Counted from the whole stretch's first letter, positions 1 to 63,848 are shown. The stretch: DNA of 63,848 nucleotides, filler included, from Klebsormidium nitens (GCA_000708835.1; 4 parts of 4 records of this genome joined end to end with filler, not necessarily neighbours in it); one strand, 5' to 3'. Notes: generated by a model not told the origin, from the sequence alone. A program made the numbers and translations.

Positions 1-151
1 CTCGGGACCTAAGGGGGACTGATGATGATGAAGGCTTTGAAAGGGGGGTGTATGGGGTATATGGTAGTATGAGGAAGATGTATATGATTGCACCTATATA
101 TGTATGCAATATTATGATGAAAGTGATAAACTTGTATATATTCACGGCCCA

Positions 152-990
152 TTAGTACTCTCTCATTGAATCTGGCGCGGAGGCTGAGAAGAGCTGCAAC
201 ACGTCCAGAACATTAGACGATCTAGGAATACTTTTTATCCTACCTATGTGACACAGCTTTCTGTTTGTGCAGTACAACAGCAGATTGTTGCCCAGTGTAC
301 TAACGCTCCAACAGTGCCAATATACTAGCTTGGCAGGAGATCTGCTAGCTGGATCTGCTAGCAAAATTTGCGTGATTGGTGAATCCACAGAGGATAGTTT
401 ATTCACGCTGGATGCATCCTTAGCATTCCCATCCCACATGAATATTGAGACAAGACAGTCTGAACCAGAATGAGTTGACAAGTCCTTGTCAAGGGTGGTG
501 TTCAGAAACACCATGTTAGTCGCGGTCCAAAATGTCAAACTCAGGCCAACAGAACTCCATCTACGTACCTGCTGCAGAAGCTCAATTTACAAACAGATGC
601 TTCTTAGAAGTAGCTAGAAACGTCAGCTCGTCTCAATCTGTCCAGCTTCTAAAAGATAAAACCCTGCTGAGATTATCTGCCCCATACTACATACAGTTGT
701 CAGGCAAATAACACCAAAATGTGCCTGGTCTTCCACCGGCACCTGCTCACAGCATACTTCATCAAAGACCAGTCCGACAGCGTGTTATGGTCTGCCTTTG
801 AAATCATTGCACATGACTTGCTCACCTGACGCCGAAAGGAGTCCCTTTGCTTCTGCTGCTCTGCAACAAGCAGCGCAAGGTACACCGCCTCGGAAAACAA
901 GGTGTGCCCCTACCGTAAGGCGATGCAGAATGCAACACCGGCCAAGATATGGTGCACACAAAAGCTCAACAGCTTCCTCCTGGTGTACCC
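152..990 (-). CDS. Possible WD40-repeat gene fragment or remnant (exon structure unresolved)
   Basis: ORF 152-538 contains HSGSDCLVSIFMWD, resembling a WD-repeat GS-D-x-x-V-x-x-WD blade. A candidate upstream exon (~990-824, ...KGLLSAS) ends at a GTGAGC donor. I could not join the exons cleanly. Confidence 0.3.
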
Positions 991-2026
991 TGCATGTGCT
1001 TCACTCTCAATGCAACCATTCGTTGCGCGTGCTAGCTTCTACTTCTCGAATTCTGTGAAGAGGTCAGGAAGGAGGAGAGGAGAAATGGCACCATGGCCCT
1101 GGCTCTGCGGGGTTACTCTCCAGATTGGACCAATAAGAAGCAAGGATTGCAGGCTTTGAGATAACCTAACCCGGCGGTTAGCTGCAGCCAATGCGAAGTT
1201 CGGAACGAGTACGACAAAATGCGGCGATCTACCTGTTTTTGGAGAAGTTACTGGTTCCGTAAGATGGATCACGTATGCAAAATTTTTTGAAGTTTGCGTT
1301 GCCGTCCGATGGGTCTGCACAAAAACTTCTCATTGGTCCGGCGGGCGCGACGCTCAAAAACTTCCCGGGGCATGGCGAAAATGTGGCCATCCTGGGCCGC
1401 CACCCAATGGCGAACCACCTTTCTTTTTGGGACCGTCTCGACAATTAGGGCCTGTCGATGGGAGCACACCGGGCACCCGATCCGGCTTATAACACAATAT
1501 CTAGCGGAATCCCATCGGGTTCAGAACCCTGTACTCTTCACGTTCACCCGCTCTGACCATTTGCCCACCATGGACACGTGGCAATTCGGGGAGGCGCGGG
1601 AAGGTTTGAGGAAGCCGCGATGCGAGTGCGAGGCGCGCGCGGATACAGAGCGCGCACGCGTGGCTTGAGTTCCGAGTCGCGCGCTGGTCGCCGGGGACAC
1701 GTGGCACTTTGATGAGACACGGGGAGTCCACGTGGCACACAGGATTGCACAGGGTGATGCGGTCTAGGCAGGACGTAGCGGGCGCGCATGTTGCGCGCGC
1801 CCAGAAGCAGCATTTGATGACGTGGCTGATCGCGCTGAACTTCCTGAGGCTTTGTGAGGCAGCCCGCAGCTCAGACAGGGCCGCGGAGTACCTTCTGGCC
1901 TTGTGGATGACATGGAAATATCGTGGGGTGCCCGTGAGCAGAGCGGGCTTACTTCAGAAGGCTCCAGGGCAGGGCGGGCTGGCCCAGGGGCAGCCCGCTA
2001 GCAGCCCGCTGGCAACCTGCGGGCCA

Positions 2027-2737
2027 NNNNNNNNNNNNNNNNNNNNNNNNNNNNNNNNNNNNNNNNNNNNNNNNNNNNNNNNNNNNNNNNNNNNNNNNNN
2101 NNNNNNNNNNNNNNNNNNNNNNNNNNNNNNNNNNNNNNNNNNNNNNNNNNNNNNNNNNNNNNNNNNNNNNNNNNNNNNNNNNNNNNNNNNNNNNNNNNNN
2201 NNNNNNNNNNNNNNNNNNNNNNNNNNNNNNNNNNNNNNNNNNNNNNNNNNNNNNNNNNNNNNNNNNNNNNNNNNNNNNNNNNNNNNNNNNNNNNNNNNNN
2301 NNNNNNNNNNNNNNNNNNNNNNNNNNNNNNNNNNNNNNNNNNNNNNNNNNNNNNNNNNNNNNNNNNNNNNNNNNNNNNNNNNNNNNNNNNNNNNNNNNNN
2401 NNNNNNNNNNNNNNNNNNNNNNNNNNNNNNNNNNNNNNNNNNNNNNNNNNNNNNNNNNNNNNNNNNNNNNNNNNNNNNNNNNNNNNNNNNNNNNNNNNNN
2501 NNNNNNNNNNNNNNNNNNNNNNNNNNNNNNNNNNNNNNNNNNNNNNNNNNNNNNNNNNNNNNNNNNNNNNNNNNNNNNNNNNNNNNNNNNNNNNNNNNNN
2601 NNNNNNNNNNNNNNNNNNNNNNNNNNNNNNNNNNNNNNNNNNNNNNNNNNNNNNNNNNNNNNNNNNNNNNNNNNNNNNNNNNNNNNNNNNNNNNNNNNNN
2701 NNNNNNNNNNNNNNNNNNNNNNNNNNNNNNNNNNNNN
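2027..2737. other. Assembly gap (N run) inside scaffold A
   Basis: 711 Ns. Confidence 0.99.
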
Positions 2738-4350
2738 CAAGTCGAGAATTTTTTGCAGACAAACTTGGACACTTGGACAAGTGAAACCTACGCAAGACTC
2801 GAATCAAGCACTGTGCATATATAATGTACCAGTTGGTATTGTACTTCAACCATCAAAGGGAATGCCCGTCAGAGCACACCACTCACCTCCTGCGACCAAT
2901 CCAGAGAGTAGATGTGAGACGTCTGCATCAAACTTGACCAGCCCGTCCCACAGGGGGGCGCCTGTTTAGGGCAGGGAGCGTACAATCCCGCCATTCTGCT
3001 CAGTTCCTCGAAATCTCGCGCCACCAGCTGGCTGACTCTCACCGGTTGCTTCAACAATGTAACGAGGGGGTCATGGATGGCCAACCCGTCTGTCGGGCGC
3101 ACGAGCTTTGAAGTTTCAACCTGGATGCCCTCTGCACCCATTAGCATGACAACCGCAACACGTGCGGGCTCAACGTGAAGGCACGCCGTCGAAGGGCAAA
3201 CGCAACTGCCGCATACACGGATAACATCTGGCCCTTGCCCCCCGGCCGAGCATGCTGACGGCCCACCCTCTCCAAGGTCCACCACATCATCGCAAGTTGC
3301 TTTCAGCAGTGGCTGAGCGGCCCAGTAGGTTTTAGACCTTCGTTTAACCCCCCACTGTGCAGACCCTGTGACGAGGGCCCCATTCTCCATCTCGGCTCGC
3401 CGACGCTTTCCAGCTGCGCTGCTATTCGCAGGACTACAGCACCGGCCTTTGCAGGGCTGCCTGTCAAGACCCACCCCACCAAACAGCGAGAGATGCTGCT
3501 TGCAAAAGCATGCGTCACCCTTGCATACTAGCATCGTGCCGCTCCCCCGCGATAAGACCGAGGAGATAACGCTCCTCATCCGTGAGGGCCTCCAGCTCTT
3601 CCTGGTGACCAGCTTCGCCGACTGCACAACTCTCTTCACCAGCTTGCGGGGGAGTGGAAGCGGCGTGCTCCTTGCCATCCCGCACCTCGCCGTCCTTCTG
3701 GTGCAGCCATAATCTGGCCCGCTCCAGCTGCGAATCCGAGAAGAGACAGCCCTCCAATCTGCTGACCCCCTCTCTCCTCTGCAGCGCTCGTTTGACCTCC
3801 TGAAGGTGACTGCAATCGGTCGTCTTGCTACAGCCCCCGCGTCTTCCCTCGCAGTACCACTCAAACTCTTCCCCCGCGTTGAAGTGCACCATCGTCCTCT
3901 TAGGCGAGGTGGAACCCGCATTCCAGTACACCCCGAACACTCTCTGCCCCACGCCACTGCACGGCGCTTCCACCACCCGCTGCCCCTTCTGAAATGAGCG
4001 GTGGCTTGATTGCCGACGTTCCTGGAGCGCTTGTAATGCCAGCTTGTGAACGCATGCTGCGCCAAAGCTCAAGCGGCTACGATTGCACGTGCAGCTCGGG
4101 TTCCCCATCGTGTCCCAGTACACCGTCTCGAGCAAGGCGTTGCTCTTGATGGGTCGCCCCAGAGGCTTTGGCCTCGCAGCGTTGTGATTCCACGCGGTCA
4201 TCAGAAACACATAGCTGCTAGAACCCTCCTCGGCAATGCTATAGATTGCGCAATCGCCACTCATAAGATTGGCCAGGAACCGACCAGCTTGAGCCACAAG
4301 CGTGAGCTGCCCGCCCGCATCTCGGGCTTCTTCTGAGTTGCATTGGGCCT
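2738..4350 (-). mobile_element. Degenerate KDZ (Kyakuja/Dileera/Zisupton)-type transposon ORF: SWIM fingers plus CxC cysteine cluster, frameshifted, running into the gap
   Basis: ORF 3515-4378 has SWIM-like CTC..CVH (SCTCNRSRLSFGAACVHKL) and a second WYC..C..CSH motif. After a 1-nt shift near 3527 (HDASMQG* vs CKGDACFCKQH), ORF 2869-4065 continues to YAPCPKQAPPCGTGW..SHIYSLDW, followed by PFDG and KYNTNWYII-like segments typical of CxC clusters upstream of KDZ transposases. TTGCAG acceptor near 4351. The transposase domain itself is not visible. Confidence 0.6.
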
Positions 4351-4574
4351 GCAAGAGGCAAGAACGTAGATCAGACACTTACATTTTTTGAGGAGCTAAA
4401 GGAATGCGGCCCACAGGAGTTCAGACTTTGCTAAGCTGGTCAATCTGGAGATCCGGACGTCGCTGCTGATTGCTTGAAACGATGAGACTCTATCTGTCGC
4501 AAATCCTTGACCAGCAATAAAAGGTCTGCAAAAAGCACTCACCGGGTGTGGGGGTTTCCGTGGGATTTGTCCAG

Positions 4575-4674
4575 NNNNNNNNNNNNNNNNNNNNNNNNNN
4601 NNNNNNNNNNNNNNNNNNTTAATTAATTAANNNNNNNNNNNNNNNNNNNNNNNNNNNNNNNNNNNNNNNNNNNN
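4575..4674. other. Artificial scaffold joiner (N44-TTAATTAATTAA-N44)
   Basis: Exactly 100 nt with a central TTAATTAATTAA that has stops in all six frames; repeated identically three times in the window. Confidence 0.97.
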
Positions 4675-4870
4675 TAAACCCTAAACCCTAAACCCTAAAC
4701 CCTAAACCCTAAACCCTAAACCCTAAACCCTAAACCCTAAACCCTAAACCCTAAAACCCTAAAACCCTAAAACCCTAAAACCCTAAAACCCTAAAACCCT
4801 AAAACCCTAAAACCCTAAAACCTTTAAACCCTAAAAAACCCTAAAATCCTAAAAACCTAAAACCCTAAAC
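4675..4870. repeat. Telomeric array at a left chromosome end: (CCCTAAA)10, then (CCCTAAAA)9, then degenerate units
   Basis: Counted directly: 7-mers 4679-4748, 8-mers 4749-4820, variants (cctttaaa, ccctaaaaaa, tcctaaaaa) to 4870. C-rich strand at the scaffold start. Confidence 0.97.
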
Positions 4871-5503
4871 GTGACGTCATATTCAAAGAAAACCCTATTA
4901 CCCGAAACTTACAATTTTGGAACTTTTTGCAGATCCTGAAAGCGCATGAAAACTGTGACCCAAATCCATCACGTAAATCGCGGACGCGCGTGCACCGAGG
5001 CATGGTTTCAAGACTTCACGAGTGTATGTGGGCATGACCAAAATCACCTCACAGCGTTCCCGATAGCCGCCACTACAAAGACTATCATACGTACCTGGTC
5101 GACTAAGTTTTTTTACGGGTTTGGATCCCATGATTTCCCATCCCGGTCCGGCGTCCAAAAAGAGTCGTGAGCCTGTGAACGGACAAACCAGTCGGTGCAC
5201 CGGCGGCAGTCAGCGTGATGATTGACCACAAATCGGTGCATGCTGTGCGGACTCCGGAGCGCTTGAAAACTTCGAGGGCGCCTCCAAAGATTGCCTGATT
5301 CAGTGATTGTGTCCGACAGTGAGCATCCAAATGGAACGCTTGGTCAGCATGGTGCCAAAAGTAGGAGAATGAGCTGCGCATGCTGGTTTAAGTAGGAGTG
5401 TAGGACACAAATTGTGACCAGCATTGGGCCATGTGTTGATACTAGTTTCAATTTCTTTAGGTGGATTAGCTGGTAGCTTTGAGTTGCATAGCATTGCCTA
5501 TCA

Positions 5504-8500
5504 ATGGCGTGCTCTTCTTCAGCTACAGCATTTTGTCAGAGCGTCACCCGAACTCCGTTTGGCTGCAAGGCGACAGAGAATGGATGTTCAAGGAAGGGGC
5601 GGAGGGAAGCGGTTTCCAGAATTTGTGAATTGATCCCGCTAATGCATCTCAAATCAATGCAGAGTCAAGGATCCCTGTTCAGAAACAAAGTATTTGCCGC
5701 CACTGTGGACTCTGCAAAGGCGCGTAGGAAAGGTTTGGCCAGCATTGTAGCGGAAGCAGGAGAAGAAAGTCAGGTGTCCGTTTCAGACAAGGAGGGACAG
5801 ATTCGGGAACAGAACAGGCGCCTCTTGGCAATGCAAAAAGAGCTTCTGGCACAGGTAGGGTTCACTTCTGAAGTTGGCATGCTCATAATGCATCGCTGCC
5901 TGTCTAACAATGCTACATTGCTAGAGGGTTTGCTGCGCATGCTTCTTTGTGCAACATTCGCCAGGATGCCCTGTTTTTCAATCTGGCGCAGATTGAGGAG
6001 CGCAAGAAGTTGCACGCGGCGCTGCTCGAGTCGTTGGAGGACCCCGCCGGCAAGATCAAGGAGTACAATCAAGCGGACAACGGGGTCACTCTCCCGCCGC
6101 CGCCGCCCTCCGCTGCCCCTGTCCTGCAATCCCGGCCCCCGCCCCGTGCAGCCCCCGCTCCGGCGCCTGTCCCTAGGAAGCCCGCCCCGCCCCCACGGCG
6201 CTCTGCTGTCCCGCCTGTCCGCCTTGCCGCGAGTGCTCCCCCTGCGACCCGCACTCCTGCCACCCCTCCACCACCCCCACCTGTTCAACGCCCGCCCCCG
6301 CCACCGCCCCAGGCACGAGAAGAGGCACAGCCTGCCGCCCCGGCGGCCCCGGATCCCCCTCCTCCTCTGGCGGGAGAGAATGTGATGAACGTGGTGGTCG
6401 TGGCCGCAGAGTGTGCACCCTGGTCAAAGACGGGTGAGCAGCGGCGGCTGTGGGGAAGAGACCCTCAGATATACCCAGGCTTATCAGGCTGAAGCATGTT
6501 GTTGGTTGGTGTTTCTGGTTCAGTCCATCTTTGCAGTGCTTGTCTAGCATGCATGACAAGTGACAAACAACAAAGTTGCAGTTGCGTAAAACTGTCAGCC
6601 TGAGGAACATGCTTGCAGCACTCAGGTTGCTCAAAGCTTAGTGTGATCCGCATAGGTGGGTGGCACGGGACTGGCGCCACTGGAGTCCCTTGCAGATGCA
6701 TGTTCAAGCTTGTTCCTTCACACCGTGATAAAGCTCATCATCGTGTTGTCACTGTGCAGGAGGGCTGGGCGATGTGGTGGGGGCGCTTCCCAAGGCCCTG
6801 GCCAAGCGCGGCCACCGTGTCATGGCAAGTCCCGCGCGCCACCCCGCCTCCATGCGTGCTGCCACCACCAGTGATCATGCCGCCTGCTTGCTGCTGCGCA
6901 TCAGTGCGTCACCTGCCTCCGTCTCACCTTTGGTGTTGTCCGTGCAGGTCGTTGCTCCTCGCTACAGCAATTACGCAGAGGGCTGGGAGACCGGGGTGCG
7001 GCGCCACTACATCGTCATGGGCCAGGTCAGTGCGCCTCCCCTCAGCAGGGCCACCACAGGCTGGATTGAGCTGGCCATGGCACACTTGCGTCGTGTCCTG
7101 GTTCTCTGATCCTGGTGCTCTGCTGACGCGTTGGCTCGTGCGGCCGGCTGGCGTGCAGGACCAGGAGGTGGGCTACTTCCACGGCTTCATCGACGGCGTG
7201 GACTACGTGTTTGTGGACGCGCCCTGCTTCCATGCAGCTGCCGACAACATCTACGGAGGCTCCCGCCAGGTCCGTGCCACCCTGTCCGCCGTACTGCCAC
7301 TAGCGTGCCCCGATGAGGCGCAAGCCTGGGGCGGGAGCTGCCTGTAGCCTCTGCTGCTGGCTGGCGGGTGGAGCGCAGTGCGGCTCTGCTCAGCGTGGCT
7401 GACTGGGGTGCTCCCTTGTGGCTGCAGGACATCATGTACCGCTGCATCACCCTCTGCAAGGCCGCCGTGGAAGTGAGGACCCCCTGCCCCCAGCGGGCCC
7501 TCCAGCTGTGCAGTGGTCCTCGCTGCGCCAGCCCGTTGCATTGCACTGGCCAGTAACCTGGTGGTGCTTCTTGCTGGCAGGCCTGGCTCTGATCCGAACA
7601 GGGAGCAAGGGTGTTGTCTGTCTGGGCGGTTATCCTCAGCGTTACAGGCTGGCAGGGAGCGGGCACCTGCAAGGGTGCCGGCAAGGCGTTCAGGGCCGGA
7701 CCCCACCCGTGCCCCGTGCGGCGCCTCCGCTGACGCGCTGCTGTGTGCGCGTGTGGCTGCAGGCGGTGTGGCACGTGCCGTGCGGGGGCATTCCGTACGG
7801 CGACAGCAACCTGGTGTTTGTGGCCAACGACTGGCACACGGCGCTGCTGCCGGTGTACCTGCAGGCCTACTACCGCGACACGGGCCTCATGGAGTACGCG
7901 CGCGCCGTGCTGGTCATCCACAACATGGCGCACCAGGGCCGCGGGCCGGTCGCCGAGTTCCCGTGGCTGGGCCTGCCGCAGCACTACCTGGACAAGTTCA
8001 AGCTGTACGACCCCATCGGCGGGGAGCACATGAACATCTTCATGGCCGGCCTCATCACCGCGCACCGCCTCGTGGCCGTCAGCCACGGCTACGCCTGGGA
8101 GTGCCAAACGCAGGTCGGACTTCACCACCGCCCCGCCCCGTGCGGGTCCAGGTCCTCAGCACCCGGCTGGTTGGCCATCGCGAAATGCATTTGCGCTGCT
8201 CCATGCTCTCCTGCCGTAGCCTTGTCCTGTTGGCTCACTCTGTGCATGGTTGGGCCACATGGGTTACCAAGCGCGCTTAGGATTCTAACGCTCCTCACCC
8301 GGGTAGGACTTTTGTCAAGATGGTCTAGTAGGGCGGAGGCAGCATTTCGGACCACTGTCATAGGCACCACTCGTGAAAGCAGAGGTCCCTGCGCACTGTA
8401 CCCTGGCTGCGCGTGCGCGTGCGGGCCGCGCTGGCGGTGCTGACGGGCGTGGTTGTGGACGTGTGCAGGACGGGGGCTGGGGCCTGGACGGGGTGCTGCG

Positions 8501-9685
8501 GGACCACGGGTGGAAGCTGCGTGGCGTGGTCAACGGCATCGACACGCAGGAGTGGCACCCCGAACGCGACACGTTCTTGCGCGACGACGGGTACCAGAAC
8601 TACGGCGTGGCCAGCCTGGAGGCGGGCAAGGCCGCGTGCAAGGCCGCGCTGCAGCGGGAGCTGGGCCTGCCGGAGCGGCCCGACACGCCGCTGCTGGGCT
8701 TCATCGGGCGGCTGGACTACCAGAAGGGCGTGGACATCATCCAGCAGGCCCTGCCCTGGCTCACCGGCCAGGACTGCCAGCTCGTCATGCTCGGAACGGG
8801 TGCGCGCGCGTCTCCTCCTTCAGTCTGTCTGCAACTTACGTCACGCATGACCAGGCGAGCTGGACTCGGCTCCGCTCTCCTGCTTCGCCTTCTGCATGCG
8901 CGCTTGCTCGATCGGATGTGCGCCGTGCTGAGTGCCCGTGGCTACGGCTGCAGGGCGGCCGGACCTGGAGGACTTTTTCCGCAGCGCGGAGGCGTCGCAC
9001 CACGACAAGGTGCGCGGCTGGGTGGGCTTCAGCGTCAAGATGGCGCACCGCATCACGGCCGGCTGCGACCTGCTGCTCATGCCCAGCCGCTTCGAGCCGT
9101 GCGGCCTCAACCAGCTGTACGCCATGCAGTACGGCACCGTGCCCGTCGTGCACTCCGTGGGGGGGCTCCGCGACACCGTGCAGGTGCGCCGCTGCGGGCA
9201 CGCCCGAGCGGGGGTTTCCACCCAGTCAAGAGAGAGGAGCTCCGGAAATCCTTTCGTGGCCGGGCCCGAGTCTACGGGTCCCTTCTCTTCGTGCCTCGTT
9301 TGTCTCGACTGGTTCGCTTCGGGTGATTGACCACTAGCATCTCAGCCAGTCTGTTTCCCCCTTTAGCGCACTGGGCCTGCCTGCTGGTGCAATCTGCCCC
9401 ACCGCCTGGCCAGCATCCATGCGTACCCGCCTCGTGTCCCACTCTCGCGCCGTACCCTGGGTGCAGCCGTTCAACCCGTTCGACAACAGCGGCACCGGGT
9501 GGACCTTTGAGCGCGCGGAGGCCAACGGGCTGATCGACGCTGTGGGCAACGCGCTGTACACATACCGCGACTTCCGGGACAGCTTCCGCGACCTGCAGCG
9601 GCGCGGCATGACGCAGGACCTGAGCTGGGAGGCAGCGGCGGCGCAGTACGAGGAGACGCTGGTGGCGGCCAAGTACCAGTGGTGA
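5504..9685 (+). CDS. SSII: Soluble starch synthase II (GT5), plastid-targeted; 10 exons (5504-5854, 5992-6433, 6760-6824, 6948-7025, 7159-7269, 7428-7472, 7763-8113, 8469-8799, 8954-9183, 9467-9685)
   Basis: Spliced product contains [84 protein letters not shown] and the C-terminal AAKYQW typical of SSII. The N-terminus has a transit-like peptide, a coiled coil and a Pro-rich linker. Confidence 0.95.
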
Positions 9686-12600
9686 ACAGCCACGCCTCTG
9701 TGCCGCCCCCGCTGCATGCCTGCGCCCAGTGGGGCCCTGCTGCTGATTGCTGCTGTCACAAGGAGGGGAGGCGCTGCCGCCATGCATGACCACGTGCCGG
9801 GTGGTGGCGCTTGCTGGAAGCATGGATGTAAGGGAGACAAACTGACAGCTAACAAAAGGTTCAGTGAACGTTCCGGAAGAGACAGCAGGTACACTCAGCA
9901 ATGGTTCGAGATACACAAGACCAAGCGAACGGCATGTTGGCCACCCGACGAGTTTTTCTCTTGCTAACGTTGTGGTCCATGCGTCATTCAGGGACCTTTG
10001 AGGAAAGGGGCCATTGGACTCCTTTCTACATCGTCAAATGTGGAAGGGCCAGTGCTCTCGCTGGCTAGCATGCCCACACGGTGGGCTGACATGTGTTTTG
10101 AGGCTCAACCTGATGAGCACCGCTTACGCTCTTGGTCTCGCGTGCATCCAGGAGCGTTACCGCTTGAATTAATGTTGGCAGCGCTGCTAGCTAGTAGCCT
10201 GGCCGAAGTCCTCGCAAGGTTATAACATTGCATGTTTAGCACAAATGCCAGTCGAAGATTGAGCTTCGGTAAAGCCCTTTTGCTAAGGGAGCGTTGACAT
10301 TGGAGTCTTACACCGGCACTCGTTTCTCAGCTCTATTCCAATCAGAAAGTGATCGGATTTTCATGTTCAGTTGCTTCCTACCAATGTAAGCGGCTGCTCG
10401 TGATGGTCACGAGGGTTGGATTGCATAATTATTCGGCGTCCGGTCTTGCATGCTATTTGGTTGAGGATACCAGTGCATAATTCTTCAGGGATATCTTACC
10501 AGACGCCATGTGCAGCCTGCAACTCGATCAATTGCATGCAACCTTAGCAAGTTGCGCAACATCCTAAAAAAGCATACTTAAGAAGCGTTCCTTGTCACAA
10601 GTGGTATTGAAATGTTGTGTGGTCAATCTTTACCGTATGAGGCTAAGGGCAACCAAGTCGCTGACTTTCAGTGATCGCGATTTCGGCGACTCATGCATGA
10701 GCTAAGCTTACACACACTTCCACATGGACCGTACTCTTATGCAACTTAGGCCACAGGCAAGATTTGATAAGGATCACTTGTCATGAACTTACACGCAACA
10801 ACCGTCGGTTCAATGGAAACCGAGGGATCGGCTAAATACGTCGACGATTGTTCCGTGTCTCTGATAGGAGCTATACTATGATACACATGGTTAAGCACGT
10901 GCAATGCATGACAAAGATATGTAGAGACCTTAAACCTTATTCTTTTCACTACACAGGCTTGCATGTGGCTGCGCCACATTTGCTCCGCCCATGACCCCAC
11001 ATATGTAATCGAGTCATGCAAAACAATCGCATGTGCGCGACGCGCCTGGCCGGCCGGTCGTAATGATGCGCGCGCCGCACGTGGCAACTTGCACATGACG
11101 ATTTGCAAGTCCTCGCCAAATGCATCTGCGACCGCCTCATCAACGGCAAAAACAAGATCCAAGTGATAATGCCACTACAACTCAGATTGCAAATCATCTC
11201 CGTCGATTGTCCCGACGGTAACCGGTCATATTACGGTTGGAGCCTCCAATTCTCCGCGGAGGGCCCCAACCTCATATACTTGGCATGTGAGTGCATGTCG
11301 GAGTATGTCATGAGGTACGAACATTGCCAGACGCTGACATGTGAGTGACTTGCAGCCGCAGCAAGCTGCATACAAAGTCCAATCAACCCCGGCCTTGTAC
11401 CCCGATCTCATCAAAGCCTTGGAGCGTTGCACGATGATGGCTCAATGTGCCTTAGGGACGGTTGAGAACGGCAGTTGACCATTGATCGACGCATAAGTAT
11501 GCATGGCCGGCCCGGTCACGTGTGCAGGGCAAAGCGAGGGCAAAGCTAGCTCAAGCCTGGCATGGGCCCGGCGCGGGCCCGGCCTCGGATACAGCGAGAA
11601 GTGCATGGGCCGGCTGCACCTTTTGGTGTATCGATATCGTTCAAATTTGCGGCCGGGCCCCTGGCAGGCCAAAAACCCATATGTGACAAGCCGGCAAATA
11701 ATGCATACCGTGTATATGGTCGGCAAAAGCATACCCCCAGCATACCGTCCGACTAACCTGGCACATGCAAGTATGGTTCTTCAAGCGTTTATCATTCATG
11801 GGATGATCAAGTAATTGAATATCGAGCCCGTCATACATGGGACGTGTTAATCCATGCAACAAACCATTTAACTTATTGTTGAGTAAGTTGGATCTTGAAC
11901 ATGATTTCAAACGAACGTATATCGATATCGAACATACAGTGACACATGCATATACAATCGGACAATCGAACTTTATGCGCATAGCGCCCCGCCATCGTCA
12001 AACATGTTGAGAGGTCATGACACCGGCCCTGCAGTACTAGCTGTGTTCAAGTATTATTTTGCATGTCTACGATAGTAACGGCGCTCGAGCGGCCCGCGTA
12101 GAACTTCGGAAACTTTCTATAAGCTTGTTGCTTCATCGATAATTCTGGGATGTATATACGGTAGGATGGAATCAAACGGTCATCGATCACATTATGTGCT
12201 ATGCACAACGCCATGATCGAGTGGCACATCATGCTCGGTAGTTGAATTGCTTGTTAGCGTCCATGTAGCATTAGGGTTTGCATACCTTGTTGGACATGAC
12301 TCGTAGCCGTAGCAAGTTGCGGAGTCGAAAAACAAACTCCCGGCCGCGCCGGAGACCGTGCTCCACGGCCATGGCGGCTAAGGGCGTTAATAAATTGGAA
12401 GTTACCATCAGATCTTGGTCATCGCGATCAGATCTTAAGTCCAAACTCGGAACTCCAAAAACTTTGTACGTGATTTTGTGCCGGCCATGATCCATGAGCA
12501 AGTACATAGAATTTGCATGAAATTAGAAGCTATACTACAGTGGCCGCCATTTTCTCGATTTATCGACGGGTTTTCAAGATCGGGTTATTCAATGAAACGT

Positions 12601-13256
12601 ATGGATGTGAGTGCATATCATGCATTTTCGTCGCATATATGATATCAAATCATTGAATGTGATTGCATGGTAAACCATCATTAGTAAACAACACCAAAAT
12701 GGCCTGGACCATGGCGGCCCTTTGATGCAATTGGATATGAACCTTAAAATCATGTCTCGATTATTCAAACGCGGCAAATGAATAGTGCTCGCTAAAGACG
12801 CCAGCGAAGCGGCCTGTAAGCGATATCTGTAAGCGATATGGAGCCAGCATGATTCAATTGGTTTCCAATCAGGTTTGCAGATTCAATTGTACAACTAAAA
12901 GGCGGACCATCACAAAAAGGCCTGGGATTTGCGCATGGTCTGTGTTTATCATTTGCAACAAAGCCCAAAAGCGTAGTCTACAGACGTATCTGAATTTTCA
13001 ATCGCTTGTAACCCCAGCCTTCTGCCGCTAATGGAACTAAAAGTCTGTACGGACAGCTCTGTCTAACATATGTTTGAGCATTCATAGTGTACAAAGTCGG
13101 AGCGAGTTTGCTCCCCAGGCGTGCGGTTCTGTGTAGCGAGCTTGAGCGTGCACATATGGGCGAGCCTCATCTTTCCTCTCGACCTCTCCGGGTTCTCTCC
13201 GGCTCCCTCCTCTCCTGCTAGAGGCGTATCCACCGGCACTCGCCGTGGCGCCCGGC

Positions 13257-16200
13257 CTAGTTGCGCTGCAACCGGCTGGCGTGCCGGTCGGCGCCAAACA
13301 TCTCCACTCCCGTGTCCGCTCTGCAGCACGGAGCAGGCACACCATGGGGTGGGGGGCGGGTGGCCGGTGGAACTCCCGGAATACTTGACTTTTCAAAAGT
13401 AGGGGCTGAACACTTTCAGACCACAATGAGTCACACCAAAAGAGAGAAACTTTAGCTGAACGAGCGGAAGGAGCATCTTCTTGAATAGGAAGCAGATCTC
13501 TGTGCAGTACTAGGATCTCGTCACACGAACGAGGCCTCTTTTGACGCGGGATCCAGATTCTTCTTGGTATCGCATGCAGCAGCCCCAAAGCCGATCAATC
13601 TGATCTGCCAAACGGGAGCCAAGTCACAAGGCTTTTGCGGAAGACGGTCACCGTCTTTGTGCTTAGAAACGCTTGTATTGAAACCCATTCTGGGTCAGTC
13701 AGGAAGAGGGGAATCAGCAGATTACTTGAGCAGATACAAGAATCAGAATATCGTCTCGATTCGCCTCCCGTCACCAGTAGGGAGTCCTCTGTCCACCTCC
13801 TCGTCGCCTTTCTCCTGCATCATCGTGCTCTGCCACTGCAGTCGCCCTTCGTTGGCAGCCCCCCTGCCCACCGGGGCCCCGACCGAAAGCCCCCCCCCCG
13901 CCCGGCGGCTGCTCCTCTGCCCGCAGCTCGACTTCCCCCCCCTCCCCGGGCGGCGCTCACCTGTAGACGTGTGTGAAGAGCTCGGCCTCCTCGGGCTCCG
14001 GGCTGGCCTCGCTCTCCTTGACCGCCGCGTCCACCTCCGCACGGCACTCCTTGGCCAGCGCCTTCAGCTCCTCCGCCGTGGCCAGCCCCTCCTGCACGCA
14101 GGGCGCACCGCGCCAACGTCACCGGGGAAGAAGAGAGGGCGGGCGGGGTGGGCAGCTTGGAGAGAACAAGCGGGGTATGAACGAGGGGGGCACATGCGAG
14201 GGGGTGCGGCAGTGGTACCTTGGTGATGAGCTTGTGCACGAGGTCGATGGGGTCGCGCTCGCGGCGCACGCCCTGGATCTCGTCGCGCGTGCGGTACGTG
14301 CTGCCGGGGTCAGACATGGAGTGGCCGTGGTAGCGGTACGTGTCCATCTCCAGCAGGATTGGGCCGCGCCCAGCCAGGCACCACTCCTTGGCGTGCGCCA
14401 CCGCGACCTTGACCGCGAACACGGACATGCCGTCCACCTTGATGCCCGGGATGTAGCCCACGCGGTCGTAGAAGCCGTGGTGCGCCGACGCGCGCGCCTC
14501 TGCACGCACGCAGCAGCAGGCTCAGCGGCAAAGGGCGCAGGGCGGCAAGCAGCGCAGGCAACATTGCCGATCAGGCGGCTCCACACGATTCGGATGGGAG
14601 CGGAGGGGGCAACGGAGCAGGAAGGCTGAGCGGCGCAAGGGGAGACACGAATCCCGGTAGCTGCGGCGAGAGCGCCCCCGCGCCAGGGGTGACGAGCCCA
14701 CCTACCTGAGGTGCCCATCCCTGCACGGACCGAGGCGGGCGTCAGCACAGCGGCAGCAAAAGGGCGGTGAGGCATGAGCCGCAAGACGTCTTCCACAACC
14801 AATGGAGCAACGGAGCCCTCAGACGCGGCCACCCGAGGGAGTGGGACGCAAGCAGGGCGCGCAGCAGGGACAAAGGCAAGGGCCCAGGCAGGACCGCCTG
14901 AGGCGACAGCAGTGGGGGCCGACGGGGCTAAAGTCGCTCACCGAAGTGGTTGTTCTCGACAACGTACACGATGGGCAGCTTCCACAGCGCCGCCATGTTC
15001 ATGGCCTCCGCCACCTGGCCCTGGTTGGCGCTGCCGTCGCCGTACATCGCCACCGCCACGTTGGGCCTGCGCGGAAGCCCGACGCATGGCCCGTCAGAGG
15101 ACCCACAGAACGAGCCGAGAGTGGACCACACAGGCACAGGGGGCCCCGCACAGCCGAGAGGCTGCTCAAATTCAGCTGGGGGAAACGAAGGAACAGCAAG
15201 GCCGTCAAAGCGGACTGCCCAACAGCCGCAAAAGCTCACCGCACTTGTACGAAATGTCAGATGATTCTGGCAGAGGTGAAGCTATCAAAAGAGTCTCAGC
15301 ATGTCAACGCTCATTCCGGTCGTGCTGGGCTGCTAGACATGCGCACTCACTTTTTAAGATACTGCAGCGCGTACGCCAGGCCGGTGCCCAGCGGAGGGGG
15401 AGTGCCCACCTGAGGCAAAAGCGATGCTCCTCAATGGGGGCAGAACAGCATAGGCCGCAACACGTTCGCCAATGAGTCACCAGGAAAATCGGGGTCGCAA
15501 AGAGTCGGCCATTGAGTGTGACTGGTGCCAACACACAAACGATTGCCTGTCTGACAAATATGACGCATACGACGTGCAGGGGTGCATGACACTTGGGCTC
15601 ACTCTCTGTAGTCAATGGATTGGGTGCCACATGAACACGAATCCAACCCAATAAGAAGGCACTTCACAGACCAAGGCAATCAACACCATCTCCTGCTTTT
15701 GGTCAGGACAGCACAGGGCGTTCATTTGGGGCCTTGGCGATCTGGCAAGATTGCGACGGGGGCTCTCACAATGCCATTTCCCCCGTAGTAGTGGTGATCT
15801 GCAACAGGAACGAATAGCCATGACAAACTGCTCATTTAATTCCCAGACATAGACAAACTTGTCAAGAGCAGTTTTTCTTACTTCGTATGACGCTTTTGCA
15901 TGAAACGTTGGAAGAAATCTATCGTAATCAGCAACTGAAAAGCAATGAGCTGGTCACTTTCAGCGGCAGGTATATCTGCTTCACTCTTGCTCTTGACCAG
16001 CTATGCTGCTCTGATGCATAGAACAGCCCAAGCGCGCCCCCAATCGAGGCATATGACTGGCAGTGGGGCCAAATTGCGGGCCACTGCCTGCTCAGATTGA
16101 GAATGCATCTAATTCGGGGGAGGGGGAGGGAAAGGAGACAGATGGACGAGAGGAAGATTCAGATTTGAAAAGCTGACTCTAATCACGGGCTTTAGGGGCC

Positions 16201-17414
16201 CTTGAAATTGTTTTTCTTCTGATTCAGGCCAGTGCGATAAGAAGCCCTCTCTTGGTGCATAGCCAGACAAAGCAAGTGGCCCTTCCTGCCAGCTCGTGTC
16301 TTTGCGCGACTCACCTAGGTGGTACATGTGCATGGAGCCACCCTTCCCGCGGCTGCACCCCGCCTGCCGCCCCAGCAGCTCTGCCACCACCTGCGCAGGG
16401 ACGCAGCCAGGCACCACCGCTCAGGAGTCCACTGGGTAACACCCGCCACCACTGGCGCGGGTCACACAACCTGCGGGCAGTCGCGCAGTCCTCCACAATT
16501 CAATGCCCTCTGTGGGGCCTCCAAAAGCCACCACCTGTGGACTGGACCCCTCCTTGGCTGCCACCCGACCCTGCAGACAAGCGCCAGTAGGAAGCACACA
16601 GCTGTGTAAGCTCCAGCCTGCCTTGCCCGCCATGCCGGGCGTGCCCTCGGCGGAGTGCTGGTGGAGCTACCCCCTGCCGCTCACCTGTGTGACGGTGGCC
16701 CCACGCCCCAGGTAGTTGCAGTGCTCTGCAGCAAACAGCCAAGAAACACGTCAGCACCACCTCCGCCACTGTTGAGGCCCCGGGGCAGGTGGGGCAAGGT
16801 AACCTCACAAGAGCCTGCCTCAGGTGTGCTCTTCCCGCCTAGCCCAATCGCGCGTGCTCCGTGCGCTCACCCCGATATGCAGTAATGAGGGGGTCTTCCC
16901 ACGTGAGCGCAGCCTCCATGCCCACTGCCACCGCCTCCTGGCCGTCGTACAGGTGGCAGAAGCCGCGAATGTGGCCCTGCTTGTACAGCAGGTCCGAAGC
17001 GATCTCCATGCGGCGCATCACATTCATCACCCGGAAGAAGCGGAACAGCTCCTCCCCACTCGTCTCTGTGTGCTGGGGGGGCGGATCGCAATTGTGAGCC
17101 AGAAACTGCATGCACACAGGAGGGCCCAGGTCAGCTCGCACGCACACACCCTGAGTTCCCCCTGCGAGACAATGCTGGCCATAGCTGCCATGCATGCATG
17201 CCGCGCCGGGCCGCGGTGCCCCGGGTTAGCTGCTCACCGGCACAGGGATGTCCACGGGGATGGGCTTGTCATCCTGCGCTGGCGAATGCTGCTCTGCCTG
17301 GCCGCTCCAGCTGCGGGCCAGCAGGGCATCAGGCCACGACAACACGCGCCCGCCGCCCCCAACCCGACTCAAGAGGGGCAGCCCGCAGCGGAGCATGGCA
17401 CCCGCGACAGGCAT
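13257..17414 (-). CDS. PDHA: Mitochondrial pyruvate dehydrogenase E1 alpha subunit (multi-exon)
   Basis: Exons give [82 protein letters not shown] and [22 protein letters not shown]. The last exon (13320-13257) is [13 protein letters not shown]. Confidence 0.95.
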
Positions 17415-17942
17415 GGGGACAATACTGTGCAGCAGCTGGAACGAAGTCCTTGCAAATTGAAATGGAATTGAGAGCTAGATAGTAGATACGATTGGGGCAG
17501 ATTGAACGCACATTCGCTGCGAGTCTGACGACTCTGACCACTAAACAAATTAAATAGACTCGACTCGACTCAGATCGAGGAACTGGTCACTTTGCGAGCT
17601 TTGACAAATCAACCTGCACTCTGCACTTCGTCATGCTGGCATTGCTGCACGTCCGGCCGCGCAGTGGCGTTCCTGGCACCTGCGGCGATGGCAGTATACT
17701 GGTAGTACCGCACTATTAAGACTACGGTGGCAGCAGGACGGATCTACCTACGTTAGCAGCTGTGCATTTGGACCAGGGGCCAAAGGCTTTGGTGGAGGCA
17801 TACTACCAGAATGCTGGCCCAGGTTCCGTGGAAGTAACGGTTCAACGGCAAAGCTGATGTTGATAAGACTATTGTATTAGGTCCGTGTGGTAGTTCTACT
17901 CCTGGTTGTGGTGGTGCAGCCCTTCGCTACGTACCCGCCGAC

Positions 17943-19191
17943 ATGGCGCTGTCGTGGACCGCTTCTTTTCTTCGTTGCCGCTCGCTTGAGTGGGCCGCGC
18001 TGCTGCGCCCCTGCGCCGCCTTGCCTCTCGCACCCCTGGCCCACCAGCCCTTCACCTCGCATGCCTCGCTCGAGGTGCCCAAGTCTTCTGCCATGGCCGC
18101 CCCCGTCAACAGCTCCCTTGCGGGGTTGCCCCATCAAAGTGTCCCGTGCGAGCGGGAGGCGCTGCTGACGTGGCTGCGGCTGCTGCCCGGGCAGTCATGG
18201 GGGTGGTCGCCACGACCACGCATCGACGCAGAGGCGGAGAGGGACTGGCAGCGCCTGCTGCTGCTGCCGCAAGGGGCGTGGATCGGGGTGCCAAGCACAC
18301 AGGAGCATCAGAGTGAGCGCCCACGCAGAGAGGGGAAACAGGCCGTGCCAGGTGGCGGCGCGCATCGGAGAGCCAGCGCTAGGATCAAGTGTCTTAACCC
18401 CAAGTGGAGAGGATCGCCGTTGCAAATGCTGCGCTCCCAATGCCCCCTTGGCACTTCAACATTCCCTCTACCGCTCTTTCTGGGTTGTGTTTTCCTTTTT
18501 TCAGCTGCCCGGCGGGCTTTGTCTCTTCTCAGGCGAGCGCGGCTGGCGGTGATACTGCCTCTGCTGATGCTGCCCTGCTTGCTTCTCCTGTGCAGGCCCG
18601 CCCAGCTGTCCTCCTACCTTCGGGCCAGAGTGAGGACTGCACTGTTTGACGTATGACGGTTGTGCTTCCAACAATGTATGAAGGAAGAAGCTGCTGCTCG
18701 TGCTTCCAACCGCTCCTGCCTGCTCTGTTTTGCGGCCCTCTCTTGTGCCCAGGCTTGCGCTGCCGGCCTGTTTCTGTTCGTCATCGGCAGTGTCAGGCAG
18801 AGGCCCAGGCTGTGTGTGTGGGCGTGCGTGCAGGGCGCTGCAGGCCGCCACCAAGCGCACGTACCAGCCCAGTAATCTGAAGCGCAAGAGGACGCACGGC
18901 TTCTTGATCAGGTGGGCCAGCAGATCGACGCAAGCGTCGCTGCTCTGCTCCAGCAATGGGATCGCGCTCGAAGGGGCCACTGAGGCTGGGCCCAGACAGT
19001 AGATGCAGGCGGTGCCACCGGCTCGCCCCTTGGAGGCCATGCTGTGTGTCACCTAGATCGTGCTTTTGGATAGAGCAAGTTCCGTTCCTCTTTTCTGACA
19101 GGGTTTCTACTGCTGCAGAAAACAAAGTGTTGGGGGACGACGGGTTTTGGCAAGGCGAATCGCAAAGGGACGGAAAAAACTCTCTGCTTGA
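17943..19191 (+). CDS. MRPL34: Mitochondrial-type ribosomal protein bL34m with long N-terminal extension (probably 4 exons)
   Basis: The penultimate exon (ending 18911) and 19119-19191 splice to [44 protein letters not shown], the L34 signature. The N-terminal exons are less certain. Confidence 0.88.
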
Positions 19192-20294
19192 GCGGTCACC
19201 GGGCTTGCTTGACACTCAGCAGCCAGTTTGGCGGAGTGGGGAACTACCTTGCACGTGGGGCTCGATAACAGTCTTCAGGTCTGCATTTGCGCCGCCGGAT
19301 CGACATTGGTCGTTGCTTGCGCAACCATTGCAAGTTCTCTATATTCCAAGTTCATTTTGATCGCAGCGCTTTTTACAGTCTACTCAGGTCGCTTACTACA
19401 CATTATGAATGGCAGCCCCCCAATCTGCCACATATGCTTGGTCGTTCACTGACCAACATCGAGCTCATTTTTGTAAACCTCAAGGCAGCTAGCCGCTGCT
19501 TGTACACTAAATGCACACTTGCGGGCTTACATGTTACACGAGTGAATGCACAAAGGGTCCCATTGTGCATGACGGTTCAAAATGCATCAAAGGTTGCGCG
19601 CGTAAGGTCAGTCCATGCACTTTCAAGGCCGATTGATCAAGAAACGTTATGAGCATTTAGGATCGGACGGCTAAGTACGTATAAAGCTAAACCTCAACGA
19701 CTTATCATTTTTTGGGTCAATGTTGGCCTCAGCCTACTTCTGAGGCGTATATAGATGCACATGGCCCATGACAGCTGTATGTGTACTCGCGGAGCCTCAT
19801 CAATTCTAATGCGGTTGATTATAGATCTTTCAACCGCGGCCGACCTGTGGCACCCTAGGCCTATCCCCCGGTGTAGGACCTACACACTGACGACTCCACC
19901 CGTCATCTAGATTGAACAACGTGCAGGCACTCGCTTGCAACCGTCAATCGTTTTCAGCTAGATGGTACCTGAGCCGAGCTTATTGGGGACAACTGCATGA
20001 GCTGCATGCGCAATGATCGTACTCATTTGTGCAAGCACTGCCCAATCGTCGACTTAGTGCACATGCAAGACCCCGCAAATTTGAACTTCCTCCGCAGAAA
20101 GCAATAACACTGAAGGGCAACTCTCAGCCTCATGAAGGATGGAGCAACACATTCGAGGTACGGATTAAAAGCAGCAATAAGTGACGAAATGCGACCCAAT
20201 TGCTTATAGTCTGACCTTATCACGCCAGCTTTCATTCTCAAACCAATCGTCACGTTCTTCCCCATTGTGTCTGGACGGTACGGTTATGCCAAGC

Positions 20295-21967
20295 TCATGA
20301 GACTGCGCTCTCCCGAGCCTGCAAGCCTTGCCCCGGCCCGGCGGCCAGTGGCGCAAGCTGTTTGCGCATGAGGCTGCGGCGGCGCTGCAGGAAGAGCCAG
20401 CTGAGGGGCGTGTCGCGCGCCACCACGCAGTACCCCACTCCAGCGTAGACGTGCTGCGGGACGGAGTCCACAAAGCGCACATGCAGATACAGCGCGCGCT
20501 TGCCCAGTGCCGCCGCCAACTCCTCTGAGGCTACCAACAGCTGGCGGGCAACGCCGCGCCTGCACCCCCACCACACGCTCAGAAGCACGCCGGGGCCCAA
20601 AGAGGAGAATACTAGATTGTCAACGAAAGAAGCGGCCACCATCAAATCAAAAAGCATAGAAAAGGACCTCCTTCGCTCTGCACGCGTTTTGTGTTTGAGC
20701 GCGGCAGCATGTATGGTGCGCTGTACGCGGCCGACCTGCGGTGGCTAGGCTGGACCGCCATGTTGGAGAGGTAGGCGCTGGAGCGGTGGGGCGGGACGTT
20801 CAGTGTGGGGAAGCGGGGCAGGCTGCGCACCGCAAACGCGAGGCTCACAGTGCCCACCAGCACGGCTTGAGCCAGCGGGGGATCCCCTGAAGAGGCAGGG
20901 GGGGGATACCAGAGGGCCGCCTGGAAGTTCCAACACAAGAGGGCAGAGGTGAGAAGGATGGAGACAGCGACAAGTGAGAGTAGCACCATCAGAGGACGCG
21001 GACATGAGCAGCCTCCTTCGCACATTCTCAATGGCAACACACCGGCCAGCACCAAGTCCCCAGCTGGACAGGGCGCTGCAGCGCTGGTGTGTTTGTCTGT
21101 GGTAGGCGTGCTGGGGCGCGCGCGCACCAGGCAGACCCCCTGGCCCTTGGCGAAGAAGCGCTCCTGCTCCGCGAGGTACCTGACAATCTGCGTGCGGATG
21201 TAGCCCACCAGCGACGCCGCGTCAATGGAGTCCGCAAAGGACTCCGCCAGCAGCCCCACCGCCGCCTGCACCCCCCACCACCGCAGCCAGCGTCAGCCGC
21301 GCACCAGGGAGCCCTGCCGCAAACGGCGCTGCGCCAGGCAGCTGCTAGGCAAAACAAGGTGGTGGCGCCCCTGGCTGCCCCGCCTGCCCGCAGCGCAAGG
21401 CCTTGCTGCGGTGCTCTCTGTGGGGTGTGCTCCAGGGCGGCCCCTGTGCCAGCTCACCTCGTAGTGCTCTGCGTCCAGGGGCTGGATCACGAGGCGCCCC
21501 CCCTGGTGCGCCACCTCACGCCGGTAGCCCGCCACCAGCTGTGCTGGCGACACTGCCGGCCAGAGGGCCTCTGGGGGCACACGGCTCTCTCCCTCCAATG
21601 CACCTCCATTGCTCCCCCTCTGCGGCTCCACCTTAGGTGCATCCCGCGCGCTGCAGGAACACAAAGAGGCCGCCCGCCGCTGCACTTGCGGAGGGTCCAG
21701 CGGCCAGCCATGCCCGAGCAGCGGCCAGAGGGAGCCCCAGGACGGAGCAACAGCGAGCGGCTGTTGAGGGCGGCAGCTTCTGCGGGCGCCATGTCTTGCA
21801 GGCGGCTGGTCAGCAGGGCGGCGGCATGGGCGGCCAGGACAGGGTGGGCCAGCTGCAAGGGGAGACTCCAAGGCAGGCCCCAAGCCACGGCAATGGGGAG
21901 CGAGCCAGGCCGTTCCAGTGTGGTGGAGGTACGGGGGCGGCAGGGGAACCTGGAAGCACACCGCCAT
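20295..21967 (-). CDS. GNAT-family N-acetyltransferase, probably organelle-targeted (multi-exon)
   Basis: Exons give AAVGLLAESF, LVGTVSL, AYLSNMAVQPSHRR|GVARQLLVASEELA (acetyl-CoA motif A), and LYLHV..VYAGVGY. Confidence 0.8.
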
Positions 21968-22186
21968 AGCCCCCGCCACCGTGTGCCGCTACCATGGGAG
22001 AGGATGACTCGCACGATCCATGTGAACAGACCGACGCCGACGGCGAGAGTTGAAGCCCATCTCCTACAGCAGTTTCCCTGCACACCGTCCGACAACATTG
22101 AGGGGAAACCGCGGTACCATTGAAACGGTAGTCATCGGTCTACCGTTTCTCTGGGCAATCCATCTCGAAGGACATCGACGACTTCA

Positions 22187-22499
22187 TGCCCGGTTCACAT
22201 GCGTCCAGTTTTGCTCAGTTTTGCTTGGTTTTGCCAAATATGTCCGACGTGGCAGCTCCGTAATCAGCGGGACGCATATGAACACCACTTTCGAAAACCG
22301 AGCAAAACCGAGCTCGGTATTTGCCGAGTATCCGAAAACTGGCCAAAACTCGCTGAAACTCGACCGCATTTCAAAGCTGCGTATTTGTCAAAACCGAACG
22401 CGGTCGACGGAGGCCGCGTTTTGAAAGATGAAAACGCGGCCCATTTTGCCGAGTTTTCGCCGGTTTCGGCAAACTTTGAAAACGCATGTGAACCGGGCA
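22187..22499. mobile_element. 313-bp MITE with perfect 18-bp terminal inverted repeats and a TCA target-site duplication (PIF/Harbinger-like)
   Basis: TGCCCGGTTCACATGCGT at 22187-22204 and its reverse complement ACGCATGTGAACCGGGCA at 22482-22499. TCA flanks both ends (22184-22186, 22500-22502). The interior is non-coding and rich in AAAAC/GTTTT. Confidence 0.8.
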
Positions 22500-22933
22500 T
22501 CAGCAGCTTGCCGTTCCATTTACCGGTACCGTTTATGAAAGTTGCAACTACAGTACTTCGGACTCTGTGTTATGCCGCTCCGGGGCTGCGGGGCTGCGGG
22601 GCTGCGGGGCGCAGCGGAGCCTGCTGCGGGGCGCAGCGGAGCTGCGGGGCCGGGCGGCCCGCAGCTCGCGCAAGCGTGACCTGACATCTAGCTAGCTGAA
22701 ATACCGTAGTAAAGGCTAGCAGCTAGCTAGTACTAGTAGCTGCGTGACCACTGCCAGCATCTGCTCGACTCGATGAACTGTGCAAACTGCAATGGACTTG
22801 CTTGCTTCAATCTTTGCTGATGTGCTTCGCGTCTGACGCCGCACATTGCCCCCGCCCAGCAGTTGCCGAGCCGCGGCATGGCGGCTGCCCGCTGGACCCC
22901 CCCGTCAGCGTGCTGCACGTTGGAGGCCCCGCA

Positions 22934-25900
22934 ATGAGCTTCCACAGGAGGCAGGAAGCGCCAATGCTGGCACAGCCCTCCGCAGCTCCCCTCCAAAACA
23001 GGCGAGTGGCACTCCGAAATATGACTGATCACACGGGCAGCAGGCATTGAGGCTGCCTGCCTCCTTGAGACCTCGGAAGGGCGTTTTCGGGCTGTGTTTC
23101 ACATTTGCTTTTCCTCACTATCGGCCTTCTCTGTGCAGGTTTGAGGACATTCAAACACCCCTCCTTCCCCCTCTGCAATCGCCCCTGCCCCGCCTCTGGG
23201 GCTTGGGCCTTTTTGGGCTGCTGCTGGTGGGTGCCACCCTGCGAGGGATCTAGGTTGATGGGCCGCTCGTGCAATGTGCCCACTCTGTCCTGCCTGGTCT
23301 GCATGGAACCAGCCTCTCATTCTAGTTGCTCGGCTGGTCTTCTCCAAGTGGCTTGTTGCATCCTGAAGCCCCTCCTGTGCGCCCTTTGGCCTGTGGCCTC
23401 ACCCGGTTGCGAGCTGTGGCCAGGCCCTGCTGCTGCCCCTGCTCCTGCTGGACCCCCTGCCCCGGCCCCTCGCGGGGCTGCCCGCCTGGCAGCTGCGCGC
23501 CGCGGCTGCGCTGCTGCTGCTTGGAGCTACGGGTGAGCCCCCCAGCCCCCCGCTTGCCTCCTGCCCCTCACTCACCTTCTTGCCGCCCCCACAGTCACCC
23601 TGCACTGCCCCCGTCCTGCCCCCGGCTTGATGTGCCTCGTCTGATGCGTGCGCCGTTGGCGCCCTTCCCCTGGCAGGCTGCCTGGAGCGCCACCTGATCT
23701 CCCTCCAGAAGCATGTCCGCCGCCAGGTGAGCGCCTCCTCACTTGGGCATGCGCCCGTATGCCGTCCAGCCCGAGCCTAGTACTCCAGGTGGCATGCCCT
23801 GCCCTGGCCGGCTGTGCTGACGCCCCTTCTCCCGGTGCGCGGACATGCAGGGCCACCTGGGGGCCTACCGCCGCCTCAAGCCGCTCAGCCGCCTGCCACT
23901 GCTCTTGGCTACAGCAGGTCAGGCCCTCATCTCGCCACCCTTGCCCCCGTTTGTGTCTCTGCCGACCCCACCTGGAGACAAGTACGGTGTGCCACATTGC
24001 CCGTGCTTCTCAGGCTGGCCTGCACCCATTGCACCCCTTGCGCATCCCTGCAGGGCTGGCGGGCCTGCTAGCAGTGGTGGTGGGGTCTGCGGGGCACCGT
24101 CGGGGTTCCGAGTGGCGGGGGCCAGCCGTGAGGTAGGGCGGGGGTGATGCATGGGCATGCGCTGGGAGGGGGTCCCCCTTGTTCCGCCGCAGCCAGCATG
24201 GCGCATTGCGCGTCTCCTCCTCCATGCCGTACCTGGCGCTCACCCTTGCCTTGGTTGTGCCCCCCCAGGTCCATTGTGGGTGCAGAGGTGCTGCTTATTG
24301 CCGCCGCTGTGGCTCGCTACACTGGTGAGGGCCCCTTGGCTTCCCAGGCAAGGGCCACCGCTGGGCAGGGGTTTGCAGCACCCTTTCACGTTTGCCGCCC
24401 TGCGTGGCCACTACGCTGTCCCTTTGCCTGCCTCCTGTTGCTCCATCTCGCCCCTGCTGCAGTTCATGTCGCCCTGCTTCGTCCTTACTGCTGAGCCCCA
24501 TTTCCTCTGCCGTTGTCCCCTCCCCTCCCAGCGCTCCTCCTGCAGTTGCCGCAGGGTGTTCCCGCCCCAGACACGGCCTCCTGCCTGCACTCCCCTCTGC
24601 AGTCGCCGCTGGCCCCATCCGTCGCCCCGCAGTGAGTCGGACCGAGCAACTCCTGACCGGCCAGCTTGGGGCAGGTCGCACAACTCTGCCTGAGCTTCCC
24701 TGTGGCCAGTGCCACCCGCCTGCGTGCCTGTTCCCCTCGTCCTTCTGCCCCACCCGCCTGTGCGTGTGCGTGTGCCTGTGCAGCGTGCCCGCCGCTGGCG
24801 CTGCCTCTGCCTCGCAGAGTGTGCTCGACCATCAGGCGGAGCTCCTTCGCTTCCACCAGGAGCGCATACATCACCTGGCGGCAGAGGTCAGCCCCCCCCC
24901 CCCGTCCTCGCTGCGCGGCCCACCCTGCCTGGACTGATTAAGCCAGGACCAAGGCCGCTGGCCGCCCGCTGGGTTTGAGCATGCCCGCTCTAGCGTCCTC
25001 CTGTTTCTGGCCGCCGCCCTGCTGCTGACTGCGGCTTCTCTCCGCTTCGGCCGTGGTGTGCAGGTGGTGCGGCTGCAGGAGGGTCTGGCGACCGCCGGCA
25101 CGCGGCCTCCGCTGGCGGGGGGGCCCACTACGCAGGTGACGCGCCACCTCCACCGCCGTGCCGAGCTCCGGGTCGTCTCACTACTGATCTTGCGCAGTGC
25201 CCCCTCTCCGCCTCCTGCTTCCCGCTGTCCAGATCCATCTGCGCCTGGCCGTGGTATGCCTGCGGTGCTCGCCGCCCCACCGTCTCCCTGCACTGGTGTG
25301 CGCGTGCAGGCGGACCTGGAGTACGGGCTGGCCACCCGCGAGCAGGAGCTGCGCACCGTGGCAGCAGAGGTACCGCCGCGCCGCCCTCTGCTGGCCTGCC
25401 TGCTGGGCCCAGGCCGCTCGACGTCCGTAGCGCTGTGCTTCTCTGCGGTCATCTGGCGCATCTGCCTCGGGCCGCTTGTCCGCCTTGGAAAGCGTGAGCC
25501 GTGTTGCGGGGGTCTCTAACTGCGCTGCTGCGGGGGTGTGCGTGCAGCGGGACGTGCTGGCCCGCGAGGTGCGCGGCGTGCGGGCGGTCCTTGCGGAGGC
25601 GCAGGCCGAGCTAGCGCGCCTGCGCTCCGCGTCAAAGCAGGTGCCTCGCCCGTCCGTCCCGGCCCTCCTTTTAACCTTGACCTTTGCTTCTCTTTGAACG
25701 GGTTGCTCGATAACCTGAGCTGGCGGCACTTCCATCCATGTCTGTGATCATATCTGCGGCCTGAGTGCCCCTGCGTCTGATGCACGGGCGTGTCTGCCCC
25801 TGCCACTTAACCTGTGTGCTTGCAAGAGTGCGCGGTGTTTGCGGGCGCCCTTACCAGCATTCTGCCGTCGGCGTGCAGCATGTCGAGGAGAACGCGCGGC

Positions 25901-26204
25901 TGCGGGCCATGCGGGACGAGTGGAGTGCACGCAGTGCCAAGGTGAGGCCCCGCCGTGGCCGCCAAGACCGGCGCAGGCGATCGTGAGAGGGAGCCGGGGG
26001 CAGGCGGGCAGCAGGATGGGGGAGCAGGGTCCTCTGTGAATGCTGGTGCATGTTGGACTGTTCACGCCGTCTTCGCAACATCTGGGGGTTCTTTCTCGTG
26101 CTGGCAGCCGCTTGGCCGCCTGGCATGCCGATGACCGCCAGCGTTTCCGGGTGCAGCTGGAGCAGACCCTGTTGCAGGTGCAAAGAGGCACGGGCAGCAC
26201 ATGA
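22934..26204 (+). CDS. TMEM192: TMEM192 / plant FIP1-like membrane protein with C-terminal coiled coil (~12 exons)
   Basis: Spliced exons: four hydrophobic segments, GCLERHLISLQKHVRRQGHLGAYRRLKPLSRLP, LLRFHQERIHHLAAEVVRLQE, TTQADLEYGLATREQELRTVAAE, HVEENARLRAMRDEWSARSAKLEQTL. These match the layout I recall for plant FRIGIDA-interacting protein 1/TMEM192. Start codon uncertain. Confidence 0.78.
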
Positions 26205-27784
26205 GAGGAGGGGACCGACACCGGCGGTGCAGCCGAGTCAGCACGTCGCAAGCAAGTGCCTGGCTGAATCTTGAAGCACCTCACAGCGAAATTGCGCTTT
26301 CTTGAAGATGACCTCATGTGCACGTAATCAGCAACCGTCCTAGTCCTGTATGCGCTGCCAACTCAAGGTCCGAGTTGAATTCGGAGCCTATTTGGCTAAC
26401 TGTGCTGAGGTTGGCTAGCTTGGCATTCTCATTGTGCGGCGCCAACTCAAATGGAGTATGATGGAGCCTTACCTTTTGGGATGATGCCAGCATGCCGTAT
26501 TGGTTGGCAACCGAGAGGTCTGTGCCGAGAAGAGGCACATAGGTGAAAGTGTCGTTTGGATGTATAATTGTGACAATGAAGACGCAGTGGTTGCGAGCAA
26601 AACATATCCGTATCAGAATTTACCCAGCCTTGACCTCGATCTGCGTGGGCCATGCACCCATGCATAGACACAGTATGCATGTATTGTGGTTGCTGAGTAT
26701 GTCATGTAGCCAACGTTAATTGGCGGCATCAAGCTGGACAGCGCAATTTTTCAACAAGCTTAATCTGGAAAGTAGTTGACTCACATCTGCAAAGATATGC
26801 GGGCTCGCAACCAGGAGCTCATGGTATCCCCTCAGTGTAAGCTTCTTGCGGCGAGATTCGCGTTTTAGCCGGCGCTCAGCTGTAAACATATGTCGTGCAT
26901 CAGGCCTTAACATCTGTAGTGCAGATTGGACAATTGCCAGCTCACATACACAGCCCGAACGTACAGCTCCAGGCCCGAGGGCCCGGACAACTTAGCTTGC
27001 TCGGTATCGAAAACAGGGAGCTAGCTAAGTACGCCGCGAATTGGAGTTTGCCAGACTAGGTCGTCTAGCTATATCTGTAGGTCAAGCTAGCTACGAGTCA
27101 CTAGTTAAGTCAGAAATTTGGTTTCGTCTAGAATGATCATACTGATATCAATTACACGTTTGACATGGTCTTTCATGCAATATATGCTTTTAATTGAGTA
27201 AGAGACTCAAGAGAGGGGCGAGGCCTTGATCTTCTTAAGCTTTTTCAAACTTGCATGCGTGCATGGCACACCGTGCATGCTGTACGTGAGCTTTGATTCG
27301 TGCATCTTGCCTTAAAACATTGAGGTAGCATTGTATATGACTCTCGTTGTCTTGAGCCAATCACGGCCGATCCAACATTCGTCGATTCGAGGGGCATTCC
27401 CTAGCTCCTTCGATGGATAGCAACTTTGAAAGCTAGAGAGCCACGGCGACTGAAGGGTCATCAGAATGCGGTGGACCTATAGCAGCGGTTATATGTAAAG
27501 GGGCGTGGATAAACGCAACCCAATTACCTATAAGATGCCAAATAATGATGCCCTCGCGTTATATCTTTAGGCGATCCTCGAAGGCATGCCTACTTAAGTT
27601 GCATTGCAAGGACAAAGAGCGGACCCGGAGCGGACAACTAGTATTTCATGTCTAGCTTGTCCGACGGGGTTTTCTGCCAAATTACTCCATCAAACCGCCT
27701 GATATTCCTGGATTGGGGTGCCGCAGCTCAACATCGCCAAAACCTGCTCTTTTACATGGTAAAAACCTAGGGATCCCTATATTC

Positions 27785-28806
27785 CTATACTTTCTCTGGT
27801 TCCCCTGTATGCGTCGGTGGGGCCACTTCCTTGGGCGCACGCGTCTCTGTGCTCCTTGAGAGCCTTGGAAGCACGCCTGCCACTCCTAGCAGGCGAGCCA
27901 CAGTGTCAGATGGCTGAGCGCCTACGGAGAGCCAATACCTGCAAATCCCGCGGCGAGCCAAGTTAGGAACATGCGGTGTGAAGGTACAAGCAAGAACACT
28001 CAATCTGACATGAGACACGAGAGTTTCTGGTGAACTCCATCTCAATTTCGTCTTTAGCAACTCTGTATCAAATGAATCCAGAGGATTTACAAGGAGATTC
28101 TAATAGCTTGTTAAGGTGGCTGGTGAGTGACCAAGCTACCCCGTATTAGTCTTCCAGGACATGCCCACGCACGCCAGAGCGCCCAGCACATCACCTGGAA
28201 GCTCGACAAGTGCAGGTCTTCTCATAGAAACAGCCAGTCTAGTTGGTTGACCGCTATTGCCGTACTCTTTGACGCTGCAGTGACGGTTTGCACAGCTACG
28301 CCAGACCTGTGCTACAACTTATGAACCCACGCACAACAACTGGCGAAAGTCCAGTCCAGTCCAGAATGCTGTGCCGCCAGTGGTACCACCATCGCTTCCG
28401 CTCTGTCCCTGAACCCCCCCACAAGACAAGCAATGGCGCTGTGCCGCAAGGCGCACAAGACAGGCGCCGACTCACTTGATGCGCTCAAAGTCCAGGCCCA
28501 CGTGCTTGTGGCCGTCTTTACCTGCACACAAGGGCAGGCTCAGGTCACCGTGTTGCGGGAGTGACCCGCAGCGGGGGTGCACAGCAGAACATGGTGGCAC
28601 ACACTTTCCGGCCAGGTGCAACCCATAGCAGCAGCATCGCACGCACGGATCTGAGCGTGCCCTCGAGGCTTACTTGGGAGGGGGTTGTAGTGCCCTACGA
28701 CTTCAATGTGCTTGCCGTCCCGAGCAGAGCGGCTGTCTGCCACAAAGATGCGAAAGAAAGGCAGATTCTTTCTCCCAAAGCGTGCCAGCCTGATGCGCAC
28801 CACCAT
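27785..28806 (-). CDS. RPS16: Ribosomal protein bS16, nuclear-encoded organellar (mitochondrial-type); exons 28806-28674, 28521-28476, 27938-27785
   Basis: [77 protein letters not shown]. Confidence 0.93.
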
Positions 28807-30799
28807 CCCTGCACTCTGGTGAAGCTGACTCTCGCAGACTACAATAGTGACATCCCTCTTGGCAACGAAGACAAAGAGCTGACAAACAGATGCGGCCAGC
28901 GAATGTAGCCAGCAGACCAATGGCAATGGCAAGGGGGAAGGACTGATTCAAAATTCGAAGAACTATCTGGGGCATCTGAGACTAGAGTGCCGGAGCGCTC
29001 GCGCTATACTGTCACAGTCTCGTTCAGGCTAGATCAGAGGGCGCAGACGCCCAGCCAAAATATGTAGCGCCCAGTAGCGAGCAGACCGTATGGGCTCCAC
29101 CGCGGGCGCGTCCACCAAACTTTGCAGACGTCTTATATGGCCTGTTGGCTACCATTTCCACCCACTTTCGGGTTAACGCACCCGGTGGAGCCATCAGTGT
29201 CAAGGCTGAAGTGGCCCTATGTCTGAATTCCCCAACTAAAATGCAAGTTTTGGGCATTCAAATGGACCGGGCAAATGACACCCAACGATGGCGGAAACTT
29301 GTAGAGAACGTTTGGGACCTAGCCAAGTCGTTTTGACCTTGTGGGCAGTTTGGATATGTGATTCCGCCCGCAATTTATAATCGGGCAAATTGAAAATGCT
29401 GACGTGGCACAATTTGCCAACGGTCGTCGAGATCGTAAAATTCAATCTGCGACCATCGGGCGCATGATTTTGAACACTGAAACGGGCGCTTCTGCTTGTA
29501 ACTGTCGCATCAAATTTCACCAAACCTGGCGGTGTCAAGCTTGTTCGCCAGGAACAGGCCCCGCTGGGACGCGCTCCTTTTTCCAGCTTCAAAAACCACC
29601 AAAAATGAGGCCTGGAAGCATAAGGACGATGCATTACCTTATAGAGGCTATTTTAGCTCGTTTTGAGGGCTGGAAAAAGTAGCGCCCTCTTTTGAGGCCT
29701 GTATGTGGCGACTGAGCTTGGCACCGCCAGCAAAAAGCATTATTCTGGCAGTCCAGAAGGTGCTCTAGAGCCATTTCTGCAGTGCCAAAAGCTTGCGCCC
29801 CATGAGAGAACTTGAACTTCTCTTGAGAATTTCAAGTTCTGAGGAGCGCCGGCATCCCGGCGGCATTTATAGGTTGAGGGTGGTGGTTTAACAGTTCTGC
29901 TCGCGGCCGACAATTTGTTTGGCGTCTGCGCCCGGCGGCGGCGGCCCTCTGGGGGCTACTACCGTGACTAGATGCCCGGTGCCGCGTGCGCAACCGCGGC
30001 GGGCGGCCGCCCGGTTCGACCGGGGCGCGGCGGCCGCGACACCGTGTCGCGGGCCAGGCCCCCCGCGGGACCCGGGCGCGGGGACGGGGACCGCGAGCAC
30101 GAGGTGCTCAGTCTCGACCACTGGCGGCTGGCGAGCGGCTGGCCGTTAGCTCGCCTGAGCCCGTGTACGTGCCCCCGCTACGCGCCGGGCGCATTGCAAG
30201 CAGCTACAGTAAATATACATGTATGAATTGAATGAAAAGGATGAGTCCAGACTAGAACGACGATCTAGAGCGACTCTACTGTGGATGCGCAGGCAGCTGG
30301 CGCCGCGGGCCATCGCAGACACTGCAAAGAATACCCTTGACGAGTCTGCTTTCGCGTCCTCTTCGACCGAGACTCTGTGCCATGTCTTTCGACACCGGCT
30401 ATCTGGCTTGTGCTTTCTGAACGCATGCAGACCTCTCGACCTCCAATGGCCACTGGAGACGGCCTCAGGACGGTGCCCCCTGCCTATTAGCCCAGAATAT
30501 CCGGAACTACATCTGCCAGCAGAGCACTGTCATCCACCGATAGGCCGAGTAAACAGCAAAACAGATAAAGATCGGTGACAAGAGATCAGTCCGAGAGAAA
30601 CATGATCCAAAGGTCTATTGCTCCGAGTTTCTCCTTCGTTCATTCGTTACATTCCGACAGCTCAGCGGCTCACTTGTACGGATGTAAACACAACAGTTTT
30701 AATAAGTGATCAGCCCCAACCCAGGCCAGCACCGTCTTAGGAGTACAGATGGTTCGACAGTAACCAGGAGCAGTACTTGGCAGGACAGCGGGTTCAGCT

Positions 30800-31596
30800 C
30801 GAACGTTTCGGACACCCGATTTGGATGTCGTTGAGGTCCCTTCTTTGACATTTCTGACGCGTTGCGCAAAACAAAAGCTGTATCAACAAGTGGCATTCGG
30901 TCATGTCTGCAGAAGGTCCGCTGTACCACTTCTCCGTATCGCTTTGATCCGGCAAAGTGACTACGTTGGATCTGTACCAACCGGGACCTTTGCCAACGTT
31001 CTCCTGGTATACATCCTTCTCCCTGCCTCGATTTGGGCCAAGTTTTTCTAAGAAATGCAGCGCCCTGTACTCTCAATCTACTGGCTGAGCTATTTTTGAT
31101 ATCTGCAGCGCTCGTGGCAGAACTTGGAGCCCTCAGCCCACATCCACGTGTGACGGGGGTGCAACATGCACATCAACCTTGTACGCGAACTTTTGCAACA
31201 TTTTGGGGACTCCTAAACCAGACTTCCCCATGAGGCATGATGACTTCCTGTCTTCCGGTAGGAGGACGTCATCACCATCTGCCAGACCTAGTAGTGCACG
31301 CAGGGCGCGAGGCACGTGGGCGGTGCCGATTTGAGCATATGACGCGCTGCCGTCATTTGCTGCCGCGGTGGAGACTTTTGTCCTGAATTGATCTCGGAAA
31401 GCTTTCAATCGGAGTACAAGTTCAGCTAGTCTTTTTGTATTTGGTACACAATGAAGCTTCCAGCAAGTCGATCTGACACTCTGGTCCTCCCGTCATGTTC
31501 GAGGTTTCGAGGTGACCTTGCCGGCCCTGACTGGTCCCCCGCGATGCCTCGTGCCTCTCGTGCCGCGTGCCGCCCGTCAGCTCACCCGCGGGCTGC
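30800..31596 (-). pseudogene. 3' part of an unidentified spliced gene or remnant cut by the scaffold end
   Basis: GTGAGC donor near 31583 and an exon-like stretch ~31405-31180 (AFRDQFRTK..QKFAYK). The downstream frame has an internal stop. No family recognised. Confidence 0.25.
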
Positions 31597-31696
31597 NNNN
31601 NNNNNNNNNNNNNNNNNNNNNNNNNNNNNNNNNNNNNNNNTTAATTAATTAANNNNNNNNNNNNNNNNNNNNNNNNNNNNNNNNNNNNNNNNNNNN
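31597..31696. other. Artificial scaffold joiner (N44-TTAATTAATTAA-N44)
   Basis: Same 100-nt structure as 4575-4674. Confidence 0.97.
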
Positions 31697-32359
31697 TGAG
31701 TTGTTTTACCTGTCAGACCAGAATGAGGTGTACATGCTTCCTGGGCTGGGTGCATGGTATGGAAGTTGCCTGGTCGCAGCATCCAAGGCAGCCTCTGCTT
31801 AATCTACGGCATTAATCAACAAGTCACTTCACAATCTCTGTTTGTCGCAGCTCAATCTGTGGCATTTATAATTATGCTATAGGTCTTGTCAGGGTGGTCT
31901 GTTTAATTTCATCAAGCGAAGTCCCTTTGCAAGCTTGATGCTTGCCAGCATCTTTCAAGGATTTTTGCAGCCGCCAGCATGGATGCTCACTTGCCTTGAT
32001 CCAAGAGATTAGTTCACTATGCTGATTGCAATGAAAGGGCAGGAAGAGATTTTTGACATAGCCGTTGAGTCTCTGGGAGATTGGCATACGTCAGAGCACG
32101 TCACTGCTGTTGGTTGTAACCCTGGATATGCAAGGAAGTTCAGCTGTGTTGAGACTTCGTCAGTCGTCCTCAAGCATACCCATAGGGACCCACTGGTGTG
32201 CTCTGAAAGTTTTGACCTCAGTTGCTGCCTGCCAATGGTCTGGCTTGCTCACAGACCATTTTTGGGGGAGTCTGGCTGCCAATTTCATGTGAATACGCAT
32301 CTGCTAACCCCTTTTCTCTGCCCCAGCTGCTGCTCATGCTCTTCCTTCTTTTATGACAG

Positions 32360-35309
32360 GATCCGAGACGAAGCCATCTGCACCACCATCAACCCGAGAG
32401 CAAGTCGCAAGCATACTCAGAACAAAGCTTCCTTCTCCTTCGTCCTATGCCAAGAACTCTGCATCCAACGGCTGGCCAGACCCACGTCACAAGGCTCTGC
32501 TCAAGATGCTGCGCACGCACCGCCCGGCAACACTTGCCGATGAGACGTTTGAGCAGCTGCCAGTTGGGCTTCTCAGTCCCATTTTGGCTCAGGTCGAAGA
32601 GGACTGCGCGTACGCAGATCCACTAGCCGAGGACACCGATTTTGCAGTGATGTTGAGCGAGGAGATGTCCGGGACATTCGCGGACGAGGACAGCAGGAGA
32701 GAAAAGTTTTGCGACATGCTGAGCAAGGAATTTTTTATGCCCCTTAACCGGGCCACAGTCGGGTTAGGTGTGACAGATGGGACGGCGATGCTTCCGGTGG
32801 GGGTTGCCAGTGCGATGGCTGTGAACACTGAGATCAAACTGGAGGTCGGGCAGGGGGGAGGAGATCCGCGGCTTCAGAATGCAACATACGCCGCCCACAA
32901 TGCAAGTCTTCAGTACGGGTCCCTGGGTCGCGTCAGCTACTGTCCAGCGCTGCTGATTGAGCTCGCAGGGCCAAACATGAGTTTGTCAGGCTTTGCTTTG
33001 GGCCAGTACGCTTGCTGCGATCAGCTATCGCAGATGGTGTCGCTCCTCAGGCAGCCAAAGAGCGAGATTGCTATTGGAGCGGCACGTGCCATCTTCGCCA
33101 TTCGGAGAGCCTGGCCGGCCCTGCAGGTAGGTGGCTGTCTCACCTTATTGCGGGCTGGATACTTCTCGATGTTATCAAGTCTTCAGAGATCAATGATAAC
33201 AGTCGGCAATGTCTCTCCTTCGTCTCAGGTTGCCCCTTGGTTACTACACAACGAAGAGCTTGCCTCTGATGATCTGCCTTTGATTTTTTAATCACTGGCT
33301 TCTTTGGGAGGCTTTGATGGAGATGGGCCGGTCTGAAAAGCGATGTGTTATGTCTGTGTATGGGGGCCAAGTGTAGAAACCACTACGTCCCTACGTCTCC
33401 GAATGTCGATCTCAGGGGAGACTTGCTGAGTCAAGTCTGCTTGGTCAAAGACTTCCTGCACAATCGATGTTGCACCCTGGCCAGTAAGGCCGATGCAAAT
33501 GAGGACATATTCTCCGCAACAGTTCTGCAAGTGAAGGAAGAAGCCTATCACCATGGATGAACGCTTCTGGGACTCGGCGCACTGAATTTGTTGTATCTCA
33601 AGCAGCTGTAAGTCTCTAGTCGCATACAATCAGAGTTTTCCATCTTCGACACAGGAGTACTACCAGAAGCTGGCAGAGACTCTGAAGGACTACTGGAGGC
33701 AGTCGGAGACTCCAATGCCCAATCAACAGCTGGAGTTTCCGTACCCAAACTTGTTCAAGCCAGACGGAGGCGACTCAACCCAGTCATTGCGATACCTCAA
33801 ACGTCTAACGACTTACACCTTTGAGGCCGAGAGCATGAGCAAGAAGGTGTTTGTGAAGTACTGCAAGAGGTGAGGGATATCCTTTTTGAGGTCTGGCATC
33901 CTTTCATGGCGTCACAGAGTTGCAGCACATGAATTTTGACAGTGCAGAAAATTGCCGTACAGACACATGCTGGTAATTCTCCGAACTGCTAGTTGTGGGC
34001 GAGTCACAGGTTGCGCAGGCTTCAAACCACGTTGGTGGTTTGAATCTTTGTGGTATGAGGAAGGTGGTATGGCTGTGTCTTACCTGAAATCTTGGGGACG
34101 TTTCGTTGCACTTATACTCGGACTCTTCTGTGAGGACCCTGAGTGACAAGCATGAGTGTAAAGCTTCTTCATCACGCATTGGCAGCGACTCTCTGATCGG
34201 CGGGTTGCCCAGATGCCAGGTAGAGATTGGGGTCATTGTGCCCACGTGCATGCAGATATTCGCGGGAGGCCCATCTCGTGGTTCAGGAGGCGGGGCACGC
34301 GCCCCGCCTGCTATGCGTTCAGTTGCTGCCTGGCCGGTGGGTGATGGTAGTGATGGAGTACCTGGAGACCGCTGTGACGTGGAGCGACTCCATGGTGAAG
34401 CCGATCGAGCAATTAACTGCAGCAGTGAGGGTGATGCACGATGCGGGGTTCGTGCATGGCGATTTGAGGAGCCCCAACGTGCTGGTCCAAGACGAAAAGG
34501 TACGCTCTTTCCCCGTCACTCTTCATCCTGACAAGCTTCAGGAATCGCTTCTAACGCACATGCTGGAAGCCATTGTGCATAAGACGAGCACGATTTGTTG
34601 GCATGTAAGCCGGCTCTTCTAGGAAAGGCAAACGCTTCTCACGAGGAACTGCCTCGCTGCCAGCTTTGTGGCAAGGGCAAGGCAAGGCGTTCATTTGAAA
34701 TGTTGAAGAATCTGTTGGCGAAAAGCCAGGTCGTGGCGCTCCAGTTGCGTGACAGCCTGGCAGGATAATTTCCGCTTTCAACGGCCTTGTTGGGCTGATC
34801 TCGACGTGTTGAGCGTCGGTGCTCCTTAGAGCTTAGAATCTACTGTCTTGACATTACACCGAGAGTACCGCGGTCATGAAGGGGCTATGTTCAGATGACA
34901 CACGCAATTGGCTGAAAGCAGATGTATTGGTTGAATGCAGAGCTCGGTAAACCAGAGTCATAGGCTCCTCTCATGTGTGTCATCAAAGCTGCGAGTGAAT
35001 GTTTATCTGTCATCCCCTTGAAATTGACTTCAGGAGTCTTTGCGCCTCGTGCTTATTGCTACCAACGGCGCTTCCTAAGGATCACCAGGTGCAGGCTCGT
35101 ATGGTTCAGATGTGTTGAATCAAGTCATTTAAGCTTTACAGGTACATCTGGTGGACTTTGAATGGGCTGGGAAGGAGGGGCATGTGAGCTACCCGCTCTT
35201 CATGAATCGTGCAACCGAGATGTGGCCGGAAGGGGCGACTGACGGGCAGTTCATCAGGAAGACGCACGATGCTGAGTGGGTACGGAGACTACGAGCAGGA
35301 GATGGTTAG
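32360..35309 (+). CDS. Crinkler/CR-effector-like protein: PD-(D/E)xK restriction-endonuclease-fold domain fused to an atypical protein kinase; exons 32360-33126, 33655-33869, 34256-34499, 35142-35309; 5' exons unresolved
   Basis: The four exons splice in frame with GT-AG sites. Nuclease part: PSPSSYAK..TDG..NTEIKLEVGQGGGDPRLQ..Y..CPALLIELAGP..SG. Linker: EYYQKL..FPYP. Kinase: VFVKY..YSREAH..APRL..WVMVVMEYL..MHDAGFVHGDLRSPNVLV..LVDFEWAGKEG..YPLFMN..WP..HD. Confidence 0.82.
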
Positions 35310-36219
35310 TTATGCATAGACCCACCGGTTTGTGTCACGAGAGGTTGGAATGAGGGTTATCATCATTGTCGGGAGTTATCATCTGGGGGATGATGTTCGG
35401 TAGTTCTTGGGCCACGTTGCCGCAAGCTGGCTTCATAAGCAAGTTCCCCGTGTCTCGCAACAAATGGTCGCACAGCTGAGCACTATAAGACGGTCTGGCT
35501 GGCAAGTTCGCCTCGGCACCAATGAGGATCGAGGCCTTCCTGCAGTGAAGGACCTTCTTGCAGCGAAGGACCGCGTGTGTGAGAGCATGCCCGAGCAACC
35601 GATCAAGTTCGTTCAAGTTCATGCTGGCTCCCGTGGGAGAATTTGACCCCTCTTGTGGGACTTGCAGAGAGTCGTTTTCTGCTTTGAATTGTGCGGTTCT
35701 GGCACTGCACTCTTTGATTGGCTCCATTACAAGTCCGCCTCTCAGTTCAACTACCAAGCCAATCGCCAACAGGTCGGTCGTTCAAGTTGATGCGAAAGAA
35801 ACGCCGCAAAACGATTAAGGTGTAGGCATCCTTCTCCTTCAAAGCACTTTGCGCACTCTCTCGAGGGATGCAAGATGTACACGGATTGCCATAGTATGTA
35901 CACTTTCACATCCCCAAGCTTTGCGGCATAGAAGCTTGATGTACATGAATGGAGGAATCATGTGCACTTTTCATTTTCGTACCATAATTTAATGTCTGCA
36001 AGTCGGAGATGATGTTGGAAGATCTCCATTTCTCAATCGACCGATGGGTGCGCTCCATACCCGCAGCTTGTCGGGATGGAACCGACTCGAGGGACCACGT
36101 AAAGTGGCTGAAGCAATTCTTCTCGCGCTCAAATGCAAATCGACAGCCGCCATACGGCGCGCTTTTCAGACACATTGTAGCTGCTAGCGCAAAGACCTCA
36201 GAGTTGATAATCTGCACTG

Positions 36220-36615
36220 CTTTGAAAAGCTTTGATATGTAGAATGGTGGTGAAGATTGTCGGGCGACCATACCGGATACTTTCTGGCATGTTGTAGTGG
36301 ATAGCAAGGACGAGTCAATATGCACGGGCTTTGAAGCTAAGTTTGATGTATAGACTAGATGGTACAGTTCGTCAGGCGACCATTCCTCACGGTTTTGAAG
36401 CTTTTACGTATAACATAATGGTGCAGATTGTCGGTCGACCGTGCCGCGCGCCTTCTTGGATTAAAGAGGCCTGACAATATGCACCGCTTTGAATCTTTCA
36501 TGTGTAGCACGATGGTGGAGATTGATGCATTGTATTGCAATTGTGAGGACTCGACAATTTGAAAGGTTTTTAAGCTTGCATCAATAACATGATGGTGCAG
36601 ATTGTCAGCCGACCA
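36220..36615. repeat. About five degenerate copies of a TTGAA..GCTT..ATGGTGCAGATTGTC..CGACC-like unit
   Basis: Related cores near 36241, 36355, 36413, 36506 and 36587 (e.g. acataatggtgcagattgtcggtcgacc and acatgatggtgcagattgtcagccgacc). Confidence 0.55.
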
Positions 36616-37093
36616 CGGCCCACGCCGCACGCTTACGGAATCATGGGAGACCACTCAAGATGTTTTGAGATGCCCTAATCTTCATGGTGTATCCCCAAAG
36701 GCTGCTGCTGGTGGGGCCAACGCTGCAGACAGTGTCCGTCCCGCACGAGCCGCGTCAAATACCGCATGACGATGGCTGTCCCGCCCAATGAACCCGAGAT
36801 GCGTGCTCAAAAGTTTTTGCCTTGAAGATTGCGGTGGAATGCGGATCATGCTCGTTCGTCGCATCTTCAACGGAAAGCAACTTTTGCCCTGATTAGAGGG
36901 CGCACATCGCAGGTCGCCGGCCTTGAAAGCTGACGCGCGCCGCACGACACAATAGGCTCCCGTCCAATAGGCGATTCATTGCAAGGAGCTAGATTTTCTG
37001 CTTCATGGAAATTCATACTGTTCTCAAGTGCGTGAAGCGGCACTATGAAGGCCACCGTATCACATGCACCAGCTTTTGCACTTGGAAGACGTG

Positions 37094-39026
37094 CTACACA
37101 GCATCCACAGAGACGCCGAATATCCGCCCCACGCGAGGCTCCATGCCATCAGTGTAAATTGACGGATCCATAAGTTCAAGGCGCTGTATGGTTTTAGGGT
37201 CGAACGGGGCAACCTCACCGATGCCGCCCGGCCGCAGGTTCAGGAGGCTGTCCACCTGAACCACAATTTCAGGGAAGTCCTTGCGGGACTGGAGGGCCGT
37301 CAGGAGGTTGTGCTTGTCGTTGGGATCCTGAAACCACTGGTTCTCATAATCCGCTTTCAGGTCGAGGTAGTTTGCGGTGCGGGGAAAGCGGCGTTTGAGG
37401 TCCTCGGCCTGCGCCACCCGGTATGTGATCATGATCGTCGTGATGGGGCGGTCGCTTGCTTGCCAAAGCTCATCCCCAACCGCCCCGCAGAAGACCGTCT
37501 TGCCGGTGTTCACGCCCGACCGGATGCCGAGCAAGGGGAACTTCCCCGCAATCCACCTGCAAGTGTCGACAGAAGGATTGTTGTGTCAACCCGCCCTGGC
37601 ACGTGTTGAAGTGCCTGTCACTCTTTGGCGAAAAAAAGAAGGCTTGCGAGTGCTCAAAGTGCCGCCGAGTGTCGAATTCAGGGGAGACTTAAGGCCGACA
37701 CTCTAAACGGAGGTGGGTTATGCCTTGACCTTAATCTCGTACGGGCTGAACTTCACCGCAAGCAGCTCGGAAGGGTGAGTAAGCGCTTAAAGTACTCTTG
37801 TACGGCCTGAAATCAGTACCATGTGGCCCTGCCCTAGTCTGAAGTGGAAACGTGACATACAAACATTGGTCAGAATGCCTTGGAAGAGGACCCCGTGCCT
37901 TCAGTGCGCGTCCAAGAAGAAACAAACAGCCCCTTGATGGCCCAAAATCTGGACCTGTGACGGAAGGACATTCGTCAGATTGTGCACGACTTGCGGCAGA
38001 GGGCGGCAGAGGGCCAAGAAGCGCCCAAGCTAACTAGCACCTGCAGGTACCGCGCGCGACCTGAATTATAAAGACGTGGCAAAAGAAAAAGCTCCTCGCA
38101 GTAGGTGGGCGTCCAGATGGCCGAACCTAGCCAACACTCACAAAAAGTCCCCGCCGCTGACCTGAAAAATAGACACGTGGCAGCGAAAAAAGCACCTAGC
38201 AGTTGGTGGGCGCCCAAAAGCACCCAATCCAGCCAGCGCTCGCGAAACATTCCCACGCTGATCTCTCAATGTCGACACGTGGCAGAAGAATATCTGTAGA
38301 CCTGTCAAAAGCGGCAAAAGACTCTGATGGTACATTTTAAGCGTACATACAGTCGGTGGTCGCGAACACCCTACGCTGTCCAAAAAGTAGATTTGTGGCC
38401 GAGACAAAAGCTTGTCACGCAAAAGCTTGACACGCAAAACATTGAGGGCTCCCCGCATCACAATGGGCACGTATTTCCTCTTCCCGCAGTAACACTCACT
38501 CGTTGGCAACCGTGTTCAGCTTCATCAGATCGTCCGGCTTCCTCAGCCCCGCCGCTACTTCGGCCACGAGCTCAGGGGTCGACGCGCCAGGGACCCGCTT
38601 GAGGTGCTCCATGTCTACCTTGACCGCGCCAGTCTCATACGAGATGTTATCCTCGAACAGGTCCCCCAGGCAGTACGCCCTGCTGACACAGGGGACGTCC
38701 GAGTCCCCACCCTCGGTATTTCGGCTGAAACACAGAGCATAGATCTTGCCGTTTGGATTGAGATGGCAGATCAGTCTCTGACGGTTCTCGTGGATCCGAC
38801 CCGTGTAGCACGGCTCTGTGCGATCGCTGTAGTTGTAGCGATCAGGGCCCTCCTCGTAGGCGCTGGGGTGCAAGCGCTCCCGGAGCAGCGCCAGCATGCG
38901 CGCCTTGACGAACTGGTCATTCGTCGAGCTGCGCTCAGTGCCCCTTTCAGACATCACTCGAGGGTTTCTAAACCTTTCGTGGAGTCTTTCGGGCACTTCA
39001 AACGGCAGCTTGACCTCTTCACGGGC
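37094..39026 (-). pseudogene. Decayed, intron-containing virus-type replication gene: primase-associated Zn finger exon (39026-38500) plus origin-binding-protein-like (UL9/OBP) SF2 helicase exon (from 37556)
   Basis: CYTGRIHENRQRLICHLNPNGKIYALCFS..C resembles the C-H-C-C Zn finger following AEP/PrimPol primases. GIRSGVNTGKT..ITYRVAQAEDL..F..NYLD..IVVQVDSLLNL..PFD resembles OBP Walker A and adjacent motifs, but the expected DE (Walker B) is lost after FD. Splice sites are canonical (CTACAG| and |GTGAGT; TTGCAG|); in-frame stops lie between the exons. Confidence 0.6.
38058..38291. repeat. ~2.3 degenerate tandem copies of a 101-bp unit inside an intron of the primase/helicase remnant
   Basis: Units start at 38058, 38159 and 38260 (gacctgaa..(c)acgtggca..gtgggcg..cgct). 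Confidence 0.75.
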
Positions 39027-39560
39027 CTGTAGCACAGCACAAGGGCAGCTTGTTAGGAGCACGTTCGTGCCAGGTCATCTACATCGCCTTGTCAAAATGA
39101 GAGGAGGAAGCCAGGAAGGAGGCCAAGGTGGTTCGTTTTTGGCGACCACCTGAACTGGAAAAACTTGCGCTGCCTTTCAACCAAGGATTGTGTGAGAGCA
39201 ACAGATTGCAACAAAAGCCGAGCGTCTTCGAACGTAGCGATCCCATCAAGCTTCAACGCTGAAGAGGCGATCAGAAACGAGGAGTGCGCCACAAGCAGGG
39301 TCCTTTCTTCCGCAAAGATGAAGGCCGCATTTCAAGCAATCACTGCTCAGGCTCGCAGCAAAACCAGCAGGATGTACCAAGAAACGATGTATTACTTTCT
39401 AAAGAATCTAACGGGCCTTTCCTGGTACATCTTGCGGGCATGGCCGGGCAGCACATCAAGCGCCAAATCCGTTTCGTACCAGGAAGGATGAGTAACTCTT
39501 CAAAAATCGAAGCCGTTTTCTGGTACAGCCTTCATATGACCGACCAGGCAGGTGTGGGGG

Positions 39561-40138
39561 NNNNNNNNNNNNNNNNNNNNNNNNNNNNNNNNNNNNNNNN
39601 NNNNNNNNNNNNNNNNNNNNNNNNNNNNNNNNNNNNNNNNNNNNNNNNNNNNNNNNNNNNNNNNNNNNNNNNNNNNNNNNNNNNNNNNNNNNNNNNNNNN
39701 NNNNNNNNNNNNNNNNNNNNNNNNNNNNNNNNNNNNNNNNNNNNNNNNNNNNNNNNNNNNNNNNNNNNNNNNNNNNNNNNNNNNNNNNNNNNNNNNNNNN
39801 NNNNNNNNNNNNNNNNNNNNNNNNNNNNNNNNNNNNNNNNNNNNNNNNNNNNNNNNNNNNNNNNNNNNNNNNNNNNNNNNNNNNNNNNNNNNNNNNNNNN
39901 NNNNNNNNNNNNNNNNNNNNNNNNNNNNNNNNNNNNNNNNNNNNNNNNNNNNNNNNNNNNNNNNNNNNNNNNNNNNNNNNNNNNNNNNNNNNNNNNNNNN
40001 NNNNNNNNNNNNNNNNNNNNNNNNNNNNNNNNNNNNNNNNNNNNNNNNNNNNNNNNNNNNNNNNNNNNNNNNNNNNNNNNNNNNNNNNNNNNNNNNNNNN
40101 NNNNNNNNNNNNNNNNNNNNNNNNNNNNNNNNNNNNNN
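39561..40138. other. Assembly gap (N run) inside scaffold C
   Basis: 578 Ns. Confidence 0.99.
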
Positions 40139-40642
40139 TTTCCTTCTCTAACGAGTAACACGTCGCTTCTTGGTTATAGGTCGCTTTGTGGAGATAGACC
40201 CATGTTGCTGGATGCGCCTGACGGGCTGTGGTGCCTCAAAACGACCCATAATCCAGCAATTTTCGGAAGAGTGCGACACTGGATGGGCCGGCCAAACCTA
40301 CACCTAGAAATGCACCACCAAACGAACGCTAGCAAAGAGCAAACAGCACGGCCAAGTCTGGAATTCACTCAAAATGGCAGAATATTGGCAGATGTACACG
40401 TTCTCAATACTCTACAAATAAGACGCGATCATAGCTCGGCAGCTGACACTCATATCGGTCTGGAACGCCAAGTTCCTGAAATTTTGTTACTTGACGTACA
40501 CTTCACTGTCCGATTGATGCAGAACTTCAACAGCGAATCATCCAATAAGCGCAGCAGGCAGCCCATGAGCAGCGAGGTCAGCTGCAGCCCCGACCTAATC
40601 CTGTAAGGTTCACCACGATCCTAGCAAAGGACAGCTGCTCAC

Positions 40643-41230
40643 ACAGTGGCCGGTGGCGCTTCCTCCCGGGCCCGCCTCCTCTCCATCTCCGTCCGCATGG
40701 GCGCCAGCGCATCGTCCGGAGTCTTCGAGTCTGCCGCGTGCCGAGCTGCCGCTTCCTCCATTTGCAACTGCCGGTACAGATCCCGTGTTTCAGCGTCCGG
40801 CAGCGCCGAGTCGTCGATGCCCCGGTCATCCTCGGATGTGGGCTCTCCGTCGGACTCGGTCTCGTCTGATGTCTCTTCGATGTCGAAAGAGGCACCCTCT
40901 TGATCAGACGTCGCGGCAGCTTCCTGCAAGGAACGTCAACGGATCAATTCATGGACGCTGCTCAATTGCGGTCGGTAAAAGCTGGCAATAGGGATCTGCT
41001 TGCAGAGAATGGTGAGCCCAACCTGGTGCTTAACACGGCAATGAAGGCAAAAAAAATGCCTGGCGCCGGGTTCGGCCTGACCATGCCTCACTGCCTCTCC
41101 TCAAACGCGCACGCAGCACACGATTGCTCACCGCTTCGTCCGGGCTCCCGGTCCGTATCCTAGTACCGCTCGGCGCCAGAGAGCTTTCCCTGCTCGGGGC
41201 CGTCCTCTTCCGACGCGCGACCTCCTGCAT
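40643..41230 (-). CDS. 5' exons of a spliced gene with a basic then highly acidic N-terminus; possibly the N-terminus of the primase/helicase remnant
   Basis: ATG at 41230 (MQEVARRKRTAP..DEA|GTGAGC) joins in phase 0 to exon 40923-40643 (EAAATSDQEGASFDIEETSDETESDGE..|GTGAGC). Downstream frames are broken. Confidence 0.45.
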
Positions 41231-41313
41231 CCAAGCATCAGGACACTCCCATTTCAATGCAGGGCTCTCCAGAACTTAGGGACACACCTCGACGCTCAAA
41301 GGTCATCATAATC

Positions 41314-41853
41314 ATGGCCTGTAAAACCGAGTTCACGGGCCGCTTCGCTCTTTCTCGCCCTCTGACCGCCGAGGATAGCGCGATCTTGAAGGCTGTGCAC
41401 GACTACCGCCCTCAGGATGGCTTGAAGCTACCCTCTGCGGCTCCGGGTCAAGAGCGCCCGGTCAAGATCGTGCGGAAGGGAGTCAACCCCTACTACGGTG
41501 GGGAGGGATGGCACATCTTCAAAGAATTTCCCTCATTCGACTGCCGTTGGACCGTCTCACGCGACAGGCGCGCACTTGTCTGGGACGAGAAGGGTCCCTT
41601 CTACAACTACGTCAGCTGGCTCGAGTACCTCATCTCCCATTTCTTTGCGGTATGGGGAGTACAGCTGAGCGGGACCGTCACATTGAAGGGTAGCCGTTTG
41701 GGCGACACGGGGTCAATCACGGTGAACGGCTACCAGATCTTCGTCAAGATGACCCCAATCGTGGCAGTGCGCATCGCTGAGGGATCATACGACTACCCGA
41801 ACGAGGCATTTTTCGACTACACGAAGGAGGAGAGACTATTATACTCACCGTAG
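41314..41853 (+). CDS. Intronless phage/bacterial-type hypothetical protein (copy 1)
   Basis: MACKTEFTGRFALSRPLT..FDCRWTVS..LVWDEKGPFYNYVSWLEYLISHFFAVWGVQLSGTVTLKG..DTGSITV. This matches a family I recognise from phages and bacteria (MGYxTxFxG..CQW..WDGxEKFYxYxEWLxYLIxHF..GYxLNGxVxWxGE..DxGxIxV). Function unknown. Confidence 0.7.
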   Translation: MACKTEFTGRFALSRPLTAEDSAILKAVHDYRPQDGLKLPSAAPGQERPVKIVRKGVNPYYGGEGWHIFKEFPSFDCRWTVSRDRRALVWDEKGPFYNYVSWLEYLISHFFAVWGVQLSGTVTLKGSRLGDTGSITVNGYQIFVKMTPIVAVRIAEGSYDYPNEAFFDYTKEERLLYSP

Positions 41854-42037
41854 GCGCAACCTCAGTAGCAACGGAGCGAGGCTGGCTGGCAGAATGCGGG
41901 TCGCTGCTGGAAGGGCCCGTCTCCTGCGAGACAACGAGGGGATGAAGGGTTTAGGGACAAAGGGCGCGCGGACGATCCGATTTCGACCATGGACACAGGC
42001 TTAGGGAAACGCTTTGGCCCTCGAAGGGCATCGGATC

Positions 42038-42502
42038 ATGGGCTAGGACACCAAGTTTACCGGCCGCTTTGCCTTTTCCCGCCCCTTGACTGCCAAAGAG
42101 AGCGCGATCTTGGCAGCAGTGCACGAACACCGCCACGAGGACGACCTGGAGCTACCTTACGCGGCTGACGAGAATCGCCCAGTCAAGATCGAGCGAGAGG
42201 TGATCAAGCCCTTGTATGTGGGCGAGGGCTTCGACTACTTCACGGAAAAGTTCCCCTCTTTCTACTGCCAATGGACCCTGTCACCCAACAGGCGCGCTCT
42301 TGTCTGGGACAAAGGGGAAAAGTTCTACAATCACGTGAGCTGGCTCGAATACCTCATCTCTCACTTTTTCACCGTATGGGGAGTGCAGCTGAGCGGGACC
42401 GTCAATTGGAAGGGAGCCAATAGGGACGACAGAGGTTCGATCACGGTCGAGGGTGATAGGATTATTGTCAAAATGCCTCTAGCCCAGAAGGACTCACCGT
42501 AG
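42038..42502 (+). pseudogene. Tandem paralogue (copy 2) of the phage-type gene with a nonsense codon at position 3
   Basis: ATG GGC TAG GAC ACC AAG TTT ACC GGC (MG*DTKFTG) is in frame with ..FYCQWTLS..WDKGEKFYNHVSWLEYLISHFFTVWGVQLSGTVNWKG..DDRGSITV. Confidence 0.7.
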
Positions 42503-42638
42503 GTGTCCGCTCTGTAGCAGCGGGACGGGGATTGCTAGTAGGATGCGGGCCGCTGGAGGAGGGGCCCGTTTCCTGCACGACAGGGGGAAGGCAAGGGGCT
42601 TAGGGGCAGATGACACGTAGAGTAGGCAACTTCAAACG

Positions 42639-43005
42639 ATGGAATGGTACTTCAATTGGGGTGCGATCCAGACCCCGGAGCAGATCAAGAGGGTCTTTGC
42701 TCTCGGCGCCAAGACCGATCCAGAGACTTTGAGGGCAGCAGCGAGCTTCCAGGATGCAGCCGCAGGTGCGATCACCCGCCTATACAAGAGGGGCACATGC
42801 AACGACCCCAGGGATCTCTCCTGGCCGTGGCTGTTTCGATGGTTCATGCAAGCGGGGGGGGTTCGAGGCCTGGTCGAGCGACGATGTTATTGAATTCTTC
42901 GACGAGTTTATGAGCAGTGAAGTAGGCAGATTTGAGGAGTTCAAAGGCAAGATTTCAAAGCGCATCTGTCGCGCCGCACTTGAGGACTGTCGATGTGGGC
43001 ACTGA
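42639..43005 (+). pseudogene. Intronless orphan ORF apparently frameshifted in a G run (~42853-42860)
   Basis: MEWYFNWGAIQTPEQIKRVF..WLFRWFMQAGG continues in another frame as GGFEAWSSDDVIEFFDEFMSSEVGRFEEFKGK..*. Confidence 0.4.
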
Positions 43006-43847
43006 CCTCTCTACTGACGCTTGGCGCGGTCGGCGGGTCCTGCCACTGAGGTCGAGCAGGTTGCACTGCAGAACGGTCCATCACCTCTGCCACCCAGTTT
43101 GGGTTCGATTGCTGAATAAGAAAGGAATGCACGAGTCAACACCCAGTCCATCGACTCTTCCCATATGCCAGCTCTCAATACGCATGGGTGCAAACGAATC
43201 AACGTGCTCAATGACAGCATGATCTCACACATGTCGGACAGCGACAGCGACTGGAACTCACGCTTGCTCGCCACGCATCAAATGGCTCGATGCTGACTGG
43301 CTTTGACCTGACGCTCTCCTGAACCTCCTGCATGACATGTATTGCCCGATTATTCGTCATTCGTGAATCACCCGGTCTATATCGACGCTCTGTGGATGCC
43401 GGTGAGAAGGGGCATGGTGATTCTGGGAAGTGGCACTTGTGGCCTGGCGGTACTTCGTGCAACCCTGAGATGGAGCCTGTATGAGGCAGAAAGGAACTTT
43501 GCTGACTAAACACTCACGTCCGCGGTCGGAATGGGAATCAGGGGCCGTCCGGACGAGCTGCTCGAGGCTCGGGATCGTGTGTGGGCCACCCCGGGTTGCT
43601 CTCCACGCCCCCGATCATCAGCTGTGTCGCTGCATTGCACCAAAGGAATCCCTCAGGCAATCGTGCTCAGAATGGCATGCCAAATGTTCAAGCCAGACTC
43701 GCGCATTCAGAGTCTCATCTGTAAAGCCGGCTGAAGCATATTCCTGCCAACAAGTGCACGGGATGTGCAACCGTACCTATTAGCGCCCTGCTCTTTGGTG
43801 CTGAGGAGTAAAAGACCTTCTCCGACCCGCCCCCAAAGGCTGCAGAT

Positions 43848-43947
43848 NNNNNNNNNNNNNNNNNNNNNNNNNNNNNNNNNNNNNNNNNNNNTTAATTAAT
43901 TAANNNNNNNNNNNNNNNNNNNNNNNNNNNNNNNNNNNNNNNNNNNN
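43848..43947. other. Artificial scaffold joiner (N44-TTAATTAATTAA-N44)
   Basis: Same 100-nt structure. Confidence 0.97.
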
Positions 43948-45922
43948 GGGGGCCGAGCCTGCGGGACAGCCAGCGCAATCTGCTGGACAGCATGGCCTCG
44001 CCGCAGCGCGGCCTGGCCGCCAGCCACGACCCGTCCACCTGGCAGGTCAGTGCCACCCGCGCCGCGCCAGCATGCTGCGACCTGCTGCCTGTGCTGCCTG
44101 CGCTGCCTGCGTCTCGTGCCCCCAGCCCCAGCCCGCGCGAGGCTGAGAAGGGCGTCTGCTGTGCGGTGTGCAGATGAGCAGCCTGGCGGAGGTGCAGGAC
44201 GCGGACGGCGCCGCAGCGGGCGGCCTCGACGACGATGACGGCGGCGGCGGCGCACAGCAGCAGCAGCAGGATGACGAGCAGGACGACGGTGAGGCGCAGG
44301 CGGCCGCACGGTGCGGCTGCTGCAACGGCGCGTGTGTCTGGGCGAGGAGAGACGGGTGGGGCTTGCCACGCTTGCTGCTGCGCTCTCCTGCTGAGGCGGC
44401 CGTGCGGTGTGGTGGTGTGCAGATCCGCTGCCGGCGATCCTGAACCTCAAGATCGCGGGCGAGGCCGTGCTGGGCGGCAAGCTGACCGCGTGCGGCCACT
44501 CCGTGTACGGCAGCTCGCTCTGCTACTTCCAGGTGAGCCCGCCCAGCGCCGCAAGCGGCGCTCGGCCGCAGCCCCGCGCTGAGACTGCGCTGATGCTCAC
44601 GTGAGCGGGGCCGCGTCCTGTGCAGCGGCTGACGCATCGTGTGACGTGGCATGTGCAGTGGGTGCGGCACAAGCAGGACGGCGCGGCGTACCTCATCGAA
44701 GGTACGGCCGACGATGCATTGCTCCGAAAAAACGGATTCAGATCCGCTCGTATGTTCCGTTTCTATTGTTATACCCGACAATGGATCGTCAGCTGGTTCG
44801 AATTTTGACCTACTCTCGTGCCACCTTCTGAGGCATCAACAAGATTGTTCTGTCGTTCGTGTGTGGCGGAGGCTCTCTGCCCCCAGCAGGGAGAGTATGG
44901 CATAGGACTGTCCTGCCAATGCCTTTGAAGAGAGCACCTGGAGAGCGGCAGCGTCACATCTGGTTGACGCAGAAGAGACCCTGGCAAAAGGGGCTCAATG
45001 CCCCGCTGCGTGCGCAGGTGCGAAGCAGCCCGAATACCTGGTGAGCGCGGACGACGCGCGCTGCCAGATCACCGTCGAGTGCCTCCCCGTCGACGACCGC
45101 GGGCGCAAGGTGCGCCCCGCGCTCCCCCGCCGCTCCGCCCCCCTCCTCGCGCTGTGCTGCACGTGCGGCCCTGTGCGCCACACGGTTTGCCCGCCTCTGT
45201 TTGCCTGCGTGCGCTCTCGTGTGCGTGCCTGACGCGCCGTGCGTGCTGCTGGCGGTGTGCAGGGCGAGGTGGTCAACGCCGCGGCCAACAACGGCGAGCC
45301 CATTCCCATTGGTGAGTCCGCCCCGGCCCCTCTGCCCCGTCTGCCCGTCAGCCCCTGCTGTTCCTTCTCGCGGGTGTGCTGTGGGTGCCGCGCGCTGCGT
45401 GGGCGTGTGGGCCTGATTGCGCTGTGCGTGCGTGGCTGCAGACGAGGCGACGTCCAGTTTGCTGACGGGGTACGCGGCGAGCGGCAAGGCGCGCTTCACG
45501 GTGCTGGACGCGCACAACAACGTGGAACACGAGCTGTGCATCGAGCGGCGCAGCCTGGCCATCAAGCGCGGCAGCCACGGCGTGATCAAGGAGCCGTACA
45601 GCGGCGAGGTGCAGGCGGAGATCGCGGTGAACGAGGCCACCGTGCTGCTCATCCACATCAGCGGCGGGCGGCGCATGGACCTCGACTGCATCGACAACCG
45701 CGCCCGCGACCTCGCCGTGCTCACGCTGCGCCACTTTGTCGACGCGCACCTCCAGGTACGGCGCTGCGCCGCGCTCACTCCCGGTGCATCACCAGCACAA
45801 GTGAAAGCGGGCGGGGGATGGCGCTCCCACATGCGTGCGCGCTGAGGCTAACGCGGCGGTGTTGTGCTGTGCAGTACCAGGACGAGAAGACTCGACGGCG
45901 AGGCTTCTTCTCGCGCCGATGA
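43948..45922 (+). CDS. SCAB: SCAB (stomatal closure-related actin-binding)-family protein, 3' part (Ig-like + PH domains); 5' end missing
   Basis: Spliced exons: DPLPAILNLKIAGEAVLGGKLTACGHSVYGSSLCYFQWVRHKQDGAAYLIEGAKQPEYLVSADD..VECLPVDDRGRKGEVV..ANN, RDLAVLTLRHF and the basic end RRRGFFSRR*, matching the SCAB1 C-terminal layout. Confidence 0.85.
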
Positions 45923-47279
45923 GGGGCGCGCGCCGCCTCTGCCGTTGACAGGCAGGCTCGTGTTGCTCTTGCGGATGCCGCTGTCCTGTACCCTTGTGAA
46001 TATCCCGTAGCAGACCCACCGTGCGGGTGGTTCGAGTACTCCGTCCGACAGCCACGTCTACAGAAGTATGTAAACCAAGTTTGGCAAGTGGAGAGTCCTT
46101 GCTACTGGAGCACGCGTCTGTCCCTAACCGGGGATCTCAAAGCGAATAGTTGCAAGGACGGGCCGCTCATGCGAGCGGTGAGTCTCCCGTTACCATACAA
46201 AGTCTGAGCTTAAATTTGTATTGCGCCTGAACTGATTTCTTCCGGCCGTGCACGATGAACTAGATGTGGTGCGTGCATGCTTTGTTGCTAATGAAATCGA
46301 TGCCTTTCGCGAGCTAAAGGGAGGGTGAGGTCGGAATATATATGAAGGCGTTTTACATGCAGACGAGCTTCCTTTACACTGGCATGTCTGCCGAATGTAG
46401 GATTGTGCACAATTTACCCAGCATCCTCTAAAAGGCGAGCTTTGTTGCATCCGCATAAATTTGCGCTTCGAATCGAAAACATTGAAATTGAAGGTTCTCG
46501 AGGCTCAAGTTTGCTTATTCAACGTCCAATTTCATGCGCTTGTTGGACGGGCCTGGGCCACAGCGCAGGAGACTCGCCAGGCTGCACTAACCCCGAGGTT
46601 GGCGTCTGATCACATTGGGCATTCAAACGGAGTCCAGCCGGGCTAGCTTTAGCTCGGCCAAATGACTAGCTACTAAATGGACGGTTGCATAAGCACGCGG
46701 AGCGTACGTACATGCAATCAAGATTGGTACGTGGTTGCACCCCAGTACGTGATAAGCACGTGCATGCATGGTCAATGGAAGCACGCGCTAGAGCTTGCTA
46801 TCAAGTCAGGCCGGACATGTGAGCTAGCTCATGTTCAAGCCTGTTGCAGCGATCATGCATACAGTTCGGCCATGGGAGTATGCGCATGCTACACCGAGTG
46901 TTGTACCTTTTTGCTGTACGTAGTGCTTCAACCAGATACAATATGGACAAACACGTCATGCAATTAGTACGTGATTCAAGCCGCACTTGCCCGCAAGGTG
47001 TAAGATATAGGCTAACTCTTGCGTACAATCTGCGCATATATATGTCAAGAATATATGTACTTGACGTCATGGCAGCTGTTGAGAAGAGGTTGAACACCAT
47101 GCAAGACTCAGTCCATTCTCAGGCTGCATTTGGAGTCGCATATGCAAGCTCCACATTTCAACGATGACGCCAGCCAGCCCGATCGGATGTGGTTTGACAC
47201 TTGCCAGGACGAAGGGATTTTGCTGGACATAGTGGGGGTCAAATGTCTAGCAATTGAGAGGTTTTGACTCGGACCATCG

Positions 47280-50200
47280 TCACAACGATGCTCGAGCATT
47301 CTCCGCAACTTGTCGCCTCCTCCTCCCTTTCGTGTCCCATCCTTCTTTGTGAGACGGCCCGTCCTCTGTCGCGGCGTCATTGTCTTGCTCCATCTCATCC
47401 TCGAGGTCGCTGTCATCATCCCCACGTTTCCGCCTCTTCCTTCGCTTGGCTGGCCCCATGCTCTTCGCCCGTGGCCGCTTTGTCCCGGGCAAGCCTGAGG
47501 CCGGCGCTGCGCCGTCTGCCGGGGTGCCCTCCCCGTTGCCCGCTTCCCCCCGTGCTGCGGATGCTCGCTTCTTCGACTTGGGGACGGCGAAGGCTCCGTA
47601 ATCGATGGCATCTTCCTTCATGAGCTTTTTGAAAACCTGCAAACCGGTAAGGGGATTCACGAAGTGCAGTTAGGCAACGGCCAACTCGTAAGCGCCCAAA
47701 GTGGATATGCATACGCTTCATTACAGCATGGACAATTCCCCGCGCAGTACATACGGGGATGCCATGATTTCTTGACTTTATTCAAGAAGCAATGCTTCTC
47801 ATACAGAAATAGAAGGTTGTAAGTCGTCGCCGAGGTTGTCACATGATTCGCAGGTTCCGAGAATTAAACGCTCGACTGTCACGGATGCACTCCTGTCCTT
47901 CCAGGCTTCCAGCTTGTGCCTGTGCCTGCTCGCGCGCACCTTGTATCGCTGCCACAAGTCCCTGCTCGTCGCCACGGGCTGCAGCGGGAGCAGCGCCGCG
48001 TCGAAGGGCCCCACGCCGTCGCGCGGCGCGGCCGGCTCGGCTGTGCGCGCGGGGTCGGTGGGCGAGAAGGCGGCGCAGCGGTCGTCGGGCAGCGCGTAGG
48101 CCATCTTGAGGTACCGCTTCAGCAGCAGCAGCAGCGAGAGGGCCATCGCGCCGCCCGACTCGGCCTGCACCCAAGACGGCAAAGGAAGGGTGACCGGCCG
48201 CGCCCCCACGGGTCGAGACGCGGAGAGCGGAGAGGTATCGACAACAGCGCCAGGAACGGACTCCAGTGGCGGAGCCGCACAGGCAGTGGGTGGGGCCGTC
48301 CAGATACGCAGTCAAAGGCCACGCGGATGCACGTGCTCCGCTCGCAGAAACAGGACACAAGTAACCATCCAAGCGACACGTCGCTCCCTTTGCACCTCCA
48401 AGGTTGTGCCACGTGCTCGTTGCCAATACGGCGGACGATTTGGCCCGCAGCCAGGAGTCCGCACAGCGGGGCTGCTGCAGCCGCGGCACCGTGTGTCCCC
48501 CAGCCGCCCGCTGGGGGGTGCGTGGCTCACCTTGACTGCGTCCACGTCGTCGCGCGGCAGGCCCGCCAGGTCGTCGGCCGCGGGGTGCTGGGCGGGGCCC
48601 GGCGGGGCGGGGTCCACGTCGGAGTAGACGCTGAGGGCCGCCTCCTCCGCCTCGCGCTCCGCGGCCGCCACGCTCGCGCGTACGGCAGCAGCCACCGGGC
48701 CGGCGCCTGCGGGGGAGACGGCCGCAGCGACTGTCATGAGGAAGTTGCAACGCACAGGGACAATAGAAGTCGTCAAACGAACAGGTGCGGCGCTTCATGC
48801 GACGGGTGAGCGAAACAGCAGCTCAACGTTGATTTTCCTGTACGGATGAGGATGCTCGCCACGCCGGCCCCTGCCGGGTGTCCTCGCACCCAGCGAGACG
48901 GCACCTTCGGAGGAGGAAGGGGAGGACGGAGGATCGGCCGCGCATGCCACGGCCCTCTCGAGGCGCCTTGGCCTGCCAAGAACTAGACATGGCGCCGCCT
49001 GGCGTTGTTCCTCACCCAGCACCGCCGCCTTGAGCTGTGCCAGTGCCGCCCCGGCGCGCAGCTGGAGGGTGCGGTTGATGCTGTAGATGAGGTAGAGCGG
49101 CTCGTCCAGGGTGGCGAACGGGAGGCCCGCCAACGCCGCGGCGCAGAAGCTGCACCACAGGCAGCACCAGCTCAAGATGCTGCAGAGCAACCCCAGGGGA
49201 GGAGAAGAGTGCATTGCACGCTTCAATGCATCGCCCCGTTTGCCGTTGCCCACACTTCGGCGATACCTCGAGACGAATGAGCCTTCACGCGTCACGAGTG
49301 AGCGCGACCCGTCCCTGGAGCCGGGAATGGCAACCCGTGTGCCCAGCAGTAGACACCGGCGACGCATCTCAACCCGCAAGTCAGACGGCCCCTTCACGAG
49401 CTCTTAAATGTTCAGCGTCCGCTATTGCGGCATCTTCTCCGGAGAAAAGACGCCCGCCGCCCCCGAGACCCCCCCGAGACCCCCGGCACGCCACGTGGTG
49501 GCCTGCCCCAGGACCCCGTGTCCAGTTCTGGACAGGAGCGGCCCGCGCCTGGGCCGCTGTCCGCAGACCAGCTCAGGACGCGCGGAGTCCCCGCTCCTCC
49601 GTGACAGGAGCAGCCGACAGGAGCCTGCCGCGGGCAGTGGGCAGCGCGCGAGTGGGCGAGATGGAGACATGTGCGGGCACTCACTGCAGGAACGGCAGGT
49701 CGTCGGCGGCGGTGTCGAACTTGTGCACGATGGAGTGCAGCACCTTGTTGCGCGCGCCCTTGGTGGCCCGGCACAGCGCGTACACCCCGCCCAGGCCCGC
49801 CCCGGGAACAGGCCCGCCGCGGCCGTCGCGCGCCAGCCCGGCGTGCATGCGGAACGCGGCCTGCAGCCCGTCGCCCAGCCGGCTCTCCACAAAGTCCGGG
49901 TGCCTGCACCACCACACAACAACGTCGCACCACAGCCGGACAGCGCCGCACCGCGAGCGTGCATGCAAGAGGCTGTTCCAAGCTACGCACTCCCGCCGAA
50001 GTAGCCAAGCTCACGCTGTCGTCTTGTCGCCCACACGAGCGGAGACAGTCAGAGGGGCCACGCACACGGCCATGAGCTGCAGGTTGCACAAACGGGGCGA
50101 GCGCTCGCGGCGCGGGCTCACTTTTGGTACATGGCCGCCAGCAGCTGGTGCGCGAGCTTGGCGGTGGCGGCGTGCGTGTCCATGCCCAGCGCGACCAAGG

Positions 50201-53200
50201 GCGGCACGGCCGTCATGGGGTGCACCAACCCCTGCCGCAGCGCAAGCTCCACCACCTGCAACACGGCCAGCGAGGGGGGGGAATAGACGGGCCGAGAAAG
50301 CCTCCCTGGTCGACCATGGGAGCAGCTGTTCAGGATTCTCATGGACGACCTCTCACACAATGCGCTTGTATTGACGCAAGCCTGGGGAGTCGGCGTGCAG
50401 CGCCAGTACAGGCAGGAGGGGCCGCCCCTCCCCTCACCTTCAACGCTGCGTGCCGGACCTCGGGCGCGGGGTCCCCACAGCGCTCCAGCACCCGGCTCCA
50501 GTGGGTCTGGATGATCCCCCCGGCGATCCCCGCATCCACCTTGTCGGCGGCGCCTGCCGTGGTGGGGACAGCCTCGGCCGCGGCACCCTGCGACCCGGCA
50601 CAAACGTTTATATGGCAAGCTCCCTTTTATAGGGATACGATAGCACCTTGCAGGCGGGACAGGTGCTTGCTGCATAAGTGAAAGAAGTATACTGCAGAGG
50701 TTTCGAAGAGGTCTCGAAGCGGCTCAAAGATGGACCAAGCTTGCTCTCGACCAGGTTCCCGCTTCCGATTGAAAGTTGACCGAATATCTGAATCAAGCTT
50801 GGTAAAAAATCCCGAACGCAGCTGCAATAGAGACTACTGGTGCACAAGAGAAAGTGACATTGAGATCACAACCCAAACCAAGTTCGCTTTACTTGCAAGG
50901 GCGGAATAGGATCAGCAATGCGCGGCATCGGCTTTGCTTTGGAGTAACCAAGCCTTGGTCTCCGGACAGAACACCGCGCCTACACCCCCATCCGCACCAA
51001 TCAGCGGCTTGCCACATGACAGCGAGTCTTTCTGGCGGAAAGCATGAGGGCCCGCCGCGGGCGAGGGTGTGCTGGGCAGGGGGGCAGGCGCGCCGCTCAC
51101 CGCTGCAGTGGCGCGCTGCGCGGTGGCGGCCGGGGTCGCGTCGGCGCTGCTCTTCATGCCGTCCTCAATGCACACGAGGAAGTCGTGGAAGTTGCGCAGG
51201 GTCTGGACCTGCACCGCGAGGCCGCAGAGAGTGGCGCAGTCAGGCGAGCAGAGGGGCTGGCAGGCTGGCAGGACGCAGCACACCTCAGGGAACATGGAGA
51301 CACGAGAGGTACCGGGAGGCCCCCCAGTGCATTGTTTCTGCCGCTGACATACCCCGTTGGGATGCACACAACACAGAATCGCAGATGAGTCGGAAGAAAA
51401 GTCCGACCACAGTTGCGACAGTCTCGAGGGTCTTCAAAGCGAACGAACGACGTCCCACACCCAAAGCCCTGCACTTCGGGTCGGGGGATCAGATCGCTGC
51501 TCCCGGTGCAGCGCGTCCGGGCGTGGCCTCTTGCGGGTGGTGGCTCACCTTGAGGCGCTGGTCGGCGCCGCGCGACAGCGTGGCCTGCAGCAGCTTGTCC
51601 ATGCCGCCCGCCATCATCAGCCGCGGGCGAGCCGAGAAGACGGCCCCCAACCCCTGCCGCACAAAACCAGAAACGGTGTCTCGTCCTTACCCTTCCCAGA
51701 CATTTCTTCCAACAGACGTGCTGGGGCTCTTTTCGTCTTGTCAGCGAGGCAGCAGTGCAGACGCCGCAAGTAGATCCGGTGGACTTTCCCGGGCGGCCCT
51801 GCGTGGGCCAGAGTGGGTGGTGTGCCCACCTGCAGCGCGCGCTGCTTGACGTCGAAGGTGGACGACGCGAGGAAGTGGCGGTACAGCTCCAGCACGCCGC
51901 CCCAGGCGATGCCCGGCCCCGCGTCGGCCACCGCGTACGCGCCGTAGCGGCACAGCACGCCCAGCGAGTACAGGCACCGCGCCACAGTCTGCCGCAACAC
52001 GCAAGCGGCGCTCAGCAGAGGAGCCACCGAGCAAAGCGGTTACTCTGAACAGCAGGGCTCGGGTCAGCATGCCGCCCTGCCTCCGCGGATGTGCTTCCAC
52101 GCGGGCCCACTGCTGCACGAGCACGAGCATGAGCACGAGCAGGAAAAATGCTCCGCACCGCGGGCGAGGGGACTCACTGCGCCGTTGGCGGCTTCCGACC
52201 CGGCGTTCTTCTGCTTGGTCAGAAACTCGAAGAGGCTGCTCAGGAGATGCTGGAGGCCCGACAAGCCCTGCTCCGCAACCGAACCCAACGCACACAAGCA
52301 CCTGCAACGACGGGAGGGGGGGGGGGGTGGGTCAGAAGGTGAGACTGGGCCACGGGCACGCACCACGCCAAGAAGCAAGTACGGAACCGGAACCTCCACC
52401 CCGCAGCTCGCACGAGACGACCATCAGCACAGGCTCACGTGGCGCTCGACGTATCCGACTTGTTATCTGTTCGCCACTACCAACGCTCTTGGAACAGCAG
52501 GACTGCTCCTAGGTGGCTCCCTGTGGTAGCCACCAATACTGGTCGGTCAGATCAAGCGGCCCGCGCACGGCGGCTTCGATGAACCCGTCACGCTGCTTGT
52601 GTGAATTTGACAGCAGGGTCTCGACAGTGTAATCCTTCGTTGTCAAGGTTTGCTGGAAGCGTAGGGTGTCCCTGCTCGGAAGTCGCACCGGGCGCGGGGT
52701 GCCCACCTGATGGCTGCGTGCACGACGGTGAGGTACGGCTGGCGCTGCACGCAGGTGCGCAGCTTCTGCTCCAGCGCCGCCGTCAGCCACGCGGGTGGCC
52801 GCGCCAGGGGCAGCACCGCCGCAAAAATGTCCAGCAGCGCCGCGCACAGCTGGCCCGCGCTGCGGCTGCCGGCCTGCACACGCCGACGCGCCAGCCGGGC
52901 GAGAGGTTCAATTTGTTGTGGGGGGGAGAAGGCGCCAGAAGTGGACTCCAGGAATATGCAAGAGGCTGCCGACTTCGACACTATGCTGGCAGGTTTTGAA
53001 ACTCTTGCGAGTGCTAAGGACTGATCAAACACGAAGCGCAACGTGCAGGCTACCATATTGCATTCCTTTCCCGGGTGTGTTGCTTCACCTCCGTTTGGAG
53101 GTACGGCTGCAGCGTGACGACCGTGCGCAGCGGGTCGGTGGCGGGAGCGCAGAGGAGCGGGTCCACGTCGCAGAAGGCGTGCAGCGCCAGCACGTGAGGC

Positions 53201-56200
53201 AGCGCGGCCGTGTCCGCAGAGGCGCCCTCCTCGATCTGCACACCGGGACGGACGGCTCGGCAGCCAGACCCGCAGTGGCCGGGGACCCGTGTGCCCAACT
53301 TCTCCGCACACAATGATTCGTTTGAAGCACAAAAGTTTGACACTTCGATGCTGCAGTTCCGAAGGGCCGAAGGGCAACACGAGCGCATCAGCAGCTTATT
53401 ACCAGAAAGATTCTACGAACTTCAAGGTCCTCAAACGATGGACGGCTCACTATAAGAGGCTTCAAGTCACAGTCACGCCCCAAGATCAGGATGACGCCTG
53501 CAGGGACCCAAAATCGCTCTAGAAACCAACAGCAAGCGGGAGATATCGGACCAAATGGGTGCGGCGGCGGTGGTGGGTGTGCGCACCTGCAGGATGCTCT
53601 CCAGCAGCTGCCGGCACATGGCCTCGCACACGCGCCGCACCGCGGGGTCCACCGCGCCCGCGCCACCAGCGACTCCAGCCGGCGTCTCCTGCGGAGGTGA
53701 GGCCCGGCGTGAGAGAGCAAGGGTACCGAGTAAGAGGAAGACCGTGGAACAAGCATGCCAGAGCACGCCCGATAAACACGGGCCACTCAGAGACCTCTCT
53801 CTTGCCATCTGCTAGTAAGCTTGCTGGTAACGAGCGTCGCGTACATTGGCGATGGCGGTGATGATGGGACACTGTGAAATCATAAGCTCAGGTTGACACT
53901 GGGTTGCCCATCCATGAAATCATAAGCTCAGGTTGACACTGGGTTGCCCATCCATGAAATGACTTGCTTCGTTCCCATACCTTCCTCATTTCCTCAGGTT
54001 TTTTCAACCGTCCCAAGCTTACAGTTTCACTTCTTCCAAGGCATACATTTCGCAAACTGTCACATCTTCCGGCGGGCGGCCCCTCGCTTCCCGTCGCTGT
54101 GGCTGCCTCACCTGCAGCAGGCAGCGCTTGACGGCCGCCACGAGGGGCTGCTGGTTGCCCGGCGACCGCAGCAGCGCCACCAGCAGCGCGCAGCGCTCCT
54201 CCAGGCTGCTGCCGCCGCCGCCGGCGTCGAGCGGAGAGAAGAGCACGCCGTGGAACGTCTTCATCACCATGTCCTGCACGCAGGCCAGCACGCGAAGCGG
54301 TCACAGCTGGGACCACGACTGAGGCGGCCACCGCAGGAGCTGCGGGCTCGCGGAGAAGATGCATGCCGCGGCCAGGCCGGCCTGGAGCACAGAAGGACCA
54401 TCCTTCGCGGCAACTCAGAGAAGTCTGCTCACGAGAGCATCGTCCTTCCGACCCCAATCTGACCCGAAGGTCCGCCCGCTTTCCCTCCCGTCCCTCACCT
54501 GGATGGAGGCCTCCTCGTCGGCGACCCGCGTGAGCAGGCGCTCGCAGGCGTCCACGCGGTGCGGGGAGCGCGCGTCGTCGATGCACACGGCGCGCAGGAT
54601 GCGGATGACGCGCTTGCGCACGCTGACGCCCAGGTCCAGGATGCGCTCCGCGATGTGCGGGTAGTACTGCAAGCAGGGGACCAGCGGAGGGTGAGGCAAG
54701 GGGGGGGGGGCGAAGCAACGGAAGGAAGCAGCGGAAGGGAGCTACGAGACACAAGAGCCGAGGCTGGGCGAGCAAGGGCAGCCGGGTGTCTGCATGTCCA
54801 CCAGGGAGCGGAGGGGAAACTTTCAACTGTCACACTGGCGCCTCCGCTCTTGGAAGCAAAAGTAATCTTGGAAGATATTTTGGCTTTCGCTGTCAAGTGT
54901 CAGCCTAATTCGAGCTTTTCGGACATTTGCATTTTTCAAGGACGACCTTGTCAAGCAATGTGCAGGCGACAGCTCGCCCCCCCCGCGGTGGCAGGGCGGC
55001 GGTGCGCGGTGGGCCGCACCTGGTTGGCGAGCTCCGGGTCGGTGGTGACGTAGTTGCCGACGAGCTCCATGGCGGCCTCGCGCACGCTGATGGCGGCGTC
55101 CAGGAAGCGGCCCTCCACCGCGGCCTGCACCGCGCCCTCGCGCAGCAGCGCCGGCCGCTCCGCCACCATGCCGCCCAGCTGCCACACGCACGCACACACA
55201 TCACAGGTCAGCGCGGCGGGGAGCAAGGCGGGGGAGCCGGGGCAGAGAGAAGGGAATCGCACGCGGCTCAAGACGTCGGACTAGTGCCGAGGGGTGGCCT
55301 GTGAGCATGCTGCGCAATCCGGCTTGTGAGGTTGTGCCCAAGTGCAGGAGCACTCGGCTGTCAAAGCCAGCCATGCCTGGAGATGGGCTGTTCTGAAGCA
55401 CACGCAGGCCGGGCCCTGTCATCCCGTTGCCATGCTCGCCCTGCCGGTGCTCACCGCTCGCAGCCCCTTGGCTCGTATCGTCGGGCTGCTCTCTTGAAGG
55501 CTCCCCAGAAATGCGTTCCGTATGATGTCGAGGCCCCTCTGCAGCGGCCGCTTCTGGCCCAGCGCGCGCGCGACCTGGACGAACGTGGGCCGACCCAGCG
55601 GCGGCGGGCCGCTGCCGCGCCGCAACGGCGGGGGGGGCGCGTCGAGGCGTGCCTCGTACAATGGCAGCTGCTCCTGCGGCGCGTCGTGGAACCACTGGCA
55701 CAGGAAGAACCTGCAGGGAGGGGGGGCAGGCCGAAGGAGGGCGGTGGGAGCTGGATCGGGGAGGGGGGAGACGCAAGCGAGGCACTGGGGTAGCAGGCGA
55801 AACGCGCTAGACGATGTGTCTCGTCTTCCTGCAGGGAGCACATGCGTGGGTGTGCTTGCGCATGCGGTGCGGCGCGCTCACTCTCGTGCGGAGGCGATGG
55901 CGGGGTCGGCTTGCGCATGGTGCGCCAGGTAGTTGAGCAGCGCCTGCTGCACCAGCGCCACCTGCTCCTCCGCGGCCGCCTCGTCGTCGCCGCCCGCGTC
56001 CCCATTCGCCAGCGGCACGCCCAGCGCGGCCAGCTGCTCCTTGCACTCGCACAGCGCGCACAGCCAGCGGCGGCCCTCCGGCGGGGCCCCTCCCAGGCAC
56101 TCGCTGTGGAAGAGGCGCGGGCAGGCCGCGCAGCGCAGCGGGCGGGCCCCGTGTAGCTCCTGCTCGCACACCTCGCACACGCCGCCGGGCTGCGCGGGGG

Positions 56201-59200
56201 CCTCGTACTGGAAGAGCAGCCAGAGGTGGTGCTGCGCGTCCGCGGCCGCGTCCGCCTGCAGCTGCGCCGCCACGGCCCCCAGCACGTCCAGCGCCAGCCC
56301 GCGCACAGCCGCGTCGCGCGACTGCACGCCCACCTCCGACAGCAGCACTGACGCCAATACCTGCGCAGCACCAAGAGGGGGGGGAGAGCAACGGGTCCCA
56401 TCGCAAGGCCGCACCAAGCTTCGGCGGCGGTTCCAAGACAACAAGACCTCGCCCTTCAGATCTGGTCAACCATACGTCCTTTACAGATGGAGCTTTATAA
56501 ATGGAACCCAAACACGTCTCCGTTGACGGCCTCAAGACTGTTAGCGCAGCTGTGTTCGCTGGCGTGCCCGGCCCCTCGTCCGTTGCGTGTGTCGCCTCAC
56601 CTGCAGCAGCAGGCCCGCTGCGGGGAACTCGGGCGCGTTGAGCATGGCGCGCAGGTCGGCGGTGAGGCCGTCCATGGCGCTGCGCAGCTCCGCGCTGTCG
56701 GGGCCCTTGAGCGCGCCCCACTTGGGCACCACGACGCGCCAAAAGTGCGTGGCCACCGCGGTGGCGCCCTCGTACACGCCGGCACAGGCGCGCGCGCGCT
56801 CCTCCTCGCCGGGCCACGCGTGCGCGCGCGGGAGGACGGCGCAGGCCTGCACGGCATGCAGCAGCACGGCGGCCGGCACCCCGATTTGCTGGCCCGCCTC
56901 TCCCAGAACGTGGTAGCGCGCCGCGCCGCGCTTGCCAGCCGGGGTGCGCCACACCAGGGCGGCCACGTCCTCGATGAGCAGCAGGCGGTGTGCAGGGTAG
57001 CAGCGAAACACCTGCGGGGGGAGATGGGGAGCGGTGGATTGCGCGGCAGACGAACACACGAGATCGAAAAGAAGCGTGAGTTTCAATGCACAGGCGTGCG
57101 TGTACTCTACGCAAACTTGCGGCAGGAGCCCGCAACAAGCCTGCAGTGGGTGAGGCCCGTCCCGCAGCGGAGGGGGGCGCCTCACGGCGGCCAGCAGCGC
57201 GATGGCCTTGAGGTGCAGCAGCGGCAGGTTGTCGCACGTCAGCGTGGTCAGCGCCAGCTTGGCCAGCTGCAGCACCACGCTGTCCTGCAGCCGCCGCAGC
57301 GCCAGCAGCCGCGCCGTCAGCTCGTACAGGCTGCACAACCGCGGCAGCAGCGCCGCGCCGCCAGGGCCAGCACTGCACACGACCAGGGCGGAGCAGCGTG
57401 AGGGGCCCAGCAGGCCGGGAGAGAGAAGAGGAGGGGCAAGCGCCACGGTGAGCAGGAGGATTTTGCGGGTAGGGTGAGGCGGGGAGGGGAGAGATCCGCT
57501 TGAAAGGTGCCACGGTGCGGCAGGTCAATGGGGACGATCGGAGGGCCGCCGCGGGGCCGCCACCAGCAGCGACATCAGATGGTAGCGAGAGACAGGCAGG
57601 CAGACAGGCGGGACCAGGGCAGGTGAGCAACGAAATGGAGGAGCACCTGAGTGACGAGCCTTTCTGGCCGGCTGCGCCGCGTCCCTTGAAGGGGGCGCCT
57701 GCCTCGCGGGGCAGGTCGGCCGGGTCGTCGCCCTCAGCTGGAGGAGGCACACGGCAGCAACGAGGCACGGCCGAGTCAGCACCAACCCACGCAGGTGCAC
57801 CGGGCTTAGAAGGGGGTCAGGCCAAACAGGGCTCTGAAAGTGAACAACCGACACAGTCCGTATCAGATGTAATTTTGTTGGAGGAACAGGCTTTTATGTG
57901 ACAAAAGGTACGTTCTTTCGAACCTGGAACAGAAAAGGCCCTCTTTTTGCAGACCAGCGAGAGCGGTACATAAGGTGCCCCCCACACAGCAAGAGCGGCT
58001 TGCCTGGGCGGGCCCCCTGCGACGCCTGCGCTGCGTACGCGGGGTCGAAGGCGGGGAAGACCACGGTCGTAGCTGCAGACTTGAGGAACGCCAGTAGGCC
58101 CTCAATCACCTGCGCCAGGGAGAACGGCAGATCAGCACGAGGGGCGCCTCATGCACAGTGAGCCAGGAGTGTCCTGCAGCCAGGTATGGCTGCGTGGCGC
58201 GCCGACACCCCACACTTGCCAGGCAGTGACGTCAACTCGTGGGCTGGGGGTGGCTGCTGCGCACCTCCTCCACGTACAGCTGCGGCGGCATGCCGGGCGT
58301 GGCCAAGAGCAGCAGCAGCAGGTGGGCCGCCTCCGCCGCCAGGGGCACGCCGCCACCGCCACCAGGGTCCACCTGCGGGAGGGGGAGGGGGAGGGGGGAA
58401 GGTCGAGGAGGGCATGAAAGAGGCAAGAGCATGACAAGGAAAACAGTTTTCTTGCACTTGCAGCGATTGGCATAGTAAGACAAGGAACAACTATTCCCAG
58501 GTGCAGCAGACCCAGGTCCTGTATACCAACTCTCTTCTGCCCCAATCCAACGCCCCATCCTCTGCAAACAGAGTGGCATGCTGCCGCGGAGCGCGCACGC
58601 TCACCCCTGCGTCGACTGCGCCGGCGTGCGTGGCGCTGCGCACGTGGCGGTCCAGGGCGAGCACGAGCTGGAGCAGGGGCGGCAGCGGCATTGTCGCCAG
58701 GCGCTGCTGCGCGCGCAGGGCGGCCACCGCGTCGGCCAGCTGCGCCAGCTGCTCGTGCGTCAGGCAGGCGCCGAGGCGGTCCCCGCGCGCCGCCTCCGGC
58801 TCCAGCAGCTGGCCCACCAGAGATAGCAGAGCCGCGCCGCGGTCTGCAGGCAGCCAGGGGGGAGAAGAGGGAACATGGGGAGAGCTGTCTTGAAGTCTCG
58901 ACTTGCTGGCACTAGCGCTCTTCAAAGAAATCGGAAAAAGGAGCTCGTCATGCTAGATGCACTGTAAGCCTTGAGAGAACGATTACAAGCAAGGGAAGTT
59001 TAAATGCGAAAACAACAGCTCGGAACTACTCTCGCGCACAGGATGTTTCGACCCAGGTCATGTGGCGGTCACCCGCTCCCCAGAAGGGTGCTGGTGCGGC
59101 CCTTGCCATGGGCGTCACCTGGAGCAGGGCTGTCCTCATTGGGCACGAAAGCGGGGTGGGGCGCCTTGGCGGACCTCCTCTTCTTGGTGCGGGGGCGCAT

Positions 59201-60112
59201 CAGGGGCTCATCCTCCTGCGCAGAGCTTGCCTGCGCGGGCAAGCAAGGGCAGCAGTGAGGGGCAGCAGGAGCGCCAGGCGGGAGCTGCAGGGGGCCAGAG
59301 GGCATCTCTAGCGGCCTGCCGCACACAAGGGCCCTCTCCTGGCGCCCTGCGGGCAGCGGGCGCTGTGTGTGCTCACCCAGGGGTCAGGGCGCAGGCGGGG
59401 GCCACTCTGGGGCTCGGCTGCTCGCACAGTCCCCTGAGGCAGGAGGGGCGGCCCATCAGCGGGCGGAAGCGGCCGCACCACTGCAACAGGGACGCTCGCG
59501 CGGTCCAAGCGGCCAGGGGCTGCACCAAGGGGCACTGGTCAGACGGCTGACGGGTAGCGCTTCCAAGAGCACTAGACGCACGCTGGGGCTGCGATCTGAG
59601 GACCAAGCGAACAACTCGGCTTGAAGCCTCTTACGATGTTGAGTGAAGTTTCAACTTACTTTTTGGCATGCATTGGAAGATCCCAGGGTTGCTGCTCAAC
59701 AACGCCACTCGCCGTGTTGATGGTTGAGGAGACGGAAGAAAAGGCAGGGAGGCCTTCAGGGACCTGCACGCAAGGATGGGACGGCATGTCACGCCCAGTG
59801 CCACTCTGGTGCCTGCACTCATGCACACGGCCCATCCACTTGTTCATCCCTGCAATTGGCGAGCAGGCTGGCGGCGCTGGCTCACAGGTAACTAACGTCC
59901 GCCTCCCTCAGCAGGTGGGCTATTCCATGCTCCACTGCGGAGCTGCTCGGAGAAGGGCCACTGGGGTGGCCCTCCGGGGACAGGGACGCATGGCAGGCCC
60001 CCCCAAAGTTGGCAGGAAGAGAGGGCACGGGAAAGAACTGAAAGACCTCTGGATGCGCTAAGTTGGTCAGGCGGGCCGCAGGAAGTCGGAACGCCCCTTG
60101 CTGACCCGCCAT
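47280..60112 (-). CDS. SCC2: Cohesin loader SCC2 / Nipped-B-like, plant type with PHD finger (>20 exons)
   Basis: N-terminus [32 protein letters not shown]; [26 protein letters not shown]; HEAT segments [50 protein letters not shown]; Nipped-[20 protein letters not shown] and [13 protein letters not shown]; final [15 protein letters not shown]. Confidence 0.93.
53875..53960. repeat. Perfect 40-bp tandem duplication in an SCC2 intron
   Basis: tgaaatcataagctcaggttgacactgggttgcccatcca x2 plus tgaaat. Confidence 0.9.
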
Positions 60113-60974
60113 GCTCTTTGCTCAAACCTGACCCTGACCTGATGACTATTTCCTGTATGGAACCTCTATGAGCAATTGGGGCTCCCAGCACCCATCCTGT
60201 TTGTGGTGCCGCTAAGAATGCGCATCTGTGCCCACACCACCCGCACCATCATTCAGGGCAGGGGGGTGGAGCGGCGAGCATGGAGCAGCACAATCTGCGA
60301 GCTGCAGCAGCCAATGCAGGCACGTCACGCCCACCTGCCGCGCCTGCCAAAAGAGTTTCACACAACGTTTCTACGAATATTCGTTGCATTGGCGAATCAC
60401 AAAAGCATGCATGTACAACACTACGCATGAGGGAACTGCTGAAGGGGGGTCCCTCGCGCTCAGTCGTCGCACGAACTCGAGTCGGAGTAAGGGATCTTCA
60501 TGTGCAAGCAAAGCAAATCTGGGCGACAAGCAACCTCCCGAGCTGGCCTAGCCGACCACAGCACCTTGCAGTCTTAGACCACGCAGAAGGTCCCGGTTAA
60601 ATGCATCGATGGCTTCAAGTGGTCGCCGAAGCTCCACAACTCGAAACTTGAGAGTGCTGCGACTCGGAGTCACTGGTCTGAGTGCTGCAGACGCGCTGAG
60701 TGACTCTGGCTGTGGAACTTGAAGACTCGGAGTCGAAGTCGGAGCTTATCGACGCGAGAAGGAAGCGTCAACGTCTTCGCAGCTGCTGACGAATGCGCCT
60801 AACCACCATTTTGGCGAGGAGCCATCTGCATCTCTTTAGCTAGCCTCAGGCAGTGGGAAAATTGAAAAAGTGCACGGCAGGTAAGGTGGACGCCGCCAAT
60901 TGTGCAAGCACTTGCTCTCCTCTCGTTTTAAAAATTGAACCGGGCGCAGTCTGTTGGGAGGCCCGACGGGCGCA

Positions 60975-62256
60975 ATGAGCAAGAGCTTGGGCATCCCGGT
61001 GAAGCTGCTGCACGAGGCAGAGGGCCACGTGGTAACGGTGGAGATCAAGAGCGGGGAGACATACCGCGGCACGCTCATCGAGGCAGAGGACAACTGGAAC
61101 GTGCAGCTAGAAAACATCACGCACACAGCCAAGGTGAGGAGAGGCATACTGCGCCTGGCACGTTATTCAGGCACTTGCTGTGTCCAGGCATACAGTGTGC
61201 TGCACATCCTGCAAGGCTGTCAAGGTTGGGATGAAGCAGGCTGAAGGATGAGGCACCGCATCCCAGCGGGTCCTTGACTGCTCCGTTTCCCTCTGGCTGA
61301 GCGCAGCGCCCGTGCGTGTGCAGGATGGTAAGGTGGGCCAATTGGAGCATGTGTTCATCCGGGGGAGCAAAGTCAGGTGCGCCTGCCCTCCGCATGTCTT
61401 GTGAGCTCTTGGTGGCTTGCTTGAAAGGTGATCAAGGCCAGTGCACTCACCAGCAGGCGGTGGTTCGCGGTCTGCTCTTCTTTGGACGTGGGGGATTTGT
61501 CCCATGGTTCCGGCATCAGCCTTGACTTGTCTATCTTGTGCTGCATCTCATAGATGATATCAGGCGCACTTGCTTGCCTTCGCTCCCTCACAATGAGAGT
61601 GAGCGTGTCCCTGCAGGTTTCTGATCATTCCTGACATGCTCAAGAATGCCCCCATGTTCAAGCGAATAGATCCTAAGACCAAGGTAAGCCCTCGTGCATG
61701 TGTGCCTTCCCCCTCCTGTCCTGTGCACTGCCATGTCACCCCGTGCTTGCACCTCTGCAGGCTGCCCCCCATGCTTGTTATGCTTGTTGCTCTACTGTTC
61801 TGGCACTAAAGTCTCCCAATTGCTTGGACGGGCCTCCCTTTCTTGCTTGTTACCTGGGCCTTCCTTCCTTGCTTGGTTTGCCATACCCGCATAGAGCGCC
61901 AGCGCTTGCTGCTGTCCGAGCAGCCATGTTGCACCCTGTGCCTTGGCTTCACTTTTGCTGGCTGTGGGCTGGTGTGCAGAAACAGGGCGTGAGCGGGCTG
62001 GGCGTGGGGCGCGGCCGGGCCATGGCCACGCGAACCAAGGTGAGCGGGCAGCAAGCCGTGCTGCCAGGAGGGGGCACTCCGGCCAGGCTGGTGTGAGAGA
62101 TCCGCGCAGTCGTTGCATGCAGTTTGTTATTCCAACAAAGTTATGAGCGGAATCTGCTGACATTCACGGCCTTGCTGTGGTGTGCTGCAGGGGCGGGGAC
62201 CTGGGGCACTCGGTGGGCGCGGAGGGGGTTTTGGGGGCCGGGGACCTGGGCAATGA
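60975..62256 (+). CDS. SmD3: Small nuclear ribonucleoprotein Sm D3 (5 exons)
   Basis: [73 protein letters not shown] plus an RG-rich tail ending GRGPGQ*. Confidence 0.96.
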
Positions 62257-63848
62257 GGATGTAAAACACTTGTAAAACATGTAAGCGTCTGAATTAGTTG
62301 GACGATTTGTGCAAAAGCCTTCCCATCAAGATTGTGAAACCATTCCTTCCCGCCACGGTCCTCATTGTCACAGCATGAAACGGGTTTTTGATTGATGGGA
62401 AGTGGAGAGCGGGGCCGCTAATATGATGCTTGCGTTCTTAACTTGCGTCTTTTGACAAAGGAGATTACATTCGTGTTTCCGAGTTGCAGAGTGCATCACG
62501 GCTGAGCGGACCGGCTGCAAACAATTTCAGAAGCTCGCCTCATGCTGTTGAGCACGATGTGAGATGCCATCCCTAAGGTTCGATAGAGAGCGGCCCACCT
62601 CATCTCTTCAAATAGCTTCCATGCTACACTCGGCTAGAAAGCTGCAATCAAGGATCGATTGGCCAGCTCCATTCTGTGTCAGGGAAGTCGCAAAGGGTGG
62701 CTGGGAGCAAGGCACTGAACCAGGTTATAGCGCGGTCCAGGGTAAATGGATATCAACGCAGGACAATCCTTGGCACAATGCGACCATGGTACAAAATATT
62801 ATTACGTAAGTGCAATTGCATCATGCGAGTTCATTGATCAGCATACCTAATACATGATGCAAATCGGACATTGATATAGTTGCTGCAAACGAAGGTCGAG
62901 TGGTCCAAGTCTTGCGCTTTTGGGTACCCTCATGGGTCCTTGAGTAGGTTACAACAGTCTGTCCTAGTATAGGAAAAGTTAGACCTCATTAGTAGCTCCG
63001 TGCTGTTGGATTCCGTGGCAGACTCGGCAACCCTTTTCACAGAGTAGACAAAGCTAGTACGACTCTGCTCCATGCTTCGTGCTTCCTTGAACATAGATTG
63101 AAATATGCATGGCCAGCAATTTGAATGACATCATATTTAAGTTTCTATAAGTTGGGCCGCAATGCCATTCCGGACATGCAGCGGTTTCGGGACGTGACCA
63201 TCTTCACGTATGGTTTCCATGTGCATGACTTTGATCCCGAGATTTCAGTTTTTCGTTTCCCACAGTCCTTGGTAGTAGGTATGTACCACGGTACTGACGG
63301 TACTGTGGCCACGTACCAGGGGATAGCAAAACCCAAAAAAGCACCCATAATGACGGCTCAATGCCGGGATTTGTGAACTTGTCGAAGAGACTTGATGCCT
63401 TCCATGCCTCTTCAATTAAACCCCAGAAAACCACCCAATGAACGGGCATGAAACCCTGCTTTCATTGACCGCACCGGACGGCCGGGTGACCCCGAAAACA
63501 CACTCATTTACCAAGCAGAAACCCCGAATTTCGTATGGGCCATATATATTATTGTAAAAAGGGGTTATTGCGTTGAAACGATGCTACGATGAATCATTTC
63601 ATAGTCGTGATGTGCAGATGGTTATTCGAAGACTATTTGAAGCTTCGTGAAGAGTTTGACAAGCTCATGAAACAACTTTCGAACGGTTAAAGTTGGGGCG
63701 ATTTCCAACAATCTAACAATCCATTGTGAGTCCAGACTCCATAGTATTTCATTGTTCACTGAAATCATGAAATCATAAATATGCCGACCTACATTGAATG
63801 AATGTAGTGAATGACCGCACGAAAGTGAAAATTTGTATTTGAACCAAC

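What the first reader, a model, noticed from the sequence alone, without database searches (positions are those of the whole stretch)
31697..43847. A 12-kb scaffold made only of virus/mobile-type genes: candidate domesticating endogenous viral or cargo element
Seen: no housekeeping gene; lower GC than the neighbouring scaffolds' genes; a nuclease-kinase gene; a primase-Zn/OBP-helicase remnant; two phage-type paralogues; an orphan. The genes show graded decay and intronisation: spliced and intact, spliced and broken, intronless and intact, intronless with a nonsense codon or frameshift. Known: AEP-primase/OBP helicases are replication genes of large DNA viruses, giant-virus insertions occur in green algal and early land plant genomes, and CR-type nuclease-kinases are associated with mobile DNA. 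Inference: this may be the remnant of one self-replicating element that carries an effector/toxin as cargo.
Basis: partly seen in the sequence, partly recalled or inferred. Interest (0 to 1): 0.82.

Follow-up and report, generated by a model that had tools for sequence, protein, structure and literature searches.

The report
Viral replicase gene hiding phage genes
In a Klebsormidium alga, a repeated, spliced and transcribed gene for a virus-type primase-helicase carries three small intronless genes (two phage-like) backwards inside its introns, and the broken copy here is fused to an unrelated algal nuclease-kinase gene; the family is likely the replication gene of an undescribed virus-derived repeat element, not one cargo-carrying element.

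Summary
RNA contigs from three studies show ONE minus-strand gene spliced across 43.8-37.2 kb. It belongs to a Klebsormidium nitens family (at least 12 annotated models) of AEP-primase/Zn/UL9-helicase proteins. The 'orphan' is its N-terminal exons. The two phage-type ORFs (dN/dS 0.22) and the frameshifted ORF lie antisense inside its introns, stops at the donor sites. A 2A-like GGVESNPG motif sits near the N-terminus. This copy has a frameshift and is cut just before Walker B at 37198, where one telomere unit (TTTTAGGG) joins it to an intact, heavily spliced REase-kinase gene. That gene's named relatives are trebouxiophyte algal genes and its first exon is off-scaffold. So the scaffold is a chimera; no capsid, integrase or element end is seen. 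Contig depth against diverged paralogues suggests about 4-6 near-identical copies (no single-copy control). Nearest outside relatives are unnamed metagenomic proteins, apart from catalogued giant-virus homologues. Best reading: replicase of a long-resident virus-derived repeat element (0.45). New variant of a known kind; interest 0.58.

The parts
31697..32248 (.). High-copy repeat upstream of the first kinase exon on the scaffold; it lies in the kinase's 5' intron or flank
   Evidence: DNA contig depth 470 (bin mean) against 208 next to it; a second path leaves at 32248
32360..35309 (+). CR-type REase + kinase gene, exons 32360-33126, 33655-33869, 34256-34499, 35142-35309; 464 codons in frame; first exon off-scaffold; 3' UTR to about 36310-36430
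   Evidence: GT..AG joints at depth 2980-4985 in 3 of 3 RNA runs; translation and 42-51% identity to algal proteins; RNA loose end at 32357 is not in the window
36205..36626 (.). Degenerate repeats spaced about 170 bp, at the end of the kinase 3' UTR
   Evidence: a similar stretch exists elsewhere in the genome (loose end at 36591)
37190..37200 (+). Junction between kinase segment and helicase remnant (37197|37198), with an 11-nt in-phase match to the Klebsormidium telomere repeat TTTTAGGG
   Evidence: Bridged by DNA contig 37158-37441; match statistics; repeat type from PMC3622300
37198..37556 (-). UL9-type SF2 helicase exon with Walker A, cut just before the Walker B DE motif
   Evidence: 82-98% identity to 7 of 9 K. 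nitens hits; RNA continues into intact paralogues at 37198
38500..39028 (-). Primase C-terminal Zn-binding exon, spliced to the helicase exon
   Evidence: Joint 37553/38497 in 3 of 3 RNA runs; 63-100% identity to family members; 59 relatives
39561..40138 (-). Assembly gap (578 N) where the AEP catalytic exons should lie; inferred, not seen
   Evidence: P0003 residues 127-416 have no match in the window; the DNA loose end at 39560 carries a donor plus the exon end that RNA joins to 39028; the gap is shorter than the about 870 nt needed
40641..41224 (-). The 'orphan': exons 41132-41224 and 40641-40923 of the primase-helicase N-terminal low-complexity region
41314..41853 (+). Nested ORF1, intact, 179 aa, phage-type family, inside minus-strand intron 41225-41848; its stop lies 3-5 nt into the next exon
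41849..41923 (-). 75-nt phase-0 exon between ORF1 and ORF2; paralogue of exon 42498-42572
42038..42502 (+). Nested ORF2, same family, stop at codon 3, inside intron 41924-42497
42639..43005 (+). Nested ORF3, about 121 codons, one-base frameshift in a G run near 42854-42861, inside intron 42573-43006; no family found
43007..43840 (-). Upstream exons 43777-43840, 43518-43629 (2A-like LMIGGVESNPGW; frameshift near 43568), 43262-43327, 43007-43111; the gene continues beyond the scaffold end
   Evidence: CT..AC joints in 3 of 3 RNA runs

Best explanation
The scaffold is a fusion, in the middle of a helicase exon, of an intact algal nuclease-kinase gene and a broken copy of a repeated, spliced, transcribed virus-type primase-helicase gene that holds three antisense genes in its introns; the family is likely the replication gene of a virus-derived repeat element long resident in Klebsormidium. 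Shown: gene structure, nesting, truncation, transcription of family members, purifying selection between the two nested paralogues. Inferred mechanism: (1) an intronless viral gene block had the primase-helicase facing away from a row of small ORFs; (2) in the host nucleus a promoter further upstream read through the ORFs backwards, and splicing removed each ORF as an intron while keeping the spacers as in-frame exons, which would explain the long low-complexity N-terminus that outside relatives lack; (3) the 2A-like peptide would release the replicase from an upstream peptide; (4) intact copies would supply origin unwinding and priming, with host polymerase, to copy family members; (5) here a DNA break, likely repaired with one telomerase-made repeat, joined a truncated copy to the kinase locus, and the fused unit was then likely duplicated several times.
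For: Eight CT..AC joints in 3 of 3 RNA runs from 3 studies. At least 12 K. nitens models on 12 scaffolds in two deep subfamilies, one clade with support 99 (9 rows tested). AEP, Zn, Walker A/B and motif VI are kept in several paralogues. The profile matches UL9 (E 2e-33) and PrimPol (E 5e-13) structures and the plasmid initiator CyRepA1 below its cut-off. AEP motif I lies at residue 60-102 in 15 of 15 full-length metagenomic relatives against 218-881 in K. nitens models. The five exons from 43262 to 41132 are all multiples of 3 and all three nested stops touch a donor. ORF1/ORF2 dN/dS is 0.22, bootstrap 0.12-0.35. Nested ORFs recur with the primase. A 2A-like motif is in 7 of 12 family models and 0 of 91 other stored proteins. 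Window-identical contigs have depth 28-31 against 5-7 for diverged paralogues in X1, and 118-208 against 16-40 in X4.
Against: No element end, target-site duplication, integrase, capsid or polymerase gene is in the scaffold, and the genome could not be searched, so mobility is not shown. No catalogued virus carries a close relative (GTDB), so a viral donor is inferred from domain architecture only; the nearest Atlas cluster for a relative is 61% eukaryotic. The nested ORF and the primase-helicase co-occur in 0 of 126 viral or metagenomic loci, so the ancestral block is hypothetical, and the ORFs may instead have entered existing introns. Steady transcription, many introns and long residence fit a domesticated host family equally well. 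The copy number rests on contig depth without a single-copy control, and the kinase side is 1.8x the helicase side in X4 but 1.1x in X1. Most RNA depth over exon 43518-43629 (551 of 775 in X5) matches the frameshifted version, which I cannot explain. The 2A-like motif lacks the Asp whose Ala substitution abolished F2A activity.
Confidence: 0.45

Rival explanations
1. A domesticated host gene family: an old viral primase-helicase now serves the alga (for example repriming, repair or subtelomere upkeep) and multiplies by ordinary segmental or subtelomeric duplication; the nested ORFs are passengers.
For: Spliced and transcribed in every RNA run laid (5 of 5). Two subfamilies at about 33% identity keep catalytic motifs. 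A telomere unit lies at the junction. No ends or capsid genes were seen.
Against: Many copies are partial, truncated or frameshifted. Copies look mosaic: P0002 is 100% identical over 76 residues of the Zn exon but 76% in the acidic exon. Six of 12 models are the first gene of their scaffold and 9 of 12 scaffolds are under 60 kb, as for repeats. A 2A-like motif and phage ORFs are typical of selfish elements (general knowledge).
Confidence: 0.22
2. Fragments of a larger endogenous virus (Yaraviridae/NDDV-like, 35-45 kb, or a giant endogenous viral element) whose capsid and packaging genes lie on other scaffolds.
For: Some Yaraviridae encode an intact AEP + UL9-like SF2 helicase like mimivirus R8 and ASFV pF1055L (PMC11253617 passages). 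Endogenous mriyaviruses occur in chlorophytes (bioRxiv 2026.06.19.733378 passages). K. flaccidum holds Phycodnaviridae-like core genes (PMC5294986). The relatives that were looked up lie on contigs of at most 49 kb.
Against: No other viral core gene in 6.6 kb around the gene. About ten introns and a host-like splice pattern. The family is separate from all 38 IMG/VR homologues in the tree. The nested ORF's viral homologues sit among tailed-phage genes in the 7 loci checked.
Confidence: 0.2
3. One reading: one self-replicating element that carries the nuclease-kinase as toxin or effector cargo.
For: The junction-spanning contig has depth 118 in X4, like the rest of the window-identical helicase side and above diverged paralogues, so kinase and remnant seem amplified together. 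REase+kinase is a common CR-protein architecture of transposon ancestry (PMC5289972 passages).
Against: The join destroys the helicase. The kinase 5' exon is off-scaffold behind a high-copy repeat. Its named hits are Myrmecia, Coccomyxa and Trebouxia genes on Mb-size contigs. Intact transcribed paralogues run on through Walker B with no kinase.
Confidence: 0.1

Closest known systems
AEP + UL9-like SF2 primase-helicases (ASFV pF1055L, mimivirus R8, Yaraviridae SF2_hel; PMC11253617)
   Same: Same domain order AEP - Zn - UL9-type helicase, about 1050-aa core, catalytic motifs kept in paralogues
   Different: Host-nuclear, multi-copy and intron-rich; a long low-complexity N-terminal extension with a 2A-like motif; no linked capsid, ATPase or HUH gene seen; forms its own clade with unnamed metagenomic proteins
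Giant endogenous viral elements and endogenous NDDV/mriyaviruses of green algae
   Same: Virus-type replication gene in an algal genome; K. nitens/flaccidum is known to hold viral genes
   Different: One gene expanded and expressed rather than a block of viral core genes; viral-origin genes of K. nitens are reported as methylation-enriched, and methylation was not tested here
Mirusvirus gene-carrying spliceosomal introns (shintrons, MING-1; PMC12768974)
   Same: Small intronless genes inside spliceosomal introns of a virus-type gene, at conserved places
   Different: Here they lie in a host genome, antisense, in the N-terminal extension; the product is ferredoxin-like with phage homologues and has no nuclease match
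Yeast Y' subtelomeric helicase elements (recalled, no call)
   Same: Repeated helicase gene, near-identical copies, telomere repeat at a boundary
   Different: A primase is fused to the helicase; chromosome-end location is not shown; only one telomere unit, at a break inside the gene
CR (Crinkler-RHS) REase+kinase proteins (PMC5289972)
   Same: PD-(D/E)xK-type motif (TDG...EIKLE...QN) followed by a kinase (HGDLRSPN, DFEW)
   Different: Free-living alga; header domain off-scaffold; nearest named hits are trebouxiophyte chromosomal genes; no sign of being element cargo
2A/StopGo peptides
   Same: Leu-rich helix plus the non-canonical GxExNPGP core in paralogue P0007
   Different: Gly, Ala or Cys in place of Asp; W or M in place of the last Pro in several copies; sits in a DNA replication gene rather than an RNA virus or retroelement; activity untested

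Membership tests
AEP + UL9-like primase-helicase | AEP catalytic motifs (DxD/E, SxH, motif III) | tested here: met
   Motif I in 7, motif III in 9 of 11 K. nitens models checked; not visible in the window copy, where these exons fall in the N gap
AEP + UL9-like primase-helicase | Cys/His Zn-binding region after the AEP | tested here: met
   Exon 38500-39028; invariant C/H columns in alignment A2
AEP + UL9-like primase-helicase | Complete SF2 helicase (Walker A, DE, motif VI) in this copy | tested here: not met
   Window copy is cut before DE at 37198; complete in paralogues (PF02399)
Giant endogenous viral element | Cluster of nucleocytovirus core genes (MCP, A32, polB, D5, VLTF3) | tested here: inconclusive
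   None among the 17 frames scanned in the scaffold; flanks and genome not available
Mriyavirus / Yaraviridae provirus | MCP, packaging ATPase, HUH endonuclease, VLTF2/3 in a 35-45-kb unit | not testable with these tools
   The scaffold ends inside both genes; context of nearest relatives not retrieved
Polinton / PLV / DNA transposon | Terminal inverted repeats, target-site duplication, integrase or transposase | tested here: inconclusive
   No long inverted repeat (12 pairs, at most 31 nt) and no integrase hit, but neither end of the unit lies in the scaffold
Mobile repeat element | Several related copies per genome | tested here: met
   12 annotated models on 12 scaffolds; depth excess over diverged paralogues
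Mobile repeat element | Insertion polymorphism or filled/empty sites | not testable with these tools
   No genome held; JGI contigs with homologues were not returned
Shintron / MING-1 intron | Intron-encoded homing endonuclease or MING-1 protein | tested here: inconclusive
   No nuclease family hit; ferredoxin-like model, best PDB Z 4.3; MING-1 itself was not compared
CR (Crinkler-RHS) protein | REase domain coupled to a kinase | tested here: met
   Kinase by Pfam (E 2e-4, below cut-off); REase motif read by eye from the alignment, no profile hit
CR (Crinkler-RHS) protein | N-terminal header domain | not testable with these tools
   First exon lies off the scaffold
2A/StopGo peptide | Core (D/G)xExNPGP with upstream Leu helix | tested here: inconclusive
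   Full non-canonical core in P0007; NPGP with A or C at -7 in P0004 and P0008; NPGW or NPGM in four others and the window; Trp at that place kept over 70% activity in a cited in vitro study
2A/StopGo peptide | Measured peptide-bond skipping | not testable with these tools
   Needs a reporter assay
Y'-like subtelomeric element | Location at chromosome ends next to telomere tracts | not testable with these tools
   Only one telomere unit at the junction

The most novel reading that the evidence does not exclude
Klebsormidium hosts a new class of capsid-less, self-replicating eukaryotic DNA element whose only enzyme is a virus-type primase-UL9 helicase made as a 2A polyprotein from a host-style spliced transcript. 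It keeps its accessory phage-derived genes by hiding them backwards in its introns, copies itself and truncated derivatives near chromosome ends, and can drag host genes such as a CR nuclease-kinase along.
Probability: 0.2. Interest if true: 0.82.

Novelty: new variant of a known kind. Interest (0 to 1): 0.58.

Why it matters
If the family is an active element, it is a eukaryotic replicon built on a primase-helicase without polymerase, transposase or capsid, in the model alga for plant terrestrialisation. It also shows a testable route by which a compact viral gene block adapts to nuclear expression: neighbouring ORFs become antisense intronic genes and spacers become exons. A working 2A peptide in a DNA replication gene of the green lineage would widen the known range of StopGo, which a 2026 preprint describes as mainly an RNA-virus and retroelement trait. 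If the family is domesticated, it is an unstudied expressed primase-helicase family in a land-plant relative.

Tried and rejected
No genome was held, so co-occurrence across scaffolds, ends and flanks could not be read. Pfam and PHROGs on single exons missed the helicase and Zn exons. Viral-contig scans with P0003, P0013, P0082, P0019 and ORF3, and a GTDB scan with P0013, found no relative; these pattern scans reach close relatives only. Alignment A5 was too loose to scan with. The one metagenome scan returned 1 unrelated locus of 399 pattern matches and not the Klebsormidium-like JGI contigs. INPHARED phages gave no match to ORF2. The PDB fold search of ORF2 gave no Z of 5 or more; 1 of at least 500 BFVD matches passed E 0.001 (Tupanvirus, TM 0.62). 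ORF3 has no family in Pfam, PHROGs or NCBIfam and stays untested by language-model search. Five look-ups of earlier findings gave nothing. No listed run is on record as RNA; the spliced joints show which are. Contigs cannot show strand or level, so expression of the nested ORFs is open: the ORF1 intron is covered at depth 24-78 by a diverged paralogue against about 500-700 for flanking joints. A clean two-copy reading of the kinase segment was dropped when X1 did not show it. The short likeness of 43398-43473 to the last kinase exon is taken as chance. An IQ-TREE run timed out; the tree is FastTree only, midpoint-rooted, with composition bias and with metagenomic rows chosen by similarity to the window. 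Zhang et al. 2016 was not held; I used a review of it. Supplements of the papers read were not opened and may list these proteins.


Full report
Setting. The window is a string of scaffolds joined by N44-TTAATTAATTAA-N44 linkers; the finding is one 12,151-base scaffold with a 578-N gap. No genome was held. The helicase exon found 9 proteins among 371 candidates, all annotated in Klebsormidium nitens, two at 97-98% identity. Twenty of 24 listed runs, from 7 studies, hold 61-98% of the sampled words of 31697-39560. The scaffold is therefore K. nitens or a very near strain. The neighbouring scaffolds may not be: they resemble each other in tetranucleotide usage (r 0.54-0.74) more than the focal scaffold (r 0.26-0.37), their starch-synthase exons have GC3 0.96-0.99 against 0.67-0.82 here, and one begins with a TTTAGGG-type telomere whereas Klebsormidium telomerase makes TTTTAGGG (PMC3622300, passages). 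I did not identify them. The GC contrast is not used as evidence.

One gene, not five. Contigs of three RNA runs from three studies show eight CT..AC joints: 43629/43777, 43326/43517, 43111/43262, 42571/43006, 41922/42497, 41223/41848, 40922/41131 and 37553/38497. tblastn of family proteins places their N-terminal residues on exactly these exons. One minus-strand gene thus runs from beyond 43840 to 37198. The 'orphan' is its acidic exon pair. The AEP catalytic part (P0003 residues 127-416) has no match and should lie in the gap: the DNA loose end at 39560 carries a donor and the exon end that RNA joins to 39028. The gap is shorter than the 870 nt needed, so it is undersized or this copy has a deletion. 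The family has at least 12 K. nitens models on 12 scaffolds. Several keep AEP motifs, the Zn region and the helicase motifs, hit PF02399, and as a profile match UL9 and PrimPol structures. This copy is a pseudogene: frameshift near 43568 and a cut just before Walker B. RNA at 37198 runs on into intact paralogues in all five RNA runs laid, and crosses the junction only at depth 4.6 in one.

Nested genes. ORF1 (41314-41853), ORF2 (42038-42502, stop at codon 3) and ORF3 (42639-43005, frameshift) fill three successive introns on the opposite strand, and each stop codon touches the donor site. ORF1 and ORF2 arose by duplication of an intron-plus-exon unit and diverged under purifying selection on the plus-strand frame (dN/dS 0.22, 146 codons, bootstrap 0.12-0.35). 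Their family is phage-type: phrog_38666, Atlas clusters dominated by Uroviricota, 94 of 103 IMG/VR pattern matches, and tailed-phage neighbours in the 7 loci checked. The model is ferredoxin-like (pLDDT 72); the function is not indicated, and I take them as accessory passengers. They travel with the primase-helicase in Klebsormidium: the model P0002 contains 40 residues 97.5% identical to the antisense of ORF2, and 3 of 7 JGI homologues lie on contigs of the same length as contigs with primase fragments (38,059, 36,472, 77,436). That is inference from lengths, since the DNA was not returned. In viruses the two never met: 0 of 81 ORF loci held the primase-helicase and 0 of 45 helicase loci held the ORF or the kinase. 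Outside relatives begin 60-102 residues before AEP motif I (15 of 15), K. nitens models 218-881, and the five exons around the nested ORFs are multiples of three. This fits spacers turned into exons, but insertion of ORFs into existing introns is not excluded.

2A-like motif. A Leu-rich stretch ending (V/I)E(S/P)NPG(P/W/M) occurs in 7 of 12 family models, in both subfamilies, in the window, and in 0 of 91 other stored proteins. A non-canonical GxExNPGP core is recognised among functional 2A peptides (bioRxiv 2026.06.17.732966, passages), and Trp in place of the last Pro kept activity in vitro, while the Asp-to-Ala change abolished F2A (bioRxiv 2026.09.24.754024, passages). Activity is untested.

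The kinase and the junction. Four exons give 464 codons in frame with a REase motif and a kinase. Eight of 3,916 candidates were hits; the four with organism names are Myrmecia, Coccomyxa (two) and Trebouxia genes on Mb-size contigs. REase+kinase is a common CR-protein architecture (PMC5289972, passages). The first exon is off-scaffold. The join to the helicase is bridged by a DNA contig (37158-37441; possibly the source library) and reached by an RNA contig of another study with 30 letters beyond it. At the join lies an 11-nt in-phase match to (TTTTAGGG)n, the only match of 10 nt or more to that repeat in the window outside the telomere tract; chance within 10 nt of a given point is about 3e-4. 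This was noticed after the fact, three letters come from the helicase, and an 11-nt match to the 7-mer repeat sits in an intron at 41946. Telomerase-assisted break repair (recalled from short interstitial telomeric sequences) is my reading, not shown.

Copy number. Window-identical contigs have depth 28-31 in X1 and 118-208 in X4; contigs of diverged paralogues with the same GC have 5-7 and 16-40. X1 assembles only 77 Mb against 103 Mb for X4 and 104 Mb published, as expected if single-copy depth in X1 is low. This suggests about 4-6 near-identical copies including the junction. No single-copy control was laid, and the two runs disagree on the kinase side.

Origin. Nine K. nitens proteins form one clade (99) inside a clade with 22 unnamed metagenomic proteins (100), apart from 38 IMG/VR homologues (FastTree; caveats under Tried and rejected; P0001, P0009, P0098 and weak or fragmentary rows left out). 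The architecture is that of ASFV pF1055L, mimivirus R8 and Yaraviridae SF2_hel (PMC11253617, passages). The context of the nearest relatives could not be fetched. The nearest Atlas clusters for one of them are a mostly fungal cluster and a nucleocytovirus cluster.

Literature. Ten full-text searches returned no description of this family or layout; most subscription papers are not covered. I saw passages of PMC5294986, PMC11253617, PMC12344493, PMC12768974, PMC9498494, PMC3622300, PMC12338488, PMC5289972, PMC4052687 and three bioRxiv preprints, and only the abstract and outline of PMC12957317; no supplements.

Verdict. What is there is a chimera, and its right half reveals an expressed, repeated virus-type primase-helicase family with antisense phage genes in its introns and a 2A-like motif. 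Best explanation: replicase of a long-resident virus-derived repeat element (0.45); domesticated family 0.22; fragment of a larger provirus 0.20; cargo element 0.10. New variant of a known kind; interest 0.58.

Noticed in passing
window 4675-4870: Chromosome end of the neighbouring scaffold: about eleven CCCTAAA units, then CCCTAAAA units and degenerate ones inward; housekeeping genes follow within 1-2 kb.
   Followed up: partly
window 4675-31596 and 43948-63848: These scaffolds differ from the focal one in tetranucleotide usage and GC3 (0.96-0.99) and look Chlorella-like in style; the window may join scaffolds of different organisms.
   Followed up: partly
window 3515-4378 (-): ORF with SWIM-like CxC...CxH and further Cys/His motifs, suggesting a transposon-derived gene (label from recall).
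   Followed up: no
window 32360-35309: The kinase's named relatives are all Trebouxiophyceae (42-51% identity), terrestrial algae that share habitats with Klebsormidium; lateral transfer is possible but no tree was built.
   Followed up: no
window 43518-43629: Most RNA depth over this exon matches the frameshifted version (551 of 775 in X5), which stops 17 codons after the 2A-like motif. Unexplained.
   Followed up: partly
window 38058-38285: About 100-bp direct repeat (73% identity) inside the intron between the Zn and helicase exons.
   Followed up: no
P0101, P0031, P0007 (K. nitens models): P0101 joins an ORF2-type sequence to a DnaJ C-terminal part (perhaps a gene-model error); P0031 has a ubiquitin-like domain before the primase; P0007 has a Cys-rich stretch before the 2A-like motif.
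   Followed up: no
L002, L016, L021; L001, L002: One 1.15-Mb IMG/VR contig holds three UL9-type primase-helicases; in L001 and L002 the gene lies next to a type I methylase-specificity fusion.
   Followed up: no
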